Assembly: GCA_026392265.1 (NCBI GenBank)
Contig: JAPLCL010000074.1
Span: 1 to 44,535, forward strand
DNA from: Actinomycetota bacterium
GTDB taxonomy: Bacteria > Actinomycetota > Thermoleophilia > UBA2241
Direction of reading: 5' to 3'
DNA length: 44,535 nt
Part shown: positions 1-44,535 of the stretch, one piece after another
Layout of the letters: each line of letters begins with the position of its first letter
Numbering within the stretch: position 1 is the first letter of the stretch
Made by a program: the position numbers and the translations under genes
Notes under the pieces: model-generated
What the model saw: the letters and a program-made list of their open reading frames with translations, nothing else
Database searches by the model: none
What the model was told of the DNA's origin: nothing

Positions 1-1
1 C

Positions 2-706
2 AATCTCGCCAAATACGTGCGCTTCATCCTCATCACGCTGGTCGCTTTCGTGGCCACCTTCCTCGGGGCGAGCATCTTCAACATCGCCGCCGGCGAGCCG
101 TTCACCCCCGTGCAGATCCTGTGGATCAACTTCCTCATCGACATGCCGCTGGGCATCGCCCTGGGGTTCGACAAGGAGACGCCGGGGCTGATGCTGCGCC
201 GGCCCCGGCCGCGTAACGCGTCGATCCTCACGGGCAGCGTGCTGGTCAGCTCGGGCCTGGTGGGCCTGTACATGGCTGTGGTCCTGCTGGGGCTGATCGC
301 CTACGGCAAGCAGCAGTACGGAAACGTGAACAGCGGCGTGTCCATGGCCATCACTTCGTTCCTGTTCTTCCGCATCGTCGGCACCTTCCAGAGCCGCAGC
401 ACGACCGGCACCACGTTCAAGGTCGCCACCTTCGACTGCAAGCAGATCAACTACATCGTCATCGGTGAGGTGGTGCTGTCGCTGCTGGTCACGCAGTGGG
501 ACGTCCTGCGCGCGCTGCTGGGGACCGTGGCGCTGACGGAGCACCAGTGGTGGCTGTCCTTCGCGCCGGCGCTGACACTCCTGTTCCTGTGGGAGATCGG
601 CAAGTTCATCGCGCGCCGCGTGAGCAAGGATGCGGACGCACAGGAGGCGGCGCCCGCGGCGCCGAGCACCCACGTGAATGCGCCTGATCCCACCCACGAT
701 CCCTGA
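2..706 (+). CDS. P-type cation-transporting ATPase, C-terminal membrane part (5' end lies outside the window)
   Basis: The frame of ORF 17..706 stays open to the window edge. PVQILWINFLIDMPLGIALGFDKETPGLMLRRPRP is the conserved signature of the cation-ATPase C-terminal domain, and further hydrophobic helices follow. TGA stop at 704-706. Confidence 0.8.
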   Translation, partial: NLAKYVRFILITLVAFVATFLGASIFNIAAGEPFTPVQILWINFLIDMPLGIALGFDKETPGLMLRRPRPRNASILTGSVLVSSGLVGLYMAVVLLGLIAYGKQQYGNVNSGVSMAITSFLFFRIVGTFQSRSTTGTTFKVATFDCKQINYIVIGEVVLSLLVTQWDVLRALLGTVALTEHQWWLSFAPALTLLFLWEIGKFIARRVSKDADAQEAAPAAPSTHVNAPDPTHDP

Positions 707-850
707 AGGCACGAGGAGTGACGGCGAGCGCGTCGCGTTCGACGCGCTCGCCGCCGCACCCCCAACGCCGGCGCCCTTGCAGGCGTCGTCCGACGGGGTA
801 CCCTTTGAAGCGACGGCTTGGCACGCAGAGACCAACACGGGGAGGGGACC

Positions 851-1921
851 ATGGATACCGTCATCCGCCACTCACATTGCCGGCGCAACCCAGGTAGTAG
901 ACGGCTGAGCGGCAAGCTCATTCTGTTGCTGGCCGCCGGGCTGGCGTTTCTCATGCTGTGCCCGGCGCTCGCCGGCGCCGGCGGCCCGCCGCAGCACCGC
1001 GGGGTCGACGCCTGGCTCAACGGCGTCGACGTCGTCGGCGACTGGGGGTGGTCGGTCGGCTCGAGCGGCCTGATCGTGCACTGGTCGCGCGATGGCGGCA
1101 CCAGGGAGGTCTGGAGCCTGGGCGTCAGTGACGACATCCAGGCCATCGACATGGCCACTGCCAAGGTCGGCTACGTGGTGACGGCAGGCAAGGGATCGTC
1201 CAAGGCCGTAGTGTTCAAGACCACCGACGGCGGGCGCCACTGGTCGCGCAAGCTGACGGCCGCGGTCGACGTGCTGGCGGCGGTCAAGTTCAGGACCCCG
1301 AGTCTCGGCTGGGTCGCCGGCCGCGGCGGCACCGTCCTCAAGACCACGAACGGCGGCAAGACCTGGGCCAAGCAGCAGACGAAGACCACCGAGACGCTGT
1401 ACTCGCTCAGCTTTCCCAGCGCCAAGGTCGGCTACGCTGTCGGCTCGGGCGGCGCCATCCTCAAGACCGTCAACGCGGGGAAGACGTGGAGCAAGCAGGC
1501 CGGCGGGACCACTGAAGCCCTGTACGGAGTCGATTTCGTGGGCACCACGATCGGCTGGGCCGTGGGCGGCGATGCGGTGGGCGTCTGCCTCAACACCATC
1601 GATGGCGGCAAGACCTGGAACCCGCAGGGCAGTGACTTGCCTCCGCTGGCGGCGGTCGACTTCGCCGACGCCACCACGGGGTGGGTGCTCGGCAACGAGG
1701 GCGCGTGGCCCAACGTCTACGGTAAGGTCATCAAGGTCACCGCTGGCGGAGGCACGTGGACCGATCAGAGCGCGACGGTGGATCCCTCACCGCCGGACTA
1801 CGGATTGATCGCCCTCAAGGTCGTCGACCCGCAGCACGCCTACGCGGAGGGCGAGAGCGAGGCGAGCCTGTACACCGACGACGGGGTGCTCTGGCATCTG
1901 GCGCACACTGCCACTCCTTGA
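851..1921 (+). CDS. secreted BNR/Asp-box repeat beta-propeller protein (Ycf48-like)
   Basis: ATG 851 is preceded by GGAGGGG. The N-terminus is hydrophobic and signal-like (LILLLAAGLAFLMLCPALAGA). Regularly spaced Asp-box motifs are present: TTDGGRHWS, TTNGGKTWA, TVNAGKTWS, TIDGGKTWN. Confidence 0.7.
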   Translation: MDTVIRHSHCRRNPGSRRLSGKLILLLAAGLAFLMLCPALAGAGGPPQHRGVDAWLNGVDVVGDWGWSVGSSGLIVHWSRDGGTREVWSLGVSDDIQAIDMATAKVGYVVTAGKGSSKAVVFKTTDGGRHWSRKLTAAVDVLAAVKFRTPSLGWVAGRGGTVLKTTNGGKTWAKQQTKTTETLYSLSFPSAKVGYAVGSGGAILKTVNAGKTWSKQAGGTTEALYGVDFVGTTIGWAVGGDAVGVCLNTIDGGKTWNPQGSDLPPLAAVDFADATTGWVLGNEGAWPNVYGKVIKVTAGGGTWTDQSATVDPSPPDYGLIALKVVDPQHAYAEGESEASLYTDDGVLWHLAHTATP

Positions 1922-1974
1922 TCCGGCGCCTCGTTGCGTGTTCGCCGCCGGCCGCACCGGGGTAGACCGCAGGC

Positions 1975-2424
1975 ATGGATTACTCGGCCGAGACCTTCGG
2001 GATGCTGCGCGCGCTGTTCGCGCGCCAGCGCCTCGGGGTGCTGGCCACGCACGGACCTGAGCACCCCTACGCCAGTCTCGTGGCGGTGCGCGCCGACGAC
2101 GACCTGCGTCACCTCTACTTCAGCACCACACGGGCGACGCGCAAGTTCCAGTTTCTGAGCGCGGAGCCGCAGGTTGCCATGCTCGTGGACAGCCGCTCAG
2201 ACGACGACCTCGACTTTCACGGCGCCGTGGCCGCCACGGCGGTCGGCGCGGTGCGAGAGCTCGAAGGTGACGAGCGCGCGCTGCAGCTTGCGGCCTTCTT
2301 GACGCGGCACCCGCACCTGCGCCCGTTCGCGAGCGCGCCGTCGAGCGCGCTGGTCGAGCTCGAGGTCGACACGTACTACATCGTGAGCCGCTTTCAGAAC
2401 GTCACCGAACTGCACATGAGGTAG
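1975..2424 (+). CDS. pyridoxamine 5'-phosphate oxidase-family (split-barrel FMN-binding) protein
   Basis: 149 aa. The pattern LRALFARQRLGVLATHGPEHPYASLVAV...LYFSTTRATRKFQFL...VAMLVD is typical of PNPOx-like proteins. GC3 is high. TAG stop at 2422-2424. Confidence 0.55.
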   Translation: MDYSAETFGMLRALFARQRLGVLATHGPEHPYASLVAVRADDDLRHLYFSTTRATRKFQFLSAEPQVAMLVDSRSDDDLDFHGAVAATAVGAVRELEGDERALQLAAFLTRHPHLRPFASAPSSALVELEVDTYYIVSRFQNVTELHMR

Positions 2425-2428
2425 CGCG

Positions 2429-4609
2429 GTGACGGGCCCGGCCTACGTCATCCCCGACGCGGATATCGGCGAGCGCTTGGCGGCGCGCGTCGGCGGCAAG
2501 GCGCTCGCTCTGGCGCGTATGGCGCGCGCCGGCATCGCCGTACCGTCGTTCGTGGCCGTCACCACCGATGCGTACGCGGCGTACCTCGACGAGACCGGGT
2601 TGCGCGTGCGCATCCTCTTCGAGCTCGAGCGCAAGGATTTCACCGAGATGCGCTGGGAGGAGCTGTGGGACGCGGCCCTGCGCATCCGCAACCTGTTTCT
2701 CACCACGCCGCTGCCGGAGGAGCTGCGCGCGGCGCTGGCGCACTCGCTGGCCGCGCACTTCGCCGAGGTGGCCACCGTGGTGCGCTCCTCGGCGCCCGGC
2801 GAGGACTCCGCAGGCGCCTCGTTCGCCGGTCTGCACGAGTCGTACGTGAACGTGCGCGGCGTCGACGCCATCCTCGAGCACGTCAAGCTCGTGTGGGCCT
2901 CGCTCTGGTCCGATGCGGCGCTACTCTACCGGCGCGAGCTGGGGCTCGACCCCAGGCGCAGCGTCATGGCGGTGGTGGTGCAGGAGATCGTCGCCGGGGA
3001 GCGCTCGGGCGTGGCCTTCAGCTGCCATCCCGACGACGACCGGCGGGCCCTGGTCGAGGCCGTGCACGGCCTGAACCAGGGCCTCGTGGACGGCGTCGTC
3101 GAACCCGACCGCTGGACGCTCGATCGCCGCGACGGTGCGGTGCTCGAGCACCATCAGGCGGAGCGTCGCGAGATGATGTCGGCGGCGGCTGACGGTGTGC
3201 GCCTCGTGCCCTTGTCCGGCGAGCGCCGCGACGTAGCTCCGCTGGCGGCCGATGAGGTGCCGCTGGTGTACGGCCTGGCGCGGCGCGCCGAGGGGCACTT
3301 CGAGGCGCCGCAGGACGTGGAGTGGACGCTGCGCCGCGACGAGCTCTACGCGCTGCAATCGCGCCCGATCACCACGCTGGCCGGCGCGGCCGGCGACGGG
3401 CGTGCCGCGTACTTGAGCCTGACGCGCAGCTTCGACAGTCTGCAGGGCCTGCGGAGGCGCATCGAGGATGAGGACATCCCGGCGCTGGTGGCCGCGGCCG
3501 ACCGCCTGGCGGGCACACCGCTTGGGAGCCTTGACGACGCCGGCCTGCGCGCGGCCATGCAGGAGCGCAAGTTCGCCCACGACCGGGGCGTCGACACCTA
3601 CGTCGCCGAATTCATCCCCTTCGCCCACGGCGCCCGCCTCTTCGGCAGCGCCTACAACGACGTGCTGCACCCCGAGGACCCCTACGAGTTCACCGACCTG
3701 CTCACGGCGACGCCCATGCTCAGCCTGCGCCGCAACGCCGCGCTGGCGCGGGTGGCAGCCTGTCTGCGCGACGGCGACCACGCGGCCGCTGAGCGCGCGC
3801 TCAGCGAGTACCTCGCCGAGTTCGGCGACGTCGGCGGCGTCGGTGGTGGCGGTGGCGAACAGGCCGCCGACGTTCGCTCCCGCGAGGAGGTGCTGGGCGT
3901 CGCCCGCCGGCTCGCCGCGCGTCCCGTGGGCCGCGCGCCGGTGCGTCCCGACCCGGCGGAGCGCGCGCAGCGCTTCATCGAGGCGTATCCCGAGGCGGAG
4001 CGGGAGCGCGCCGCCGAGCTGCTCGAGCTGGGTCGCGCCAGCTGGCGCCTGCGCGACGACGACAACCTGTACCTCGGCCGCCTCGAGCGACTGCTCACGG
4101 AGGCGCTGGACGAGGCGGGCCGCCGCGGACTGGATGTCGACGAAGACCTGCGGCCGCGCGCGGTCACGCTGCCGTCGCCGCTGGGCGTGGTGCCTCCGGA
4201 TGTCGGGCAGGCCGGGCAGGTCGGGCAGGCCGGGCAGGCTGCGCCCGCCGGCCCCCCGTCGGCCGATCCTGCCGGCGTGCGCCGCCAGGCGCGTCAGATC
4301 GTCGGGCAGCCCGCAGGCCCGGGCCTCGCCGTCGGGATCGCGCACGTCGTCGCGGGCCGGGACGACCTGGCGGCGTTCGCCGACGGCGAGATCCTCGTCT
4401 GCGACGCTATCGCGCCCGAGATGACCTACATCGTGCCGCTGGCCGCGGGCATCGTGGAACGCCGTGGCGGCATGCTGATCCACGGCGCCATCATCGCCCG
4501 CGAGTACGGCCTGCCCTGCGTGACCGGCGTGCCGCTGGCCACCGAGCTCATCCGCACCGGCGACCGCCTCACCGTCGACGGCTATCTCGGCATCGTCGTC
4601 ATCGGCTGA
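2429..4609 (+). CDS. PEP-utilising-enzyme family kinase with rifampicin-phosphotransferase-like architecture (N-terminal PPDK-type ATP-grasp, C-terminal swivelling His domain, no PEP/pyruvate TIM barrel)
   Basis: GTG start at 2429. GGKALALARMARAGIAVPSFVAVT and VRSSAPGEDSAGASFAGLHESYVNV match the PPDK/PEP-synthase nucleotide-binding domain. The C-terminal ILVCDAIAPEMTYIVPLAAGIVERRGGMLIHGAIIAREYGLPCVTGV is the PEP-utilising mobile domain. Confidence 0.7.
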   Translation: MTGPAYVIPDADIGERLAARVGGKALALARMARAGIAVPSFVAVTTDAYAAYLDETGLRVRILFELERKDFTEMRWEELWDAALRIRNLFLTTPLPEELRAALAHSLAAHFAEVATVVRSSAPGEDSAGASFAGLHESYVNVRGVDAILEHVKLVWASLWSDAALLYRRELGLDPRRSVMAVVVQEIVAGERSGVAFSCHPDDDRRALVEAVHGLNQGLVDGVVEPDRWTLDRRDGAVLEHHQAERREMMSAAADGVRLVPLSGERRDVAPLAADEVPLVYGLARRAEGHFEAPQDVEWTLRRDELYALQSRPITTLAGAAGDGRAAYLSLTRSFDSLQGLRRRIEDEDIPALVAAADRLAGTPLGSLDDAGLRAAMQERKFAHDRGVDTYVAEFIPFAHGARLFGSAYNDVLHPEDPYEFTDLLTATPMLSLRRNAALARVAACLRDGDHAAAERALSEYLAEFGDVGGVGGGGGEQAADVRSREEVLGVARRLAARPVGRAPVRPDPAERAQRFIEAYPEAERERAAELLELGRASWRLRDDDNLYLGRLERLLTEALDEAGRRGLDVDEDLRPRAVTLPSPLGVVPPDVGQAGQVGQAGQAAPAGPPSADPAGVRRQARQIVGQPAGPGLAVGIAHVVAGRDDLAAFADGEILVCDAIAPEMTYIVPLAAGIVERRGGMLIHGAIIAREYGLPCVTGVPLATELIRTGDRLTVDGYLGIVVIG
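4202..4237 (+). repeat. 4 x 9-bp in-frame tandem repeat (gtcgggcag/gccgggcag) encoding (V/A)GQ x4 in the inter-domain linker
   Basis: Read directly from the sequence: gtcgggcag gccgggcag gtcgggcag gccgggcag. It translates to VGQAGQVGQAGQ inside the 2429..4609 CDS. Confidence 0.9.
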
Positions 4610-4614
4610 GGAGC

Positions 4615-4638
4615 GGGGCCTCGACGCCGAGACCCCTT
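4615..4638 (+). terminator. terminator-like hairpin after the PEP-utilising enzyme gene
   Basis: ggggcctcg-acgc-cgagacccc gives 8 of 9 stem pairs, followed by tt. It begins 6 nt after the TGA at 4607-4609. The U-tract is weak. Confidence 0.35.
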
Positions 4639-4680
4639 GCCTCGGGTACGCCGCACGCCTAGAGTCGTACCCACGTGCAT

Positions 4681-4740
4681 GCAGCGTCTTTGGGGAGGCG
4701 GTCATGACAGTGCCCGGGATCTCGGCAACTCGGCGTGGCG
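4681..4740 (+). repeat. copy 1 of a shared ~60-nt leader, RBS and signal-peptide start module
   Basis: GCAGCGTCTTTGGGGAGGCGGTCATGA plus the next 33 nt match 6308..6367 at 48 of 60 positions without gaps (25/27 in the leader part). Confidence 0.8.
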
Positions 4741-6290
4741 CCCTCGGCGCCGCCCTCTCGCTCCTGCTCTTGCCACTTGCGCTTTTCGCCCTGCCATCCG
4801 CCGCCATCGCAGCGCCCTGCGCGGCGGTCTCGCTCGGCGTTCCCGCGCCGGCCGCGCACGCCAACACGCCTCCATCGCTCGGCGTGTGGGGCACCAAAGG
4901 CTCCGGCCCGATGCAGTTCCAAGGGCCGACGGGCATCGACGTCGGCCCCGAAGGGGTGTACGTCGCCGACCAGGGCAACAGCCGCGTGCAGGTGTTCACC
5001 GAGAATGGCGACTTCGTCAGGGAGATCGGCAAGCACGGCGACGCCAAGGGCGAGTTTCTGTCCATCACCCGCATCCACGTCAACGGCGGCGGTGACCTGT
5101 ACATCTCCGAGGACAACGGACGCATCCAGAAGATCTTCGAAGACGGCCACGTGCACCTGTACGAAGGGAGCGGCGCCGGGGACGGGGTCTTTGACGGCGC
5201 CTGCGGGATCACGGTCGACTATGCGAGCGGTCTGATATACGTCGTCGACACAAAGAACTGCCGGGTGCAGAAGCTCGATCAGTTCGGCGCCTTCAGGGGC
5301 GCATTTGGCACGAAAGGCAGCGCAGAGGGCCAGTTCGAAAGCCCTACCGGGATCGCCGGGACGTACGGGGTCTTCTACGTGGTCGATTCCGGCAACTCGC
5401 GCATCCAGGAGATGTCGGACGACGGCGCCGTGCGCCGCGTGATAGGCAGGCCGGGCGATGGGGCCGGGGAGCTCAACGAACCGATGGGCGTGGCCCTCGA
5501 CCGGGACGGCAACGTGTACGTCGCCGACACGGGCCACGACCGCGTCGTGGTGTTCGACAATTCCGGCGACTTCGTCACCCAATGGCAGGTGACCGGCGGC
5601 TCCAGCGCCGAAGGCAGGTGCGTGGCCGACATCGCCGTCGATGGAGATGGCAACGTGTACGTCATCGACACCGTGCAGACTTACGTGCAGAAGTTCGGCC
5701 CCATCTCGAAGAGCACCGATGGGACCCCGCCGACCACCAAGGTCCACAACGCCGACGACGAATGGCATCGAACGGAGGTGAAGCTCACCTTCACGGCGAC
5801 CGACGTCGGTGGCTCGGGGGTGGACTTCACCGAGTACACGATCGGCGGCGGAGGTTGGACGCCGGGCCCCGTGGCCATCGTGCCCGCCCCCGCCGAAAAG
5901 CACCAGGGGGATGGGCCGATCAAAGTGCGGTTCCGCTCGGTCGACCGCGCGGGCAACGTGGAGCGCTACAAGAGCGTGACGGTGCTCATCGACACCGAGG
6001 CGCCCGTGGTGGAGGTCCATCGCTCAAGCGTGACCAAGGGCCGGCGGGCGAGCGTCCGTTTCTCGGCGAGCGATCGGCTCAGCCCCCAGCTCATGGTGAT
6101 CGGGACGGTGGAGACCAAATCCCACGACGTGCTGCACACCGCGCAGTCGGAATGGTTCAAACCGAAAGGCCTCAATGGCTGGAGCTTCATCGCCAGGTTC
6201 CGGAAGGGCTACTATCTAGCGACGATCACGGCCTACGATCGCGCCGGCAACATCAGCGCGACGGAACAGAACTGGTTGGTCGTCAACTGA
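4704..6290 (+). CDS. secreted NHL-repeat beta-propeller protein with a C-terminal Ig-like/beta-sandwich region
   Basis: ATG 4704 follows GGGGAGG. Signal peptide LSLLLLPLALFALPSAAIAAP. Repeated NHL units are present, e.g. GPMQFQGPTGIDVGPEGVYVADQGNSRVQVF, GQFESPTGIAGTYGVFYVVDSGNSRIQEM, GELNEPMGVALDRDGNVYVADTGHDRVVVF. The C-terminal part carries two DRAGN motifs. Confidence 0.8.
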   Translation: MTVPGISATRRGALGAALSLLLLPLALFALPSAAIAAPCAAVSLGVPAPAAHANTPPSLGVWGTKGSGPMQFQGPTGIDVGPEGVYVADQGNSRVQVFTENGDFVREIGKHGDAKGEFLSITRIHVNGGGDLYISEDNGRIQKIFEDGHVHLYEGSGAGDGVFDGACGITVDYASGLIYVVDTKNCRVQKLDQFGAFRGAFGTKGSAEGQFESPTGIAGTYGVFYVVDSGNSRIQEMSDDGAVRRVIGRPGDGAGELNEPMGVALDRDGNVYVADTGHDRVVVFDNSGDFVTQWQVTGGSSAEGRCVADIAVDGDGNVYVIDTVQTYVQKFGPISKSTDGTPPTTKVHNADDEWHRTEVKLTFTATDVGGSGVDFTEYTIGGGGWTPGPVAIVPAPAEKHQGDGPIKVRFRSVDRAGNVERYKSVTVLIDTEAPVVEVHRSSVTKGRRASVRFSASDRLSPQLMVIGTVETKSHDVLHTAQSEWFKPKGLNGWSFIARFRKGYYLATITAYDRAGNISATEQNWLVVN

Positions 6291-6307
6291 GTCGCAGAAA
6301 CGTACAG

Positions 6308-6367
6308 GCAGCGTCGTGGGGGAGGCGGTCATGAGAGCGCGCAAGAACTGGGCAGCTCGGCTTGGCA
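6308..6367 (+). repeat. copy 2 of the shared leader, RBS and signal-peptide start module
   Basis: GCAGCGTCGTGGGGGAGGCGGTCATGA plus the next 33 nt. See 4681..4740. Confidence 0.8.
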
Positions 6368-7716
6368 TCCGTGTGGCGATGGCGCTTTGCCTGCTTGTGT
6401 CGCTTGCCGGCTGCGGTACCGGCGGCTCAGGCGCGACCGGCGCCGGCCCCACCGCCGATGCACAGAGCCCCGACGGGCTGGTCAGTGAGACTACGGGCGC
6501 CACCTCCTCCTCCACCGCCACGCCCGTGGCCACAGCCGACCGCGCCGAGATCGAACGCCGGCTCGCGCTGCCGCGCTTCACCTACGTGGCCGAGTCCGAA
6601 GGCCAAGGCACCGCGAAGCCCTTCGGCGCTCTGGCCTTCATCGATTCCGAGACCGACACGCTTGCCTTTCGGCCACACATCGGCAGTGATCTCGGGCGCG
6701 TCGCCGTGGCCCCCGACGGCCGGCTCATCTACGTCACCGACGAAGACGAGCCCGTGGTGTGGGTGGTCGACGCCTAGACTCACGAGAAGGTGCGCAGCAT
6801 CCGCCTGCCCGGGGTGAGCCCGCACAAGTCGGGCGCCAAGACCGCCACCGGCAAGTACACGTACGAATCCCTGCTGCCGTGCTCGTCGGCGGTGGCCTGC
6901 ACGCCCGACGGCGCCCTGGTGCTGGTGCTCTCGCAGGCCGGCCTGCAGGTCATCGACACTGCCTCCGCCGAGGTGGTGCGCACGCTGCCCGAACTGCGTA
7001 GTGGTAACGAAGTGGCGGTGAGCTTCGACGGCAAGCATGCTTTCATCGCCACCGTGGACTCCCTGACCCGCGGCAAGCACACCATGCTCGAGTGGGTCAA
7101 GATGTCCATCGCGGGGGTGGGCGGCGGCCTTGCCCTGCTCGACCTCGAGACCTGGCAGGTCGTGAAGCGCGTGAAGTGCGGGGAGGTCGGCGGGATCGCC
7201 GTGGACCCTGACGACAGCCGCATCTTCTGCAGCGACTTCAAGCTCAAGGCGCTGCGTATCGTCGACCCGGTCACGCTGGCCGACATCGCAGTCGTGTCCC
7301 TGAAGTCGGCCAAGGCCCAGTACTTCCAGCCGCGGGGTGTGGGCGTGCTGCCCGACGGCAGCAAGGCCTACGTCGTCTGCGCCGCGGTGATGCCGACCAG
7401 CGGGCAGATGACGTCGGCGGCGACCGCAGGTGCGACCCCCGACTTGTTCTTCTGCGCGGTGGTCAAGACGGAGTCGCAGGAGGTCATCAAGCGCATACCG
7501 CTCGAAGCCTACTGACCGATCTACATCGCCATCCGGTCGGATGGCACCAAGGCGTACCTCTCGGGCGGGCCGATCTGCCACACTGTGGTCATCGACACCG
7601 TCAAGGACGTCGTCCTCGGCGACATCGGCAAGAAGCTGGTGCAGACGGGTGGCGCGGCCGTGCGGCCGTTCTGGTGGTCCACGGCTTGCATGGAGGTGCT
7701 GGGCGAGGGCCAGTGA
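6331..7716 (+). pseudogene. YVTN-type beta-propeller lipoprotein interrupted by an in-frame TAG (6775-6777) and an in-frame TGA (7513-7515)
   Basis: ATG 6331 follows GGGGGAGG. Lipobox LVSLAGC. ORFs 6316..6777 and 6790..7515 are in the same frame, as is the untracked stretch 7516..7716. The repeat consensus runs straight across both stops: LIYVTDEDEPVVWVVDA*THEKVRSIRLPG and IPLEAY*PIYIAIRSDGTKAYLSGGPICHTVVIDTVKDVVLGDIG. The final TGA is at 7714-7716. Confidence 0.75.
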
Positions 7717-7745
7717 CGCAGGCGTCGAGCTGAGGACCGCGCGGG

Positions 7746-8912
7746 CTACGCCTCGAACGACCCCTTGCGCAGCGCCTCGCCGTCGCGCACCATCCACTGT
7801 CCGCCGGCGATCACATGACGCAGGCGCAGATCCTCGTCGAGCACTATAAGGTCGGCATCGGCGCCGGCCGCGATGTGCCCCTTGCCCCGCAGCTTGAGGA
7901 TGTCGCCGACGTTCGTGGAGACGACGCGTACGGCCTGATCGATGGGCAGGCCCTCGTCGCGGACGGCGTCCACGAACTCGCGGAAGATGGAGGCCGGCTC
8001 CCCGGTCTCGAGCTTGGCCAGCTCGCCGGCTTCGTCAAATGACGGCAGCGACCCGCAGCCGTCCGAGCTCATCGTGATGTGCCCGATTGGCACCCCGGCG
8101 GCCAGGAGTTGCACAATCGCCGCCGATGGCTTCACTTCCTCGTCGGGGAAGTAGGGATACGAGCTTGCGGTGATGTCCAGGTAGCCGTCGCGGCCATACT
8201 CCAGCGCGTCCGCGAAGACGGCGGCGCTGCGGTTGACGTGCGTCGGCAGGAACTGCGTCGCTTTGAGCTCGCTGCGCCGCACCACTTCACGGACGATCTC
8301 GAACGGCCGTTCGCCGTCGCCCAGGTGCAGGTTCACGATGCCGGCCTTACCGCCGAGCATGCCGCCCACGCGCGCGTGGGCGGCGAGGCGGATGAGTTCG
8401 TCCACCGTGGGGCCGGACGAGCGGTGATCGGCCACGGCGATCTCGCCGACGCCGATCACCTCCTCGATGAGTGCGATGTCGCGGCCGACGTCACCGAGCA
8501 GGGTGGGCGGCGGCACCTGATAGGCGCCGGTGTAGATCCAGCAGCTCACGCCCTCGGCGCGCAGCTCCTTGGCCTTCATCAGCAGGCCCTCAAGCGAGCG
8601 CGTGAAGCCGTCCGTGCCCAGGGCACCGATCACAGTGGTGATACCGCCGGCGAGCAGCTGGCTCAGGCGCAGCTCGGGCGTACGGCTCGCCGGGCCACCT
8701 TCGCCGCCGGCCCCGGCGATGTGTACGTGGCCGTCGATCAGGCCGGGCAGCGCCAGCAGGCCCCGGCCGTCTACGACGTCCACCTCGACGCCGCGTGGCG
8801 GCGTGATGCCCGGCGCCACGCCCACCACTCTCCCGCCGGCGAGCAGTACGTCGCTGCGCCCCAACGGCTCGGGTGCGTACACATCGATGTCGCGAAGCAG
8901 GATCACGGCCAC
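7746..8912 (-). CDS. iadA: isoaspartyl (beta-aspartyl) dipeptidase, amidohydrolase superfamily
   Basis: ILLRDIDVYAPEPLGRSDVLLAGGRVVGV...LPGLIDGHVHIAGAGGEGGPASRTPE is the IadA-type N-terminus with the HxH metal motif. The likely start is GTG 8912 (or 8906). The upstream part of ORF 7746..9071 overlaps the cphA promoter and start and looks non-coding. TAG stop. Confidence 0.75.
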   Translation of the reverse strand: MAVILLRDIDVYAPEPLGRSDVLLAGGRVVGVAPGITPPRGVEVDVVDGRGLLALPGLIDGHVHIAGAGGEGGPASRTPELRLSQLLAGGITTVIGALGTDGFTRSLEGLLMKAKELRAEGVSCWIYTGAYQVPPPTLLGDVGRDIALIEEVIGVGEIAVADHRSSGPTVDELIRLAAHARVGGMLGGKAGIVNLHLGDGERPFEIVREVVRRSELKATQFLPTHVNRSAAVFADALEYGRDGYLDITASSYPYFPDEEVKPSAAIVQLLAAGVPIGHITMSSDGCGSLPSFDEAGELAKLETGEPASIFREFVDAVRDEGLPIDQAVRVVSTNVGDILKLRGKGHIAAGADADLIVLDEDLRLRHVIAGGQWMVRDGEALRKGSFEA

Positions 8913-9030
8913 CTCACTGCGGTCGGGCGCGGGTCCACTGCACCCCGCGCGGGGTAGTAGTATGGCACGACCGCGCCCTGTCGGGGCGCGGCTTCGGTTT
9001 CGGCGGCCTGCCGCGTTAAAGGGGGACGGG
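8913..9030. promoter_or_regulatory. divergent iadA/cphA control region with GC palindromes
   Basis: A perfect 12-bp palindrome CCCCGCGCGGGG lies at 8943-8954. An AT-richer TAGTAGTAT patch follows. The hairpin/palindrome CCGCGCCC-tgtcg-GGGCGCGG is at 8971-8991. The cphA RBS is AAAGGGGGA. Confidence 0.4.
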
Positions 9031-11751
9031 ATGGTCAAGCTCATCGATTGGCGCGCCCTGCGCGGCGCCAACTACTACAGTTACCGCCCGGTGATCGTCC
9101 TCCAGGTCGATCTTCAGGAGCACGACGAGGTCTTCACCAACCAGCTCGAAGGCTTCACCGATGCTCTGCTCGCGCTCGTCCCCAGCCTTGAGGAACATCG
9201 CTGCTCCGAAGACGAGCGCGGTGGGCTCATCCGCCGCATGCGCGAGGGCACCCTGCTAGGGCACGTCATCGAGCATCTCGCTCTGGAACTGCAGTTCATC
9301 GCCGGCATGGAGGTGGGCTACGGCAAGACCATCGACGCGGACGCCCCGGGCGTCTACCAGGTCATCTTCAGCTACTGGGTCGAGGAGGCCGGCGTCACTG
9401 CCGGCGAGCACGCCATCGAGATCGTGAACGCCATCCTGGAAGGCAAGCCCGAGAGCATCGACCTCGAGGGCATCATCATCGAGCTCGAGGACATCGGCGC
9501 CGATCACTTTCTCGGGCCGTCTACGGCGGCGATCGTGGAGGAGGCGGAGCACCGCGGCATCACTGTGCTCCGCCTGGACGACTACAACCTCGTGCAACTC
9601 GGCGAGGGCAAGTACCAGCGCCGCATCGAAGCCAGCATCACCTCGCTGACGAGCATGATCGGCGTCGAGACGGCCGGTAACAAGAGGCTCACCAAACACA
9701 TGCTCGGGGACGCCGGCATCCCGGTGCCCAAGGGCACGGTCGTGCGGCGCGTCGAGTCGGCCATCGAGGACGCCGAGTGGCTCGGCTACCCGGTCGTGGT
9801 GAAGCCCCACGACGGTCACCACGGCAAGGGTGTCACCACGGGCATCAACGACGAGGCCGACCTGCGCGAGGCCTTCGCGCGCGCGCAGGCTATCAGCGGC
9901 AAGGTCATCGTCGAGAAGTTCTACGCGGGCAACGACTACCGCATCCTCGTGGTGGACGGCCGCTTTGTGGCGGCCGCGATGCGCGAGCCGGCCGCCGTCA
10001 TCGGCGACGGCGAGCACACTATCCAGGAGCTCATCGACCTCGAGAACCGCAACCCGCGGCGGGGCTACGGCCACGAGAAGGTCATGACGCGGCTGTCCAC
10101 CTCGTCGGTCACCGAGTACCTGCTGGAGCGCGTTGGCTCCACCCTGGCGACGGTACTGCCGGCCGGCGAGGTCTTCCGCCTCGAGCTCACCGCCAACCTG
10201 TCGACCGGCGGCTCGGCGGTCGACGTCACCGACACGGTGCACAATGCCAACCGCTTCATGGCCGAGCGCATCGCCAGCATCATCGGGCTCGACATCGCCG
10301 GCATCGACGTGATCGCCGCCACCCTCGAGCAGCCCGTCAAGAGGATCGGCGGCGCCGTCATCGAGGTCAACGCCGCGCCGGGTCTGCGCATGCACCTCGA
10401 GCCGGCCGTCGGCACGCGACGCAACGTGGCGGCGCCCATCGTGGAGATGCTCTTTCCGCGCGGCGCCCCGCACGACATCGGCATCATCGCCGTCACCGGA
10501 ACCAACGGCAAGACGACGACCGTGCGGCTCACCGCGCACATCATGGAGCACGCCGGCTACAGCGTGGGGATGACGACCACCGACGGCATCCACGTGCGCG
10601 GCAACCTCATCGCCGAGGGCGACATGAGCGGTCCGTACTCGGCGCAGGTCGTGCTCCGCGACCCGCTCGTCGACTGTGCCGTGCTCGAGACGGCGCGCGG
10701 CGGCATCCTCAGGGCGGGCCTCGGCTACAAGACTGCGGACGTCGGCGTCGTGCTCAACGTGCAGCCCGACCACCTGGGCCTGCAGAACATCCGCGACGTC
10801 AGCGAGCTCGCCAAGGTCAAGGCAGTCGTCGCCGAGGCGGTCAGGGAGGGCGGCACCACGGTGCTCAACGCCGACGATCCCGCCTGCGTCGACATGCTGC
10901 AGTACTGCCGTGAGCGAGTCATCTTCTTCTCGCTGCGCTCGTCCAACCCGGTGGTGCTCGAACACGTCGACCGTGGTCACACCGCCGTGGTCTGCGAGCA
11001 GGACTACATCGCCATCCTCGAGAACGACCACTTCATACCGGTGGCCCGCGTCGACGACGTCCCGCTGACGCTCGGCGGTCGCGCCGTGTTCAACATCCAG
11101 AACGCCCTGGCGGCGACGGCCGCGGCCTACGCGCACGGCGTGAGCACCGGCGACATCCGTCGCGGTCTCACTTCCTTCCTGCCGTCGCCGCTGCAAACGC
11201 CGGGACGCCTCAACCTGAAGAGGATCGCCGGCGTCGACTATCTGCTCGACTACGGCCACAATCCCCACGCCTATCGGGCGTTGCTGTCGCTGGTCCAGCA
11301 GCTCGGCGAGCGCCGCCGCATCATCGTGTTCGATGTGGTCGGCGACCGCAGGGACGAGGACTACGAAGAGATCTGCGGCCTGATCGGCCCGCTGTTCGAC
11401 GCCGCCTTTCTGTACGAGGCCGACGACCTGCGCGGTCGCGCACCGGGCGAGCTCATGGACCTGCAGACACGCTTCCTCACGGCCGCCGGGCTCGACGCCG
11501 CCGCCATCGAGAGGTCGCCGGACGAGTCGGAGGCAATCCGGCGCGCCACCGCGAGCGCCCGGGCCGGCGATCTCGTCTGCTACATGACCGGTCGGGTACA
11601 GGGTGGTATCGAGTGGCTGCACGACTGCGAGGAGCGCGCCCGCGTCGCGGCCGAGGCGGTCGGGGCCGGGGCAGGCACGTCGAACGCCGCAGCGGACGCG
11701 ACGGCGGCCGAGGCAAGCCCGGCGAGCGCCTCTGACGAGGGCGGCGCGTGA
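9031..11751 (+). CDS. cphA: cyanophycin synthetase (N domain, ATP-grasp G domain and Mur-ligase-like M domain)
   Basis: ATG 9031. The N-terminus MVKLIDWRALRGANYYSYRPVIVLQVDL is characteristic. ATP-grasp region: GYPVVVKPHDGHHGKGV...GNDYRILVVDGRFVAA. M-domain P-loop: IIAVTGTNGKTTT. 906 aa. The ORF-track extension 8569..9030 is antisense to iadA. Confidence 0.9.
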   Translation: MVKLIDWRALRGANYYSYRPVIVLQVDLQEHDEVFTNQLEGFTDALLALVPSLEEHRCSEDERGGLIRRMREGTLLGHVIEHLALELQFIAGMEVGYGKTIDADAPGVYQVIFSYWVEEAGVTAGEHAIEIVNAILEGKPESIDLEGIIIELEDIGADHFLGPSTAAIVEEAEHRGITVLRLDDYNLVQLGEGKYQRRIEASITSLTSMIGVETAGNKRLTKHMLGDAGIPVPKGTVVRRVESAIEDAEWLGYPVVVKPHDGHHGKGVTTGINDEADLREAFARAQAISGKVIVEKFYAGNDYRILVVDGRFVAAAMREPAAVIGDGEHTIQELIDLENRNPRRGYGHEKVMTRLSTSSVTEYLLERVGSTLATVLPAGEVFRLELTANLSTGGSAVDVTDTVHNANRFMAERIASIIGLDIAGIDVIAATLEQPVKRIGGAVIEVNAAPGLRMHLEPAVGTRRNVAAPIVEMLFPRGAPHDIGIIAVTGTNGKTTTVRLTAHIMEHAGYSVGMTTTDGIHVRGNLIAEGDMSGPYSAQVVLRDPLVDCAVLETARGGILRAGLGYKTADVGVVLNVQPDHLGLQNIRDVSELAKVKAVVAEAVREGGTTVLNADDPACVDMLQYCRERVIFFSLRSSNPVVLEHVDRGHTAVVCEQDYIAILENDHFIPVARVDDVPLTLGGRAVFNIQNALAATAAAYAHGVSTGDIRRGLTSFLPSPLQTPGRLNLKRIAGVDYLLDYGHNPHAYRALLSLVQQLGERRRIIVFDVVGDRRDEDYEEICGLIGPLFDAAFLYEADDLRGRAPGELMDLQTRFLTAAGLDAAAIERSPDESEAIRRATASARAGDLVCYMTGRVQGGIEWLHDCEERARVAAEAVGAGAGTSNAAADATAAEASPASASDEGGA

Positions 11752-12599
11752 CGTCGCCGAGCTCGGGCTGGACGGTGCTGATGGGCGGTTCCGGCGCGGA
11801 GGGCATGGACCGCTCGATCATGCACCGCTTCGTGGAGCTGGCCGGCGGCGCTGTGGACGCGCGCGTGGCCATCGTGCCGACGGCCAGCGAGCAGCGCGCC
11901 GACACCATCGAGCGCTACGAGAACGCCTTCGAACTTGAGGACGTGCACCACATCGAGGTCCTCGACATCCGCACGCACCATCACGCCGACCAGCCGGAGA
12001 CGCTGCAGGCGCTCGAGGACGCGACGGCCATCATGTTCACCGGTGGCGACCAGCTGCGCCTGCTGTCGATCCTTGAGGGCACGCGTTTCGTCGACGAGCT
12101 GCGGCGCCGCAGCCGTGACGGCCTCGTGGTGGGCGGTTCGAGCGCCGGCGCCATGGCGCTCGGCGACCCCGTGATCGTGCGCGGCGAGCCCACGCTGTTC
12201 TACGAGCCCGGCGCCATCTCCCAGGTGCCCGGCCTCGCCATCGTCCCGGGCGTGACCGTCGACACGCATCTCGTGGCGCGCGGGCGACTCACCCGCCTGC
12301 TGCCCGTGGTGGCGGCTCGCCCTGATGCGCTTGGCGTGGGCATCGAAGAGGGCAGCGGCTTGACGATGTCCCCGGACGGCCTCGCGACCGTGTTCGGCCC
12401 CGGCGTGGTGTGCATCGTGGACGGCGCCGCCGCGGCGCCGGCCGGAGGGCCGCGCCCCGGCGGCGTGCGCCCCGGCGGCGGCGAGGAGCGCCGCAGTACC
12501 GACCACGGCCGCGCCCTGTCGCTCACCGGCCTGCAGCTCCACGTGCTTGCTGCCGGCGATAGGTTCGACCTGCGCGGGCGCCGCGTCGTGTACGGCTGA
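11748..12599 (+). CDS. cphB: cyanophycinase (peptidase S51), no signal peptide, so intracellular type
   Basis: The GTG start overlaps the cphA stop (GTGA). VAIVPTASEQ, FTGGDQLRL and the nucleophile motif GGSSAGAMALG are S51/cyanophycinase signatures. Confidence 0.85.
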   Translation: MTSPSSGWTVLMGGSGAEGMDRSIMHRFVELAGGAVDARVAIVPTASEQRADTIERYENAFELEDVHHIEVLDIRTHHHADQPETLQALEDATAIMFTGGDQLRLLSILEGTRFVDELRRRSRDGLVVGGSSAGAMALGDPVIVRGEPTLFYEPGAISQVPGLAIVPGVTVDTHLVARGRLTRLLPVVAARPDALGVGIEEGSGLTMSPDGLATVFGPGVVCIVDGAAAAPAGGPRPGGVRPGGGEERRSTDHGRALSLTGLQLHVLAAGDRFDLRGRRVVYG

Positions 12600-12658
12600 C
12601 CCCGCGCCGCAGCACCACCACCAGCACCATCGACCCCCAAGCACAGGAGCATGCCGCC

Positions 12659-14593
12659 TTGGACGCGACCACACACTTCGACCTCAGTCATCTCCGGGCG
12701 TACCCGGGCCCCAGCGTCTCGCTGGCCGTCGAGGCGGTGGCCTTCGAGCTCTCGTCCGGAGGCGGCCTGCCCGGAGGTGACCTGTGGGCCGCGGTCCTGG
12801 GCCGCTTGCCCGGCCTGACCGGCGAGGAGCCGCCGCGCACGTTCGCCGAGCTCTTCGCGCGCGCCGTGATCGAGGTGCAGCGGCTCGATATGGGGCTGTT
12901 CGCGACGCGTTGGTCGGTCACCGCCGCGGACGACGGCGTCGTCACCGTCGCCGTGCAGTACGTCGACCCGGACGTGTGCCGGCGCTGCGTCGAGCTCGTC
13001 GCCGACTGGCTGCGCGACGAGCTCGAGGGCCGCGCCTTCGACTTCGACGCGCGCTACGCCGCGGTGCTGCGCCGCTTTCTGCGCAGCCACTTCGGCGGCC
13101 CCACCATCTACTCGCTGCTCGAGGCCGGCTACCGCGCGGGCATCCCGGACTTCTACCTGGAGAGCGAGGACGTGGTCCAGTGGGGCTACGGGCGCAAGCA
13201 GCTGCGCGGGCGCTCAACGGTGCTGCACCGCGACAGCATCAAGGATACGGAGCTGACCACCTACAAGGACCGCGCCAAGGCCTTCCTCGACGACCTCGGG
13301 CTGCCGGTGCCGCGCGGCGAGATCGTCTTCGAGCTGGATGAGGCTCAGCACGCCGCCGCGCAGCTCGGCTTCCCGGTCGTCACCAAGCCCGTCGCCGGGC
13401 ACAAGGGCCAGGGCGTGACCACCGGCATCTCGTCGGAGCGCGACGTGAAGATGGGCTTCGAGCTCGCCGCGCAGGCTTCGGGGAGCGCCGACGACGGCGT
13501 CATCGTCGAGCAGCAGATGGCCGGCACCGATCACCGCCTGCTCACCGTCGGCGGGCGCTTCGTCGCGGCCCTGCAGCGAGTGCCGGCTTATGTGGTCGGC
13601 GACGGCGAGCACACCGTGCAGGAGCTGATCGCGCTCGAGAACGCGCGCCCCGAGCGCGCCGACACGCCGCGCTCGCCGATGGGCAAGATCGAGGTCGACG
13701 ACAACCTCATGCAGCTCCTCGGCGACCAGGGCCTCTCCCTGCGGGACGTGCCGGCCCTCGGCGAGGAGCTGGTCCTGCGGCGCGTGGCCAACCTCTCGCA
13801 GGGTGGCGTGTCGGTCAACGTGACCGACGTCATCCACCCCCTCAACGCGAAGCTGGCCGAGGACGTCGCTCGATTCCTCGATGTGCACGTCCTCGGCATC
13901 GACGTGCTCGCCGAAGACATCACGCGACCGTGGACCGAGAGCCCCTGCGCGATCATCGAGATCAACGCCGGCCCCGGCGTGTTCATGCACCTCGTGCCTG
14001 CCCAGGGCGAGTCGATCGACGTGCCCTCCATCGTGCTTCAGGGCCACTTCCCGACGCCGCAGGCGGCGCGCGTGCCCGTGCTGGTGTTCAACCGCCTGGA
14101 CGCCGCAACGGCGATGCGCCTCACGGAGCTGGGCCTGCGCTGCCCCGGCGTCGAAGAGGTCGGCGTGACGCGCCTGGACGGCCTCTACTTCAACAACGAG
14201 CTCTTCAGCCGGCGGCCCGAGCATCTCGCCGACGTCCGTAACATGATGCGTAGCCCGCGCCTGGACATGGCCCTCATCGAGTACGACGAGCGTCACCTCC
14301 TCGACGAGGGCCTGTACAACTGGGGCGCCGACGTCGTCGTGCTCGAGCGCGCGACGCGCATAGAGCGTGAGACGCTCACGCGCGACCTGCAGCCCGGCGG
14401 CTTGGTGATCGAGGTCGACGAGGCCGCCGGCCTGCTGCACCTGACGCCGCGCGAGGGTGAGCCGTCCACGCGGCCGCTGGGGGACTCGCTGGCGGACAGC
14501 CTCGCCGATGCGCTCGCTGCCGTGCTTGCCGGCATGGCGGACTTCTACAACGTGCAGAACGCCGTCGACGGCAACTACGCGCGGCCGCACTGA
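12659..14593 (+). CDS. cphA2: CphA2-like truncated cyanophycin synthetase paralogue (N and G domains intact, M domain vestigial)
   Basis: TTG 12659 lies 8 nt after AGGAG. The ATP-grasp block GFPVVTKPVAGHKGQGV...GTDHRLLTVGGRFVAA...IEINAGPG parallels cphA. At the position of the CphA P-loop (IIAVTGTNGKTTTVRL) it reads VPVLVFNRLDAATAMRL. It has 644 aa against 906 aa for cphA. Confidence 0.75.
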   Translation: MDATTHFDLSHLRAYPGPSVSLAVEAVAFELSSGGGLPGGDLWAAVLGRLPGLTGEEPPRTFAELFARAVIEVQRLDMGLFATRWSVTAADDGVVTVAVQYVDPDVCRRCVELVADWLRDELEGRAFDFDARYAAVLRRFLRSHFGGPTIYSLLEAGYRAGIPDFYLESEDVVQWGYGRKQLRGRSTVLHRDSIKDTELTTYKDRAKAFLDDLGLPVPRGEIVFELDEAQHAAAQLGFPVVTKPVAGHKGQGVTTGISSERDVKMGFELAAQASGSADDGVIVEQQMAGTDHRLLTVGGRFVAALQRVPAYVVGDGEHTVQELIALENARPERADTPRSPMGKIEVDDNLMQLLGDQGLSLRDVPALGEELVLRRVANLSQGGVSVNVTDVIHPLNAKLAEDVARFLDVHVLGIDVLAEDITRPWTESPCAIIEINAGPGVFMHLVPAQGESIDVPSIVLQGHFPTPQAARVPVLVFNRLDAATAMRLTELGLRCPGVEEVGVTRLDGLYFNNELFSRRPEHLADVRNMMRSPRLDMALIEYDERHLLDEGLYNWGADVVVLERATRIERETLTRDLQPGGLVIEVDEAAGLLHLTPREGEPSTRPLGDSLADSLADALAAVLAGMADFYNVQNAVDGNYARPH

Positions 14594-14761
14594 GAGATCC
14601 GGCTGGGCCGGACCGCCGGCGACGACGCTCCGCCGCCGGTCTGCGGCTTGCAGGGCTTGCCGGCGTGCCCACCGCCGCCGGCAGGCGGGAGCGGCCGGCA
14701 GGCGGTCTCAGGCGCGCGGAAGCTGCCGTTGAGCCGGTCCCCGGTTCGCGATCGCGACGCG

Positions 14762-15754
14762 CTACAGATCGGTCGTCGTCCCGCTGCCTTCGATGATGCT
14801 CACGTCGATGCGCCGCGGCACCTTGCTTCGCACCGCCTCCCTCAGGCCGTCGACGGACGGCGGGTCGCCGGGCCCGACGGCCGTGATGACGATGTCGCCG
14901 CCCTCCTGTTTCACGCTTTCGACGCGCCAGCCCGTGCCGCTCACCCACTGCTCGGAGGCGTCTGTGGTGGCGCCGATCCAGCGCTCATAGCGATAGGTCC
15001 GCAGCGACGCGGCGCCGAGAGGGACGAGCAGCACGATGACGAAGACGGCGATGAGTATCTTGGCGCGCCGTCGCGGGTGTTGGCCGCGCTCCGTCGCCAC
15101 GCGCTCGTAGCCCGCCGCCGTGAACACGACCACGCCGGCCACGATGATGGCGGCGGCGTTGGTGAGGAAGAGGACGAAGGCGCCCCACGCCAGGTCCAGG
15201 CGCCCCGACCCCAGAGTGATGCCGACCACAGCGAGTACCGGCACCAGGGAGATGGCGATGGCCACGCCGGCAAGGATGTTGCTGACGTCGCGACGGACGA
15301 GCGCGAACGAGCCGGCCACGCCGACGGTGACAGCGACTGCCAAGTCGAGGAGCGTCGGCGCCGTGCGGCCGATGATCTGCGGGTTGACGTCGAGGGGCAT
15401 GCGGCTGACGGTGATCACGCCGGCCAGGAAGCCGAGGAGGATGTTCACCGCGACGCCCTCGGCGAGCAGCAGCAGGGAGGCGCCCAGGTTGCGCCTCGAC
15501 CCGGTCACCGTCGCCAGCGCGACGCCGTAGATGGGCGTGGCCAGCGGCGCGACGATCATGGCGCCGATGACGGCCGGCGTGGAGTCTCCGAGCACGCCGC
15601 CGGCCGCGATGAGGCTCGCGAGCACTAGCAGCACCCAGAACTGCGACGTCTTGGCACGGCGCGCGCCTGTCGTCAGGAACAGATCGTCCTCGATGTCGTC
15701 CAGCGGGTTGCGGTAGTCCCCACCGGCGTCGATCGCTCTGGTCAGCCAGCCCAT
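14762..15754 (-). CDS. DUF389-family integral membrane protein
   Basis: ATG 15754 follows GAGGAGG. FWVLLVLASLIAAGGVLGDSTPAVIGAMIVAPLATPIYGVALA is the DUF389 core, and multiple TM helices are present. The ORF-track start at 15895 overlaps iorA and lacks an RBS. Confidence 0.7.
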   Translation of the reverse strand: MGWLTRAIDAGGDYRNPLDDIEDDLFLTTGARRAKTSQFWVLLVLASLIAAGGVLGDSTPAVIGAMIVAPLATPIYGVALATVTGSRRNLGASLLLLAEGVAVNILLGFLAGVITVSRMPLDVNPQIIGRTAPTLLDLAVAVTVGVAGSFALVRRDVSNILAGVAIAISLVPVLAVVGITLGSGRLDLAWGAFVLFLTNAAAIIVAGVVVFTAAGYERVATERGQHPRRRAKILIAVFVIVLLVPLGAASLRTYRYERWIGATTDASEQWVSGTGWRVESVKQEGGDIVITAVGPGDPPSVDGLREAVRSKVPRRIDVSIIEGSGTTTDL

Positions 15755-15893
15755 CGAGCCTCCTCTGCAGCCTGGAAGTGCGGACAGTCGAGGCCGCGAT
15801 TGTACCGCTGCCGGGACTTTCGGGGGCGCGCTTGCGGCGCTCTCCCTCCGTGCATATCGTGGACCGGCTACGCTGATCCGGCGAAGGAGCCGC

Positions 15894-17678
15894 ATGGAAA
15901 CGGTCTTGATGCTCGGTAACGAAGCGGTTGCGCGCGGAGCCTGGGAGGCCGGCGTGCAGGTCGCGGCTGCCTACCCGGGCACGCCCAGCACCGAGATCGT
16001 CACCAATCTGGCCAGGTACGACGGCGTGTACGCCGAGTGGTCCACCAATGAGAAGGTGGGCTACGAGGTCGCCCTCGGCGCCGCCATGGGCGGCGTGCGC
16101 GCCCTCACGGCAATGAAGAGCGCCGGCGCCAGCGTGGCCGCCGACCCGCTGATCAGCAGCGTCTACACCGGCATCTGTGGCGGCCTCGTCGTCATCGTCG
16201 CCGGCGACCCGGGCATGAGCAGCGGCATGACCGAGCAGGACGACCGCTACTTCGGCCGCATAAGCAGCATGCCGATGCTCGAGCCCGCCGACAGCCAGGA
16301 GTGCCACGATTTCACGCGGCTCGCCTTCGACCTCAGCGAGACCTACGACGTGCCGGTGATGGTGCGCCTCTCGATCCAGACGGCGCACCAGAAGTCCATC
16401 GTGCGCGTCGGCGAGCAGGTCGAGGTCGCGCGCAAGGACCCGGGCAGGCACACCGACAAGTACTGCCTGCTGCCGCGCTTCTCGCGCCCGCTGCACGCCG
16501 GACTGCTCGAGCGCGTCGCGCGCCTGCGCGAGTACGCGGAGGCCAGCCCGCTGACGCGCGTGGAGCCCGGTACGGGCGCCTTCGCGCGTATCGGCGTCAT
16601 CACCTCCGGCGCCGCCTACATCAGCGCCCGAGAGGCGCTGCCGGGCGCCACGTATCTCAAGCTCGGCATGGTGCATCCGCTGCCGCTCGAGGCCATCAGG
16701 CGCTTCGCGGCCACGGTGGAGCGCCTGTTCGTGGTGGAAGAGCTCGAGCCGTACCTGGAGGAGCAGATCCTCGCGGCAGGCGTGCCGGTCGAGGGCAAGC
16801 AGTGGTTCTCGCAGCTCGGCGAGCTCACGCCCGTGCGTGTCGGCCGGGGCTTCTTCGCCGCCGGCCTCGACCTGCCGCGCTGGGCGGAGCAGAAGGCCGC
16901 GGAGGACGACAGCGTCATCCCGCGGCCGCCCGTCCTGTGCACCGGCTGCCCGCACCGCGGCATGGCCACGGCCATGAGGAAGCTCGACCTCGACGTGCAC
17001 GGTGACATCGGCTGCTACGACCTCACCAGCCTGCCGCCTGTCAGCCACATGCACTCGGCCGTCGAGATGGGCGCCAGCATCCCCATGGAACAGGGGTTCA
17101 CGCGCGCCGGCGGCAGCAAGAAGGGCTCCCTCGCCGTCATCGGCGATTCGACCTTCTTGCACTCCGGCCTCACCGGGTTGCTCAACGCCGTGCACCAGCG
17201 CACCAGCGTCACCGTCCTCATCCAGGACAACAGCATCACCGCCATGACCGGTGGGCAGACCAACCCGGTCAACGAGAAGACGCTCGCGGGCGTGGCGACC
17301 AAGCCGGTCGACCTGGCCGCCATCTGCAAGGCGCTCGGGGTCGAGCACATCAAGATCGTCGACCCCTACGACTACGCAGCGTGTCTCGCGGCGCTGAAAG
17401 CCGGGCTCGCCTACGACGGCCCGGCCGTCATCATCACCAACCGGCCCTGCGTGCTCTTCCCCAGCAAGCTCGGCGCCGACGGCGTCTACGAGGTCGACGA
17501 GGCGCTGTGCAACGCCTGCCAGCAGTGCATGAAGCTCGGCTGCCCGTCGCTGCATCACACCGAGGCCGTGTTCAAGAAACGGCACAAGGTCGAGATCGAC
17601 GCGAGTACCTGCACAGGCTGCTCGCTCTGCGCCCAGCTCTGCAAACCAGGCGCCATCACGAAGGCAGGTGACGCATGA
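15894..17678 (+). CDS. iorA: indolepyruvate:ferredoxin oxidoreductase, alpha subunit
   Basis: The N-terminus LMLGNEAVARGAWEAGVQVAAAYPGTPSTEI, the TPP region, and the C-terminal ferredoxin-like clusters CNACQQCMKLGCP and CTGCSLCAQLCKPGAI support the call. RBS GAAGGAG. Confidence 0.85.
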   Translation: METVLMLGNEAVARGAWEAGVQVAAAYPGTPSTEIVTNLARYDGVYAEWSTNEKVGYEVALGAAMGGVRALTAMKSAGASVAADPLISSVYTGICGGLVVIVAGDPGMSSGMTEQDDRYFGRISSMPMLEPADSQECHDFTRLAFDLSETYDVPVMVRLSIQTAHQKSIVRVGEQVEVARKDPGRHTDKYCLLPRFSRPLHAGLLERVARLREYAEASPLTRVEPGTGAFARIGVITSGAAYISAREALPGATYLKLGMVHPLPLEAIRRFAATVERLFVVEELEPYLEEQILAAGVPVEGKQWFSQLGELTPVRVGRGFFAAGLDLPRWAEQKAAEDDSVIPRPPVLCTGCPHRGMATAMRKLDLDVHGDIGCYDLTSLPPVSHMHSAVEMGASIPMEQGFTRAGGSKKGSLAVIGDSTFLHSGLTGLLNAVHQRTSVTVLIQDNSITAMTGGQTNPVNEKTLAGVATKPVDLAAICKALGVEHIKIVDPYDYAACLAALKAGLAYDGPAVIITNRPCVLFPSKLGADGVYEVDEALCNACQQCMKLGCPSLHHTEAVFKKRHKVEIDASTCTGCSLCAQLCKPGAITKAGDA

Positions 17679-18337
17679 GTACGCCTGACGCGTGCGCCCT
17701 CCACTACGCGAACGGCGTCGTCGATGACATCATGGTCGTCGGCGTCGGCGGCCAGGGCGTGATCGTCGCGGCCGCCATCATCGCCGACACGGCCCTGCTG
17801 CACGGCGACCTCGAGGTCAAGCTCAGCGAGACCCGCGGCATGTCGCAGCGCGGCGGCAGCGTGAGCTCGCACATCCGCATCGGCAAATCCGTCGTGGCGC
17901 CGAGCATCAGCCCCGGCGAGGTGGACTACCTGCTCGCCTTCGAGAAGGCCGAGGGCTTGCGTCTGGCGCCCTCGGTCGTGCCCGGCGGCGTGGCCATCGT
18001 CAATACGCAGCAGATCGTGCCGCCGCTGGCCTCGTCGACCGAGTACGCGTACCCCTTCGACGCCATCGAGCGGATGAGAGGCGACAGCCACCCGGCGCGC
18101 ACCGACGGCCTCCGCCTCGCTGTGGTCGACGGCAATGCCATCGCCGCGCAGGCCGGCGACCTCAAGGTCGCCGGCGTCGTGCTGGTGGGCGCACTTTCCA
18201 CGTACCTGCCGTTCGCGGTGGAGACCTGGGAGCAGGCCATCGCCCGCAACGTGCCGGCGAGCTGGCTCAAGATGAATCTCGCCGCGTTCGCCGCCGGTCG
18301 GGGAGCGGGAGGTAGTGAAGGAAGCGAGCGGACATGA
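17675..18337 (+). CDS. iorB: indolepyruvate:ferredoxin oxidoreductase, beta subunit
   Basis: The ATGA overlap with iorA indicates translational coupling. IMVVGVGGQGVIVAAAIIADTALLHG...MSQRGGSVSSHIRIG is the pyruvate/ketoisovalerate oxidoreductase gamma-type domain. Confidence 0.8.
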   Translation: MSTPDACALHYANGVVDDIMVVGVGGQGVIVAAAIIADTALLHGDLEVKLSETRGMSQRGGSVSSHIRIGKSVVAPSISPGEVDYLLAFEKAEGLRLAPSVVPGGVAIVNTQQIVPPLASSTEYAYPFDAIERMRGDSHPARTDGLRLAVVDGNAIAAQAGDLKVAGVVLVGALSTYLPFAVETWEQAIARNVPASWLKMNLAAFAAGRGAGGSEGSERT

Positions 18338-19755
18338 ACGGTACGCCCGGCAGCATCACCAGCGGTACATCCAACGGTACCTCGAACGGAAAAGGCCCTT
18401 CGGGACATGCCTCGCGCGCGGCAGCGGCCGCCGGCGAGGGGCGCAGTTGCTTCGACCCCAAGCACGAAACGCTCGAGCTCGGCGCCCTGCGGGCGCTTCA
18501 GCTCGAGCGTCTGCGGGGGATGGTCACCGCCGCCTACGAGCGCAGCGCCGTGTACCGGCGGATGTGCCGCGAGGCCGGCGCCGCGCCCGCCGACATGCGC
18601 ACCCTCGACGACGTCCGCCGCCTCCCCTTCCTCGAGAAGACCACGCTGCGCGACACCTATCCGGACGGCCTGCGCCTCTGCGGCCTCGACGCCATCATCG
18701 AAGTCCACAGCACCTCAGGCACCACCGGCAAGCCCACGCCCATCTGGGTCACGCGCCGCGACATGGATGCCTGGGCGCTGCGCAACGCGCGCTCCCTGTG
18801 GATGGTCGGCCTGCGTCCCAGCGACCTTCTGCAGAACTGCTTCGGCTACGGGCTCCCGACAAGCGTGGGGCTGCAGTATGGTGCGCAGCACGCCGGCATC
18901 GGCGTCGTGCCCGCCGGCATCGGCCGCCAGGAGCTGCTCATCGACCTCATCATGGATCTGCGCGTGACGGCGCTCTGCACCACGCCTTCCTACGCGCTCT
19001 ACCTCGCCGAGAAGGCGAAGGAGCGCGGCATCGACCTGGCCACGGATTCGCAGCTGCGCATCGGCCTGTTCGGCGCCGAGCCCTGGCCCGAATCCGGTCG
19101 CGAGCGCCTGGCCGCCGCTCTGGGCGTCGAGGCGTTCAACGAGTACGGCATGGGCGAGCTTCTGGGACCGGGCATGGCGTGCGAGTGCCCGGTCAGAGAC
19201 GGCATGCACGTATGGTCGGATCACCTGCTCGTCGAGTGCATCGACCCGGAGACCTGTGAGCCCGTCGCCGAAGGCCAACCGGGCGAGCTCGTGTGGACCT
19301 CGCTGACCAGCGACTCCATGGCGATGATCCGCTACCGCAGCCACGACATCAGCTCGCTGAGCTGGGCACCCTGCGCCTGCGGCCGTACCCACCCCAGGAT
19401 CGGCCGCATCACCGGGCGCAGCGACGACGCGCTGTCCATCGGCGGCCTCGTCGTATTCCCCAGCCAGATCGAGGAAGTGCTGGTGCGCTTCGACGAGTTC
19501 GGCAGCAACTTCTGCATGGTGGTCGAGAACGTGAGCAACCTCGACCGGCTCACGCTGCAGGTGGAGATCCGCGGGTTCGACGAACTGAGTGACGACGGTA
19601 AGGCGCGGCTCGCGAAGACGCTTGCCGGCGGGGTGAAGGCCACGGTCGGCGTCACGCCGCGCATGGAGCTACACGCGCCGCTCTCGTTGCCGCGCGACAC
19701 CGACGGGCAGGGCAAAACGGCCTGCCACAGGGTGGACGACCGGCGCTCCTGCTGA
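18334..19755 (+). CDS. paaK: phenylacetate-CoA ligase family (aryl-acetate/acyl-adenylate forming) enzyme
   Basis: ATGA overlap with iorB. FDPKHETLELGALRALQLERLRGMV, HSTSGTTGKPT and YGMGE are PaaK-type motifs. A ~40-aa low-complexity N-terminal extension (TSGTSNGTSNG) leaves the exact start uncertain. Confidence 0.75.
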   Translation: MNGTPGSITSGTSNGTSNGKGPSGHASRAAAAAGEGRSCFDPKHETLELGALRALQLERLRGMVTAAYERSAVYRRMCREAGAAPADMRTLDDVRRLPFLEKTTLRDTYPDGLRLCGLDAIIEVHSTSGTTGKPTPIWVTRRDMDAWALRNARSLWMVGLRPSDLLQNCFGYGLPTSVGLQYGAQHAGIGVVPAGIGRQELLIDLIMDLRVTALCTTPSYALYLAEKAKERGIDLATDSQLRIGLFGAEPWPESGRERLAAALGVEAFNEYGMGELLGPGMACECPVRDGMHVWSDHLLVECIDPETCEPVAEGQPGELVWTSLTSDSMAMIRYRSHDISSLSWAPCACGRTHPRIGRITGRSDDALSIGGLVVFPSQIEEVLVRFDEFGSNFCMVVENVSNLDRLTLQVEIRGFDELSDDGKARLAKTLAGGVKATVGVTPRMELHAPLSLPRDTDGQGKTACHRVDDRRSC

Positions 19756-19761
19756 GGCCCA

Positions 19762-20607
19762 TCACCCCAGCGCCAGGCAGACCACGCCGGCCAGCACCAG
19801 GGCCGCGGCAAACCACTGCGCGGGGCGCAAGCGCTCGTGAAGCAGAGTCTGCGCCCAGACCACGGTGATGCCGGGGCTCAGCATGCCGAGCACGGCCACC
19901 ACGCTGAGAAGGCCGATCGTAGTGGCTGTCGTGTACAGCACGTTGGCCAGCGCCAGGAGCACGCCGACCAGCGCGAGCACTGGCACTGCCTTCGCGTGCA
20001 ACTTCAGCTTGGGCCGGCGGACGGCCAGCACTACGATCAGCAACAGGAGCGCCGACGCGCGCGCAAGGCCGACCGTCCAGTAGGGATCCCCCTCGCCGCC
20101 GTAGTCGTAGGCGATCAGGACCACGCCGATCATGAAGGCCGCGAACACCGCGAGGAGAATGCCCGCGCGATTGACGCGTGCTTTCGTCTCCGGCCGGTGC
20201 CGCTCGGGGCGCGAGATCAGGACGATACCGGCGATGGTCAGCAGCATGCCGGTAAGCTGGACGGCTCCCGGCCGCTCTCCGTGCGCTATACCCCACAGCG
20301 CCGGGACCACGGCGGCGCCGGCGAAGATCGGCGCGACCACGCTGATCGGGGCCAACGACATCGCCCTATACTCGGCGAGGGCGGTCACGGTGAGGGCCAG
20401 GCCCGCGATGACGGGGGCCACGAGGTCGGAGGCTTGTGGCGGCGCCGGCGCCGCCACGGCGAGGACGATGAGCGCCGTGACCAGCGCCGCGATCTGGCTG
20501 ACGAGCGCCACCGCCCAGGCGGTCGTGCGTCGCGACTCGAGGCCGCCAAGGAAATCGGAGGAGCCCCACAGGAGGCTCGCCGACAGAGCGAGCAGGGCGG
20601 CGAGCAT
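19762..20607 (-). CDS. EamA/DMT-family transporter
   Basis: Ten-helix hydrophobic profile. LLWGSSDFLGG and the duplicated EamA halves are visible. ATG 20607 is preferred over the GTG 20655 extension. TGA stop 6 nt from the paaK stop (convergent). Confidence 0.7.
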   Translation of the reverse strand: MLAALLALSASLLWGSSDFLGGLESRRTTAWAVALVSQIAALVTALIVLAVAAPAPPQASDLVAPVIAGLALTVTALAEYRAMSLAPISVVAPIFAGAAVVPALWGIAHGERPGAVQLTGMLLTIAGIVLISRPERHRPETKARVNRAGILLAVFAAFMIGVVLIAYDYGGEGDPYWTVGLARASALLLLIVVLAVRRPKLKLHAKAVPVLALVGVLLALANVLYTTATTIGLLSVVAVLGMLSPGITVVWAQTLLHERLRPAQWFAAALVLAGVVCLALG

Positions 20608-20766
20608 GGCTTGGTCACCTCTCGATGTGGGGGTCGGGCGCGGCCACGATACCACGCCTCCCTGCTCCAGGCTCGCGGCATGGGACGAACGCCCCGTAGA
20701 CGCCGCCCGCCCCGTGGCCTACGATGAGCGTAGCTCACCCCGGGTGTCTGAATGGAGGGCAGCGCC

Positions 20767-21612
20767 ATGAGCTACGACTCGATCCGTGCCCGTCTCAACC
20801 TGTACGCCGTGCTCCCCAACCTCGAGGACGTGGTGCGCGACGATCCGCAGATGCGGGCGCTCGTCAGCGACGCCCGCATCACCGTCAAGTTCCTCGTGGC
20901 CGGCGGCCCTTCGGCCTTCGTGCGTTTCGTCGGCGGTGTCTGCACTGTGGGGCGCGGGTCGGGGCCGGAGGCCGCAGGTGCTCCGGCCGGCTCGAGCGCC
21001 GCGTCAAGCGCGGACTCGAGCGCGACCCCCTCGGTCGTCCTCTCGTTTGCCTCGGCGTCGCACCTCAACAAGATGTTCGGCGGCACAGGCAGCCCCATCC
21101 CGTTGTGGGGCTTCACTCACCTGGGCTTTCTCAAGAACGAGTTCACCGAGCTTACCGACCGTATGGCGTACTACCTCGCGCCCAGCGAGGAGCTGCTCAG
21201 CCACCCCGGCTATCTGGCGATGAACACGCAGCTCACGCTGAACACGGCGGCCTTTGCCGTCCCGGTCCTGCTCGGCCACGACGCCGACTGCATCCCGCTG
21301 CGCCACGGGCTCACCCAGGGCACCATCGTCATCAAGGTGCTGCCCGACGGGCCCGCCGTGAGCCTCGTCTGCGGGGCCTCAGGTGTGCTCCCGGTCAAGG
21401 GTGAGCTCAGCCACCCGAGCGCGCTCGTATTGCTTCGCGACCTGCCCACCGCCAGCGCCTTCCTCAACGGCCGCCTCGACACGTTCGCCGCGGCGGTCAC
21501 CGGCGAGGTGCAGATCTGGGGGCGCATCGGCATGGTCGACACGCTCGCGCTGGTGCTCGATCGCGTCGGCAAGTACCTTACGCCGGCGGCTGAGCCCGCG
21601 GCGACCGCCTGA
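20767..21612 (+). CDS. hypothetical protein A, tandem SCP2-like (sterol/lipid-carrier-like) fold suspected; paralogue of 24734..25576
   Basis: ATG 20767 lies 7 nt after GGAGGG. LNLYAVLPNLEDVVRDDPQMRALV...VVLSFASASHLNKMFGG...FLNGRLDTFAAAVTGEVQIWGRIGMVDTLALVLDRV aligns by eye with LFLQAALPTVKVLLEDDPAMAKRF...ITFTFASLQKLNDFFAG...VMNKEVDFVDGVGKGYVRIDGSPEYAANLNDFMMRV of protein B. The C-terminal G-x-h-x-h-x-G pattern resembles SCP2. Confidence 0.45.
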   Translation: MSYDSIRARLNLYAVLPNLEDVVRDDPQMRALVSDARITVKFLVAGGPSAFVRFVGGVCTVGRGSGPEAAGAPAGSSAASSADSSATPSVVLSFASASHLNKMFGGTGSPIPLWGFTHLGFLKNEFTELTDRMAYYLAPSEELLSHPGYLAMNTQLTLNTAAFAVPVLLGHDADCIPLRHGLTQGTIVIKVLPDGPAVSLVCGASGVLPVKGELSHPSALVLLRDLPTASAFLNGRLDTFAAAVTGEVQIWGRIGMVDTLALVLDRVGKYLTPAAEPAATA

Positions 21613-21628
21613 GGAGGTCCGCGCAGCC

Positions 21629-22885
21629 ATGGACACGTATTCCTTCGCCAAGTCCCAGGAGCTCTTCGCCCGCGCCACCAAGGTGATCCCCTGCGGCATC
21701 CCCGGGCACTTCAGCCCGGCGCCGCTCGTCCCTCCGACAGCGTACCCCTTCTTCGCCATGAGCGGCACGGGCGCCCACTTCACCGACGTCGACGGTAACG
21801 ACTTCATCGACTACATGTGCGCCTACGGGCCCATGGTCCTGGGTTACGACAACAAGGTGGTGCACGACGCCGCCGCCAGGCAACGCAAGCTCGGCGACAC
21901 GCTCGGCGCCCCCGCGCCGGTGATGGTCGAGCTTGCCGAGAAGCTCACGGCGATGATCGCCGGCGCCGACTGGGCGTTCTTCGCCAAGAACGGCGGTGAC
22001 CAGACCAACTACGCGACGATGATCGCGCGGGCGGCCACCGGCCGCCCCCTCATCGTCGCCATCGAGGGCGGCTACCACGGCGTCGCGCCGTGGATGCAGG
22101 GCGCCGGCCACCACGGCGTCATCGCCGGCGACGTGGCCGGCTTCGTGCGCATCCCCTGGAACGACGTCGCCGCCTTCGTGCGCGTGCTGGCAGAGAACCC
22201 CGGCCAGATCGCCGGCTTCATCGCCACTCCGTACCATCACCCCACTTTCGCCGACAGCGAGCTGCCGGACCTGGGCTACTGGCAGAGTATCCGCGAGCTC
22301 TGCGACCGGCACGGCGTGGTCCTCATCGTCGACGATGTGCGCTGCGGCTTCCGTCTCAGCCTGCGCGGTTCTGCCGAGTTCTTCGGCTTCACCCCCGATC
22401 TGGCCTGCTACTGCAAGGCGATCGCCAACGGCTACCCGATCTCGGCGCTCGTGGGCATCGAGGCCCTCAAAGGCGAGGCCGCCAAGGTCTTCTACACCGG
22501 CAGCTACTGGTACCAGGCGGTGCCCATGGCGGCTGGGCTCGCCTGCCTCGCCGAGCTCGAGCGCCTCGATGCGCCCGCCAGGATGCAGGACTACGGCCGC
22601 GCCCTCACCGGCGGCATGCAGCGCCTCGCCGACGAGCATGGCTACGAACTCAAGGTCACGGGCGTGCCGAGCATGCCGTATCTGCGCCTCACCGACGACC
22701 CGAGCCTCATGCTGCACCAGCGTTTCTGCAGCGAGTGCGCGCGCCGCGGCGCCTACATGACCTCGCACCACAACTGGTTCATGAGCTGCGCACACACGCA
22801 GGACGACCTGGACCGTACCCTGGCGATCGTGGACGACGCGTTCGCGGCGCTGGAGAAGAGCCCCGAGGGGCAAGGGGGTAGCTGA
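21629..22885 (+). CDS. class III (HemL/GSA-like) PLP-dependent aminotransferase or aminomutase
   Basis: ATG 21629 follows GAGGAGG. FIDYMCAYGPMVLGY, NGGDQTNYATMIARA, LIVDDVRCGFR and the PLP-lysine context CYCKAIANGYPISALVG support the call. The ORF-track extension from 21383 overlaps the preceding gene. Confidence 0.8.
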   Translation: MDTYSFAKSQELFARATKVIPCGIPGHFSPAPLVPPTAYPFFAMSGTGAHFTDVDGNDFIDYMCAYGPMVLGYDNKVVHDAAARQRKLGDTLGAPAPVMVELAEKLTAMIAGADWAFFAKNGGDQTNYATMIARAATGRPLIVAIEGGYHGVAPWMQGAGHHGVIAGDVAGFVRIPWNDVAAFVRVLAENPGQIAGFIATPYHHPTFADSELPDLGYWQSIRELCDRHGVVLIVDDVRCGFRLSLRGSAEFFGFTPDLACYCKAIANGYPISALVGIEALKGEAAKVFYTGSYWYQAVPMAAGLACLAELERLDAPARMQDYGRALTGGMQRLADEHGYELKVTGVPSMPYLRLTDDPSLMLHQRFCSECARRGAYMTSHHNWFMSCAHTQDDLDRTLAIVDDAFAALEKSPEGQGGS

Positions 22886-23721
22886 TGCCACTGTCACCGG
22901 AGGAGATCAGGAGCCTGCAGGCCAAGGCCAGGCAGCTGCGCTGCGACATGGTCGACGTCACCGTGTGGGCCGGCGGCGCCCACATCGGCGGCGCCCTCAG
23001 CATGACCGACGTGCTGACGGCGCTGTACTACCACTACCTCAACGTGAAGCCCGCCGAGCCCGGCTGGCCGGAGCGCGACCGCTTCGTGCTCAGCAAGGGG
23101 CACGGGGGGGTCGGCCTTGCCGCCGTGCTGGCCGACAAGGGCTACTACAGCAAGGATCTGCTCAAGGAGTTCAACCACTTCAAGAGCCCGTTCGGCATGC
23201 ACCTCGACGGCAACAAAGTGCCGGGCGTCGACGCGAGCACCGGCTCGCTGGGGCACGGCCTGTCGATGTCGGTGGGGATGGCCTTGGGCGCCAGGTTCCA
23301 GAAGCAGTCCTGGCGCACCTACTGCCTGCTCGGCGACGGCGAGTGCAACGAGGGCTCCGTGTGGGAGGCGGCCATGGCCGCGCATCACTACAAGATCGAC
23401 ACCCTGACGGCGTTCACCGACCGTAACCACATGATGATCGACGGCCGCACCGAGGACATCATGAGCCTCGAGCCGCTGGCCGAGAAGTGGAGGGCCTTCG
23501 GCTGGGAAGTGCGCGAGATCGACGGCCACGACTACGCCCAGATCGGCGCGGCCATCGAGGGCGCCCAGGCTACGAAGGGCGCCCCCACGATGATCATCTG
23601 CAACACCGTCAAGGGCAAGGGCGTCGGCTTCATGGAAGACCAGGTGAAGTGGCACTACGGCAGCATCGACTCCGAGCTCGCCGCCAAGGCCAAGGCGTCG
23701 ATCACGGGAGGTGCGTCATGA
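22885..23721 (+). CDS. transketolase, N-terminal (TPP-binding) subunit
   Basis: TGATG overlap with the aminotransferase. GGAHIGGALSMTDVLTALYY, RDRFVLSKGHG, STGSLGHGLS and LLGDGECNEGSVWEA are split-transketolase subunit A motifs. Confidence 0.85.
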   Translation: MPLSPEEIRSLQAKARQLRCDMVDVTVWAGGAHIGGALSMTDVLTALYYHYLNVKPAEPGWPERDRFVLSKGHGGVGLAAVLADKGYYSKDLLKEFNHFKSPFGMHLDGNKVPGVDASTGSLGHGLSMSVGMALGARFQKQSWRTYCLLGDGECNEGSVWEAAMAAHHYKIDTLTAFTDRNHMMIDGRTEDIMSLEPLAEKWRAFGWEVREIDGHDYAQIGAAIEGAQATKGAPTMIICNTVKGKGVGFMEDQVKWHYGSIDSELAAKAKASITGGAS

Positions 23722-24734
23722 CCGAGGTCACCGGTACCACCTGGAACGTGTACGACGCCAACACGCTCACGCAGGCCGAGATCTACGGACGCGTGCTCTG
23801 CGACCTGGCCGAGGCAGACGCGCGCATCGTGGCGCTCACCGCCGATCTGGCGCGCAGCACCAAGATCGGCGTCTTTCAGGACAAGTTTCCGCAGCGCGTG
23901 TTCAACGTCGGCATCGCCGAGCAGAACCTCTTCGGCATCGCCGCGGGAATGGCGAAGAGCGGCCTGCTGCCGTTTGTCAGCACCATGTCGGCGTTCGCCA
24001 GTATGCGCGCGCTCGAGCAGGTGCGCACCGACATCTGCTACCAGAACCTCGACGTCAAGATCATCGCCACGCACGGCGGCGTGAGCTTCGGCCAGGCCGG
24101 CACCACCCACCACTGCACCGAGGACATCGCCATCCAGCGCTCGCTGGCCAACATGTGCGTGATCGTGCCGGCCGACGGCTGGGAGACGGCCAACGCCGTG
24201 CGCGCCGCGGTGCTGCGCCCCGGCCCCGTGTACATCCGTCTAGGCCGGGGCTTCGAGCCCACCCACTTCGAGAACGACGACTACGGCTTCGAGATCGGTA
24301 AGGCGGTGACCATCAACGAGGGCACCGACATCACGGTGATCGCCTGCGGCGTCGCCGTGTACCACGCCGCCGAGGCCGCCAAGCTGCTCAGGGACCAGGA
24401 CGGCATCAGCGTACGCGTCCTCGACGTGCACACCATCAAGCCCATCGACGAAGAGGCCATCATGGCGGCCGTCATCGACACGCGCCGCATCCTCGTCGTC
24501 GAGGAGCACAACGTGATCGGCGGCCTCGGCAGCGCCGTCGCCGACGTGATCGCCGCCAGCGGCAAGGGCTGCGCCTTCGCCAAGAGCGGCCTGCCCGATT
24601 GCTACAGCGAGGTCGGCTACCCGGAAGACCTCTACAGCCACTACTGCATCGACGGAGACGGCATCGTCGGCCAGGTGCGCGAGCTGTTGCATCGCGAGTT
24701 CGAGGCCGACGAGGATTGGCAGGACGAGCACTGA
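23718..24734 (+). CDS. transketolase, C-terminal (pyrimidine-binding) subunit
   Basis: ATGA overlap with the N-terminal subunit. FPQRVFNVGIAEQNLFGIAAGMA, FASMRALEQVR and THGGVSFGQAGTTHH support the call, together with a C-terminal transketolase domain. Confidence 0.85.
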   Translation: MTEVTGTTWNVYDANTLTQAEIYGRVLCDLAEADARIVALTADLARSTKIGVFQDKFPQRVFNVGIAEQNLFGIAAGMAKSGLLPFVSTMSAFASMRALEQVRTDICYQNLDVKIIATHGGVSFGQAGTTHHCTEDIAIQRSLANMCVIVPADGWETANAVRAAVLRPGPVYIRLGRGFEPTHFENDDYGFEIGKAVTINEGTDITVIACGVAVYHAAEAAKLLRDQDGISVRVLDVHTIKPIDEEAIMAAVIDTRRILVVEEHNVIGGLGSAVADVIAASGKGCAFAKSGLPDCYSEVGYPEDLYSHYCIDGDGIVGQVRELLHREFEADEDWQDEH

Positions 24735-25576
24735 TGGGCGCGCACCCTGCGCCTCGCGCCCCGGCCCACGACCTGCCGCAGGCGCGCACCCGCGAGTTCC
24801 TCCGCACGCGCCTCTTTCTGCAGGCCGCATTGCCCACCGTCAAGGTGCTGCTCGAGGACGACCCGGCGATGGCGAAGCGCTTCGCGCACGTCCACGCCAC
24901 GGTGCAGTTCGTGGCCAAGAATCAGCCCCACCCGGTGGGCGCCTATCTGTGGTTCGAGAACGGCGAGGTCCGCGTGGAGCAGGGCTTCTGGGACGCCGGC
25001 GGCGGCGCCCCCAGCCCCGACATCACCTTCACGTTCGCCTCGCTGCAGAAGCTCAACGACTTCTTCGCCGGCAAGACGCTGCTGCCCGGCATCAAGGGGT
25101 TCCACCGGCCCGCGCTGCTGACCAAGGTCGTGCAGCTCCTCCTCGCGCTCAAGCTGATGCTGCCGAGCTCGAACCCCACCGATCCGGCCAAGCGGCGCCT
25201 CAAGCTCAAGCTCACCCTCTACATGATCACCACCGCTCTGAGCCAGTACAACAAGGGCGGCGACCCCGAGATGGAGCGCTGGACGGCCAAGCAGCCCGAC
25301 CGCATCTACCAGTTCTCGGTCGAGCCCGAGGGCATCGCCGCCTACCTGCGCGTGCGCGCGGGGCAGACCAAAGCCGGGCGGGGCGTCTACGAGCGCCGCC
25401 GCCCCTTTGTCCACATGCGTTTCAACGGCGTCGACGGCGCCCTCGCGGTGATGAACAAAGAGGTCGACTTCGTGGACGGCGTGGGCAAGGGCTACGTGCG
25501 CATCGACGGCTCGCCAGAGTACGCCGCCAACCTCAACGACTTCATGATGCGCGTGCAGAGCTTGCTCACCGGCTGA
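24734..25576 (+). CDS. hypothetical protein B, tandem SCP2-like fold suspected; paralogue of 20767..21612
   Basis: TGATG overlap with the transketolase C subunit. See protein A for the alignment. The ORF-track extension from 24599 is inside the preceding gene. Confidence 0.45.
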   Translation: MGAHPAPRAPAHDLPQARTREFLRTRLFLQAALPTVKVLLEDDPAMAKRFAHVHATVQFVAKNQPHPVGAYLWFENGEVRVEQGFWDAGGGAPSPDITFTFASLQKLNDFFAGKTLLPGIKGFHRPALLTKVVQLLLALKLMLPSSNPTDPAKRRLKLKLTLYMITTALSQYNKGGDPEMERWTAKQPDRIYQFSVEPEGIAAYLRVRAGQTKAGRGVYERRRPFVHMRFNGVDGALAVMNKEVDFVDGVGKGYVRIDGSPEYAANLNDFMMRVQSLLTG

Positions 25577-25606
25577 GCTCGCGACCCCGACTGAGGCGCG
25601 GGGAGG

Positions 25607-26281
25607 CTACGCCCGACGCGCCCGGTAGAACCCCAACGCCGCCAGCCCGAGCGCCACGATGAACAGGCAGACCGACGCGGTGCGAACTACGTTCGCGATG
25701 GCGTCGGTCGACTCGAGCCAGCCCAGCGTGCCGAGGATGTTGTGCCAGTCGTGGCCGGCACCGGAGCCGTCGTCGCCGACCAGGGACAGGACCATGTCCT
25801 GGGCGTCGGCGACGTAGATCGAGACGTTGTTCAGCGACTCAGCCGCCCAGGCGAGGAGGACGATCACCGCGAAGTCGTCGCGGCGCCACCAGAAGAAGGC
25901 GGCGATGATCAGCGGCAGCGCCACCTGGTTGATGGACCCGCCCATCTGCATGAGCAGGGTCGGCGCCCACACGAAGAGTACGTGGCCGATCTCGTGGACG
26001 ACGAGATCGAACGGCGAGAGGATCGGGATCCAGCCGTGGGTCGCAAACGTGGCCCAGGCGAGCGCGACGACGATCGCCGCGGCTACCGCCCATTGCAGAG
26101 TCATCGACCAGAGCGTCGGCTGCGCCGCGGCGGGCTGTCGCCGGGGAAGGCGGGCGAAGAAGCCGGTGCGCGGGGCGCGGGCGCCTGTGCTCGCGGCGGG
26201 GCGCCCGATCTGCTCGAGCGGCTGCGGGACCGCGGCCGGAGCTGCGGCGGGCGGCGTCTGACTCTCAGTGGTTTCCATCAT
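25607..26281 (-). CDS. integral membrane protein with HExxH motif (putative M50-like metalloprotease)
   Basis: FDLVVHEIGHVLFVWAP sits within a multi-helix hydrophobic protein. The N-terminus is Pro/Ala-rich. TAG stop. Confidence 0.5.
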   Translation of the reverse strand: MMETTESQTPPAAAPAAVPQPLEQIGRPAASTGARAPRTGFFARLPRRQPAAAQPTLWSMTLQWAVAAAIVVALAWATFATHGWIPILSPFDLVVHEIGHVLFVWAPTLLMQMGGSINQVALPLIIAAFFWWRRDDFAVIVLLAWAAESLNNVSIYVADAQDMVLSLVGDDGSGAGHDWHNILGTLGWLESTDAIANVVRTASVCLFIVALGLAALGFYRARRA

Positions 26282-26346
26282 TCCCCGTGCGTTTCACGAC
26301 GGCCGTATGAGCCGTCTTGGTGCCCGTTCACACTCATCATCGTCAT

Positions 26347-26380
26347 CCGGGCTGGCAACATTGAGCCCGGGCTCGCAACA
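26347..26380. repeat. two 14-bp direct repeats (CCGGGCTGGCAACA / CCGGGCTCGCAACA) with 20-bp periodicity
   Basis: Read directly: 26347-26360 and 26367-26380 match at 13/14. They lie in the divergent region next to the start of the membrane-protein gene. Confidence 0.8.
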
Positions 26381-26490
26381 CGGGGGGGAAGGAGCCTGTT
26401 GCCGGCGGGAAACGAGCGCCCGAACATCTTCAGTGGGGGGATCGTGCCACGCGTCGCGCGGGCCAGGGCGAGGAAGGGCAGGCGCAATAG

Positions 26491-26760
26491 ATGTGCTCAT
26501 CGCGTACGGAAGTGAGGTTTCGCGACGCAAGCTGGCCGAGACCCTTGAGGGTCAGGGAGTCGGGCTGGTACAGGCCGGCGACGGCGCCGACGCGCTCGAC
26601 CTGCTCACGGCTGCCGGTACTCCTGGGCTGGTGCTGATCGACCGGGACATCCCTGGGCGCGCAGACGCCCGTGATGTGGAAGGTGCTGCACAACCACCGC
26701 CGGAGCACGACCCTGGCCACCCTTCGCTGACGCACGCCACCGTCGTCCTTCCCGCCGCGC
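26491..26760 (+). pseudogene. possible decayed response-regulator receiver domain remnant
   Basis: VLIAYGSEVSRRKLAETLEGQGVGLVQAGDGADALDLLTAAGTPGLVLIDRDIPG follows the beta1-alpha1-beta2-alpha2-beta3 receiver pattern. However, it lacks the N-terminal acidic pair and loses similarity after IPG. GC3 is lower than in neighbouring genes, and the ORF runs into the thrS start. Confidence 0.25.
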
Positions 26761-26881
26761 TGCCGGGGGCCTCACCCTTTCCGCCGCTGAGCGCCCCGCA
26801 GGCTCGGTCTGTTAGGATTCTCCGGTCAACAGCCCCCGCAAAGGTCAGCGGGCGCGAGAACCGCAAAGGACCGGTGTCCCC

Positions 26882-28873
26882 ATGCAGATCACCCTCCCCG
26901 ATGGCTCTCCTCTGGAACTCGCCGACGGCGCCAGCGTGCGCGATGCGGCGGCGGCGATCGGCCCGCGCCTGGCGAAAGCCGCCATCGCGGGCCGCGTGAC
27001 CGCCGCCTCCCACCCCGACGTCACCCTGTTGGTTGACGTTTCGGCACCGCTTCACGACGGCGACAGCGTCGACATCGTCACGCTCAAGGGCGACGACCCC
27101 GACGCGATCGACGTGCTGCGCCACTCCGCCTCGCACATCATGGCGCAGGCCATCCTCCGCCTGTTTCCGGGCACCAAGTACGCCATCGGACCCACCATCG
27201 AGAACGGCTTCTACTACGACTTCCAGCTCCCCGAGCCCGTCACCGAGACCGACCTCGTGCGCATCGAGAAGGAGATGGCGAAGATCGTCAGCCAGAACCT
27301 GCCGGTGACGCGCGCCGAGCTGACGCGCGCGGAGGCGCTGGCGGTCTTCGGGCCGGCGGGCGCAGCCGCTCCGGCAGGCCCCAGCTCCGATCAACCCTTC
27401 AAGGTCGCACTCATCGAGGACCTCCCCGGCGAGGAGACCATCAGCGTCTACACCCAGGGCGACTTCGTCGACCTCTGTCGCGGCCCGCACCTGCCGAGCA
27501 CCAACAAGCTGGGCAACGGTACCTTCAAGCTCACCAGCCTGGCCGGCGCCTACTGGCGCGGCGACGAGAAGAACGCGATGCTCACGCGCGTGTACGGCAC
27601 CGCGTTCGCCACGAAAGAAGAGCTGGCCGCCCACCTTGAGGCCCTCGAGCTGGCCCGCCAGCGCGACCACCGCCGCATCGGCCGCGACCTCGATCTCTTC
27701 AGCTTCCACGAGGAGGGCCCCGGCTTTCCGTTCTTCCACGCCAAGGGTATGCGCATCTGGAACGCCATCATCGACTATTGGCGCGCCGAGCACGTGGCCG
27801 CCGGCTACGAGGAGATCCGCACGCCGCAGATCCTGCGCCGCGAGCTCTGGGAGCTCAGCGGCCACTGGGAGAACTACAAGGACAATATGTACTTCACGCA
27901 GATCGACGGGCAGCCGTTCGCCGTGAAGCCCATGAACTGCCCCGGCGGCCTGCTCGTGTACAAGAGCCGCCGGCGCTCCTACCGCGACCTGCCGCTGCGC
28001 CTCGCCGAGCTCGGCCAGGTACACCGTCACGAGATGAGCGGCGTGCTCCACGGCCTCTTCCGCGTGCGCTACTTCACGCAGGACGACGCGCACATCTACT
28101 GCACGCCCGAGCAGCTCGAAGACGAGGTCCGTGGCGTGGTGCGCTTCATGCACCAGATCTACGCCGCCTTCGGCTTCAGCGACGTCAAGATCGAGCTGAG
28201 CACGCGGCCTGACAAGAGCATCGGCAGCGACGAGATGTGGGAGCGGGCGGAGGGCACCCTCTCCCGCGTGCTCGACGCCGAAAAGGGCGCCGACGGTGAG
28301 CCTTTGACCTACGTGCTCAACCCGGGCGACGGCGCCTTCTACGGCCCCAAGATCGACTTCCACATCAGGGACGTCATGGGCCGCACCTGGCAGTGCGGCA
28401 CCATCCAGGTGGACTTCGCCATGCCGGAGCGCCTCGACATCACCTATACGGGGGCCGACAACGAAGAGCATCGGCCGGTCATGATCCACCGCGCGCTGCT
28501 GGGCAGCATCGAGCGCTTCATGGGTATCCTGCTGGAGCACTACGGCGGCAACCTGCCTACATGGCTGGCGCCAGTGCAGGCCCTCGTCATCCCCATCGCC
28601 GACCGGCATGCGGCTTACGGCCACGAAGTGCTCGGCGCGCTGCACCAGGCGGGCATCCGCGCCGATCTCGACGAGCGCAGCGAGAGTATGGGCCGCAGGA
28701 TCCGCGACGGCCAGCTGCAGAAGGTGCCGTATCTGCTGGTGGTCGGCGACAAGGAGCAGGAGACCCGCGAGGTGGCGGTGCGCGAGCGCGGCGAGCAGAA
28801 AGGGTCCGCGCTGCTCGCCGACGCCGTGACGCGGATCGCCGCCGAGATCGCCGAGCGGCGGCTTCCGGCGTAG
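26882..28873 (+). CDS. thrS: threonine--tRNA ligase
   Basis: The TGS-domain N-terminus MQITLPDGSPLELADGASVRDAA, the editing-domain HSASHIMAQA, and class II motifs (FAVKPMNCPG, RVRYFTQDDAHIYC, GAFYGPKIDF) support the call, together with an anticodon-binding C-terminus. Confidence 0.95.
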   Translation: MQITLPDGSPLELADGASVRDAAAAIGPRLAKAAIAGRVTAASHPDVTLLVDVSAPLHDGDSVDIVTLKGDDPDAIDVLRHSASHIMAQAILRLFPGTKYAIGPTIENGFYYDFQLPEPVTETDLVRIEKEMAKIVSQNLPVTRAELTRAEALAVFGPAGAAAPAGPSSDQPFKVALIEDLPGEETISVYTQGDFVDLCRGPHLPSTNKLGNGTFKLTSLAGAYWRGDEKNAMLTRVYGTAFATKEELAAHLEALELARQRDHRRIGRDLDLFSFHEEGPGFPFFHAKGMRIWNAIIDYWRAEHVAAGYEEIRTPQILRRELWELSGHWENYKDNMYFTQIDGQPFAVKPMNCPGGLLVYKSRRRSYRDLPLRLAELGQVHRHEMSGVLHGLFRVRYFTQDDAHIYCTPEQLEDEVRGVVRFMHQIYAAFGFSDVKIELSTRPDKSIGSDEMWERAEGTLSRVLDAEKGADGEPLTYVLNPGDGAFYGPKIDFHIRDVMGRTWQCGTIQVDFAMPERLDITYTGADNEEHRPVMIHRALLGSIERFMGILLEHYGGNLPTWLAPVQALVIPIADRHAAYGHEVLGALHQAGIRADLDERSESMGRRIRDGQLQKVPYLLVVGDKEQETREVAVRERGEQKGSALLADAVTRIAAEIAERRLPA

Positions 28874-28884
28874 CCGGAGGAGTC

Positions 28885-29238
28885 ATGGATCTCGTGCGCG
28901 ACGCCGTGCTCGGCGTGGAGTTCGAGATCGACCCGCGCTTCGCGCGCCTCGACGCGGCTGCCGAAGACGGGGCGGGGGGCAACGGTGATGCGGGCGCGGC
29001 GGCGGTCGCTGCCGGGCAGGTGGATCTGCCGACGGCGCATTTCATCGCCGCGCGGCCGGCCGAAGGCTGGATCGCGGCGCTCGCTTCTGGCCATGCGGCT
29101 CATGGTCCAGCCACCGGAGCTCTGGGATACCGATCGGGACGCGCTCGAGCTCTCCTTCCGGACGCTCGCGCTCATCTGACCCAACGGGGCCCGCGCTCTA
29201 CGGCAACGCCACCCACGAGACGGCCATTGTCATCTTGA
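28885..29238 (+). CDS. small hypothetical ORF with an apparent frame change near 29085
   Basis: ATG 28885 lies 5 nt after GGAGGAG. GC3 is strong for about 65 codons (MDLVRDAVLGVEFEIDPRFARLDAAAEDG...). GC3 then collapses in this frame, while the +1 frame (LLAMRLMVQPPELWDTDRDALELSFRTLALI*, stop 29177-29179) becomes GC3-rich. Confidence 0.3.
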   Translation: MDLVRDAVLGVEFEIDPRFARLDAAAEDGAGGNGDAGAAAVAAGQVDLPTAHFIAARPAEGWIAALASGHAAHGPATGALGYRSGRARALLPDARAHLTQRGPRSTATPPTRRPLSS

Positions 29239-29261
29239 CCATTTCTGGTCATACTGTGACC
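29229..29261. promoter_or_regulatory. putative antitoxin operator: two GTCA-N-TGAC palindromes abutting the vapB start
   Basis: GTCAtctTGAC is at 29229-29239 and GGTCAtactgTGACC at 29247-29261, immediately before ATG 29262. Confidence 0.4.
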
Positions 29262-29600
29262 ATGAAGAGCGTGTCCGTCGCCGAACTCAAAGCCAAGCTC
29301 AGCCACTACCTTCGCGAGGTCCGCGAGGGCGCGTCGTTCACCGTCGTCAGCCGCGATATCCCGGTGGCGACCCTTGGTCCGTACGAGCCGGAGGACATCG
29401 ACGATCTCGAGATCATCGAACCCACAGAGGACCCGGCATTGTGGGGCACAGTCGTCCTGCCGCCGCTCGGACGGTCGATCGACGTGGTCGCCCTTATCCG
29501 CGACGATCGCGACGCTCGCGATCTGCGGCTCGATCGTGTGGCTGAGGAAGCCATCCGGGCACGTCGTGCGGCAGACGAGCCGCCGGAGGCTGAGTCATGA
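29262..29600 (+). CDS. vapB: type II antitoxin, Phd/YefM-like N-terminus
   Basis: MKSVSVAELKAKLSHYLREVREGASFTVVSRDIPVATLGP is the Phd/YefM fold signature. The C-terminus is acidic. ATGA overlap with the PIN toxin gene. Confidence 0.75.
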   Translation: MKSVSVAELKAKLSHYLREVREGASFTVVSRDIPVATLGPYEPEDIDDLEIIEPTEDPALWGTVVLPPLGRSIDVVALIRDDRDARDLRLDRVAEEAIRARRAADEPPEAES

Positions 29601-30013
29601 TCGCCTACGTCGACTCGTCGGTCATCCTTCGCTTCGTGCTTCAGCAGCCCGATACGCTGACGGCCCTTCTCGACTTCGACGAGCGCGTGACCTCCTTTCT
29701 TGCGGAGGTCGAGTGCATGCGTGCCATCGAAGCAGCGCGCCTTCTTCGTCGGCTCAGTACGGACGAATCCGGTGAGCGGCGGCAGCTTGCTTACAAGCAT
29801 CTCAGGCGCATGCGACGCCTGATGCCGTCGTTGTCGATCTTGCGTAGGGCGGGAGAGCCGTATCCCGTCGCGCTCAAGACCCTTGATGCCGTTCACTTGG
29901 CCACAGCGCTCACGTGGCGCGATCGACGAGCGCCTGACCTCGTGTTCGCGACGCACGATCATCAGCTGGGCCGCGCCGCGCTCGCGCTGGATTTCGAGGT
30001 CATCGGGCTGTAG
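29597..30013 (+). CDS. vapC: type II toxin, PIN-domain ribonuclease
   Basis: The MIAYVDSSVIL start carries the first PIN acidic residue. LDAVHLATAL and FATHDHQLGRAA are conserved distal motifs. 138 aa. Confidence 0.8.
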   Translation: MIAYVDSSVILRFVLQQPDTLTALLDFDERVTSFLAEVECMRAIEAARLLRRLSTDESGERRQLAYKHLRRMRRLMPSLSILRRAGEPYPVALKTLDAVHLATALTWRDRRAPDLVFATHDHQLGRAALALDFEVIGL

Positions 30014-30302
30014 GTGGGCCGGCGCGCGGCGCACCTCGTCACGGCCGCCGATGAGCGCGGACCGATGCTGTCTGATGGCGCGCGCAAGACGCTCCGCGAG
30101 ATCGTCTCCACGGTACCTGCCTCCGAGCGCGCCGCACGATCCAGCTGACAGGCAGGTGGGGCGACACCAGGCGCCCGGGCTCTTGACCGGTCGCGGTCTG
30201 GGGGACTCTCACGGCTCTGCGGAGTGCGCCCACTCCTTGACGCCCGCCTCTGCAAGAGAATCTCATGTACTGTGCCAATGGAATGACGGATGGGAGAACG
30301 GT

Positions 30303-31766
30303 ATGAAGCAGTGGCGCGGATCTGCGGCCGGGGAGAGACCGAGCGGAGGTGTGCCGCCTGTCGGGGCGCGCAGCTACTGGCTCGACGAGGCATTGGCCGC
30401 CGATCCCGGCGCCGCGTGTCTTGCGCTGTCCGGCGACGTGGCCGCCGACGTGTGCGTCATCGGCGGCGGCTTCGCCGGCCTCTGGACCGCCTACGAGCTT
30501 AGCGAACGCGCGCCGCAGCTGGGCGTCGTCCTGCTCGAGGCCGACATCTGCGGCGCCGGCGGCAGCGGCGCCAACGGCGGCTTCTTCTCGCCCTCGTGGA
30601 CCGGCCTGTCGGCGCTGTGCGGCTCGCTCGGCGAATCTGGCGGGGTTGCCTACGCCGCCGCCCTCGCCGACATGGTGAACGAGCTCGACGCCTGGGTCGT
30701 GCGCCACGAGGCGCGTATCGACGCCTACCACGAGGGCATCCTGTACGCCCGCGCCGGCGAGTGGCAGGCGGGGCCGGACGAAGAGACCTTTCGCCTGCTC
30801 GAGAAGCACGGCTACGCCGACCGTCTGCGGTGCGTGAACGTCGCCGAGGCGCGGAGCGTCGCCGATTCACCGCGCTTCGTCGGCGGCGTGATCACCCCCG
30901 ATCTGACCGTCATCCAGCCGGCCAAGCTCGCCCGCGAGCTGCGGCGGGTGCTGCTCGAGCGAGGCGTGCGCATCTTCGAGGGCACGCCCATGCTGCGCGT
31001 CGAGGCCGGCCGGCCGGCGCGCGTGGTCACGCCGGCCGGCTCGGTGTCCGCCGCCCAGGTCGTGCTGACGACCGGCGCTTGGGCGATCACGCAGCCGCAC
31101 TTCCGCCGCGCCTTCGCCGTGTGCACCGATTTCATGGTCGTCACTGAGCCGATCCCGCAGCTCATCGAAGTACTCGGCTGGACCTCCCATATGGGCGTCG
31201 CCGACCTCCGCGAGATGCTCTACTACCTGCGCACAACGCCCGACGGCCGCATCGCCATCGGCGGCGGCGCCATGGGCATCGTGTACGGCGGCCGCATCGA
31301 GGGCCGCGTGCTCAGCTCGCCGCGACTGGCCGAGATGGCCGCGCACGGCCTCACCTGGCTGTTCCCGCAGCTCGAGGGCGTGCGTTTCCACGCCGCCTGG
31401 AGCGGACCGATGGACATCACGAGCACGGCGCTGCCGTTCTTCGAGACGGCGCCCGGCGGCAACGTGCACGCCGGCCTCGGCTTCTCGGGGCACGGCCTCA
31501 CCAGTACCAAGCTGGGCGGCAAGATCCTCAGCTCGCTGGTGCTCCGTGAGGACGACGAGTGGCGCCGGATGCCGGTCGTGGGGCGGCCGCTCGCCACCGT
31601 GCCGCCCGAGCCCCTGCGCTGGCCGCTGGTCAAGTCGGTCGCTTGGGCCTTCGAGAGCGGCGACCGCGCCCAGGAGCAGGGTCGGGCTCGCGGCAGGCTG
31701 CCCCGGCTCGTGACCACCGTGTATGGGCAGTACGGCGCCCAGAACGGCGCCATCCGCAGCGAGTGA
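30303..31766 (+). CDS. FAD-dependent oxidoreductase (DAO family; PuuB/sarcosine-oxidase-beta-like)
   Basis: ATG 30303 follows GGGAGAACGG. Dinucleotide fold ADVCVIGGGFAGLWTAYEL. Late motif GLGFSGHGLTSTKLGGKIL. The ORF-track extension from 29883 overlaps vapC. Confidence 0.7.
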   Translation: MKQWRGSAAGERPSGGVPPVGARSYWLDEALAADPGAACLALSGDVAADVCVIGGGFAGLWTAYELSERAPQLGVVLLEADICGAGGSGANGGFFSPSWTGLSALCGSLGESGGVAYAAALADMVNELDAWVVRHEARIDAYHEGILYARAGEWQAGPDEETFRLLEKHGYADRLRCVNVAEARSVADSPRFVGGVITPDLTVIQPAKLARELRRVLLERGVRIFEGTPMLRVEAGRPARVVTPAGSVSAAQVVLTTGAWAITQPHFRRAFAVCTDFMVVTEPIPQLIEVLGWTSHMGVADLREMLYYLRTTPDGRIAIGGGAMGIVYGGRIEGRVLSSPRLAEMAAHGLTWLFPQLEGVRFHAAWSGPMDITSTALPFFETAPGGNVHAGLGFSGHGLTSTKLGGKILSSLVLREDDEWRRMPVVGRPLATVPPEPLRWPLVKSVAWAFESGDRAQEQGRARGRLPRLVTTVYGQYGAQNGAIRSE

Positions 31767-31786
31767 GGCGAACAGGGGGGTCATTC

Positions 31787-33664
31787 ATGCAAGCGCAGCC
31801 GGAGCGCATCACCCAGCCGTCCCGCCGCGCGCGTCGGCTGCGGCTCGCCGCGGGACTCGTGGCGGGCGCCGTTGCGGCCGTGGCGGCGCTCGCCTTCCTC
31901 GGCGCGGGGCCGTTCGGTCTGAGCGCCCGGGCCGCCGCGGCAAGCGCTTCGCCGAGCCCCGGCGAAAAGGTCGTCCTGCGCATCGGGGTCACCGAGGACG
32001 TCGATAACCTGAACCCATTTGTGGGCTACACCGAGCTGGCCTTCGAGGTCTTCTCACAGAACTACGAGTACCTCGTCGAGCGGCGCCCGGAGGACTTCGG
32101 CCCGGGGCCGGACGGCATCGCCGAGAGCTGGGAGTCCTCGCCCGACGGCAAGACCTGGACCTTCCACTTGCACAAGAACATCACGTGGCAGGATGGACAG
32201 CCGCTCACCGCCGACGACGTGGTCTTCACCTACAACTACGTCATCGACAACGAGATGCCGGCGTTCTCGGGAACGGCAAAGGGCATCACGAAGGCGGTCA
32301 AGGTCGACGACTACACCGTCCAGCTCGTCACCGACAAGCCCAAGTCCAACATCCTGCGCCTGTGGATCCCTATCCTGCCTAAGCACATCTGGGAGAAGAT
32401 CCAACCGAAAACGGCGGCGACGACGTACAGGAACGCACTGCCCGTCGGCAGCGGCCCGTTCCAGGTCGTGGAGTGGAAACGCGGCTCCTACCTCCGCTTG
32501 CAGGCCAATAAGGAGTACTGGCAAGGGGCGCCGGGCGTCGACGAGCTCATCTTCCAGATCTACAAGAACCCCAGCACGATGGTGGCCGATCTCGCCGCCG
32601 GCCGCATCGACGCCGCCCACAACATCCCGCCGGCGGAGTTCACGAAGCTCAAGAACACTCCCGGCATCAAGGCCATCGCCTTCGTGATGTTCAACTGGGA
32701 CTACCTGAACTTCAACTGCTACACCGGCGCCGGCTCATTGGGTGACCCGGTGCTCAAGGACGCCAAGTTCCGCGTCGCTCTGGACTACGCGATCGACCGG
32801 GAGAAACTGGTGTCGATCGCCTACGGGGGGTACGCGGTGCCCGGTACGACGGTGCTCCCCCCCGACAACTGGAAGGACCCGGACTTCCATTGGCAGCCTC
32901 CGGCCGGCGTGCTGCGCACCTTCGACCTCGAAAAGGCCAAGAGCCTCCTGGACGAGGCCGGGTACAAGGACACCGACGGCGACGGTACGCGCGAGTACAA
33001 GGGCAAGCCCATCAAGCTGCGCCTGTGGGCCCCGGCCGGCGCCATCCAGACCCAGAGCGCCGCCAAGCTCATCACCGGCTGGTTCGGTGACATCGGCCTT
33101 GACATCGACTTCCAGGTCGTCGACGAGGGCGTCTACAACGACCGTATCTGGAACTACGTGGGCGACACCTACGCCCCCGACTTCGACATGTACCTGTGGA
33201 CCTGGTACGGGTACGCCGATCCCACGCAGACGCTCGACTCCTACACGACCGCGCAGATCGAGGGCTGGAACGAGCCCTGCTGGTCCAACGTGGCGTACGA
33301 CGGCGCGTACCAGCTGCAGGCCCGCGAGCTTGACCCGCAGAAGCGCGCCGCGCACGTCTACGACGCGCAGGAGGCGATGTACGCCGACAACCCGCAGTCG
33401 ATCACCGTCTACCCGAAGCTGCTGCAGGCCGTCAACACGGCGAAGTGGGATGGGTGGATCTACAACGAGCTGGGCGGTGGCCAGGCATTCTTCAGGGGCG
33501 CCAGCCAGAAGAGTTATCTGACCGTCAAGCCCAAGGCAGGGGTCGAAGCCGCCGGCACGTCGTCGACCTGGATCTGGGCGCTGGTCGCTGCCGGAGCGGT
33601 GATCGTCATCCTCGTCGTGGTCATGCTCGCGCGCCGCCGCCGGCGCGCCGTGGAGGAGGCCTGA
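31787..33664 (+). CDS. family-5 (peptide/nickel/opine type) ABC solute-binding protein with a Tat-like signal and a C-terminal TM anchor; no cognate permease or ATPase genes adjacent
   Basis: ATG 31787. N-region SRRARRLRLAAGLVAGAVAAVAALAFLGAG. SBP_bac_5 blocks: LRIGVTEDVDNLNPF, WTFHLHKNITWQDGQPLTADDVVFTY, GSGPFQVVEWKRGSYLRLQANKEYW. The C-terminus reads TSSTWIWALVAAGAVIVILVVVMLARRRRR. Confidence 0.8.
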   Translation: MQAQPERITQPSRRARRLRLAAGLVAGAVAAVAALAFLGAGPFGLSARAAAASASPSPGEKVVLRIGVTEDVDNLNPFVGYTELAFEVFSQNYEYLVERRPEDFGPGPDGIAESWESSPDGKTWTFHLHKNITWQDGQPLTADDVVFTYNYVIDNEMPAFSGTAKGITKAVKVDDYTVQLVTDKPKSNILRLWIPILPKHIWEKIQPKTAATTYRNALPVGSGPFQVVEWKRGSYLRLQANKEYWQGAPGVDELIFQIYKNPSTMVADLAAGRIDAAHNIPPAEFTKLKNTPGIKAIAFVMFNWDYLNFNCYTGAGSLGDPVLKDAKFRVALDYAIDREKLVSIAYGGYAVPGTTVLPPDNWKDPDFHWQPPAGVLRTFDLEKAKSLLDEAGYKDTDGDGTREYKGKPIKLRLWAPAGAIQTQSAAKLITGWFGDIGLDIDFQVVDEGVYNDRIWNYVGDTYAPDFDMYLWTWYGYADPTQTLDSYTTAQIEGWNEPCWSNVAYDGAYQLQARELDPQKRAAHVYDAQEAMYADNPQSITVYPKLLQAVNTAKWDGWIYNELGGGQAFFRGASQKSYLTVKPKAGVEAAGTSSTWIWALVAAGAVIVILVVVMLARRRRRAVEEA

Positions 33665-33733
33665 GGGAGCCGAGCACTCATCTGGGGCTCCGTCTCTTCC
33701 GCGGCGGAGCCGGATGATAGTTATTCTCCACAG

Positions 33734-33779
33734 TTGGGTATCTTGATTGTCGAGAGACTTCTCGAACGAGGATACCCAA
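33734..33779. promoter_or_regulatory. nested palindrome (putative MarR operator) covering the MarR RBS and start codon
   Basis: TTGGGTATC (33734-33742) and GATACCCAA (33771-33779) form a perfect 9-bp inverted repeat. They enclose TCGAGA-gact-TCTCGA (33750-33765). The element sits in a locally AT-richer patch. The GAGGA RBS (33768-33772) overlaps the right arm, and the A of the ATG is its last base. Confidence 0.55.
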
Positions 33780-34234
33780 TGAGTCACGAGTACACAGCCG
33801 AAGACATCACCTGGGCGACACGCAGACTCGACATAGCCATGTCGCGCCTCATGGTCGCCCTGTCTCGCGAGGTCGGTATCAGCGTCCCCGAGATGCTTGC
33901 GCTCGAGTATCTGGACGTCGACGGGAGCGTCGGCCCGAGTGAACTGGCGCGCCGGTTGCAGATGACCTCGGGGGCGATGACCGCGCTCGTCGATCGCCTC
34001 GAGCAGAGTGGCCACGTGGTGCGCGAGCGGCATCCCGCCGACCGCCGCAGGGTCCTTGTGACGCGCACGCAGAAGGCAGACGAGGATCTCACCGCGGAGA
34101 TCGCGCCCATGGCGCTGGAGATCCTCGAGCTGGCCGAGGGCCTGGACGACGCCGAGCGTCAGGCCGTAGGCCGATTCTTTGACGGCTTCATCGCGATCAT
34201 CGAAAGCACCGCTGCTGAGGCGTGCGCCCGATGA
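33779..34234 (+). CDS. MarR-family transcriptional regulator
   Basis: ISVPEMLALEYLDVDGSVGPSELARRLQMTSGAMTALVDRLEQSGHVVRERHPADRRRVLVTRT is the canonical MarR winged helix-turn-helix including the DRR wing motif. Confidence 0.85.
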   Translation: MSHEYTAEDITWATRRLDIAMSRLMVALSREVGISVPEMLALEYLDVDGSVGPSELARRLQMTSGAMTALVDRLEQSGHVVRERHPADRRRVLVTRTQKADEDLTAEIAPMALEILELAEGLDDAERQAVGRFFDGFIAIIESTAAEACAR

Positions 34235-34304
34235 CGTGCAGGCACACAAGACCCGACATCGCCGTCTTTGTCGACGGCGCTCACGACTGAAGAAGGAGCA
34301 CGAC

Positions 34305-35084
34305 ATGGCCAAAGACATCACTGACGACCGGCGCCTGAGTCGCCTGCGCTGGTGGAACATCATCGTCGGTCTGATCCTCGGCGTTCAGGCCGCCGCCATC
34401 GCGATCCTGACCAACGGCTTCAGCCTGCCCGTGACGTCTACCTACATGACCGGGCCTCCCGGCACGCCGCCCGAGCTCAACACGCTGTTTGATCTGCCGC
34501 TCGGCTGGGGCGTGTTCGCGTTTCTCGCCATCTCGGCCGCGGCGCTGTTCATCATCGCCATGCCGGGCGTGTTCGAGTGGTACAAGCGCAACCTGCAGCA
34601 GGACCGCAACTACGGGCGCTGGATCGAGTACTTCTTCAGTTCGTCGATCATGATCGTGCTCATCAGCATGATCACCGGCGTCAGCGACGTCGCGGCGCTG
34701 CTCGCGATCTTCGGCGTCAACGCCAGCATGATCCTCTTCGGTCTGCTCATGGAGAAGTACGAGACGCCGGGCAAGCCTAGCTGGCTCTCGTTCTGGTTCG
34801 GCACCTTCGCCGGCATCATCCCGTGGGTCATCATCGTGATCTACGTGTGGAGCCCGGGGCTCGACGGTCCGTCGCCGCCGACGTTCGTCTACGGGATCAT
34901 CGCCAGCCTCTTCATCTTCTTCAACGTGTTCGCCATCAACATGTGGCTGCAGTACAAGAAGATCGGGCCCTGGAAGAACTACCTGGTCGGCGAGAAGACG
35001 TACATCATCCTCAGCCTGACGGCCAAGGCCCTGCTCGCGTGGCAGGTGTTCTCGGCCGTGCTGGCGGGCTCAGGCGCCAGCTGA
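34305..35084 (+). CDS. heliorhodopsin (7-TM retinal protein, inverted topology family)
   Basis: ATG 34305 follows GAAGGAG. There is full-length resemblance to heliorhodopsins: RLRWWNIIVGLILGVQAAAIAILTNGFSLPVTSTYMTGPPG, RWIEYFFSSSIMIVLI (Glu codon 34626-34628), ALLAIFGVNASMILFG, FWFGTFAGIIPW, FVYGIIASLFIFFN, and YIILSLTAKALLAWQ (TM7 Lys codon 35025-35027). Confidence 0.9.
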   Translation: MAKDITDDRRLSRLRWWNIIVGLILGVQAAAIAILTNGFSLPVTSTYMTGPPGTPPELNTLFDLPLGWGVFAFLAISAAALFIIAMPGVFEWYKRNLQQDRNYGRWIEYFFSSSIMIVLISMITGVSDVAALLAIFGVNASMILFGLLMEKYETPGKPSWLSFWFGTFAGIIPWVIIVIYVWSPGLDGPSPPTFVYGIIASLFIFFNVFAINMWLQYKKIGPWKNYLVGEKTYIILSLTAKALLAWQVFSAVLAGSGAS

Positions 35085-35117
35085 CCCGCGCTTCAGGTTC
35101 CAGCCGACCCACGCCGT

Positions 35118-35159
35118 GAGACGCCGGGGCGGGCGCGAGAGCGCCCGCCCCGGCGTCTC
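35118..35159. terminator. bidirectional terminator-like perfect hairpin between the convergent heliorhodopsin and hydrolase genes
   Basis: GAGACGCCGGGGCGGGCGC-gaga-GCGCCCGCCCCGGCGTCTC forms a 19-bp perfect stem with a 4-nt loop. There is no strong U-tract. Confidence 0.6.
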
Positions 35160-35173
35160 GTTGTCTGCATCCG

Positions 35174-36175
35174 TCAGGACGTCGTGCCGCCCGCGGGCAG
35201 GTACGCCAGAGTCTCGCCGGGAGCGAAGGCTGCGGAGACGTCACCGACGCGGTCCGGATCGCTCACGAGGTCGAGCTTCAGGGCCGGGGCTCCCGGGCTG
35301 AAGTCCAGGGCGTCGAGCCGCACCCAGACGATGTTGGGGCTGGTCGTGGACTCGAAGTAGTACACCTTGTCGGTCAGGTCGGCGACCGTGCTCCAGCGCG
35401 TCGCCGAGATGTTGGGCCGCGCCGGGTCGACGGTGCCGAACGGCTGGGCCGCGCCGCGGGTCACGCTGAGCACGCTGGCGATCGCCTGGCGCTCGTCGTC
35501 GGTCGCGGGCAGATGGGCGAGGTAGTAAGCGGTGCGCACGAAGCGGTCGTCCGCCTGCGTGGTGCCGGGCAGCGGCTTCACGCCGCCGAAACCGGCGTAG
35601 TCGGGGAGTGCCGCGATCTGCTGGTCGAACGGCGGTGAGTTCGTCATCGTCGTGAACTGCGTGCCGTGGTGGACGTGCTGCACGCCGTCGAGGAACTCGA
35701 TGATGGCCGAGTCGCCTGCGGCGTCGGCCAGCGCGATGTGGCCTGTGCCCGGCTTGCCGCTCGATCCCAAGGCTGCGGAGCACACCTGGTAATCACTGGT
35801 CTCACACCACGCCACCGCCTCCGCCACGGTGGCGAACATGTCCAGAAGGAACTGACCGTAGACGCTGATCGCGAGGCCGGGCCGGCGCTCGTCGCGCTCG
35901 CCATAGTCCGCCTCGGTGAGGTAGAGACCGCTGACCGCCAGGCCCTTCTCGTTGACGCCGTCGACGCAGACGACGTCGTACATGGCGGCCACCACGCTGC
36001 CGTATCTCGACGTCCACCTCACGGTCTCGCCCGACGTCATCCCGTCGCGGGCGATGCCCCGCGTCAGCGCCCACAGGTTGGTGCGCGTGTCTTCCATCCA
36101 GTCCATGTTGCGGCCCACGACGACGATGCCCTTGCCGGGCTCGCCCCCGCTCGACCAGAGTGCGCGTGTGCACAC
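35174..36175 (-). CDS. choloylglycine hydrolase / penicillin V acylase family Ntn-hydrolase (linear amide C-N hydrolase)
   Basis: The N-terminus MCTRALW has the nucleophile Cys directly after Met. VVGRNMDW and the family-typical length (333 aa) support the call. Confidence 0.75.
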   Translation of the reverse strand: MCTRALWSSGGEPGKGIVVVGRNMDWMEDTRTNLWALTRGIARDGMTSGETVRWTSRYGSVVAAMYDVVCVDGVNEKGLAVSGLYLTEADYGERDERRPGLAISVYGQFLLDMFATVAEAVAWCETSDYQVCSAALGSSGKPGTGHIALADAAGDSAIIEFLDGVQHVHHGTQFTTMTNSPPFDQQIAALPDYAGFGGVKPLPGTTQADDRFVRTAYYLAHLPATDDERQAIASVLSVTRGAAQPFGTVDPARPNISATRWSTVADLTDKVYYFESTTSPNIVWVRLDALDFSPGAPALKLDLVSDPDRVGDVSAAFAPGETLAYLPAGGTTS

Positions 36176-36251
36176 GTCGACTCCTTTCAGCCCCAGAGGG
36201 ACGCCTCCCGCGATCCATTGGCCCGGACACTACCCATGCGATACTTGCGGT

Positions 36252-36794
36252 ATGCCATCCGTGAGTGCAGGGCTCCTGTTGTATCGGCGCGTCGCCATCC
36301 GCGAGTCAGGTGGGCACCGCCTCGAGGTGCTGCTCGTGCACCCCGGCGGTTCGTACTGGGCCAAGAAGGACGCCGGCGCCTGGAGCATCCCCAAAGGCGA
36401 GGCCGAGGCGGACGAGCTCGGTCCGGCGCCGGAGACGGTGATGGCTGCCAAGGCGAGGAACCGTGCCGCCGGCGTCGACCTTCTGGCCGTCGCCCGGCGC
36501 GAGGTGAAGGAGGAGACGGGGCTGGAGCCCGAAGGGCCCTTCCAGCCCCTCGGCGGCGTCAAGGCGCACCATCACAAGCTCATCTACGTTTGGGCGGTAG
36601 AGCACGACTGCGATCCCGCGGCGATCGTGAGCAACGCCTTCGCGATCGAGTGGCCGCCGCGCTCCGGGAGGCAGGCGGAGTTCCCCGAGGTAGACCGCGC
36701 CGCCTGGTTCGACCTGCCGACGGCGCGCGAGGCCATCGTGCCGGCGCAGCGCCGCTTCCTCGACGATCTGCAGATCGTCGCCGGCGGCGCCTGA
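36252..36794 (+). CDS. NUDIX-family hydrolase (COG4119-like)
   Basis: ATG 36252. SAGLLLYRR...LEVLLVHPGGSYWAKKDAGAWSIPKGE...RREVKEETGL carries the Nudix box elements. An extra ~20 aa sits between the box Glu and the REVKEETG part. Confidence 0.7.
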   Translation: MPSVSAGLLLYRRVAIRESGGHRLEVLLVHPGGSYWAKKDAGAWSIPKGEAEADELGPAPETVMAAKARNRAAGVDLLAVARREVKEETGLEPEGPFQPLGGVKAHHHKLIYVWAVEHDCDPAAIVSNAFAIEWPPRSGRQAEFPEVDRAAWFDLPTAREAIVPAQRRFLDDLQIVAGGA

Positions 36795-37685
36795 TCAGGC
36801 CGGATCGTCCGGCTTCACCGGCACCGGCGTCGGCTGCTCGCTTTCGGCCGGCGCTGATGCCGCCGTCGGCAGCGCTGCCGCGGCTGGCTGCGCTGCCTCC
36901 GCCGTCGGCGCGGTGGCGCTCACGCTCGGCATGTGCGGCTTCCCCGCGATCAGGTCGAAGAATGCTTCACGCCAGGCACGCCACGTGGCGTTGACGTGGT
37001 CCTCGCGGTGCTGCGCCTTGGCGAGTCTCCTGGGCTTTTTCTCGTAGCGCCGGTGTGCCCACGGCGAGTTCGGCCGCGCCACGCGGATCGCCCCGACGAC
37101 CCCCACGATCGGCACGAAGATGCCGAAGAAGCCCGTCCAGTACTTGCCCTTCAAGAGGCAAATGACGGCGAAGCAGAGGTTGATGGCGATGGTGACGCCG
37201 ACGGCCGCCGCAGCGGCGCCCCCGGTGAGTCCCGAGTTGCCTGTTCCCGCCGGATTGAACCCCAGGATGATGAGGAATCCGGCGCATACGGCGACGATCA
37301 CGGCGTCCACCGAGAGGCGGCCCTCCGACGTCCAGTAGACGTCCTGCAGGCGTAGGATCAGGGCGAACTCGTCGAGCGTGAGCGCCACGCCGGCGCCGAA
37401 CACCAGGGCGCACAGCTGCAGCGAGAGCCCCTCGGGCGTGGTGGAGATGAGGACGAGCCCGGTGACGACCATCAACACGACCCCGATGACCATATGGTGG
37501 ACGTGCAGGCCGCCTTCGGACTCGATGTCGTGGAACCACCACTTCACCTTGGCGCGGATGAGGCGCGTGTTGATGCGCACCCCGAGAAAGGTGAGAAGAA
37601 GCCCGAGGGTGAAGGCGGCGACGGAGGCGCGGGCCTCGCCCAGCAAGCCTTCTCCGACCGCCTGGACCGCGACACTCATCGTCAT
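36795..37685 (-). CDS. integral membrane protein of unknown function
   Basis: ATG 37685 follows GGGAGGG. It has at least six hydrophobic helices and a Pro/Ala-rich C-terminal tail. The remaining upstream part of ORF 36795..39047 is antisense to the ABC genes. Confidence 0.6.
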   Translation of the reverse strand: MTMSVAVQAVGEGLLGEARASVAAFTLGLLLTFLGVRINTRLIRAKVKWWFHDIESEGGLHVHHMVIGVVLMVVTGLVLISTTPEGLSLQLCALVFGAGVALTLDEFALILRLQDVYWTSEGRLSVDAVIVAVCAGFLIILGFNPAGTGNSGLTGGAAAAAVGVTIAINLCFAVICLLKGKYWTGFFGIFVPIVGVVGAIRVARPNSPWAHRRYEKKPRRLAKAQHREDHVNATWRAWREAFFDLIAGKPHMPSVSATAPTAEAAQPAAAALPTAASAPAESEQPTPVPVKPDDPA

Positions 37686-37904
37686 CCCTCCCGTCTTTCG
37701 CGACGCACACGTCCTCCGGTGCGTGTCGATAAGCATATCGGCAGACGCGGGAGGGCACAGCCTTGCCGGACGGCTACAGCTGGAGCAAGGAGCCCCGCCA
37801 CGTCCGCGGGGGCTTGGCGCACGCCGCGTACCGCGTAGACTGCGCCTACCAAGCCTCCGTGAGCCGAGAGCGCGCCGGAGGCAACGAGAGGAGGGTGAGC
37901 GAGC

Positions 37905-38882
37905 ATGACCGCGGCGATCCTCACCCAGCGTCTGACGAAGACGTACGGCCGGCAGCGCGGCATCGTCGACCTCGATCTCGAGGTCCCGCCAGGCCGCGTG
38001 TTCGGATTCCTCGGCCCCAACGGCGCCGGCAAGTCGACGACCATTCGCGTGCTGCTGGACCTCATCCGGCCGACCACGGGACGGGCCGCAGTGCTCGGCC
38101 TCGACAGCCGCCGAGACGGCGTCGCGATCAGGCGGCGCAGCGGGTACCTGCCCGGCGAGCTGAGCCTCTACGGGCGGCTCACCGGGCACGAGACGCTGCG
38201 CTACTTTGCCAACCTGCGCGGCGGCGTCGACTCGGGTTACGTCGACGATCTGTGCCGGCGCCTCGACTTCGACGCCGGCAGAAGGGTCGCCGACCTTTCG
38301 ACGGGCAACAAACGCAAGCTCGGTCTGATCCAGGCGTTCATGCACAGGCTGGAGCTGCTCATCCTCGATGAGCCCACGTCCGGCCTCGACCCGCTGGTCC
38401 AGCACGAGTTCTACCACCTGGTCTAGGAGGCCGGCGAGGCCGGGCAGACGGTGCTCCTCTCGTCGCACGTGCTCCCCGAGGCACAGCGCGCGTGCGACAC
38501 CGTAGCCTTCGTGCGCGAGGGCACGCTCGTTGCCATCGAGGACGTGGGCGAGCTCACCGGACGGGCGCTCCGCGAGATCGAGGTGACGTTCGCCGCGCCG
38601 GTGCCCGCCGCGGCATTTCTCGGCGTCTCCGGCGTGACCGCGGTCGTCGAGAACGGCACCGAGGTCCCGCGTGCCGCCGACCGCCATACGCTGCGCCTCA
38701 CGGTGAGCGGTCCGCTCGACGCCGCCGTCAAGAAGCTCGCCCAGTTCGACGTCGTCACGCTGACCAGCCGTGAGCCCGACCTTGAGGACGTCTTTCTCGC
38801 GTTGTACGGCGAGAACCCGGGGTACTCCGCGCCGGCCGCGTCCGGCGCAGGCGCCGGGGAGGAGGCCGGCCATGTTGCGTGA
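37905..38882 (+). pseudogene. ABC-2-type transporter ATP-binding protein interrupted by an in-frame TAG (38424-38426)
   Basis: Walker A GPNGAGKST, signature LSTGNKRK and Walker B LLILDEPTSGLD lie before the stop. The H-loop block QTVLLSSHVLPEAQRACD lies after it in the same frame (ORFs 37905..38426 and 38451..38882). The junction reads FYHLV*EAGEAGQTV. Confidence 0.8.
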
Positions 38883-39255
38883 CTCGATCTTCGAGGCGGT
38901 ACTCCTCTTCACGCTCCTTACGCTCGCCATCGGCAGCATCACCCTGACCACCGGCGCGGCCACCGGGAGCCGGTCCGCGGGTACTGTCGTAGGGGCCGGT
39001 GTGGCCGTCGCGATGTACCTGCTCAACACGCTGGCCCAGATCAGCACCGCGGTGCATCCCTACCGACCCCTGTCGTTGTTCTACTACTCGGGCGGGACCA
39101 CGCCGCGCGGCCGTGGGCCGCGGTCCGCTCAACGGTCACGCGCGGACCCGCGAGCGTACACTGTACGTGGAGCACTCCCGGGCGGTCGGCGACGCATGGC
39201 CGACGGCCAGTCCCGGGGGGCTTCGTCGCACCGCTGCGGGCGGCCCACTGTGTGA
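38872..39255 (+). pseudogene. remnant of the cognate ABC-2 permease (start intact, most TM helices missing)
   Basis: ATG 38872 follows GGAGGAGG and overlaps the ATPase stop. MLRDSIF...GAATGSRSAGTVVGAGVAVAMYLLNTLAQISTAVHPYRPLSLFYY resembles only the first residues plus the last helix of ABC-2 permeases. The 3' part is Arg/Gly-rich with poor codon bias. Confidence 0.4.
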
Positions 39256-39265
39256 AGGGAGCGTC

Positions 39266-40051
39266 ATGGGGTCCCGACGAGTCTCGCTTGTCGACCTGGG
39301 GCGTGCCGTCGGCGACGGCTGGTGCGCTTTTGTGCGTGGGGCCGCGCGCGGTGAGGCGCTGCTGATGCCGGGCGGTAGCCTCGGGATCGGTGGCGAGGCG
39401 TTCGCCGACATGAACTTCGGCTACGTGTTCGGACCCGAAGGGGTCGGCGCCGCCATGCGCCGCTTCGAGCGCCTGCTCCGCGAGCGACGGCTGCCCGGCA
39501 CGATCGCCGTCATCTCGCCGGCGGCCGAAGAGGCCGCTCAGGCGGCCGCCGTTCTCGGCCTCGACTCCCCGGGGTCTATCCCGCTCATGTGCGCGCACTC
39601 CGCGGACGTGCGGCACGTCGACCATGGGTACGTCGTGGAGCGCGTCTCAGACCTCAGCGGCATCATGGACGCCGCCGAGGTTCTTGGAGACGCCTATGAG
39701 ATCCCGCCGGAGTGGATCCGCTCCATGCTGGGACCGAGGCTGCCCGACATGCAGAGCGCCGACGTGTTCCTCACGCGTCGCGACGGCCGGGCGCTGTCCG
39801 CCGCGGGGACTGGTCGTAGCGGGGCCACCGTGGGCATCTACGCGGTGGGGACGCGGCTGGCCCATCGCCGCCGTGGGGCCGCGGCCGCGGCGGTGTCCGC
39901 CGCCCTCGACCATCACGTGCGCACGGGCGCCCATCTTTTCGGTCTGCTTTCGGACCCTGCCGCGGAATCGCTCTACGCGGGTCTGGGCTTCTCCGTCGTG
40001 GATCACGCCCAGATATGGCGCGTCGAAGAGCGGCGAGCGCAAGCCGGCTAG
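39266..40051 (+). CDS. GNAT-family N-acetyltransferase
   Basis: ATG 39266 follows GAAGGGAG. The acetyl-CoA motif A context is GIYAVGTRLAHRRRGAAAAAVSAAL...AESLYAGLGFSVV. Confidence 0.6.
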   Translation: MGSRRVSLVDLGRAVGDGWCAFVRGAARGEALLMPGGSLGIGGEAFADMNFGYVFGPEGVGAAMRRFERLLRERRLPGTIAVISPAAEEAAQAAAVLGLDSPGSIPLMCAHSADVRHVDHGYVVERVSDLSGIMDAAEVLGDAYEIPPEWIRSMLGPRLPDMQSADVFLTRRDGRALSAAGTGRSGATVGIYAVGTRLAHRRRGAAAAAVSAALDHHVRTGAHLFGLLSDPAAESLYAGLGFSVVDHAQIWRVEERRAQAG

Positions 40052-41070
40052 ATCCAGCCCTGCTTCTTGAACAGGATGAGCATGACGATCACGGCGAGCA
40101 CCTGCGTGGCCAGCCCGAAGGTGAGAAAGGCGGTCCAGCCGGTGATGTTGAGCACCAGCCGGCCGAAGTTCATCCCGAAAAACCCCGTGATCCAGGTCAG
40201 TGGCATGAAGATGGTGGCCACGATGGTCAGCCGTTTCATCACGACGTTGAGCCTGTTCGACACCGTCGACAGGTAGACGTCCATCGTGCCCGACGTCAGG
40301 TCGCGGTAGCTGTCGATGAGGTCGCTGGTGCGGATCAGGTGGTCGTAGCCGTCGCGGTAGGAGCGCTCCGCGTCGGGCGACATGCCCGGGATCTCGACCA
40401 CGCCCGTGGCGATGCGCGCGAAGAGGTCGCGCTCCGGGGCGATCACCTTGCGTAGACTCACAAGCGTGCGCTTGATCGCGAAGATCTCCTGGAGCTGGGC
40501 GTCGTCCGGGGCCTCGAACACGCGGTCCTCGATGGCGTCGATGCGGTCGTCGAACTCGCTGAGCAACGGGAAGAAGCTGTCTGCCAAGGCATCGACCACC
40601 GCGTAGAGGACGAAGGCCGCATTGTCGGTGTGGAGATGGTGCGAGGTCATGCGCGTGCGCAGGTCGCTGAACGCCGGGCAGTCGTCGTGATGAACGGTCA
40701 CGAGGTAGTGCTCGGAGAGGAAGCAGTGCACCTCGACGAGGTCGTCCTCGTCGCGGTTCGCGCCGTAGACCACCAGCATCACGTAGTCGTCGTAGGTGTC
40801 GAGCTTCGGGCGCTGGCCGAAATGCTCTGAATCCTCCAGCGCGATCGGATGGAAGCCGAATACGTCGCGCAGCAGCGCGAGGCCTTCGGCGTCGGGTCCG
40901 TGGATGTCGAGCCAGAAGAAGCTGCCGGCCCGGAGACGCGACGCAACGGCGTCGCGGTCGGCCGGCACGACGGCGCTGTCGGCGTCAACAAGGGACAGGC
41001 TGGACAAGCTTGGCGTGACTCCTCCTTGGGCGCGGGTCCCCACGGATGCTACTCCCGGCCGGGCCGACAA
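40048..41070 (-). CDS. corA: CorA-family Mg2+/Co2+ transporter
   Basis: The C-terminal LTIVATIFMPLTWITGFFGMNFG carries the GMN motif, and two terminal TM helices are present. The start is uncertain (TTG 41070, or TTG 41007 downstream of AAGGAGGAG). Its stop overlaps the GNAT stop in CTAG. Confidence 0.85.
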   Translation of the reverse strand: MSARPGVASVGTRAQGGVTPSLSSLSLVDADSAVVPADRDAVASRLRAGSFFWLDIHGPDAEGLALLRDVFGFHPIALEDSEHFGQRPKLDTYDDYVMLVVYGANRDEDDLVEVHCFLSEHYLVTVHHDDCPAFSDLRTRMTSHHLHTDNAAFVLYAVVDALADSFFPLLSEFDDRIDAIEDRVFEAPDDAQLQEIFAIKRTLVSLRKVIAPERDLFARIATGVVEIPGMSPDAERSYRDGYDHLIRTSDLIDSYRDLTSGTMDVYLSTVSNRLNVVMKRLTIVATIFMPLTWITGFFGMNFGRLVLNITGWTAFLTFGLATQVLAVIVMLILFKKQGWI

Positions 41071-41141
41071 GTCATCTCCTGCATCTGTCGCCCAGTTCCT
41101 CTTTACTACCGCGAACCGCTAGCTGAACCTCAGGGTGTATC

Positions 41142-42155
41142 GTGGCGAATCGTCGCGCCCGGCGTCGGCCGACGGCGCGTCCCACCTCCCTGCTCCTCAT
41201 CCTTATCGCTCTGCTGCTTGCCTTCCGTGTCGCGGCGGCGCCTGCCTCGGCCCACGAGGATTGGGAGCACGGTGGAGCCAAGCAGTCGACCCGCGACAGC
41301 AGCGGGTGTCACAAGGACAAGCCTGCCTCGAACACCGCCTACGTGGGCCGCCACTCCGGCCACACGACGTCCGGCTCGCAGATGTGCTGGGATTGCCACG
41401 AACCGGGCTCAGCCACGTCGGTGAGTTGCGGCCGGGACTGCCACCTCTTCCAGGCCAGCGGCGACCACGGCGCCTACCCGACCGCCTTCTCGCACGGAGT
41501 GACCCCCCATCTCGGCGCCTCGGGGTATGGCAAGACCTGCGCCGACTGCCATGACGCCGGGAACCCGCATCATGATGCCTCCGCGGGGCCCGCGCCCGCG
41601 TGCGCGACCTGCCACAATGGCACCTACGCCGCGGTGCCCGCCGGTCACGAGGGTCGCGGCACCGTGTGCACGGCGTGTCACGTCGGGATGAACCGCCCGG
41701 TCAGCGACTGCGCCTCGTGCCACGTCGGTAACGCGAGCTCGGGCGGGCCGCAGATCGTCTACTCGAACTCGCCGGCCTGCGGCGACGCCGGCTGCCACAA
41801 TGCCGCCACCTTCGGCGCCGTGGCGTGCACCACGTGTCACAGCAAGACCGGCGCGATCGGCCAGGAGACCCTGCATGCCACGGACCCGGCCGCCACGGTG
41901 AGCTGTACGACCTGCCATGAGGCGCACTACGAGACTCTCGGCGCCTGCGACACGTGTCATGGGAGTCATGCCCAGACGCATCACGGGACGGCCACGTTGG
42001 CCGACACGCAGCTGAAGCTGGCGGCCGGGCCGTCGAAGATCAGAGCCCACAGGAAGGCCATGCTCACGGGGACGCGGCAGGCGGGGGATACCGCGCTCGC
42101 CTTTCAGTCTGTCCTTGTCCAGGCGCGGAAGCTCAAGGGTGGCCCGTTCAAGTAG
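41142..42155 (+). CDS. secreted multihaem c-type cytochrome (8 CXXCH plus one CX3CH and one CX4CH)
   Basis: GTG 41142. Signal peptide RRARRRPTARPTSLLLILIALLLAFRVAAAPASA. Haem motifs: CWDCH, CGRDCH, CADCH, CATCH, CTACH, CASCH, CGDAGCH, CTTCH, CTTCH, CDTCH. The ORF ends at TAG 42153-42155 inside what looks like a beta-sandwich domain. Confidence 0.8.
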   Translation: MANRRARRRPTARPTSLLLILIALLLAFRVAAAPASAHEDWEHGGAKQSTRDSSGCHKDKPASNTAYVGRHSGHTTSGSQMCWDCHEPGSATSVSCGRDCHLFQASGDHGAYPTAFSHGVTPHLGASGYGKTCADCHDAGNPHHDASAGPAPACATCHNGTYAAVPAGHEGRGTVCTACHVGMNRPVSDCASCHVGNASSGGPQIVYSNSPACGDAGCHNAATFGAVACTTCHSKTGAIGQETLHATDPAATVSCTTCHEAHYETLGACDTCHGSHAQTHHGTATLADTQLKLAAGPSKIRAHRKAMLTGTRQAGDTALAFQSVLVQARKLKGGPFK

Positions 42156-42310
42156 GTCGCCGTCGTCACGACCGACGCCGACGGTCGCTTCAGCCGTGTG
42201 GTCAAGCCGTGGGTGGGCACCGAGAACCGTGCCGTGTGGCGTCCCACGGTTGCCTACGTCGCTCAGCAGAGGGCGGCCGCTGTCAGGTCAAGCTTCGCGT
42301 GCACAAGTAG
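42156..42310 (+). other. in-frame continuation of the cytochrome ORF past the TAG (rest of an Ig-like/carboxypeptidase-regulatory-like beta-sandwich domain)
   Basis: The same frame after the TAG reads VAVVTTDADGRFSRVVKPWVGTENRAVWRPTVAYVAQQRAAAV. This completes the pattern begun by LTGTRQAGDTALAFQSVLVQARKLKGGPFK. A -1 shift near 42275 would give the typical ending VKLRVHK*, with TAG at 42308-42310. Confidence 0.45.
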
Positions 42311-42457
42311 CGTCGGTGCCTCTGCTCGTGGCGACCATTCGACGCCCGTCGCCGCGTCGTGTATACTCCCCTGCGCCATCAAGAGGGAGCTTGCGAGCAC
42401 CCCACCCTGCGCCTGTCACCGGCCGACAGGGTCCATCACGAGAAAGGAGATCGTGAG

Positions 42458-42481
42458 GGCTCGCCGTTGGCGAGCCTTTTG
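42458..42481 (+). terminator. rho-independent terminator-like hairpin upstream of infC
   Basis: GGCTCGCC-gtt-GGCGAGCC is followed by TTTTG. It is preceded by AAAGGAGATCGTG. Confidence 0.5.
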
Positions 42482-42520
42482 CCGTATATGGGTAGACCAT
42501 TTTCTCCAAGAGACAAGTTC

Positions 42521-43045
42521 ATGCGGGACCGGGCCAACGAGGTCCGCATCCGCATCAACGACGGCATCACGGTGCCGCAGGTCCGTCTCATCGACGAGAA
42601 GGGCGAGCAGCTCGGCATCAAGCCGATAGCCTTCGCCCAGGAGTACGCCGCCGAACACAACCTCGACCTCGTCGAGGTGGCCGCGCAGTCCGATCCGCCG
42701 GTGTGCCGGATCATGAACTACAGCAAGTATCGCTACGAGCTCGAGCTCAAGGCCAAGCAAGCGCGCAAGCACCAGAGCCAGATCGTGATCAAGGAGATCA
42801 AGTTCCGGCCCAAGGTGGGCGTGCACGACTACGAGACCAAGAAGGGCCACGTGGTGCGTTTTCTGCAGCACAAAGACAAGGTCAAGGTCACGATCATGTT
42901 CCGCGGCCGTGAGATGGTCCATCCGGAGCGCGGCGAGATGCTGCTCTTGCGGCTCGCCGAAGACGTCAAGGAATTCGGCATCATCGAGTCCAAGCCCCTG
43001 CAAGACGGGCGCAACATGGTCATGATGCTGGGGCCGGTCAAGTAG
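42521..43045 (+). CDS. infC: translation initiation factor IF-3
   Basis: [74 protein letters not shown] and VTIMFRGRE support the call. ATG 42521 is preferred because codons upstream (from ATG 42488) are GC3-poor. The start is uncertain, as is often the case for infC. Confidence 0.9.
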
Positions 43046-43061
43046 CGGAAGGGAGGTACGT

Positions 43062-43259
43062 ATGCCGAAAGTCAAGACCCACAGCGCATCCAAGAAGCGC
43101 TTCCGTCTCACGGGCACGGGCAAGCTCGTCCGTCGCCACGGGATGAAGAGCCACCTCCTGGAGCACAAGAGCTCCAAGCGCAAGCGGGGCTTCCGCAAGC
43201 TGAACGACGTCAGTCCGGCTGACACCAAAGGGATCAAGCGCCTGCTCGGACTGCGCTAG
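43062..43259 (+). CDS. rpmI: 50S ribosomal protein L35
   Basis: [36 protein letters not shown] is the L35 signature. 65 aa. Confidence 0.95.
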
Positions 43260-43331
43260 GTCAACGCACACGAAGTACCAGCCTGCCGGCGCCGCAAGCA
43301 CCGGTCGGCGTAGTGCCAAGGAGTACGGACC

Positions 43332-43694
43332 ATGTCTCGTATCAAACGGAGCGTCAACGCGCGCAAGAAGCGCCGCAAGGTGCTCGAGCAGGCGAAGGGC
43401 TACCGCGCCACCAAGAACTCCAGCTACAAGCGGGCCAAGGAGCAGGTGCAGCGCAGCGGCCAGTACGCCTACCGCGACCGGCGCGTGCGCAAGCGCGAGT
43501 TCCGCAAGCTGTGGATCATCCGCATCAATGCCGGGGCGCGCGAGAACGGCCTCTCGTACAATCAGTTCATGCACGGCCTGCAGCTGGCTCAAGTCGAGCT
43601 CGACCGCAAGATCCTCGCCGAGCTCGCCGTGAGCGACCCCAAGTTCTTTGCCTCGCTCGTCGACCAGGCGCGCGCCGCCCTCGAAGCGGCCTGA
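43332..43694 (+). CDS. rplT: 50S ribosomal protein L20
   Basis: [26 protein letters not shown]...[26 protein letters not shown] is the L20 signature. Confidence 0.95.
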
Positions 43695-44535
43695 ACGCCG
43701 GCTGGGCAGGCGAGCAGCTTGGGGTTTTAGGCCAACCACTCGGCAGCGCCCAGAACGCCCTCGTAAAGAGGGCGTCGTCGCTGCGTCAGCGTAAGTTCCG
43801 CGAGCGTGAAGGCGCCTTTCTGGTGGAAGGCGCCGACCTTGTCGCGGCCGGCCTCGCGGCTGGCCGTCGGCCGCAGGTCGTGTTCGTGCGCGCCGAACGC
43901 GCCGTCGAGCTCAGCGCCCGTCTTGGGCTGAACGCCGAGGGCGGGCCGGCGGCGGACGGCGCTCACGTGGCGCCGCCGGCCGTGTACTCGGTCGCGGAGC
44001 GCGTCGCCGAGAAGATCAGCACGCTCGAGACACCGCCGGACGTCATGGCGGTGTTTCCGTTGCCCGAGCCCCGGGCGCTGACGACACTGCCCGGCACGAG
44101 CGGCTCGTCCGCAGCGGACGCGCCCTTGGGCACGGCCGGCGAGGCGCTGGTCGTCTACGCCGACGGCATCGGCGACCCGGGCAACATGGGCACGCTGCTG
44201 CGCGCGGCGGTGGCCTTCGGTGCCACCGCTTTCGCCACCGCTCTGGGCTCCGCTGACCTGTACGGCCCTAAGACGGTGCGTGCCGGGATGGGCGCCATCT
44301 TCGGGCTGCCCCTGTTCCCGGAGGTGCGGCTGGCCGACGTGGTCGCGGCGCTGCCCGGGGCCGCGGTGTACGGCTTGGCCGCCCACGAAGGCGTGCCGCT
44401 GGCCGCGGCCGCTTTGCGGCGCCCGGCCGTGCTCGTCGTGGGCGCCGAGCGCCCCGGCCTCTCACCCGAGGCCCTCGATCACGTGACCCGGCTCATCACG
44501 ATCCCGCTGGCGCCGGGCTTGTCGGGCGGGGTGGA
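43691..44535 (+). CDS. TrmH/SpoU-family RNA 2'-O-methyltransferase (3' end outside the window; start unresolved)
   Basis: This gene is not in the ORF track because the frame runs off the window without a stop. [30 protein letters not shown] is the SpoU substrate-binding N-domain. [34 protein letters not shown] and ITIPL are SpoU motifs. There is no ATG, GTG or TTG in frame between the rplT stop and the conserved N-terminus. The only candidate is CTG 43691, which overlaps the rplT TGA. Confidence 0.7.

Follow-up and report, generated by a model that had tools for sequence, protein, structure and literature searches.

A conserved five-gene cassette combining a FumI-like aminotransferase, a remodelled split transketolase and two double SCP2-fold proteins that may act on sphingoid-base-like amino-diols

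The analysed stretch of Actinomycetota DNA, hereafter the window, has a length of 44,535 nucleotides and contains five same-strand genes at positions 20767 to 25576, together with a divergent transporter gene, as follows:

20767..21612, + strand: A, 281 aa, predicted tandem of two SCP2-fold domains, partner of AT
21629..22885, + strand: AT, 418 aa, class III PLP aminotransferase of the FumI (aminopentol aminotransferase) type
22885..23721, + strand: TktN, 278 aa, ThDP-binding (PP) subunit of a split transketolase, with a remodelled active site
23718..24734, + strand: TktC, 338 aa, pyrimidine-binding and C-terminal subunit of the split transketolase, lacking the substrate Asp
24734..25576, + strand: B, 280 aa, predicted double SCP2-fold protein, constant partner of the transketolase
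19762..20655, - strand: EamA/DMT transporter, divergent from the operon (Pfam EamA, 78.7 bits)

Direct reading of the sequence revealed a 16-nt gap between A and AT, followed by TGATG (1-nt overlap) between AT and TktN, ATGA (4-nt overlap) between TktN and TktC, and TGATG (1-nt overlap) between TktC and B, in agreement with an earlier reading made from the letters alone (the sequence-only reading). A purine-rich, Shine-Dalgarno-like stretch preceded each of the five starts, with GGAGGG upstream of A. The divergent EamA exporter noted in that reading was also found, separated from the operon by a spacer of 111 nt. An EamA gene is likewise present upstream in the closest relative (L018), but none was found beside the cassette outside this lineage among the loci compared, and its membership in the system is uncertain.

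Comparison of gene neighbourhoods, which had been suggested as a check, revealed the order A-AT-TktN-TktC-B in 52 loci from Actinomycetota, Spirochaetota, Myxococcota, Desulfobacterota, Verrucomicrobiota, Bacteroidota, Chlorobiota and Hydrogenedentota; the cassette is conserved in at least eight bacterial phyla. Because the same gene order recurs in 52 loci from eight phyla, the arrangement is far beyond chance. We found that A adjoined AT in all AT-bearing loci clear of contig edges (52/52), and A without AT was not found in any locus compared. B directly followed TktC in nearly all of 80 loci, the exceptions being contig edges, and TktN-TktC-B occurred without A and AT in 18 further loci. 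A literature search found no published description of the five-gene cassette. A housekeeping explanation would hold that a pentose-phosphate split transketolase and a HemL of tetrapyrrole synthesis are co-transcribed by chance with two unrelated small proteins. The Pfam and NCBIfam family names (transketolase and glutamate-1-semialdehyde aminomutase) favour it, and split enzymes like that of C. hydrogenoformans are genuine transketolases (PMC7661550); the travelling of the five genes as a set across eight phyla speaks against it.

The Pfam match to Aminotran_3 (114 bits) supported the earlier assignment of AT to class III, whereas its description as HemL-like did not hold. The closest solved relative was FumI (PDB 6HBS; 327 bits, E 1e-96), with 41% identity over 401 residues, while the best HemL reached 159 bits and the HemL models of NCBIfam scored 211-225 bits against cut-offs of 398-527. 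On these scores a HemL identity was rejected, and judged by sequence AT is FumI-like rather than HemL-like. Identity to FumI was 37-43% over the full length in every cassette lineage, and the PLP-binding Lys263 was kept in 48/48 family members and Asp236 in 43/48.

FumI from Sphingopyxis sp. MTA144 shares the class III PLP fold with AT, and the PLP Lys and Asp are aligned. It deaminates a vicinal amino alcohol with a long chain: hydrolysed fumonisin B1, a 2-amino-3-ol analogue of sphinganine, is converted to the 2-ketone with a Km of 1.1 uM (PMC3136697). AT forms a separate branch at approximately 40% identity to FumI, whereas the proven fumonisin transaminases are 62-75% identical among themselves (PMC9858248). 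In addition, AT of the cassette always occurs with A and the transketolase, neither of which is present at FumI-type loci; for FumI-type genes in Proteobacteria, no A, B or transketolase partner was found at the loci checked. Like the role proposed here for the cassette, the fum cluster is catabolic, and it is TetR-linked and contains a ThDP enzyme; in a parallel case, a fum-like cluster of Sphingopyxis granuli pairs FumI with an ALS-type ThDP enzyme. A transketolase requires a hydroxymethyl ketone, whereas fumonisin is 1-deoxy and has a methyl group instead.

The two-subunit transketolase of the sequence-only reading was recovered as Pfam matches of TktN to Transketolase_N (169 bits) and of TktC to Transket_pyr (135 bits) and Transketolase_C (99 bits). 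TktN shared 48% identity with 6YAK, the N chain of the split transketolase from C. hydrogenoformans, and TktC 43% with 6YAJ; the two-chain alpha2beta2-type architecture is common to both enzymes (PMC7661550), as are all of the ThDP-binding and catalytic His residues. TktN keeps the equivalents of human H37, K75, H77, H110, D155, N185, K244 and H258 in 63/63 sequences, and TktC keeps those of S345, E366, H416, H428 and R474. From these alignments, the ThDP-binding and catalytic residues of the cassette transketolase are intact. The retained histidines that hold the C1-hydroxyl of the donor would suit a hydroxymethyl ketone better than a methyl ketone. In canonical transketolase, S345, H416 and R474 bind phosphate; since these are kept, and R318 is kept in eleven members, a phosphorylated partner or substrate may be used.

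Around these residues the active site is altered. Window A127 of TktC occupies the position of human D424 (E. coli D469) and is Ala in 77/77 family members, while A20 occupies that of the phosphate-binding Arg (human R318, E. coli R358), where 62 of 78 members have Ala and 11 have Arg. TktN shows the family-specific replacements R101N (E. coli R91), G109M, Q127H, G259Y and S35G, each in 63/63. Relative to the C. hydrogenoformans enzyme, the substrate Asp is thus replaced by Ala, its Arg partner by Asn and one phosphate Arg by Ala; G109M, Q127H and G259Y lie beside the catalytic histidines, and the cassette enzyme is always followed by B. The human and C. hydrogenoformans enzymes both have the Asp, as do 68 of the 150 nearest representatives. 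Because the Asp and its Arg partner are replaced throughout the family, usually together with one phosphate Arg, the residue pattern indicates that this is not an ordinary sugar-phosphate transketolase. In E. coli, D469 and R91 are salt-bridge partners, substrate-walking to D469T moved the acceptors from phosphorylated to non-polar aliphatic and then to aromatic aldehydes, and D469T created space for aromatic aldehydes as acceptors (PMC5073344). The natural change seen here affects the same position whose mutation in the laboratory, with loss of the salt bridge, allows non-polar aldehydes to be accepted (PMC5073344). The missing Asp, the HemL scores and the eight-phylum gene set already contradict the housekeeping explanation, which we regard as very improbable.

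The flanking proteins had been described as paralogues of about 280 residues, and A and B were indeed related over their full length (BLASTP E 9e-11), with profile-profile probabilities of 99.1% between the N-terminal halves and 97.6% between the C-terminal halves. A also contained an internal repeat of its N and C halves (hhalign, 96.9%). The AF2 model of A (pLDDT 84.8) gave UbiJ-SCP2 and SCP2 as the best Foldseek matches (probability 1.0), and that of B (pLDDT 75.7) revealed two alpha/beta domains with SCP2 proteins as the leading matches throughout (probability 1.0). According to the models, each protein is a tandem of two SCP2-fold domains, so the proposed ligand-carrier fold was supported, although it is found in both halves of both proteins and not in the C-terminal halves only. 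A profile search recovered SCP2 in B, in its N-terminal half (residues 38-114, 23.7 bits; the only Pfam SCP2 match in the window), but the Pfam search gave no match for the window copy of A; 4 of 23 relatives of A had one. Relatives of B (n=687 in the protein collection) are, where named, hypothetical proteins. B is strongly conserved (55 positions at >=95% across 80 sequences) and has an invariant Arg/Lys/Gly-rich loop, and its many invariant polar residues do not look like those of a passive carrier. Its Foldseek matches include the MycE and SpnK auxiliary domains, which are examples of the SCP2 fold in non-lipid roles.

The same fold occurs in lipid-presenting proteins such as UbiJ/UbiT of the ubiquinone metabolon and the SCP2 domains of MFE-2 and alkylsulfatases (Foldseek 1.0, target-normalised TM of approximately 0.6). 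The idea for UbiJ, which our proposal shares, is that a soluble SCP2 protein keeps the lipid tail while soluble enzymes modify the head group. A and B differ from UbiJ in their tandem double domains, in the lack of a significant match by sequence comparison and in their one-to-one pairing with the aminotransferase and the transketolase; B differs further in its invariant polar residues and conserved basic loop.

Regulatory, aldehyde-oxidising and transport genes were found near the cassette in other lineages. A TetR gene was located within 500 bp in 21/69 loci and an aldehyde dehydrogenase or AOR within 7 kb in 15/69; aldehyde-oxidising neighbour genes are absent from the window. AOR adjoins the cassette in three loci (L068, L075 and L076), and in Flavobacteriaceae (L059) the cassette is closely preceded by a same-strand aldehyde dehydrogenase gene, with its best score to the benzaldehyde dehydrogenase MdlD (399 bits, below cut-off). 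A gene of the long-chain-fatty-acid-CoA-ligase type is directly upstream in Leptospiraceae (L020). Other adjoining genes encode a lipase-like hydrolase (L042), a beta-lactamase-family hydrolase and an MFS DHA2 efflux pump (L081). This pump in L081 and an SNF transporter in L055 take the place of EamA.

From the SCP2 folds, the remodelled transketolase and the relationship of AT to FumI, we infer that a lipidic ketol or 2-amino-1,3-diol is the best-supported target for the combined transketolase and transaminase chemistry. The cassette would comprise two modules that work on the polar head group of a hydrophobic 2-amino-1,3-diol resembling a sphingoid base, which it most likely degrades or detoxifies; we hold this tentatively, at a little under an even chance. 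In module 1, A would hold the alkyl chain while AT transfers the amino group from C2 to a keto acid, giving a 1,3-dihydroxy-2-ketone; as in FumI, the keto acid would probably be pyruvate. In module 2, the ThDP enzyme formed by TktN and TktC would attack the C2 carbonyl and cut the C2-C3 bond, ThDP would pass the two-carbon glycolaldehyde unit on to an aldose as acceptor, and the fatty aldehyde released would be shorter by two carbons; B, probably docked on the transketolase, would present or remove the lipid. The aldehyde dehydrogenase or AOR and the acyl-CoA ligase found nearby in other lineages could then direct the aldehyde to beta-oxidation. Substrate class, step order, direction and the roles of A and B are all what we infer from the combined analysis. 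Several observations count against this degradative reading: aldehyde-oxidising neighbours occur in only 15/69 loci, the SCP2 fold has non-lipid uses, B has invariant polar residues, phosphate-binding residues of the transketolase are retained, and FumI-type genes of Proteobacteria had no A, B or transketolase partner at the loci checked. Transketolase donors and products are canonically 3S, while a 3R ketol would be expected from the natural D-erythro sphingoid bases; this mismatch implies altered stereospecificity of the transketolase or a threo substrate, as in fumonisin.

The sequence-only reading had proposed a natural transketolase-transaminase cascade on a lipidic acceptor, running in the biosynthetic direction. 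The lipidic cascade gained support from the SCP2 folds, the Asp and Arg replacements and FumI, whereas the direction now appears less likely. In that scheme, B would hold a fatty aldehyde, and the transketolase would extend it by a C2 ketol unit drawn from hydroxypyruvate or a ketose phosphate. AT, together with A, would then aminate the resulting 1,3-dihydroxy-2-ketone, so that a sphingoid-base-like amino-diol is made with no serine palmitoyltransferase. Neither the enzymes nor the chemistry would differ from those of the degradative reading, and direction cannot be fixed by gene content alone because the transketolase reaction is reversible. Moreover, the altered active site favours an aldehyde acceptor that carries neither hydroxyl nor phosphate (PMC5073344), an exporter-type-family transporter is divergent in the window, aldehydes could in principle come from an acyl-CoA ligase and AOR, and canonical 3S stereochemistry would give a threo product with no need for an unusual enzyme. 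However, the TetR genes, hydrolases and drug-type efflux pumps in other phyla are what one expects at loci for catabolism or detoxification, and the oxidising aldehyde dehydrogenases or AOR and the long-chain-fatty-acid-CoA ligase found there also make biosynthesis less likely. The linked aldehyde dehydrogenases belong to the common NAD(P)-dependent oxidising type and are not CoA-acylating reductases, and the closest characterised aminotransferase relatives, FumI included, are all catabolic (PMC3136697, PMC9858248). In addition, no recurring acyltransferase, ceramide synthase or head-group enzyme was found beside the cassette in the loci compared, and the aminotransferase is missing from 18 loci. 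Biosynthesis is therefore a live but rather unlikely alternative.

The same enzyme logic could also serve another hydrophobic substrate: an aromatic amino alcohol of the phenylserinol or chloramphenicol-base type, a xenobiotic or natural amino-polyol, or a primary amine converted to an aldehyde and then extended by the transketolase. Replacement of E. coli D469 admits aromatic aldehydes too (PMC5073344), the in-operon dehydrogenase of Flavobacteriaceae tops at MdlD, SNF-type and efflux transporters suit many amphiphiles, and the NCBIfam matches of AT include the aldehyde-aminating HemL/FumI relatives GntE and PigE. An IorAB/PaaK-like arylpyruvate set lies upstream in the window, but beyond an opposite-strand gene, and its linkage to the cassette was not found outside this lineage among the loci compared. 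FumI is by far the closest characterised relative (327 versus <=159 bits), two dedicated double SCP2-fold proteins point to a long hydrophobic tail, and a long-chain acyl-CoA-ligase-type gene adjoins the cassette in Leptospiraceae. We consider such a substrate doubtful.

For the preferred degradative reading, engineered transketolase-transaminase cascades to 2-amino-1,3-diols provide the same two reaction types in series. They are artificial, however, and are operated towards synthesis, using hydroxypyruvate, small substrates and no carrier proteins, whereas the cassette likely runs in reverse on a probably lipidic substrate. Eukaryotic sphingoid-base breakdown uses sphingosine kinase, S1P lyase, fatty aldehyde dehydrogenase and acyl-CoA synthetase. 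As in our proposal, cleavage of the long-chain base between C2 and C3 yields a fatty aldehyde, which is then oxidised and activated as acyl-CoA; the eukaryotic route, in contrast, consumes ATP and relies on a PLP-dependent retro-aldol lyase whose substrate is the 1-phosphate, and the cassette contains neither kinase nor lyase. The route by which the cassette would handle sphingoid-base-like amino alcohols, most likely to break them down, would be an undescribed one. If the proposal is true, transamination would be followed by ThDP chemistry, and the C2 unit would be saved as sugar carbon.

The operon at 20767-25576 was found to comprise five same-strand genes, and the sequence agreed exactly with the junctions described in the sequence-only reading, namely a 16-nt gap followed by TGATG, ATGA and TGATG overlaps. 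The EamA gene reported there as divergent from the operon was also borne out, lying on the minus strand at a spacing of 111 nt. The genes, with protein lengths as read from the sequence, are as follows:

19762-20655, minus strand, EamA/DMT transporter, divergent from the operon
20767-21612, plus strand, A, predicted double SCP2-fold protein, 281 aa
21629-22885, plus strand, AT, class III aminotransferase, 418 aa
22885-23721, plus strand, TktN, N subunit of the split transketolase, 278 aa
23718-24734, plus strand, TktC, C subunit of the split transketolase, 338 aa
24734-25576, plus strand, B, predicted double SCP2-fold protein, 280 aa

A purine-rich ribosome-binding stretch precedes every start of the five genes, and Pfam domains were assigned to AT (Aminotran_3), TktN (Transketolase_N) and TktC (Transket_pyr and Transketolase_C). 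The G+C content of the window is approximately 69%. A consensus promoter scan revealed no sigma-70-like promoter and a terminator scan revealed terminator-like sites at background level only, both scans being uninformative for such an organism. The nearest relatives of the window were metagenome bins of Thermoleophilia and other Actinomycetota, the closest locus (L018) encoding a protein B that was 95% identical.

Just upstream of the EamA gene, at 15894-19755 (plus strand), are genes for the alpha and beta subunits of indolepyruvate:ferredoxin oxidoreductase and for a PaaK-like aryl-acetate-CoA ligase, with overlapping stops and starts. These genes were rejected as part of the A-AT-TktN-TktC-B cassette, as an opposite-strand gene intervenes and they are unlinked to the cassette outside close relatives. 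Because a PaaK relative was also found upstream in locus L010, their position probably reflects lineage synteny. Convergent with B, at 25607-26281 (minus strand), lies a gene whose 224-aa product is predicted to be a membrane protein and matched neither Pfam nor NCBIfam. This gene is conserved in the vicinity of the cassette, although not at a fixed distance, in 12 Thermoleophilia-like loci, and other phyla lack it.

AT had been described as HemL-like, and this assignment did not hold. AT scored 211 bits against the HemL model TIGR00713 (cut-off 527) and 225 bits against NF000818 (cut-off 398), while the comparison with solved structures placed the aminopentol aminotransferase 6HBS far ahead (327 bits, E 1e-96) of the best HemL (159 bits). 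The curated cut-offs and the much stronger match to 6HBS ruled out HemL; AT is FumI-like instead. The 6HBS structure is FumI of Sphingopyxis sp. MTA144, an enzyme that transfers the C2 amino group of its lipid substrate to pyruvate (Km for the lipid 1.1 uM). The substrate, hydrolysed fumonisin B1, is a long-chain 2-amino-3-ol and a sphinganine mimic (PMC3136697). Upon alignment, AT showed 41% identity to FumI across 401 residues (E 1e-103), and within the cassette family the PLP lysine K263 was kept in 48 of 48 members and the aspartate D236 in 43 of 48. As judged from its sequence, AT is predicted to have the class III fold and finds its closest full-length similarity in FumI. Since all cassette aminotransferases, from every phylum, showed 37-43% identity to FumI across approximately 400 residues, as against a mutual identity of 62-75% among proven fumonisin transaminases (PMC9858248), these enzymes form a sister branch of the fumonisin transaminases and are not fumonisin enzymes as such.

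The nearest solved relative of the two transketolase subunits is the split transketolase of Carboxydothermus hydrogenoformans, with 48% identity to TktN and 43% to TktC (PMC7661550). For the alignment, 63 N and 78 C subunits from related loci were set against the transketolases of human and C. hydrogenoformans, and the published landmark residues of the human reference sequence fell at the expected positions. The PP, Pyr and TKC domain set was complete in Pfam and spread over two chains. The ThDP/metal motif (GDG...N), with equivalents of human D155, G156, N185 and E366, was kept in all members, and the residues kept in human numbering were H37, K75, H77, H110, D155, N185, K244, H258, E366 and H416. 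In particular, the catalytic histidines (human H37, H77, H110, H258 and H416; E. coli H26, H66, H100, H261 and H461) were present in 63/63 N subunits and 77/77 C subunits.

The substrate site was remodelled. The aspartate that binds the C2 hydroxyl of the acceptor (E. coli D469, human D424, yeast D477), present in this column in the human and C. hydrogenoformans enzymes, was alanine in 77/77 C subunits, and its salt-bridge arginine partner (E. coli R91, human R101) was asparagine in 63/63 N subunits. Almost every member also has Gln, Ala, Thr or Ser in place of the glutamate preceding the substrate aspartate, and residues beside the catalytic histidines, glycines and a glutamine among them, were replaced as well (G109M, Q127H, G259Y and S35G). 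One phosphate-binding arginine (human R318, E. coli R358) was alanine in the window and 62 members and arginine in 11; the other phosphate ligands, human S345, H416 and R474 (E. coli S385, H461 and R520), were kept. The alignment indicates that TktN and TktC form a real but remodelled transketolase, and that the cassette family lacks the Asp/Arg91 pair of the canonical transketolase substrate site. An equivalent change is known from engineering: the D469T mutation of E. coli transketolase, which breaks the D469-R91 salt bridge, arose from substrate-walking that moved acceptor preference from phosphorylated to non-polar aliphatic and then to aromatic aldehydes (PMC5073344). In the cassette family the natural change affects both sides of this salt bridge.

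The Asp-to-Ala change proved not to be unique to the cassette family. A search of TktC against a library of one representative per 50% identity cluster returned 23,475 relatives, and among the best 150 of these (P0241-P0390) the substrate-Asp column held Asp in 68, Leu in 23, Ala in 13 and Gly in 10. Because this column varies across many split transketolase-like families, the Asp-to-Ala change marks specialisation and not this function alone. For the same reason, the non-canonical split transketolase-like enzymes look to be a large unexplored group in which the cassette family is one specialised branch, and many uncharacterised specialised split transketolase families seem to exist.

A and B had been proposed to be paralogous, with SCP2-like C-terminal halves. 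BLASTP matched the two proteins across the first approximately 110 residues (E 9e-11), and profile-profile comparison of the family alignments matched N-half to N-half at 99.1% (E 6e-19) and C-half to C-half at 97.6% (E 3e-12), which established them as full-length paralogues. The N-half of A also matched its own C-half at 96.9% in profile-profile comparison; because of these half-to-half matches and the BLASTP result, each protein is a tandem of two related domains. In the Pfam scan, B gave a borderline SCP2 match (PF02036, 23.7 bits against a cut-off of 21.3) at residues 38-114, in the N-terminal half only, and A gave no Pfam match, the SCP2 model included; among relatives, SCP2 was matched in 6/22 for B and 4/23 for A. 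The AlphaFold2 models (pLDDT 84.8 for A and 75.7 for B) each contained two alpha/beta domains, and the top Foldseek matches of both proteins in the PDB were SCP2 or UbiJ-SCP2 proteins (probability 1.0, TM to target 0.54-0.65). The SCP2 likeness was thus upheld at the level of fold and was not confined to the C-terminal halves, as both halves of A and B are modelled as the SCP2 alpha/beta fold.

None of the curated families names A or B. The B family comprised 687 relatives in the protein collection, which, where named in their sources, were hypothetical proteins. We also observed that conservation was stronger in B, with 55 positions conserved at 95% or more compared with 27 in A; many of these positions in B were polar and clustered in the C-terminal domain, and residues 206-224 formed an invariant Arg/Lys/Gly-rich loop that was disordered in the AlphaFold model. 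This strong polar conservation, together with the invariant loop, suggests that B docks on the transketolase or acts beyond simple carriage.

Conservation of the five-gene neighbourhood, a check proposed in the sequence-only reading, was assessed by a one-genome-per-species scan that yielded 80 loci, onto which the five proteins were mapped with simple ORF and tblastn gene calls. The A-AT-TktN-TktC-B order was kept in 52 loci from Actinomycetota, Spirochaetota, Myxococcota, Desulfobacterota, Verrucomicrobiota, Bacteroidota, Chlorobiota and Hydrogenedentota; carriers of the full set include Leptospira biflexa (Spirochaetota) and the cultured Desulfoluna spongiiphila and D. butyratoxydans (Desulfobacterota). 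The 1-nt overlap of TktC and B was present again in the distant relatives L081 and L082. TktN-TktC-B was found without A-AT in 18 loci, for example in Parendozoicomonas callyspongiae, Poribacteria, Abyssobacteria and Syntrophaceae. Neither A nor AT was ever seen without the other, contig ends excepted, and the pair moved as a unit: L043 has it in inverted orientation and L071 has it downstream of B. Because of this pairing, the joint movement and the separate occurrence of TktN-TktC-B, the system falls into two modules, in each of which an enzyme is joined by a double SCP2-fold partner of its own. Apparent fusions of TktC with B (L037) and of A with AT (L060) were frame extensions instead, as revealed by comparing the reading frames of their coordinates.

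Two Spirochaetes loci without A-AT, L075 (4071-5462) and L076 (2576-6194), encode an unrelated class III aminotransferase (25-28% identity) upstream of TktN-TktC-B, which may be a non-orthologous replacement of the A-AT module. Both loci contain an aldehyde:ferredoxin oxidoreductase (AOR) homologue, located in L076 between that aminotransferase and TktN-TktC-B.

The context outside the core was variable with a recurring theme. A TetR regulator lay within 500 bp of the cassette in 21/69 loci, and an aldehyde dehydrogenase or AOR within 7 kb in 15/69, the AOR adjoining the cassette in L068, L075 and L076; the 44,535-nt window itself contained no aldehyde-handling neighbour. Directly upstream of A, L059 (Flavobacteriaceae) has an aldehyde dehydrogenase of the oxidising NAD(P) type that is encoded on the same strand, L020 (Leptospiraceae) a long-chain-fatty-acid-CoA-ligase-type gene and L042 (a Verrucomicrobia bin) a lipase-like hydrolase. 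In L081, a DHA2 drug-efflux MFS pump precedes the cassette and a beta-lactamase-family hydrolase follows it. Such surroundings resemble those of an inducible locus that catabolises or detoxifies an amphiphile.

The cassette was also compared with the fum-like cluster of Sphingopyxis granuli, which contains FumI, TetR, a FumD-type esterase, a TonB receptor and a divergent ThDP enzyme of the acetolactate synthase (ALS) type. An aminotransferase and a ThDP enzyme are common to both systems; unlike the cassette loci, the FumI-type loci of Proteobacteria are without A, B and transketolase. The likeness of the TetR proteins of FumI loci and cassette loci was confined to the HTH region, and a common regulator was rejected. 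In this cluster (L083), the ALS-type enzyme at 12509-14212, beside FumI and the TonB receptor, had a best NCBIfam score of 271 bits, under all cut-offs, and is a candidate for cleavage of the 2-keto-3-hydroxy product of FumI. An ALS-like enzyme near the Desulfoluna cassette was considered as its orthologue and rejected, being only 28% identical and a bona fide acetolactate synthase by cut-off; the two are probably unrelated.

From these data, we infer the function of the cassette, its substrate, its direction and its protein-protein contacts. With its tail held by A, a long-chain 2-amino-1,3-diol would be turned by AT into the 1,3-dihydroxy-2-ketone. In formal terms such a hydroxymethyl ketol is a donor for transketolase, and the ThDP enzyme together with B would cleave its C2-C3 bond, passing the C2 unit to an aldose acceptor, with the head group salvaged on a sugar phosphate, and freeing a fatty aldehyde. 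The aldehyde would then be oxidised and activated for beta-oxidation by enzymes that other lineages encode nearby. B would be a lipid-presenting, or even catalytic, obligatory third subunit of the transketolase. The histidines that hold the donor C1 hydroxyl are retained, which would suit a ketone of the hydroxymethyl and not the methyl kind, and the three phosphate ligands kept out of four would suit a co-substrate that is a sugar phosphate. The sequence-only reading had proposed the reverse, biosynthetic direction, a serine-palmitoyltransferase-independent synthesis of sphingoid-like bases; its chemistry is identical, although it accords less well with the gene context than catabolism or detoxification does. 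Stereochemistry poses a genuine difficulty. A 3R ketol would result from D-erythro sphingoid bases, but 3S is the configuration that canonical transketolases accept and produce; the amino alcohol of fumonisin is 2S,3S. The real substrate may therefore have the threo configuration, unless the enzyme has altered its stereopreference. Taken jointly, an undescribed sphingoid-base route in many phyla, operating without ATP or S1P lyase through a FumI-like aminotransferase, an Asp-less transketolase and an obligatory B, is put forward tentatively, as a proposal whose chance of being right is substantial though below even.

Several other genes of the window were recorded. At 35174-36175 (minus strand), 10 kb from the cassette, lies a gene for a hydrolase of linear-amide C-N bonds (Pfam CBAH, 144 bits); acid ceramidase and NAAA belong to the same superfamily, and an amidase of the ceramide type at such a distance would be suggestive. 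A heliorhodopsin (PF18761, 320 bits) is encoded at 34179-35084 (plus strand), and another was found in L081 at 16211-16984, approximately 5 kb from the cassette. The region 8569-14593 (plus strand) encodes a 1060-aa cyanophycin synthetase with Cyanophycin_syn, ATP-grasp and Mur ligase domains, an S51 cyanophycinase-like peptidase (11748-12599) that overlaps it by 4 nt, and a second ATP-grasp protein (12659-14593). A small gene pair at 29235-30013 (plus strand; 121 and 138 aa, ATGA overlap) resembles a toxin-antitoxin module of the VapB/VapC type, as judged from the ORFs alone. Finally, a multihaem c-type cytochrome with Cytochrome_C7 and c3 motifs (41142-42155, plus strand) lies between a CorA Mg2+ transporter (40048-41070, minus strand) and IF-3 (42359-43045).

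In open-access PubMed Central and bioRxiv, we found no paper linking a transketolase, a FumI-like aminotransferase and SCP2-fold proteins, and nothing relevant on transketolase with a sphingoid base, sphingosine catabolism or a fatty aldehyde. The enzymes belong to known kinds, and the novelty lies in how they are combined, in the sugar-binding aspartate having been lost naturally, in the one-to-one SCP2 partners and in the proposed lipid substrate.

Free sphingoid bases are plentiful in eukaryote-derived organic matter and are antimicrobial, and to our knowledge their degradation is largely unknown for most bacteria. If the proposal is true, a widespread route of transamination followed by ThDP cleavage would fill this gap, and lipid ketols in place of sugar phosphates would constitute a new natural class of transketolase reaction, in which nature uses an active-site change also introduced by protein engineers. 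Chiral 2-amino-1,3-diols could be made or degraded with enzymes that the cassette supplies ready-made, and mycotoxins that are sphinganine analogues could be detoxified with them. The cassette further defines a family of double SCP2-fold partner proteins that is new and strongly conserved.

Follow-up and report, generated by a model that had tools for sequence, protein, structure and literature searches.

A predicted marR-heliorhodopsin operon with a conserved operator-like element in uncultured Thermoleophilia

In the DNA analyzed here, a gene for a MarR-family regulator (marR) lies directly upstream of a gene for a heliorhodopsin (heR), and the two probably form a bicistronic operon in which the regulator is dedicated to the heliorhodopsin (HeR), an interpretation that we hold with reasonable, if not high, confidence. 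The pair is found in a stretch of 44,535 nucleotides (hereafter the window) from an uncultured soil or sediment actinobacterium of the class Thermoleophilia with a G + C content of 69%, and the module has a length of approximately 1.45 kb. A first-pass annotation of the sequence had proposed an autoregulated MarR-HeR module at this position; after comparison with related loci, this appears to be the reading with the most support. The sequence features on which the proposal was built (the HeR blocks, the MarR protein, both palindromes and the 19-bp hairpin) are all present, and the features of the module are as follows.

33718..33728, + strand: conserved block TAGTTATTCTC (consensus TAGnnATTCTC), with CTC invariant among 22 genome loci and 39 distinct sequences
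33734..33779, no strand assigned: operator region with nested palindrome, a predicted MarR site, delimited by invariant columns, a dyad scan, and motif and weight-matrix scans
33768..33772, + strand: marR Shine-Dalgarno sequence GAGGA, 6 nt ahead of the ATG and partly overlapping the right arm of the outer repeat, with purine-rich equivalents in relatives
33779..34234, + strand: marR, encoding a 151-aa MarR-family winged-helix regulator (Pfam, PDB and ortholog alignment)
34260..34279, + strand: intergenic palindrome or hairpin CGCCGTC-TTTGTC-GACGGCG, with conserved stems and a variable loop, in the window's clade only
34293..34298, + strand: Shine-Dalgarno sequence AAGGAG of heR, present as (A)AGGAG or AGGGGC in all relatives
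34305..35084, + strand: heR, encoding a 259-aa heliorhodopsin (PF18761, NF038020 and the 48C12 structure)
35118..35159, no strand assigned: terminal hairpin of 19 perfect pairs with a 4-nt loop, between the convergent heR (+) and CBAH (-) genes

Under the favored reading, transcription would start just upstream of 33734 and yield a transcript consisting of marR, the 70-nt spacer and heR, ending at the hairpin at 35118-35159. A MarR dimer, or possibly two dimers, would occupy the operator at 33734-33779, which is flanked by the putative -10 region on one side and by the start codon of marR on the other, and binding there would repress both marR itself and heR. Derepression may follow a signal to MarR, either a small lipophilic ligand or the oxidation or thiolation of its single C-terminal cysteine, and HeR would then be made only under the inducing condition of MarR. 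Repression is assumed from the position of the operator; MarR proteins are also able to activate transcription.

It is not yet settled what heliorhodopsins do in the cell, and to our knowledge the proposals made so far concern in-vitro binding to neighboring enzymes or transporters. The MarR-HeR pairing offers a way to ask when HeRs are switched on: a regulator dedicated to HeR, together with a defined and conserved operator, would provide a direct experimental handle, and the stimulus that frees MarR from its site, be it a metabolite, an oxidant, retinal or light, would show when the cell has need of the photoreceptor. The module would be easy to rebuild as a reporter; at least 50 independent environmental sequences carry it in conserved form.

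The two proteins

The HeR protein matches Pfam family PF18761 with an E-value of 4e-96 and 321.5 bits (cutoff 26.7) over profile positions 1-242 of 242, scores 322 bits against the NCBIfam equivalog NF038020 (cutoff 100), and aligns with the structures of 48C12 (6su3 and 6uh3; E = 1e-71) and TaHeR (6is6; 3e-54). These matches bear out its first assignment as a heliorhodopsin along its whole length, and the four sequence blocks originally quoted for it all align with 48C12 as proposed. The same is true of the two functional residues that had been named in TM7 and TM3. K241 (codon 35025-35027) is aligned with K241 of 48C12, the retinal Schiff-base lysine, and E108 (codon 34626-34628) with E107, the counter-ion, each within a gap-free alignment block, and both residues are invariant across 81 relatives. 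The window protein is a bona fide heliorhodopsin. Apart from K241, all 15 of its lysine and arginine residues lie on the N-terminal side of the membrane (the N-terminus and the TM2-3, TM4-5 and TM6-7 loops) and none on the opposite side, a charge distribution that would fit an N-terminus inside the cell under the positive-inside rule.

The residues shared with 48C12 comprise the equivalents of Lys241, Glu107, Ser237, Ser76, Asn101, Trp105, Tyr108, Arg104, Glu149 and Glu230. In contrast, His23 of 48C12 is replaced by L25, His80 by L81 and Gln213 by a methionine. The two cavity histidines, His23 and His80, were described as strongly conserved and as having an important part in proton transfer (Kovalev 2020, PMC7049168). 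A polar Schiff-base cavity containing both is typical of the family without strictly defining it, and the window protein does not have one. Leucines occupy both positions in all 81 relatives examined, while among 88 full-length family representatives the combination His/His is found in 58 and Leu/Leu in three; the window HeR is a member of a rare subgroup without both cavity histidines. It is predicted from its sequence to be a normal, retinal-binding member of the family, and with its Leu/Leu cavity it offers a naturally occurring variant on which to study the photochemistry. The earlier observation that the window holds no genes for retinal or carotenoid biosynthesis was upheld when approximately 36 of its ORFs were scanned for the corresponding families, with no matches, and the retinal most likely comes from outside the cell.

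The product of marR scores above cutoff against two Pfam families, PF12802 (1.9e-13, 50.8 bits, cutoff 27) and PF01047 (4.4e-13, 49.3 bits, cutoff 24.6), and matches 46 PDB sequences, nearly all of them of the MarR family, the best being 3bdd (1e-8). The gene had been annotated as a MarR regulator 70 nt upstream of heR, and both the family and the distance are correct. An ortholog alignment of 42 distinct sequences places its true start at the ATG at 33779 and not at the TTG further upstream at 33734. The wing motif HP.DRRR is conserved. Named MarR subfamilies (MarR, OhrR, HpaR, FabT, Rv0880, BilQ and others) were compared through NCBIfam, and no equivalog cutoff was reached; the best score, to the Rv0880 family, was 43 bits against a cutoff of 220, with the others far below.

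In E. coli marRAB, in OhrR-ohrA and in the operons of other thiol-sensing MarRs, the regulator gene comes first, and its start codon is separated from the promoter by a pseudo-palindrome of 16-21 bp. The window pair resembles these classical operons in its winged helix-turn-helix protein of about 150 aa, in the leading position of the regulator gene and in a candidate operator before the start codon; however, its cargo is a photoreceptor rather than an efflux pump or a detoxification enzyme. The sole cysteine, C149 (codon 34223-34225), is situated three residues before the C-terminus in a near-invariant AAEAC motif, unlike the cysteine of OhrR, SarZ and MgrA, which is in helix 1. This conserved residue may be simply structural.

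Conservation of the gene pair and its relation to other rhodopsin systems

The neighborhoods of heliorhodopsin genes were surveyed in 80 related genome loci, mostly from Thermoleophilia genomes assembled from metagenomes where MarR is carried, and adjacency to MarR proved recurrent. In 22 of them, the gene directly upstream of HeR, on the same strand, encodes a MarR of 59-92% identity, the HeRs themselves being 79-97% identical, and in a 23rd (L052) the MarR directly upstream is 43% identical. On the HeR tree, the MarR-linked loci account for the whole of one clade and for the greater part of another. The association also holds when approached from the other gene: among metagenome homologues of this MarR for which 150 nt or more of downstream sequence was available, all 27 of at least 61% identity are followed by HeR, while none of the three at about 40% identity is. 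The pair postulated at the outset is thus recovered from both sides, and these comparisons indicate that the pairing is not accidental.

A look-up of the exact window HeR sequence returned no record, and the gene context was compared by means of a contig (P0001) of 96% identity. The locus belongs to a strongly syntenic region (thrS, PIN, nudix, ABC and corA to infC). The flanking genes DAO, solute-binding protein, PIN and CBAH vary between relatives while the marR-HeR pair persists, and in close relatives either PIN or DAO is directly upstream of marR. The upstream solute-binding protein, which had been suggested as a partner, was rejected as a variable insertion that is missing or elsewhere in the loci of most relatives and is not part of the unit.

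MarR is not required for the persistence of HeR. Orthologous HeRs occur at the same thrS to infC position without marR; in one locus (L040) an in-frame deletion has removed the DNA-binding domain of MarR, and in another (L020) only an N-terminal remnant of MarR is left, and HeR is kept in both. The upstream neighbors of HeR in MarR-free loci are heterogeneous (membrane proteins, PIN, fasciclin-like, methyltransferase-like, EamA and others), and inspection of the translations revealed no replacement regulator there. As MarR is dispensable for the retention of HeR, an upstream regulator fits these data better than an obligatory signaling partner.

The latter possibility has to be weighed as a photosensor-transducer pair, in which light-activated HeR would bind or release MarR at the membrane, so that light would control the operon and perhaps other genes. 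Such a pair would account for the strict and exclusive linkage of this MarR subfamily to HeR, and it has precedents in published work, according to which HeRs function through the binding of proteins encoded in their own operon (PMC11109279) and one microbial rhodopsin is reported to bind a helix-turn-helix regulator and to modulate transcription (PMC11217422). However, apart from the repeated loss or gutting of MarR and the same-locus orthologs that have none, no HeR residue separates MarR-linked from MarR-free loci (residue 121 alone is marginal, and by its position it lies in a hydrophobic stretch), and in the DNA scanned the operator occurs at the module's own promoter only, which would leave such a photosystem no output beyond the operon itself. 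MarR does not have the properties of a co-evolving, required transducer, and we regard this explanation as unlikely. The absence of a discriminating residue, the MarR-free orthologs and the MarR losses likewise speak against the idea, raised in the first-pass annotation, that the photoreceptor feeds back on MarR. A one-step switch from light to transcription, with MarR captured and released by HeR, is similarly doubtful, as is a variant in which MarR senses retinal or a retinoid. If the light switch were true, MarR would be the first soluble transducer to be identified for any heliorhodopsin; if the retinoid-sensing variant were true, the HeR apoprotein would be made only when its chromophore is available.

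The best-supported reading, that of a MarR controlling the expression of HeR, can also be set against published systems. Ten HeR operon groups have been reported, one of which pairs HeR with a MerR-family transcription regulator (Cho et al. 2024, Nat Commun, PMC11109279). Those groups share with the arrangement predicted here the co-transcription of HeR with a single neighboring gene; however, MarR is not among the ten, and the only MarR in the supplementary tables of that study is located three genes from helR in an Izimaplasma genome. In the window, unlike in those groups, the regulator gene leads the predicted operon and is preceded by a conserved putative operator of its own, an arrangement that speaks for regulation of HeR expression and not for control of a partner enzyme by HeR. 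In the literature searched, with heliorhodopsin and MarR matches judged by title and abstract, no MarR paired with a heliorhodopsin or a microbial rhodopsin was found. The linkage of a rhodopsin with a soluble protein recalls two known cases, the Gloeobacter rhodopsin and its DNA-binding protein GvTcR (PMC11217422), and Anabaena sensory rhodopsin (ASR) with its soluble transducer ASRT (mentioned in PMC7049168). The window MarR differs from both GvTcR and ASRT in that no homology to them was found, the comparison being made by Pfam only, and the comparisons between loci speak against MarR as an obligatory partner of HeR.

The operator region upstream of marR

A block of approximately 50 bp upstream of marR is conserved, with the core GGGTAnC-N10-AGnnACTT. 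Both halves of this core, GGGTAnC and AGnnACTT, are invariant in 22 genome sequences and in 39 distinct sequences, and the DNA further upstream is unconserved; in the window they correspond to GGGTATC at 33736-33742 and AGAGACTT at 33753-33760. The motif GGGTANC-N10-AGNNACTT occurs exactly once in each MarR-carrying locus and is absent from MarR-free loci. A position-weight-matrix scan of 2.25 Mb, reaching 3-8 kb on either side of the loci, found operator sites upstream of marR only, and neither kind of scan revealed further copies near DAO, nudix, CBAH or heR. MarR may have a wider regulon outside these flanks. A candidate second operator inside marR, at 33874, was discarded, as a match with two mismatches is at chance level. 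A recognizably related block precedes marR even in L052. The operator-like element first noticed at marR is in this way recovered as a conserved footprint directly upstream of the gene and unique to MarR-carrying loci, and we infer that it is the MarR operator, through which the regulator would control its own synthesis.

The palindromes within this block are not equally conserved. The outer inverted repeat, TTGGGTATC at 33734-33742 and GATACCCAA at 33771-33779, is perfect in the window. It encloses the inner palindrome TCGAGA-gact-TCTCGA at 33750-33765 (TCGAGA at 33750-33755, TCTCGA at 33760-33765), and a second dyad is formed by GTATCT at 33738-33743 with AGAGAC at 33753-33758. The best-conserved dyads are the inner TCGAGA-N4-TCTCGA, 0.74-0.92 complementary in the dyad scan, and GTAnCT-N9-AGnTAC. 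While the left arm of the outer repeat and the inner dyad are kept in all relatives, the right arm is kept only in close relatives of the window. Thus, the nested 9-bp repeat exists as originally described, but it is perfect only in the window's clade and is not the invariant core. Perfect 9-bp inverted repeats with a gap of at most 40 nt are common in the window, with about 70 distinct ones in 44.5 kb compared to about 23 seeds in composition-matched shuffles; therefore, the outer repeat is not significant by itself, and its reality rests on the comparison with relatives. The operator is unusually long, with two overlapping dyad centers approximately 9 bp apart.

The nested palindrome might instead be read as a hairpin in the 5'-leader RNA that hides the Shine-Dalgarno sequence and the start codon of marR, exerting translational or attenuation control in place of, or besides, a DNA operator. 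The window leader does fold to -26.7 kcal/mol (z = -3.3) with the Shine-Dalgarno sequence and the AUG buried, and seven of 11 orthologous leaders, the window included, beat their shuffles (z from -2.2 to -4.7) with similar nested shapes. However, the other four are not stable, and any transcribed palindromic operator would fold likewise. RNAalifold returned no consensus pairs for 35 sequences, only one pair of the named structure shows a double change, and pairing is no better than in column shuffles. The invariant bases form sequence blocks and not pairs, a conservation of sequence rather than of base pairing that is expected for a protein-binding DNA site. A search of Rfam gave no family match; its one hit, a microRNA model on the terminator hairpin, was below threshold and an artefact. 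In the absence of covariation, RNA structure was rejected as the main explanation of the palindromes, and we consider a leader hairpin of this kind quite improbable.

The transcription unit and its ends

Upstream of the predicted MarR operator, the conserved block at 33718..33728 probably represents the -10 region of a promoter serving marR and heR; within it, TATTCT at 33722-33727 fits the pattern TAnnnT. A scan of positions 33400-35400 for E. coli-type promoters and U-tract terminators found nothing, which says little for an actinobacterium of such G + C content, and the terminator was judged by folding and positional conservation.

Taken as a whole, the spacer between the two genes does not fold unusually well (z = -0.78). 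The intergenic palindrome is absent in distant relatives, in which the gap is approximately 28 nt; as this gap also holds the Shine-Dalgarno sequence, it leaves no room for a separate heR promoter. In the window's clade, the palindrome may serve as a partial terminator, or it may be a further regulatory site by which heR is uncoupled from marR. A spacer of 70-97 nt carrying this conserved palindrome, together with the strong synteny from thrS to infC, is what could be cited for mere inheritance of gene order, with marR and heR independently transcribed and regulated and MarR controlling something else, but this explanation is highly improbable, given that the pair survives a drop in MarR identity to 59% (and to that of L052) and the turnover of flanking genes, that the gap is short in most relatives, that HeR adjoins every MarR ortholog with downstream sequence (27/27), and that there is no second operator nearby.

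The predicted operon is closed by the terminal hairpin, which had been described as a perfect 19-bp hairpin at the end of the unit and was indeed found with 19 pairs. It folds at -55.9 kcal/mol, the z-scores being -5.3 for the + strand and -5.1 for the - strand, and it is probably a bidirectional intrinsic terminator without a U-tract. Its position is conserved in relatives: a GC-rich hairpin of differing sequence comes right after the heR stop codon in most of the 20 loci folded, and among the MarR-carrying ones it is clear in 15 of 16, the exception being L027.

Conservation and extent of the marR-heR pair

The heliorhodopsin gene (heR) of the window follows a marR regulator gene, and the recurrent MarR adjacency that the first-pass annotation had proposed to look for was found among its relatives. 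Of the 80 best genome loci retrieved with the window heliorhodopsin (HeR), 22 encode a MarR directly upstream of HeR on the same strand (MarR identity 59-92%, HeR identity 79-97%), and one further locus, L052, has a more distant MarR (43% identity) 7 nt from HeR, preceded by a block that is still recognisably related. The closest loci lie in metagenome-assembled genomes that carry the label Thermoleophilia or Actinomycetota; one large survey contributed many of these. In a neighbour-joining HeR tree, one clade (clade A, the window with L001-L009) is MarR-linked throughout, and a second clade is so for the most part. A metagenome scan from the MarR side returned 38 loci. Where MarR identity was 61% or higher and the contig continued for 150 nt or more past the gene, HeR came next in every case (27 of 27); six loci without HeR reached the contig edge, and none of three MarRs of about 40% identity with downstream room had HeR beside it. 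As the orthologs are paired with HeR throughout and the more distant MarRs are not, this MarR ortholog group is, judged by gene order, dedicated to HeR.

Features of the unit and its surroundings
31790-33664, solute-binding protein (SBP) gene, family 5, peptide/nickel type
33722-27, TATTCT, putative -10 of marR
33734-42 with 33771-79, outer 9-bp perfect inverted repeat
33750-65, inner palindrome TCGAGA-gact-TCTCGA
33779-34234, marR, 151 aa
34223-34225, codon of MarR C149
34260-34279, spacer palindrome/hairpin CGCCGTC-N6-GACGGCG, stems conserved, loop varying
34305-35084, plus strand, heR, 259 aa
34377-34379, codon of HeR L25
34545-34547, codon of HeR L81
35118-35159, 19-bp perfect hairpin 3' of heR
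35174-36175, minus strand, CBAH hydrolase gene, choloylglycine/penicillin-V-acylase family
37905-38882, ABC-transporter ATPase gene with an in-frame TGA at 38424-38426

Between marR and heR lie 70 nt in the window. Distant relatives, in which the HeR N-terminus is longer, have about 28 nt there, AGGAG Shine-Dalgarno included, too little to accommodate a promoter or terminator. The spacer palindrome, of unremarkable folding energy, is conserved in the window's clade only and absent from relatives with the 28-nt gap; it may serve in partial termination or in processing, or as a second site for protein binding. The hairpin with which the unit had been said to end is present and far more stable than shuffled sequences (z=-5.3), and a strong GC-rich hairpin of differing sequence occupies the same place after the heR stop in most of 20 folded relatives. 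In relatives lacking CBAH, the gene beyond the hairpin is nudix, which has a conserved start region of its own, ATACT-N7-ATG. Taken together, the short gap, the hairpin and the separate nudix start region point to marR-heR as the transcription unit. The common nudix start sequence in the clade-A relatives L004, L006, L008 and L009, gcCATACTnnGCGCATGCC, lies about 60-90 nt after the heR stop (6815-6835 in L004, 6790-6810 in L009; the window nudix is at ~36255) and resembles a -10 element positioned to give a leaderless transcript.

The heliorhodopsin and its MarR

The assignment of the 259-aa ORF as a full-length heliorhodopsin was borne out by an end-to-end match to PF18761 (E=4e-96), a score of 322 bits for the NCBIfam HeR equivalog (cutoff 100), and matches at E=1e-71 to the solved structures of 48C12, the characterised reference. 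The Schiff-base-type Lys and the Glu noted previously were likewise placed: in gap-free parts of the alignment, K241, S237 and E108 pair with the Schiff-base K241, S237 and the counter-ion E107 of 48C12, and the retinal-pocket and cavity residues S77, N102, R105, W106, E108, Y109, N139, M142, E150, F206, E230, S237 and K241 are kept. Apart from the Schiff-base Lys, every Lys and Arg is predicted to be on the same side of the membrane as the N-terminus, a charge distribution consistent with the family's inverted topology.

Whereas the cavity of 48C12 contains H23 and H80, the window HeR has Leu at both positions (L25 and L81), as, unexpectedly, do all 80 relatives (L001-L080); in a set of 88 full-length sequences representing the family more widely, 58 are His/His and three Leu/Leu. 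In the account of Kovalev et al. (PMC7049168), these histidines are strongly conserved and matter for proton transfer. On the alignments, the window HeR and its 80 relatives are a rare His-less subgroup, in which the proton-transfer step may be different.

The upstream gene proved to encode a MarR protein, as annotated, scoring above cutoff for PF12802 and PF01047; the top PDB match is 3bdd (1e-8), no NCBIfam MarR subfamily comes near its cutoff, and by these matches it is a generic MarR. Across 42 distinct orthologs, a near-invariant C-terminal AAEAC motif holds the sole cysteine, C149, three residues from the C-terminus, which may serve in redox or thiolation sensing. The sensing cysteine of OhrR, SarZ and MgrA is N-terminal, whereas that of the window MarR would be C-terminal.

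In L040, an in-frame internal deletion leaves a 71-aa MarR remnant (5688-5903) of N- and C-terminal helices only, lacking the whole winged-helix (DNA-binding) domain, with the candidate operator and heR intact, and L020 retains an N-terminal MarR remnant only (about 5760-5885). These remnants are likely signs of secondary loss within the second HeR clade, and the two loci are natural 'knock-outs' of the regulator.

The block upstream of marR and its candidate role

The nested operator proposed by the first-pass annotation consists of the outer repeat and the inner palindrome, both of which are present. About 70 distinct perfect short-gap 9-bp inverted repeats occur in the GC-rich window, against about 23 seeds in shuffles, so the outer repeat alone is no evidence of function. 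When 22 genome loci were aligned, unconserved far-upstream sequence gave way to a conserved block with the consensus TAGnnATTCTCAtctnnTGGGTATCTTgnnnnTCGAGATACTTCTCGA, invariant at GGGTAnC and AG..ACTT, and 39 distinct sequences gave the same picture. The motif GGGTANC-N10-AGNNACTT occurs exactly once per locus in 19 loci, always upstream of marR, and was never found in loci without MarR; the window has one copy, a second, two-mismatch match being at chance level. A weight-matrix scan of 2.25 Mb (both strands counted; a few kb around each locus) returned marR-upstream sites only. The inner palindrome ranked first in a dyad scan (five of six positions 0.74-0.92 complementary), followed by GTAnCT-N9-AGnTAC. 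Across relatives, pairing in the outer repeat is 66%; the left arm corresponds to the invariant GGGTA block, and the right arm overlaps the Shine-Dalgarno. Thus, the inner dyad and the left arm of the proposed operator are conserved, but the right arm is kept mainly in the window's clade.

Covariation in this alignment amounted to one pair with a double change, with pairing no better than in column shuffles, and RNAalifold predicted no pairs in the leaders; 7 of 11 leaders nevertheless folded stably as single sequences, which is to be expected of any transcribed palindrome. What is conserved is sequence rather than pairing, and the block is therefore read as a candidate protein-binding operator between the putative -10 and the marR start; an E. 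coli-type consensus promoter scan of 33400-35400 found none.

The most economical reading is a classical autorepressed MarR operon, the only nearby target being marR itself and heR. When bound to the operator, MarR would prevent initiation or early elongation until a signal, possibly a lipophilic ligand or modification of C149, released it. A thiol switch would match the link of HeRs to light-induced oxidative stress drawn from gene context by Bulzu et al. (bioRxiv 10.1101/2021.02.01.429150), although this is speculation. Of the autoregulated module suggested earlier, the gene pair and the upstream block are conserved, while MarR binding, repression, the promoter and the signal are what we infer.

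An attractive alternative is that HeR signals through MarR, as published work on rhodopsin partners would favour (PMC11109279, PMC11217422). However, no HeR residue was found that separates MarR-linked from MarR-free genes, in an 83%-identical relative an orthologous HeR occurs at the same position without marR (PIN-heR-nudix), and MarR decays in L040 and L020 while HeR stays. These observations argue against the photoreceptor feedback on MarR once envisaged, and autorepression remains the preferred reading.

The HeR family is known and regulatory logic of this kind is also known. In the survey by Cho et al., 448 HeR genes fall into ten operon groups, among them a MerR-family group but no MarR group, in contrast to the MarR-HeR operon here; their supplementary tables hold one MarR, three genes from helR, in an Izimaplasma genome (PMC11109279). 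Bulzu et al. do not mention MarR (bioRxiv 10.1101/2021.02.01.429150). In the literature searched, which included few subscription journals, 'MarR family' was not paired with 'microbial rhodopsin', and none of the papers containing both heliorhodopsin and a MarR term was, judged by title or abstract, about such a pairing. Within that literature, a conserved, dedicated MarR-HeR operon with a candidate operator appears undescribed.

Neighbouring genes

The window order is thrS, a phd/PIN toxin-antitoxin pair, a DAO-type oxidoreductase, SBP, marR, heR, CBAH (minus strand), nudix, ABC transporter, corA and infC, and the HeR stretch is syntenic with relatives. PIN adjoins marR upstream in a 96%-identical relative and DAO does so in many others; SBP occurs in few loci, downstream in one, and SBP and DAO form a variable insertion between PIN and marR. 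CBAH is convergent between heR and nudix in the window, L002, L005, L007 and L081, and is absent from most relatives. Since SBP and CBAH vary in this way, they are regarded as variable insertions outside the unit; SBP was rejected as a member, and the idea of it as a HeR partner was abandoned. The SBP ends in a C-terminal hydrophobic anchor followed by RRRRR, and the window has no permease or ATPase genes beside it. Nudix-HeR adjacency is more widespread than MarR-HeR adjacency.

As previously noted, retinal and carotenoid genes are absent from the window: a Pfam scan of its about 36 ORFs found none of these pathway families. In relatives, intact homologues of the ABC-transporter ATPase run to 269-338 aa. 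In the window gene the reading frame is broken by the TGA (...FYHLV*EAGEAGQTVLLSSH...), through either an assembly error or a nonsense mutation that has made it a pseudogene. A cyanophycin-type cluster at 9076-14593 encodes a CphA-like synthetase (891 aa), an S51 peptidase (cyanophycinase-like) and a second ATP-grasp protein.

Follow-up and report, generated by a model that had tools for sequence, protein, structure and literature searches.

Cell-wall and surface multihaem cytochromes are known from the Gram-positive metal reducers Thermincola potens and Carboxydothermus ferrireducens, in which large secreted proteins are proposed to carry electrons across the wall of a cell that has no outer membrane. 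Tandem c7-like modules with densely packed CXXCH motifs distinguish the GSU1996-type 'nanowire' dodecahaem cytochrome of Geobacter sulfurreducens (PDB 3OV0) and the trihaem c7 cytochrome PpcA, and Shewanella bears the decahaem cytochromes MtrC and OmcA on its outer surface. Of 19 Thermoleophilia MAGs from boreal lakes, 8 were reported to carry EET-type (extracellular electron transfer) multihaem cytochromes (bioRxiv 10.1101/2022.03.26.485925).

Here we describe a multihaem cytochrome gene that has probably lost its function. The window, by which we mean the whole stretch analyzed, is the 44,535-nt contig JAPLCL010000074.1 of assembly GCA_026392265.1, from an Actinomycetota bacterium (Thermoleophilia; UBA2241). 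Near its right end, between corA and infC, lies what is likely an ordinary decaying gene, the remnant of a secreted cytochrome gene that was much larger, with 19 to 23 haems:

40048..41070, minus strand: corA, the divergent upstream neighbor and left anchor of the conserved locus (synteny; Pfam CorA label on the syntenic gene)
41142..42155, plus strand: remaining open frame of the cytochrome gene, from a GTG start at 41142 to a TAG at 42153-42155; 337 aa with 10 haem-binding motifs; 100% self-match to P0001
41142..41252, plus strand: predicted N-terminal signal peptide, with a basic n-region, a LLLILIALLLAF core and an AxA site (ASA, then HE); kept in homologues
42340..43045, plus strand: infC with its leader, anchoring the locus on the right; 88-97% identical at the DNA level among five species of the genus

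The open frame contains 21 Cys and 27 His codons. Eight CXXCH motifs begin at residues 82, 133, 154, 176, 190, 229, 255 and 269, and are joined by two variants, CGRDCH (CX3CH) at residue 96 and CGDAGCH (CX4CH) at residue 213, exactly the counts given by the original prediction from the letters alone. Profile searches for multihaem families, which that prediction had proposed, placed the product above the Pfam cut-offs for both Cytochrome_C7 (PF14522; 35.6 bits, cut-off 24.8) and Cytochrom_c3_2 (PF14537; 31.7 bits, cut-off 25). With a signal peptide read from the sequence and from the homologue alignment, the predicted product is a Sec-type secreted multihaem c-type cytochrome. Rfam returned no family at threshold anywhere in the window, the conserved infC leader included.

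The genome is equipped for such a protein. The absence of maturation genes noted earlier is true of the window, but profile searches located system I genes elsewhere in the genome: a questionable CcmB and, on contigs C181 and C301, CcmC (107.9 bits), a CcmF/NrfE cut by the contig end (249.5 bits) and a CcmE-like protein ending ...CPSKY that scores below cut-off (63.9 bits). The prediction had looked to system II for maturation and hinged on the genome having a maturation system at all. The first point failed, with no ResB found in the assembled genome and a single partial CcsB-like ORF adjoining ccmC, and the second held, so that both an export signal and a maturation system are at hand for the window cytochrome. 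Several other multihaem ORFs are present, and the genome is, by its gene content, one that makes cytochromes c. Neither Omp85 nor LpxC was found in the 85%-complete genome, and the organism looks monoderm, as had been supposed.

Homologues reveal what the gene once resembled. They are 464-583 aa long, bear 17-19 motifs and share the ending ...V(K/R/E)LRV(R/H)(K/Q); genomic orthologues of the window gene carry 23-29 motifs, and one shorter natural variant, P0013, has 373 aa and 11 motifs. An intact member starts with a Sec signal peptide, continues with c7-like haem modules in a chain, and closes with an Ig-like beta-sandwich of ~100 residues at the C-terminus. The haem chain of 17-29 motifs includes one conserved CX3CH and two or three conserved CX4CH sites, so the two variant motifs of the window copy are family features rather than oddities. 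By analogy, a cell that lacks an outer membrane would use the intact proteins to conduct electrons at its wall or outside it. An AlphaFold model of the homologue P0003 was uninformative over the haem domain (pLDDT <50, as expected without haems) and predicted 8-9 strands over residues 420-521 (pLDDT 72-90); Foldseek matched this tail to macroglobulin, Ig-like, CARDB and SoxZ sandwiches, which supports, for the family, the earlier view of a beta-sandwich tail cut by a stop. In its fold and its length of about 85-100 residues, the tail resembles the carboxypeptidase regulatory-like and bacterial Ig-like domains (PF13620, PF16640, PF02369), but no Pfam family claims it at cut-off: CarboxypepD_reg (PF13620, cut-off 32.3) failed to match the tail of either the window copy or P0003, and reached 30.9, 25.3 and 21.5 bits in distant homologues.

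Set against these relatives, the window copy is damaged at both ends and shortened in the middle:

41292..41294, plus strand: CGC (Arg51); every homologue has Cys here, the opening residue of haem motif 1 (C-x4-CH), TGC in G043; haem site destroyed
41340..41351, plus strand: TAC..CGC (Tyr67, Arg70) in place of both Cys of motif 2 (CxxCH/Cx4CH) of homologues; haem site destroyed
41778..41798, plus strand: CGDAGCH motif and junction of an in-frame gap, which the alignment places directly after CH
41988..42310, plus strand: C-terminal beta-sandwich (Ig-like) tail, interrupted twice (alignment; AlphaFold of P0003; Foldseek)
42153..42155, plus strand: in-frame TAG in mid-sandwich, aligned with Lys (K471 of P0003; AAG in G013 and G043)
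42156..42285, plus strand: 43 tail-domain codons in the original frame, untranslated unless the TAG is suppressed
42285..42286, plus strand: site of a 1-nt deletion, GTCA-GGTCAAG in the window against GTCACGGTCAAG in G013, outside any homopolymer run
42287..42310, plus strand: final strand of the sandwich (VKLRVHK) with the TAG at which the family normally ends, both shifted out of frame

Three otherwise invariant haem Cys are gone, and with them two N-terminal motifs. Across 72 columns invariant in 14 other members, the window copy breaks six (C>R, C>Y, C>R, L>R, Y>N and P>A), whereas other members show 0-4 such changes each, all milder replacements except one C>T in P0016; measured against the 17-29-haem family (P0002-P0016, L016, L018, L022), the copy thus lacks residues that the family keeps. 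In the middle, 129 residues and seven motifs are missing relative to 19-haem homologues, and 210 residues and 11 motifs relative to the G043 gene, with end points that coincide with repeated Cys-His codons. Because the number of modules differs naturally among members (11-29 motifs), this gap alone is not a lesion. The ten motifs that had suggested an eight-to-ten-haem protein are therefore real, but they belong to a shrunken copy of a 17-29-haem family and not to a protein of that size by design.

The tail is broken outright. Past the TAG, the unchanged frame reads VAVVTTDADGRFSRVVKPWVGTENRAVWRP, and the frame from signal peptide to ...VKLRV(R/H)K is interrupted by the stop and again, 43 codons on, by the deletion 130 nt 3′ of it; the stop at 42153 and the frame change needed to reach VKLRVHK had both been noticed before and were reproduced here. 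Orthologues do not end at 42155, the outcome that would have made the short form natural: all close homologues have Lys at this position, encoded by AAG in the two nearest genomes, with other residues or a gap in distant homologues, and their frame runs on to ...VKLRV(R/H)K. Because the stop falls in the middle of a predicted 8-9-strand sandwich, the shortened domain cannot fold as it does in relatives.

The locus has a history of loss. The order corA, cytochrome gene, infC recurs in G008, G013, G017 and G043, with G019 sharing the infC side in the stretch examined and G023 the corA side at a contig end; corA of the nearest genomes is 87-91% identical to that of the window. At this site G043 has a 23-motif gene, G013 keeps only the last 120 codons with a frameshift of its own, and G018 and G046 have 218-283 bp from corA to infC and no cytochrome gene; G042 lacks corA as well. 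An orthologue was present in about 8 of the 29 genus genomes searched, and the assembled genome holds no intact paralogue that could compensate. The site between corA and infC is fixed, and the cytochrome family is present or absent there from genome to genome. Frame breaks in G017, G019, G043, P0008 and P0021/P0026 were not counted as independent decay, these being few-contig or 'contig_N' (probably long-read) assemblies. In one relative's probably long-read assembly corA itself is split, an indication of spurious frame changes in such MAGs.

Collectively, these observations suggest a course of decay. The gene is the positional orthologue, at the corA-infC locus, of a family of very large secreted multihaem cytochromes found in one genus of uncultured Thermoleophilia. 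Three Cys substitutions have removed two of its haem sites and a seven-motif block is missing; in mid-tail a Lys codon (AAG) has become TAG, and 130 nt beyond it a 1-nt deletion has put the last strand and natural stop out of frame. The remainder is a frame of 337 aa, with 10 haem motifs and one half of the sandwich. The gene is probably no longer selected for the family function, and the decay would be recent, since codon bias is still intact (GC3 of 0.86 within the frame and 0.80 in the same frame past the TAG). The original prediction as a whole stands in part: the multihaem c-type cytochrome and its cut tail are supported, and the gene bearing them has more probably than anything else become a decaying remnant.

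Several observations count against decay, among them the 337-codon open frame, the good signal peptide and the high GC3 of that frame. Rates give no sign of relaxed selection. The window branch (0.283) lies inside the range of its sisters (0.14-0.33) and is not an outlier, and pairwise dN/dS is 0.37-0.60 with the window copy as compared to 0.39-0.82 between uninterrupted copies. Over 115 codons, dN/dS between the window copy and the G013 remnant is 0.33, and flanking genes give 0.06-0.15. As a test of relaxed selection, dN/dS is not discriminating here, because the whole family is fast and dS (0.5-1.1) is near saturation.

The same observations feed the reading that survives best against decay, that the truncated, ~300-residue, 10-haem secreted product still works as a soluble or wall-trapped electron carrier, remodeled rather than decayed. 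Its frame is open, its signal peptide conserved, its codon bias strong and its branch length and dN/dS free of excess; the genome has Ccm machinery and other multihaem genes, so that it could be matured, and in-frame loss of haem modules is natural family variation, as in P0013. Yet P0013, like every other full-length member, keeps the complete tail and both N-terminal haem sites, whereas the window copy has replaced three invariant Cys, changed an invariant Leu, Tyr and Pro, and been left with half a beta-sandwich, and its nearest relatives are losing the gene or are already without it. We consider a working short product unlikely.

A second family of alternatives turns on the stop codon itself. 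TAG ends about a quarter of the long ORFs of this genome and is the stop codon of the cytochrome family, and so is a normal stop here; because the genus carries pyrrolysine (Pyl) machinery, it is at the same time ambiguous and need not stop every ribosome, a further point against decay. PylSc scores 314.8 bits in this genome (cut-off 178) and exceeds its cut-off in 30 of 31 genus genomes, PylB likewise passes (414 bits), and four MttB-family and at least four MtbB-like genes each contain one in-frame TAG. A structural scan found a tRNA with anticodon CUA and tRNA-Pyl architecture near pylS in the relatives G012 and G007, although ARAGORN and Rfam found no tRNA-Pyl, and the assembled contigs of the window's genome yielded neither pylT nor a PylD over its cut-off. 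The pyrrolysine trait of this lineage is already published, Pyl-type mttB and mtbB having been reported as expressed by Actinobacteriota MAGs (PMC10805028).

One form of this idea, which we regard as quite improbable, holds that in a genus that reads UAG as Pyl, amber codons leak into ordinary genes and are tolerated through partial suppression by Pyl-tRNA, the Lys-to-TAG change in the cytochrome being one case. Five other ordinary genes of the genome, encoding an ABC ATPase, an FAH-family hydrolase, a family-5 binding protein, an amidohydrolase and an amine-oxidase-type enzyme, do each have a single in-frame TAG across which the Pfam domain continues (five of five). Were the idea true, the cytochrome would still be made, Pyl-containing and C-terminally altered. 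However, these lone TAGs are absent from orthologues 77-93% identical where tested (FAH, SBP5 and ABC ATPase all unique to this genome), and interrupted genes show TAG:TGA:TAA at about 6:1:0-1, matching the plain-mutation expectation of 69:15-20:11-17. With the codon usage of this genome, TAG is the outcome of 69% of single-base nonsense mutations, so an amber stop is what ordinary decay would produce. A genome-wide excess of open, coding-like sequence past TAG relative to TGA (odds ratio ~1.9, nominal) was discarded, because antisense ORFs, same-frame neighbors and true Pyl genes confound it and mutation alone predicts 69% TAG.

The narrower form, that the cytochrome TAG is decoded at least partly as pyrrolysine, with a near-neutral Lys-to-Pyl change and translation running on into the rest of the tail, we judge very unlikely. 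It is in keeping with the machinery above, with the replaced residue being Lys and with 43 downstream codons that still read as family sequence, and to that extent the earlier suggestion that the stop may be read through has some basis. But the TAG occurs in no orthologue, and the frame beyond it does not run intact to the family end: a ribosome reading through would meet the 1-nt deletion, fail to make the last strand and append ~115 out-of-frame residues as far as 42629, overlapping infC. Being unique to this genome and followed 130 nt on by a deletion that wrecks the domain end, the TAG is unlikely to be a designed sense codon. In-frame TAGs in this genus need a case-by-case test (orthologue conservation, intact downstream frame, expected mutation spectrum) before a pseudogene or recoding call, and here those tests favor decay.

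Least credible, and highly improbable in our estimate, is that low coverage or mixed strains in the metagenome assembly created the lesions and the true gene is intact, if shortened. The MAG is indeed fragmented, with 428 contigs totalling 2.4 Mb at 85% completeness and 3.3% contamination, which itself counts against decay; several of its well-conserved genes carry a single stop absent from close relatives, and related long-read MAGs contain spurious frame changes. But the two disabling changes are independent and within 130 nt of each other, with the deletion outside a homopolymer, the three Cys and other invariant-site replacements are ordinary substitutions and not error types, and a sister genome shows an independent, further advanced loss at the same locus.

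Taken with decay as the preferred reading, the locus by itself is an ordinary case of gene loss, and the organism should not be credited with a working electron-transfer gene here. Its TAG recalls the non-essential Pyl codon of Methanosarcina acetivorans Thg1, reportedly described by Heinemann et al. in 2009 as arising by neutral evolution, in that an in-frame TAG stands in an ordinary, non-methylamine-methyltransferase gene of an organism with Pyl machinery. The Thg1 frame, however, is intact to its normal end and Pyl was reportedly shown in the product, whereas the window TAG is followed by a frameshift.

Among cytochromes, the ~10 haems left in the window ORF and a weak Pfam match to MtrC/MtrF domains II/IV recall MtrC and OmcA, but the ORF is not a member of that group (PF22113, 16.1 bits, cut-off 30), and the ancestral haem number and domain order differ. 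Searched against solved structures, the family profile matched 3ov0 (E 3.9e-5) and PpcA (E 2e-4) best, but weakly and locally. The Thermoleophilia proteins differ in their 17-29 motifs with conserved CX3CH and CX4CH sites, their C-terminal Ig-like sandwich and their apparently monoderm host, and the window copy is broken. The likeness to the wall cytochromes of Thermincola and Carboxydothermus lies in large size, secretion, many haems and a host that has no outer membrane, and the role of the Thermoleophilia family is putative. What emerges beyond the decaying copy is a compact family of 17-29-haem secreted cytochromes with an Ig-like tail in uncultured Thermoleophilia, a candidate wall-spanning electron conduit in an apparently monoderm lineage from which proteins of this kind are barely described.

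The multihaem cytochrome gene, on the forward strand between corA and infC, runs from GTG 41142 to TAG 42153-42155 (337 codons) and encodes 21 Cys and 27 His, with eight CXXCH motifs plus CGRDCH (CX3CH) and CGDAGCH (CX4CH). The N-terminus resembles a Sec signal peptide, with a basic stretch, LLLILIALLLAF and ASA|HE. GC3 is 0.86 within the ORF and, past the TAG in that frame, still 0.80, and the reading continues there as VAVVTTDADGRFSRVV...; VKLRVHK* (42287-42310) occupies a different frame. The original prediction had thus described the start, TAG, motif counts and off-frame terminus accurately, and the profile searches that it proposed for multihaem families placed Cytochrome_C7 (35.6 bits, cut-off 24.8) and Cytochrom_c3_2 (31.7 bits, cut-off 25) above their Pfam cut-offs, with an MtrC/MtrF domain match under threshold.

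A search covering 5.8 billion proteins returned only 42 relatives. Close relatives are 464-583 aa long with 17-19 haem motifs and, in an alignment where the window copy was entered with its stop and frameshift as X, all terminate in ...TVKLRV(R/H)K; none supports a natural end at the equivalent of 42155. In related MAGs, whose label is 'uncultured Thermoleophilia bacterium', the genomic copies have 23-29 motifs, and the CX3CH and CX4CH sites are conserved across the family. In the AlphaFold model of homologue P0003, residues 420-521 form a confident 8-9-strand beta-sandwich (pLDDT 72-90) that Foldseek matches to macroglobulin, Ig-like, CARDB and SoxZ sandwiches; the haem part, modelled without haems at pLDDT <50, was uninformative. 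The Pfam profile CarboxypepD_reg narrowly misses its cut-off in distant members and gives no match in close ones. From this family background the window copy departs in five ways:

41292-41294 (+): (a) CGC, Arg51, standing for the first Cys of haem motif 1
41340-41351 (+): (b) TAC and CGC, Tyr67 and Arg70, standing for both Cys of motif 2
directly 3' of CGDAGCH, 41778-41798 (+): (c) a block missing in the alignment
42153 (+): (d) TAG, versus Lys in close homologues and AAG in the two nearest genomes
42285/42286 (+): (e) 1-nt deletion, GTCA-GGTCAAG in the window versus GTCACGGTCAAG in G013, one of those two genomes

All three Cys-replacing codons are a single base from TGC. Compared with 19-haem forms, the missing block amounts to 129 residues with seven motifs; compared with G043, the other nearest genome, it is 210 residues with 11 motifs. 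The block's end points coincide with repeated Cys-His codons; by itself it is no defect, because module number varies naturally (homologue P0013 has 11 motifs). The Lys opposite the TAG is P0003 K471, within the sandwich, and after the deletion neither the last strand nor the natural TAG stop remains in frame. In a leave-one-out test against 14 other members, the window copy broke 6 of 72 invariant columns (C>R, C>Y, C>R, L>R, Y>N, P>A), while the others showed 0-4 changes each, mild except for one C>T in P0016.

We consider it likely that the window copy of this accessory multihaem cytochrome gene was inactivated recently and is now decaying. Pairwise dN/dS was 0.37-0.60 with the window copy versus 0.39-0.82 between pairs of uninterrupted copies, dS being close to saturation, and 0.06-0.15 for flanking genes; at 0.283, the window copy's terminal branch is inside its sisters' range. 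Because neither dN/dS nor branch length sets this copy apart, the case for decay depends on which kinds of change occurred and on the comparative series, and the decay must be recent. That the truncated 10-haem protein is still useful is an unlikely reading of a copy that keeps pace with its sisters in rate and has lost three motif cysteines.

The comparative series comes from a genus of at least 46 species genomes, in which the orthologue (E below 1e-40) was found in only about 8 of the 29 examined for it, between corA and infC wherever both flanks are readable; the G020 locus is rearranged, and three loci have one flank visible. Among the nearest genomes (corA 87-91% identical), G043, whose five-contig assembly is probably long-read, holds a 23-motif gene with one frame change close to its 3' end. 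G013 retains the last 120 codons only, with its own frameshift, having lost the promoter, signal peptide and nearly all haem sites; G018 and G046 have a corA-infC spacing of 218-283 bp, and G042 is missing corA as well. Since G013 and G000, the source MAG of the window, have no lesion in common, their inactivations are independent: a large secreted cytochrome gene at this site would have been inactivated separately in each. Frame breaks in several other relatives were dropped as evidence of decay because the same assemblies split flanking genes too. In several related few-contig or 'contig_N' MAGs (loci L017, L021, L023, L024, L077) the cytochrome gene has more than one frame change, and in L077 corA is split too; these are probably long-read indel errors, unreliable for pseudogene calls. 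Next to the cytochrome remnant, the infC leader (42340-42520) is far better conserved, with 88-97% DNA identity across five species and near identity to G013; it matched no Rfam family.

Partial suppression of TAG 42153 by a pyrrolysine (Pyl) tRNA, giving a longer product, is an unlikely reading, in a genus that has the pyrrolysine system. G000 contains PylSc (314.8 bits, cut-off 178), found above cut-off in 30 of 31 genus genomes, and PylB (414 bits):

C104:171-896 (-): pyrrolysine system, G000
C4:1284-2309 (-): pyrrolysine system, G000
L057 (G012:C3, about 868200-868270): tRNA-Pyl
L058 (G007:C1): tRNA-Pyl

The last two, from genus members G012 and G007, are CUA-anticodon tRNAs of tRNA-Pyl architecture about 4 kb from pylS, missed by both ARAGORN and Rfam; the G012 tRNA reads GGGGGGTCGATCG...GGGCTCTAAACCC...CTCCCCGCCA, and G012 also holds a PylSn-like ORF. 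Neither a CUA tRNA nor PylD was found in the G000 contigs (genome 85% complete). The methylamine and quaternary-amine methyltransferase repertoire of G000 is very large, with 37 MttB-family matches in 2.4 Mb, four of them with one in-frame TAG; in at least four MtbB-like genes, TAG occupies the conserved DG(L/Y)*VG.GD site. The genes lie on many contigs (for example C317, C279, C309, C370, C408; C31, C76, C275, C309). Earlier publications describe the trait in this lineage: Actinobacteriota MAGs express Pyl-type mttB and mtbB, with genus RBG-16-64-13 named the phylum's most active methylotroph (PMC10805028), and PylRS has been reported for two Actinobacteria (PMC9630628).

Several observations argue that TAG 42153 is probably not a Pyl codon by design. 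It occurs in G000 alone among the compared orthologues, and read-through meets the 1-nt deletion after 43 codons, losing the last strand and gaining about 115 out-of-frame residues, to 42629. TAG is also an ordinary stop here, ending about a quarter of long ORFs and the cytochrome family itself, and G000 codon usage predicts single-base nonsense changes of 69% TAG, 15-20% TGA and 11-17% TAA. Other interrupted genes with Pfam continuity fit that expectation: besides the cytochrome, five have TAG, one TGA (phosphofructokinase) and possibly one TAA, while a second TGA, in a CxxC motif, may well encode selenocysteine. The five lone-TAG genes encode an ABC ATPase (TAG at window 38424), an FAH-family hydrolase, a family-5 solute-binding protein, an amidohydrolase and an amine-oxidase-type enzyme, and in the first three the TAG is a sense codon in 77-93% identical orthologues. 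Their locations are:

window 38424-38426
C213:14126-14911 (-)
C350:5775-6929 (-)
C50, TAG 8857 (+)
C8 (-)

A further candidate in-frame TAG lies at window 6775-6777, in a YVTN-type beta-propeller lipoprotein-like frame (...PVVWVVDA*THEKVRSIRLPG...), where Pfam did not bridge the stop. Separately, a thioredoxin-fold protein on C350 (-) has TGA at its first CxxC position (stop 6874 on the reverse complement; ...DFWTYG*INCIHVLP...), spanned by Thioredoxin_8 (Pfam), which looks like a candidate selenocysteine codon. As for the cytochrome, an assembly artefact is very improbable, the deletion at 42285/42286 lying outside any homopolymer.

G000 is predicted to be able to make cytochromes c. The original prediction had expected system II maturation and would have been undermined by a genome lacking any system; system I genes ccmC, ccmE and ccmF were found instead, and ResB was not found in the assembled genome. 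On C181 (L002), the 3' end of a hydrophobic membrane-protein ORF without a family match sits in ccmB's expected place, followed by ccmC, containing WGVWWAWEPR, and a partial CcsB-like gene; on C301 (L001 801-2283), a divergent ccmE ending ...CPSKY, not the usual His-xxx-Tyr, precedes ccmF. Cys-type CcmE is a variant of archaea and Desulfovibrio, in which CX4CH sites likewise occur in the cytochromes. Other, apparently uninterrupted multihaem ORFs lie on C199, C29, C315, C319 and C108, none a close paralogue of the window gene. Three adjacent ORFs at C199:303-3866 (+), with 17, 11 and 16 haem motifs, are the nearest at 32% identity, and similar clusters occur in relatives (L025, L027).

Neither Omp85 nor LpxC was found in G000, which is consistent with a cell without an outer membrane. 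We infer that the intact family would serve as a wall-associated or extracellular electron conduit, from how many haems it carries, its secretion signal and Ig-like tail, the apparently monoderm setting, and the numbers of such multihaem genes published for Thermoleophilia MAGs (bioRxiv 10.1101/2022.03.26.485925). Among solved structures, the family profile finds Geobacter dodecahaem GSU1996 (3OV0, E 3.9e-5) and c7 cytochrome PpcA as nearest relatives, so that at the level of profile similarity the haem part is best regarded as a string of c7-like modules.
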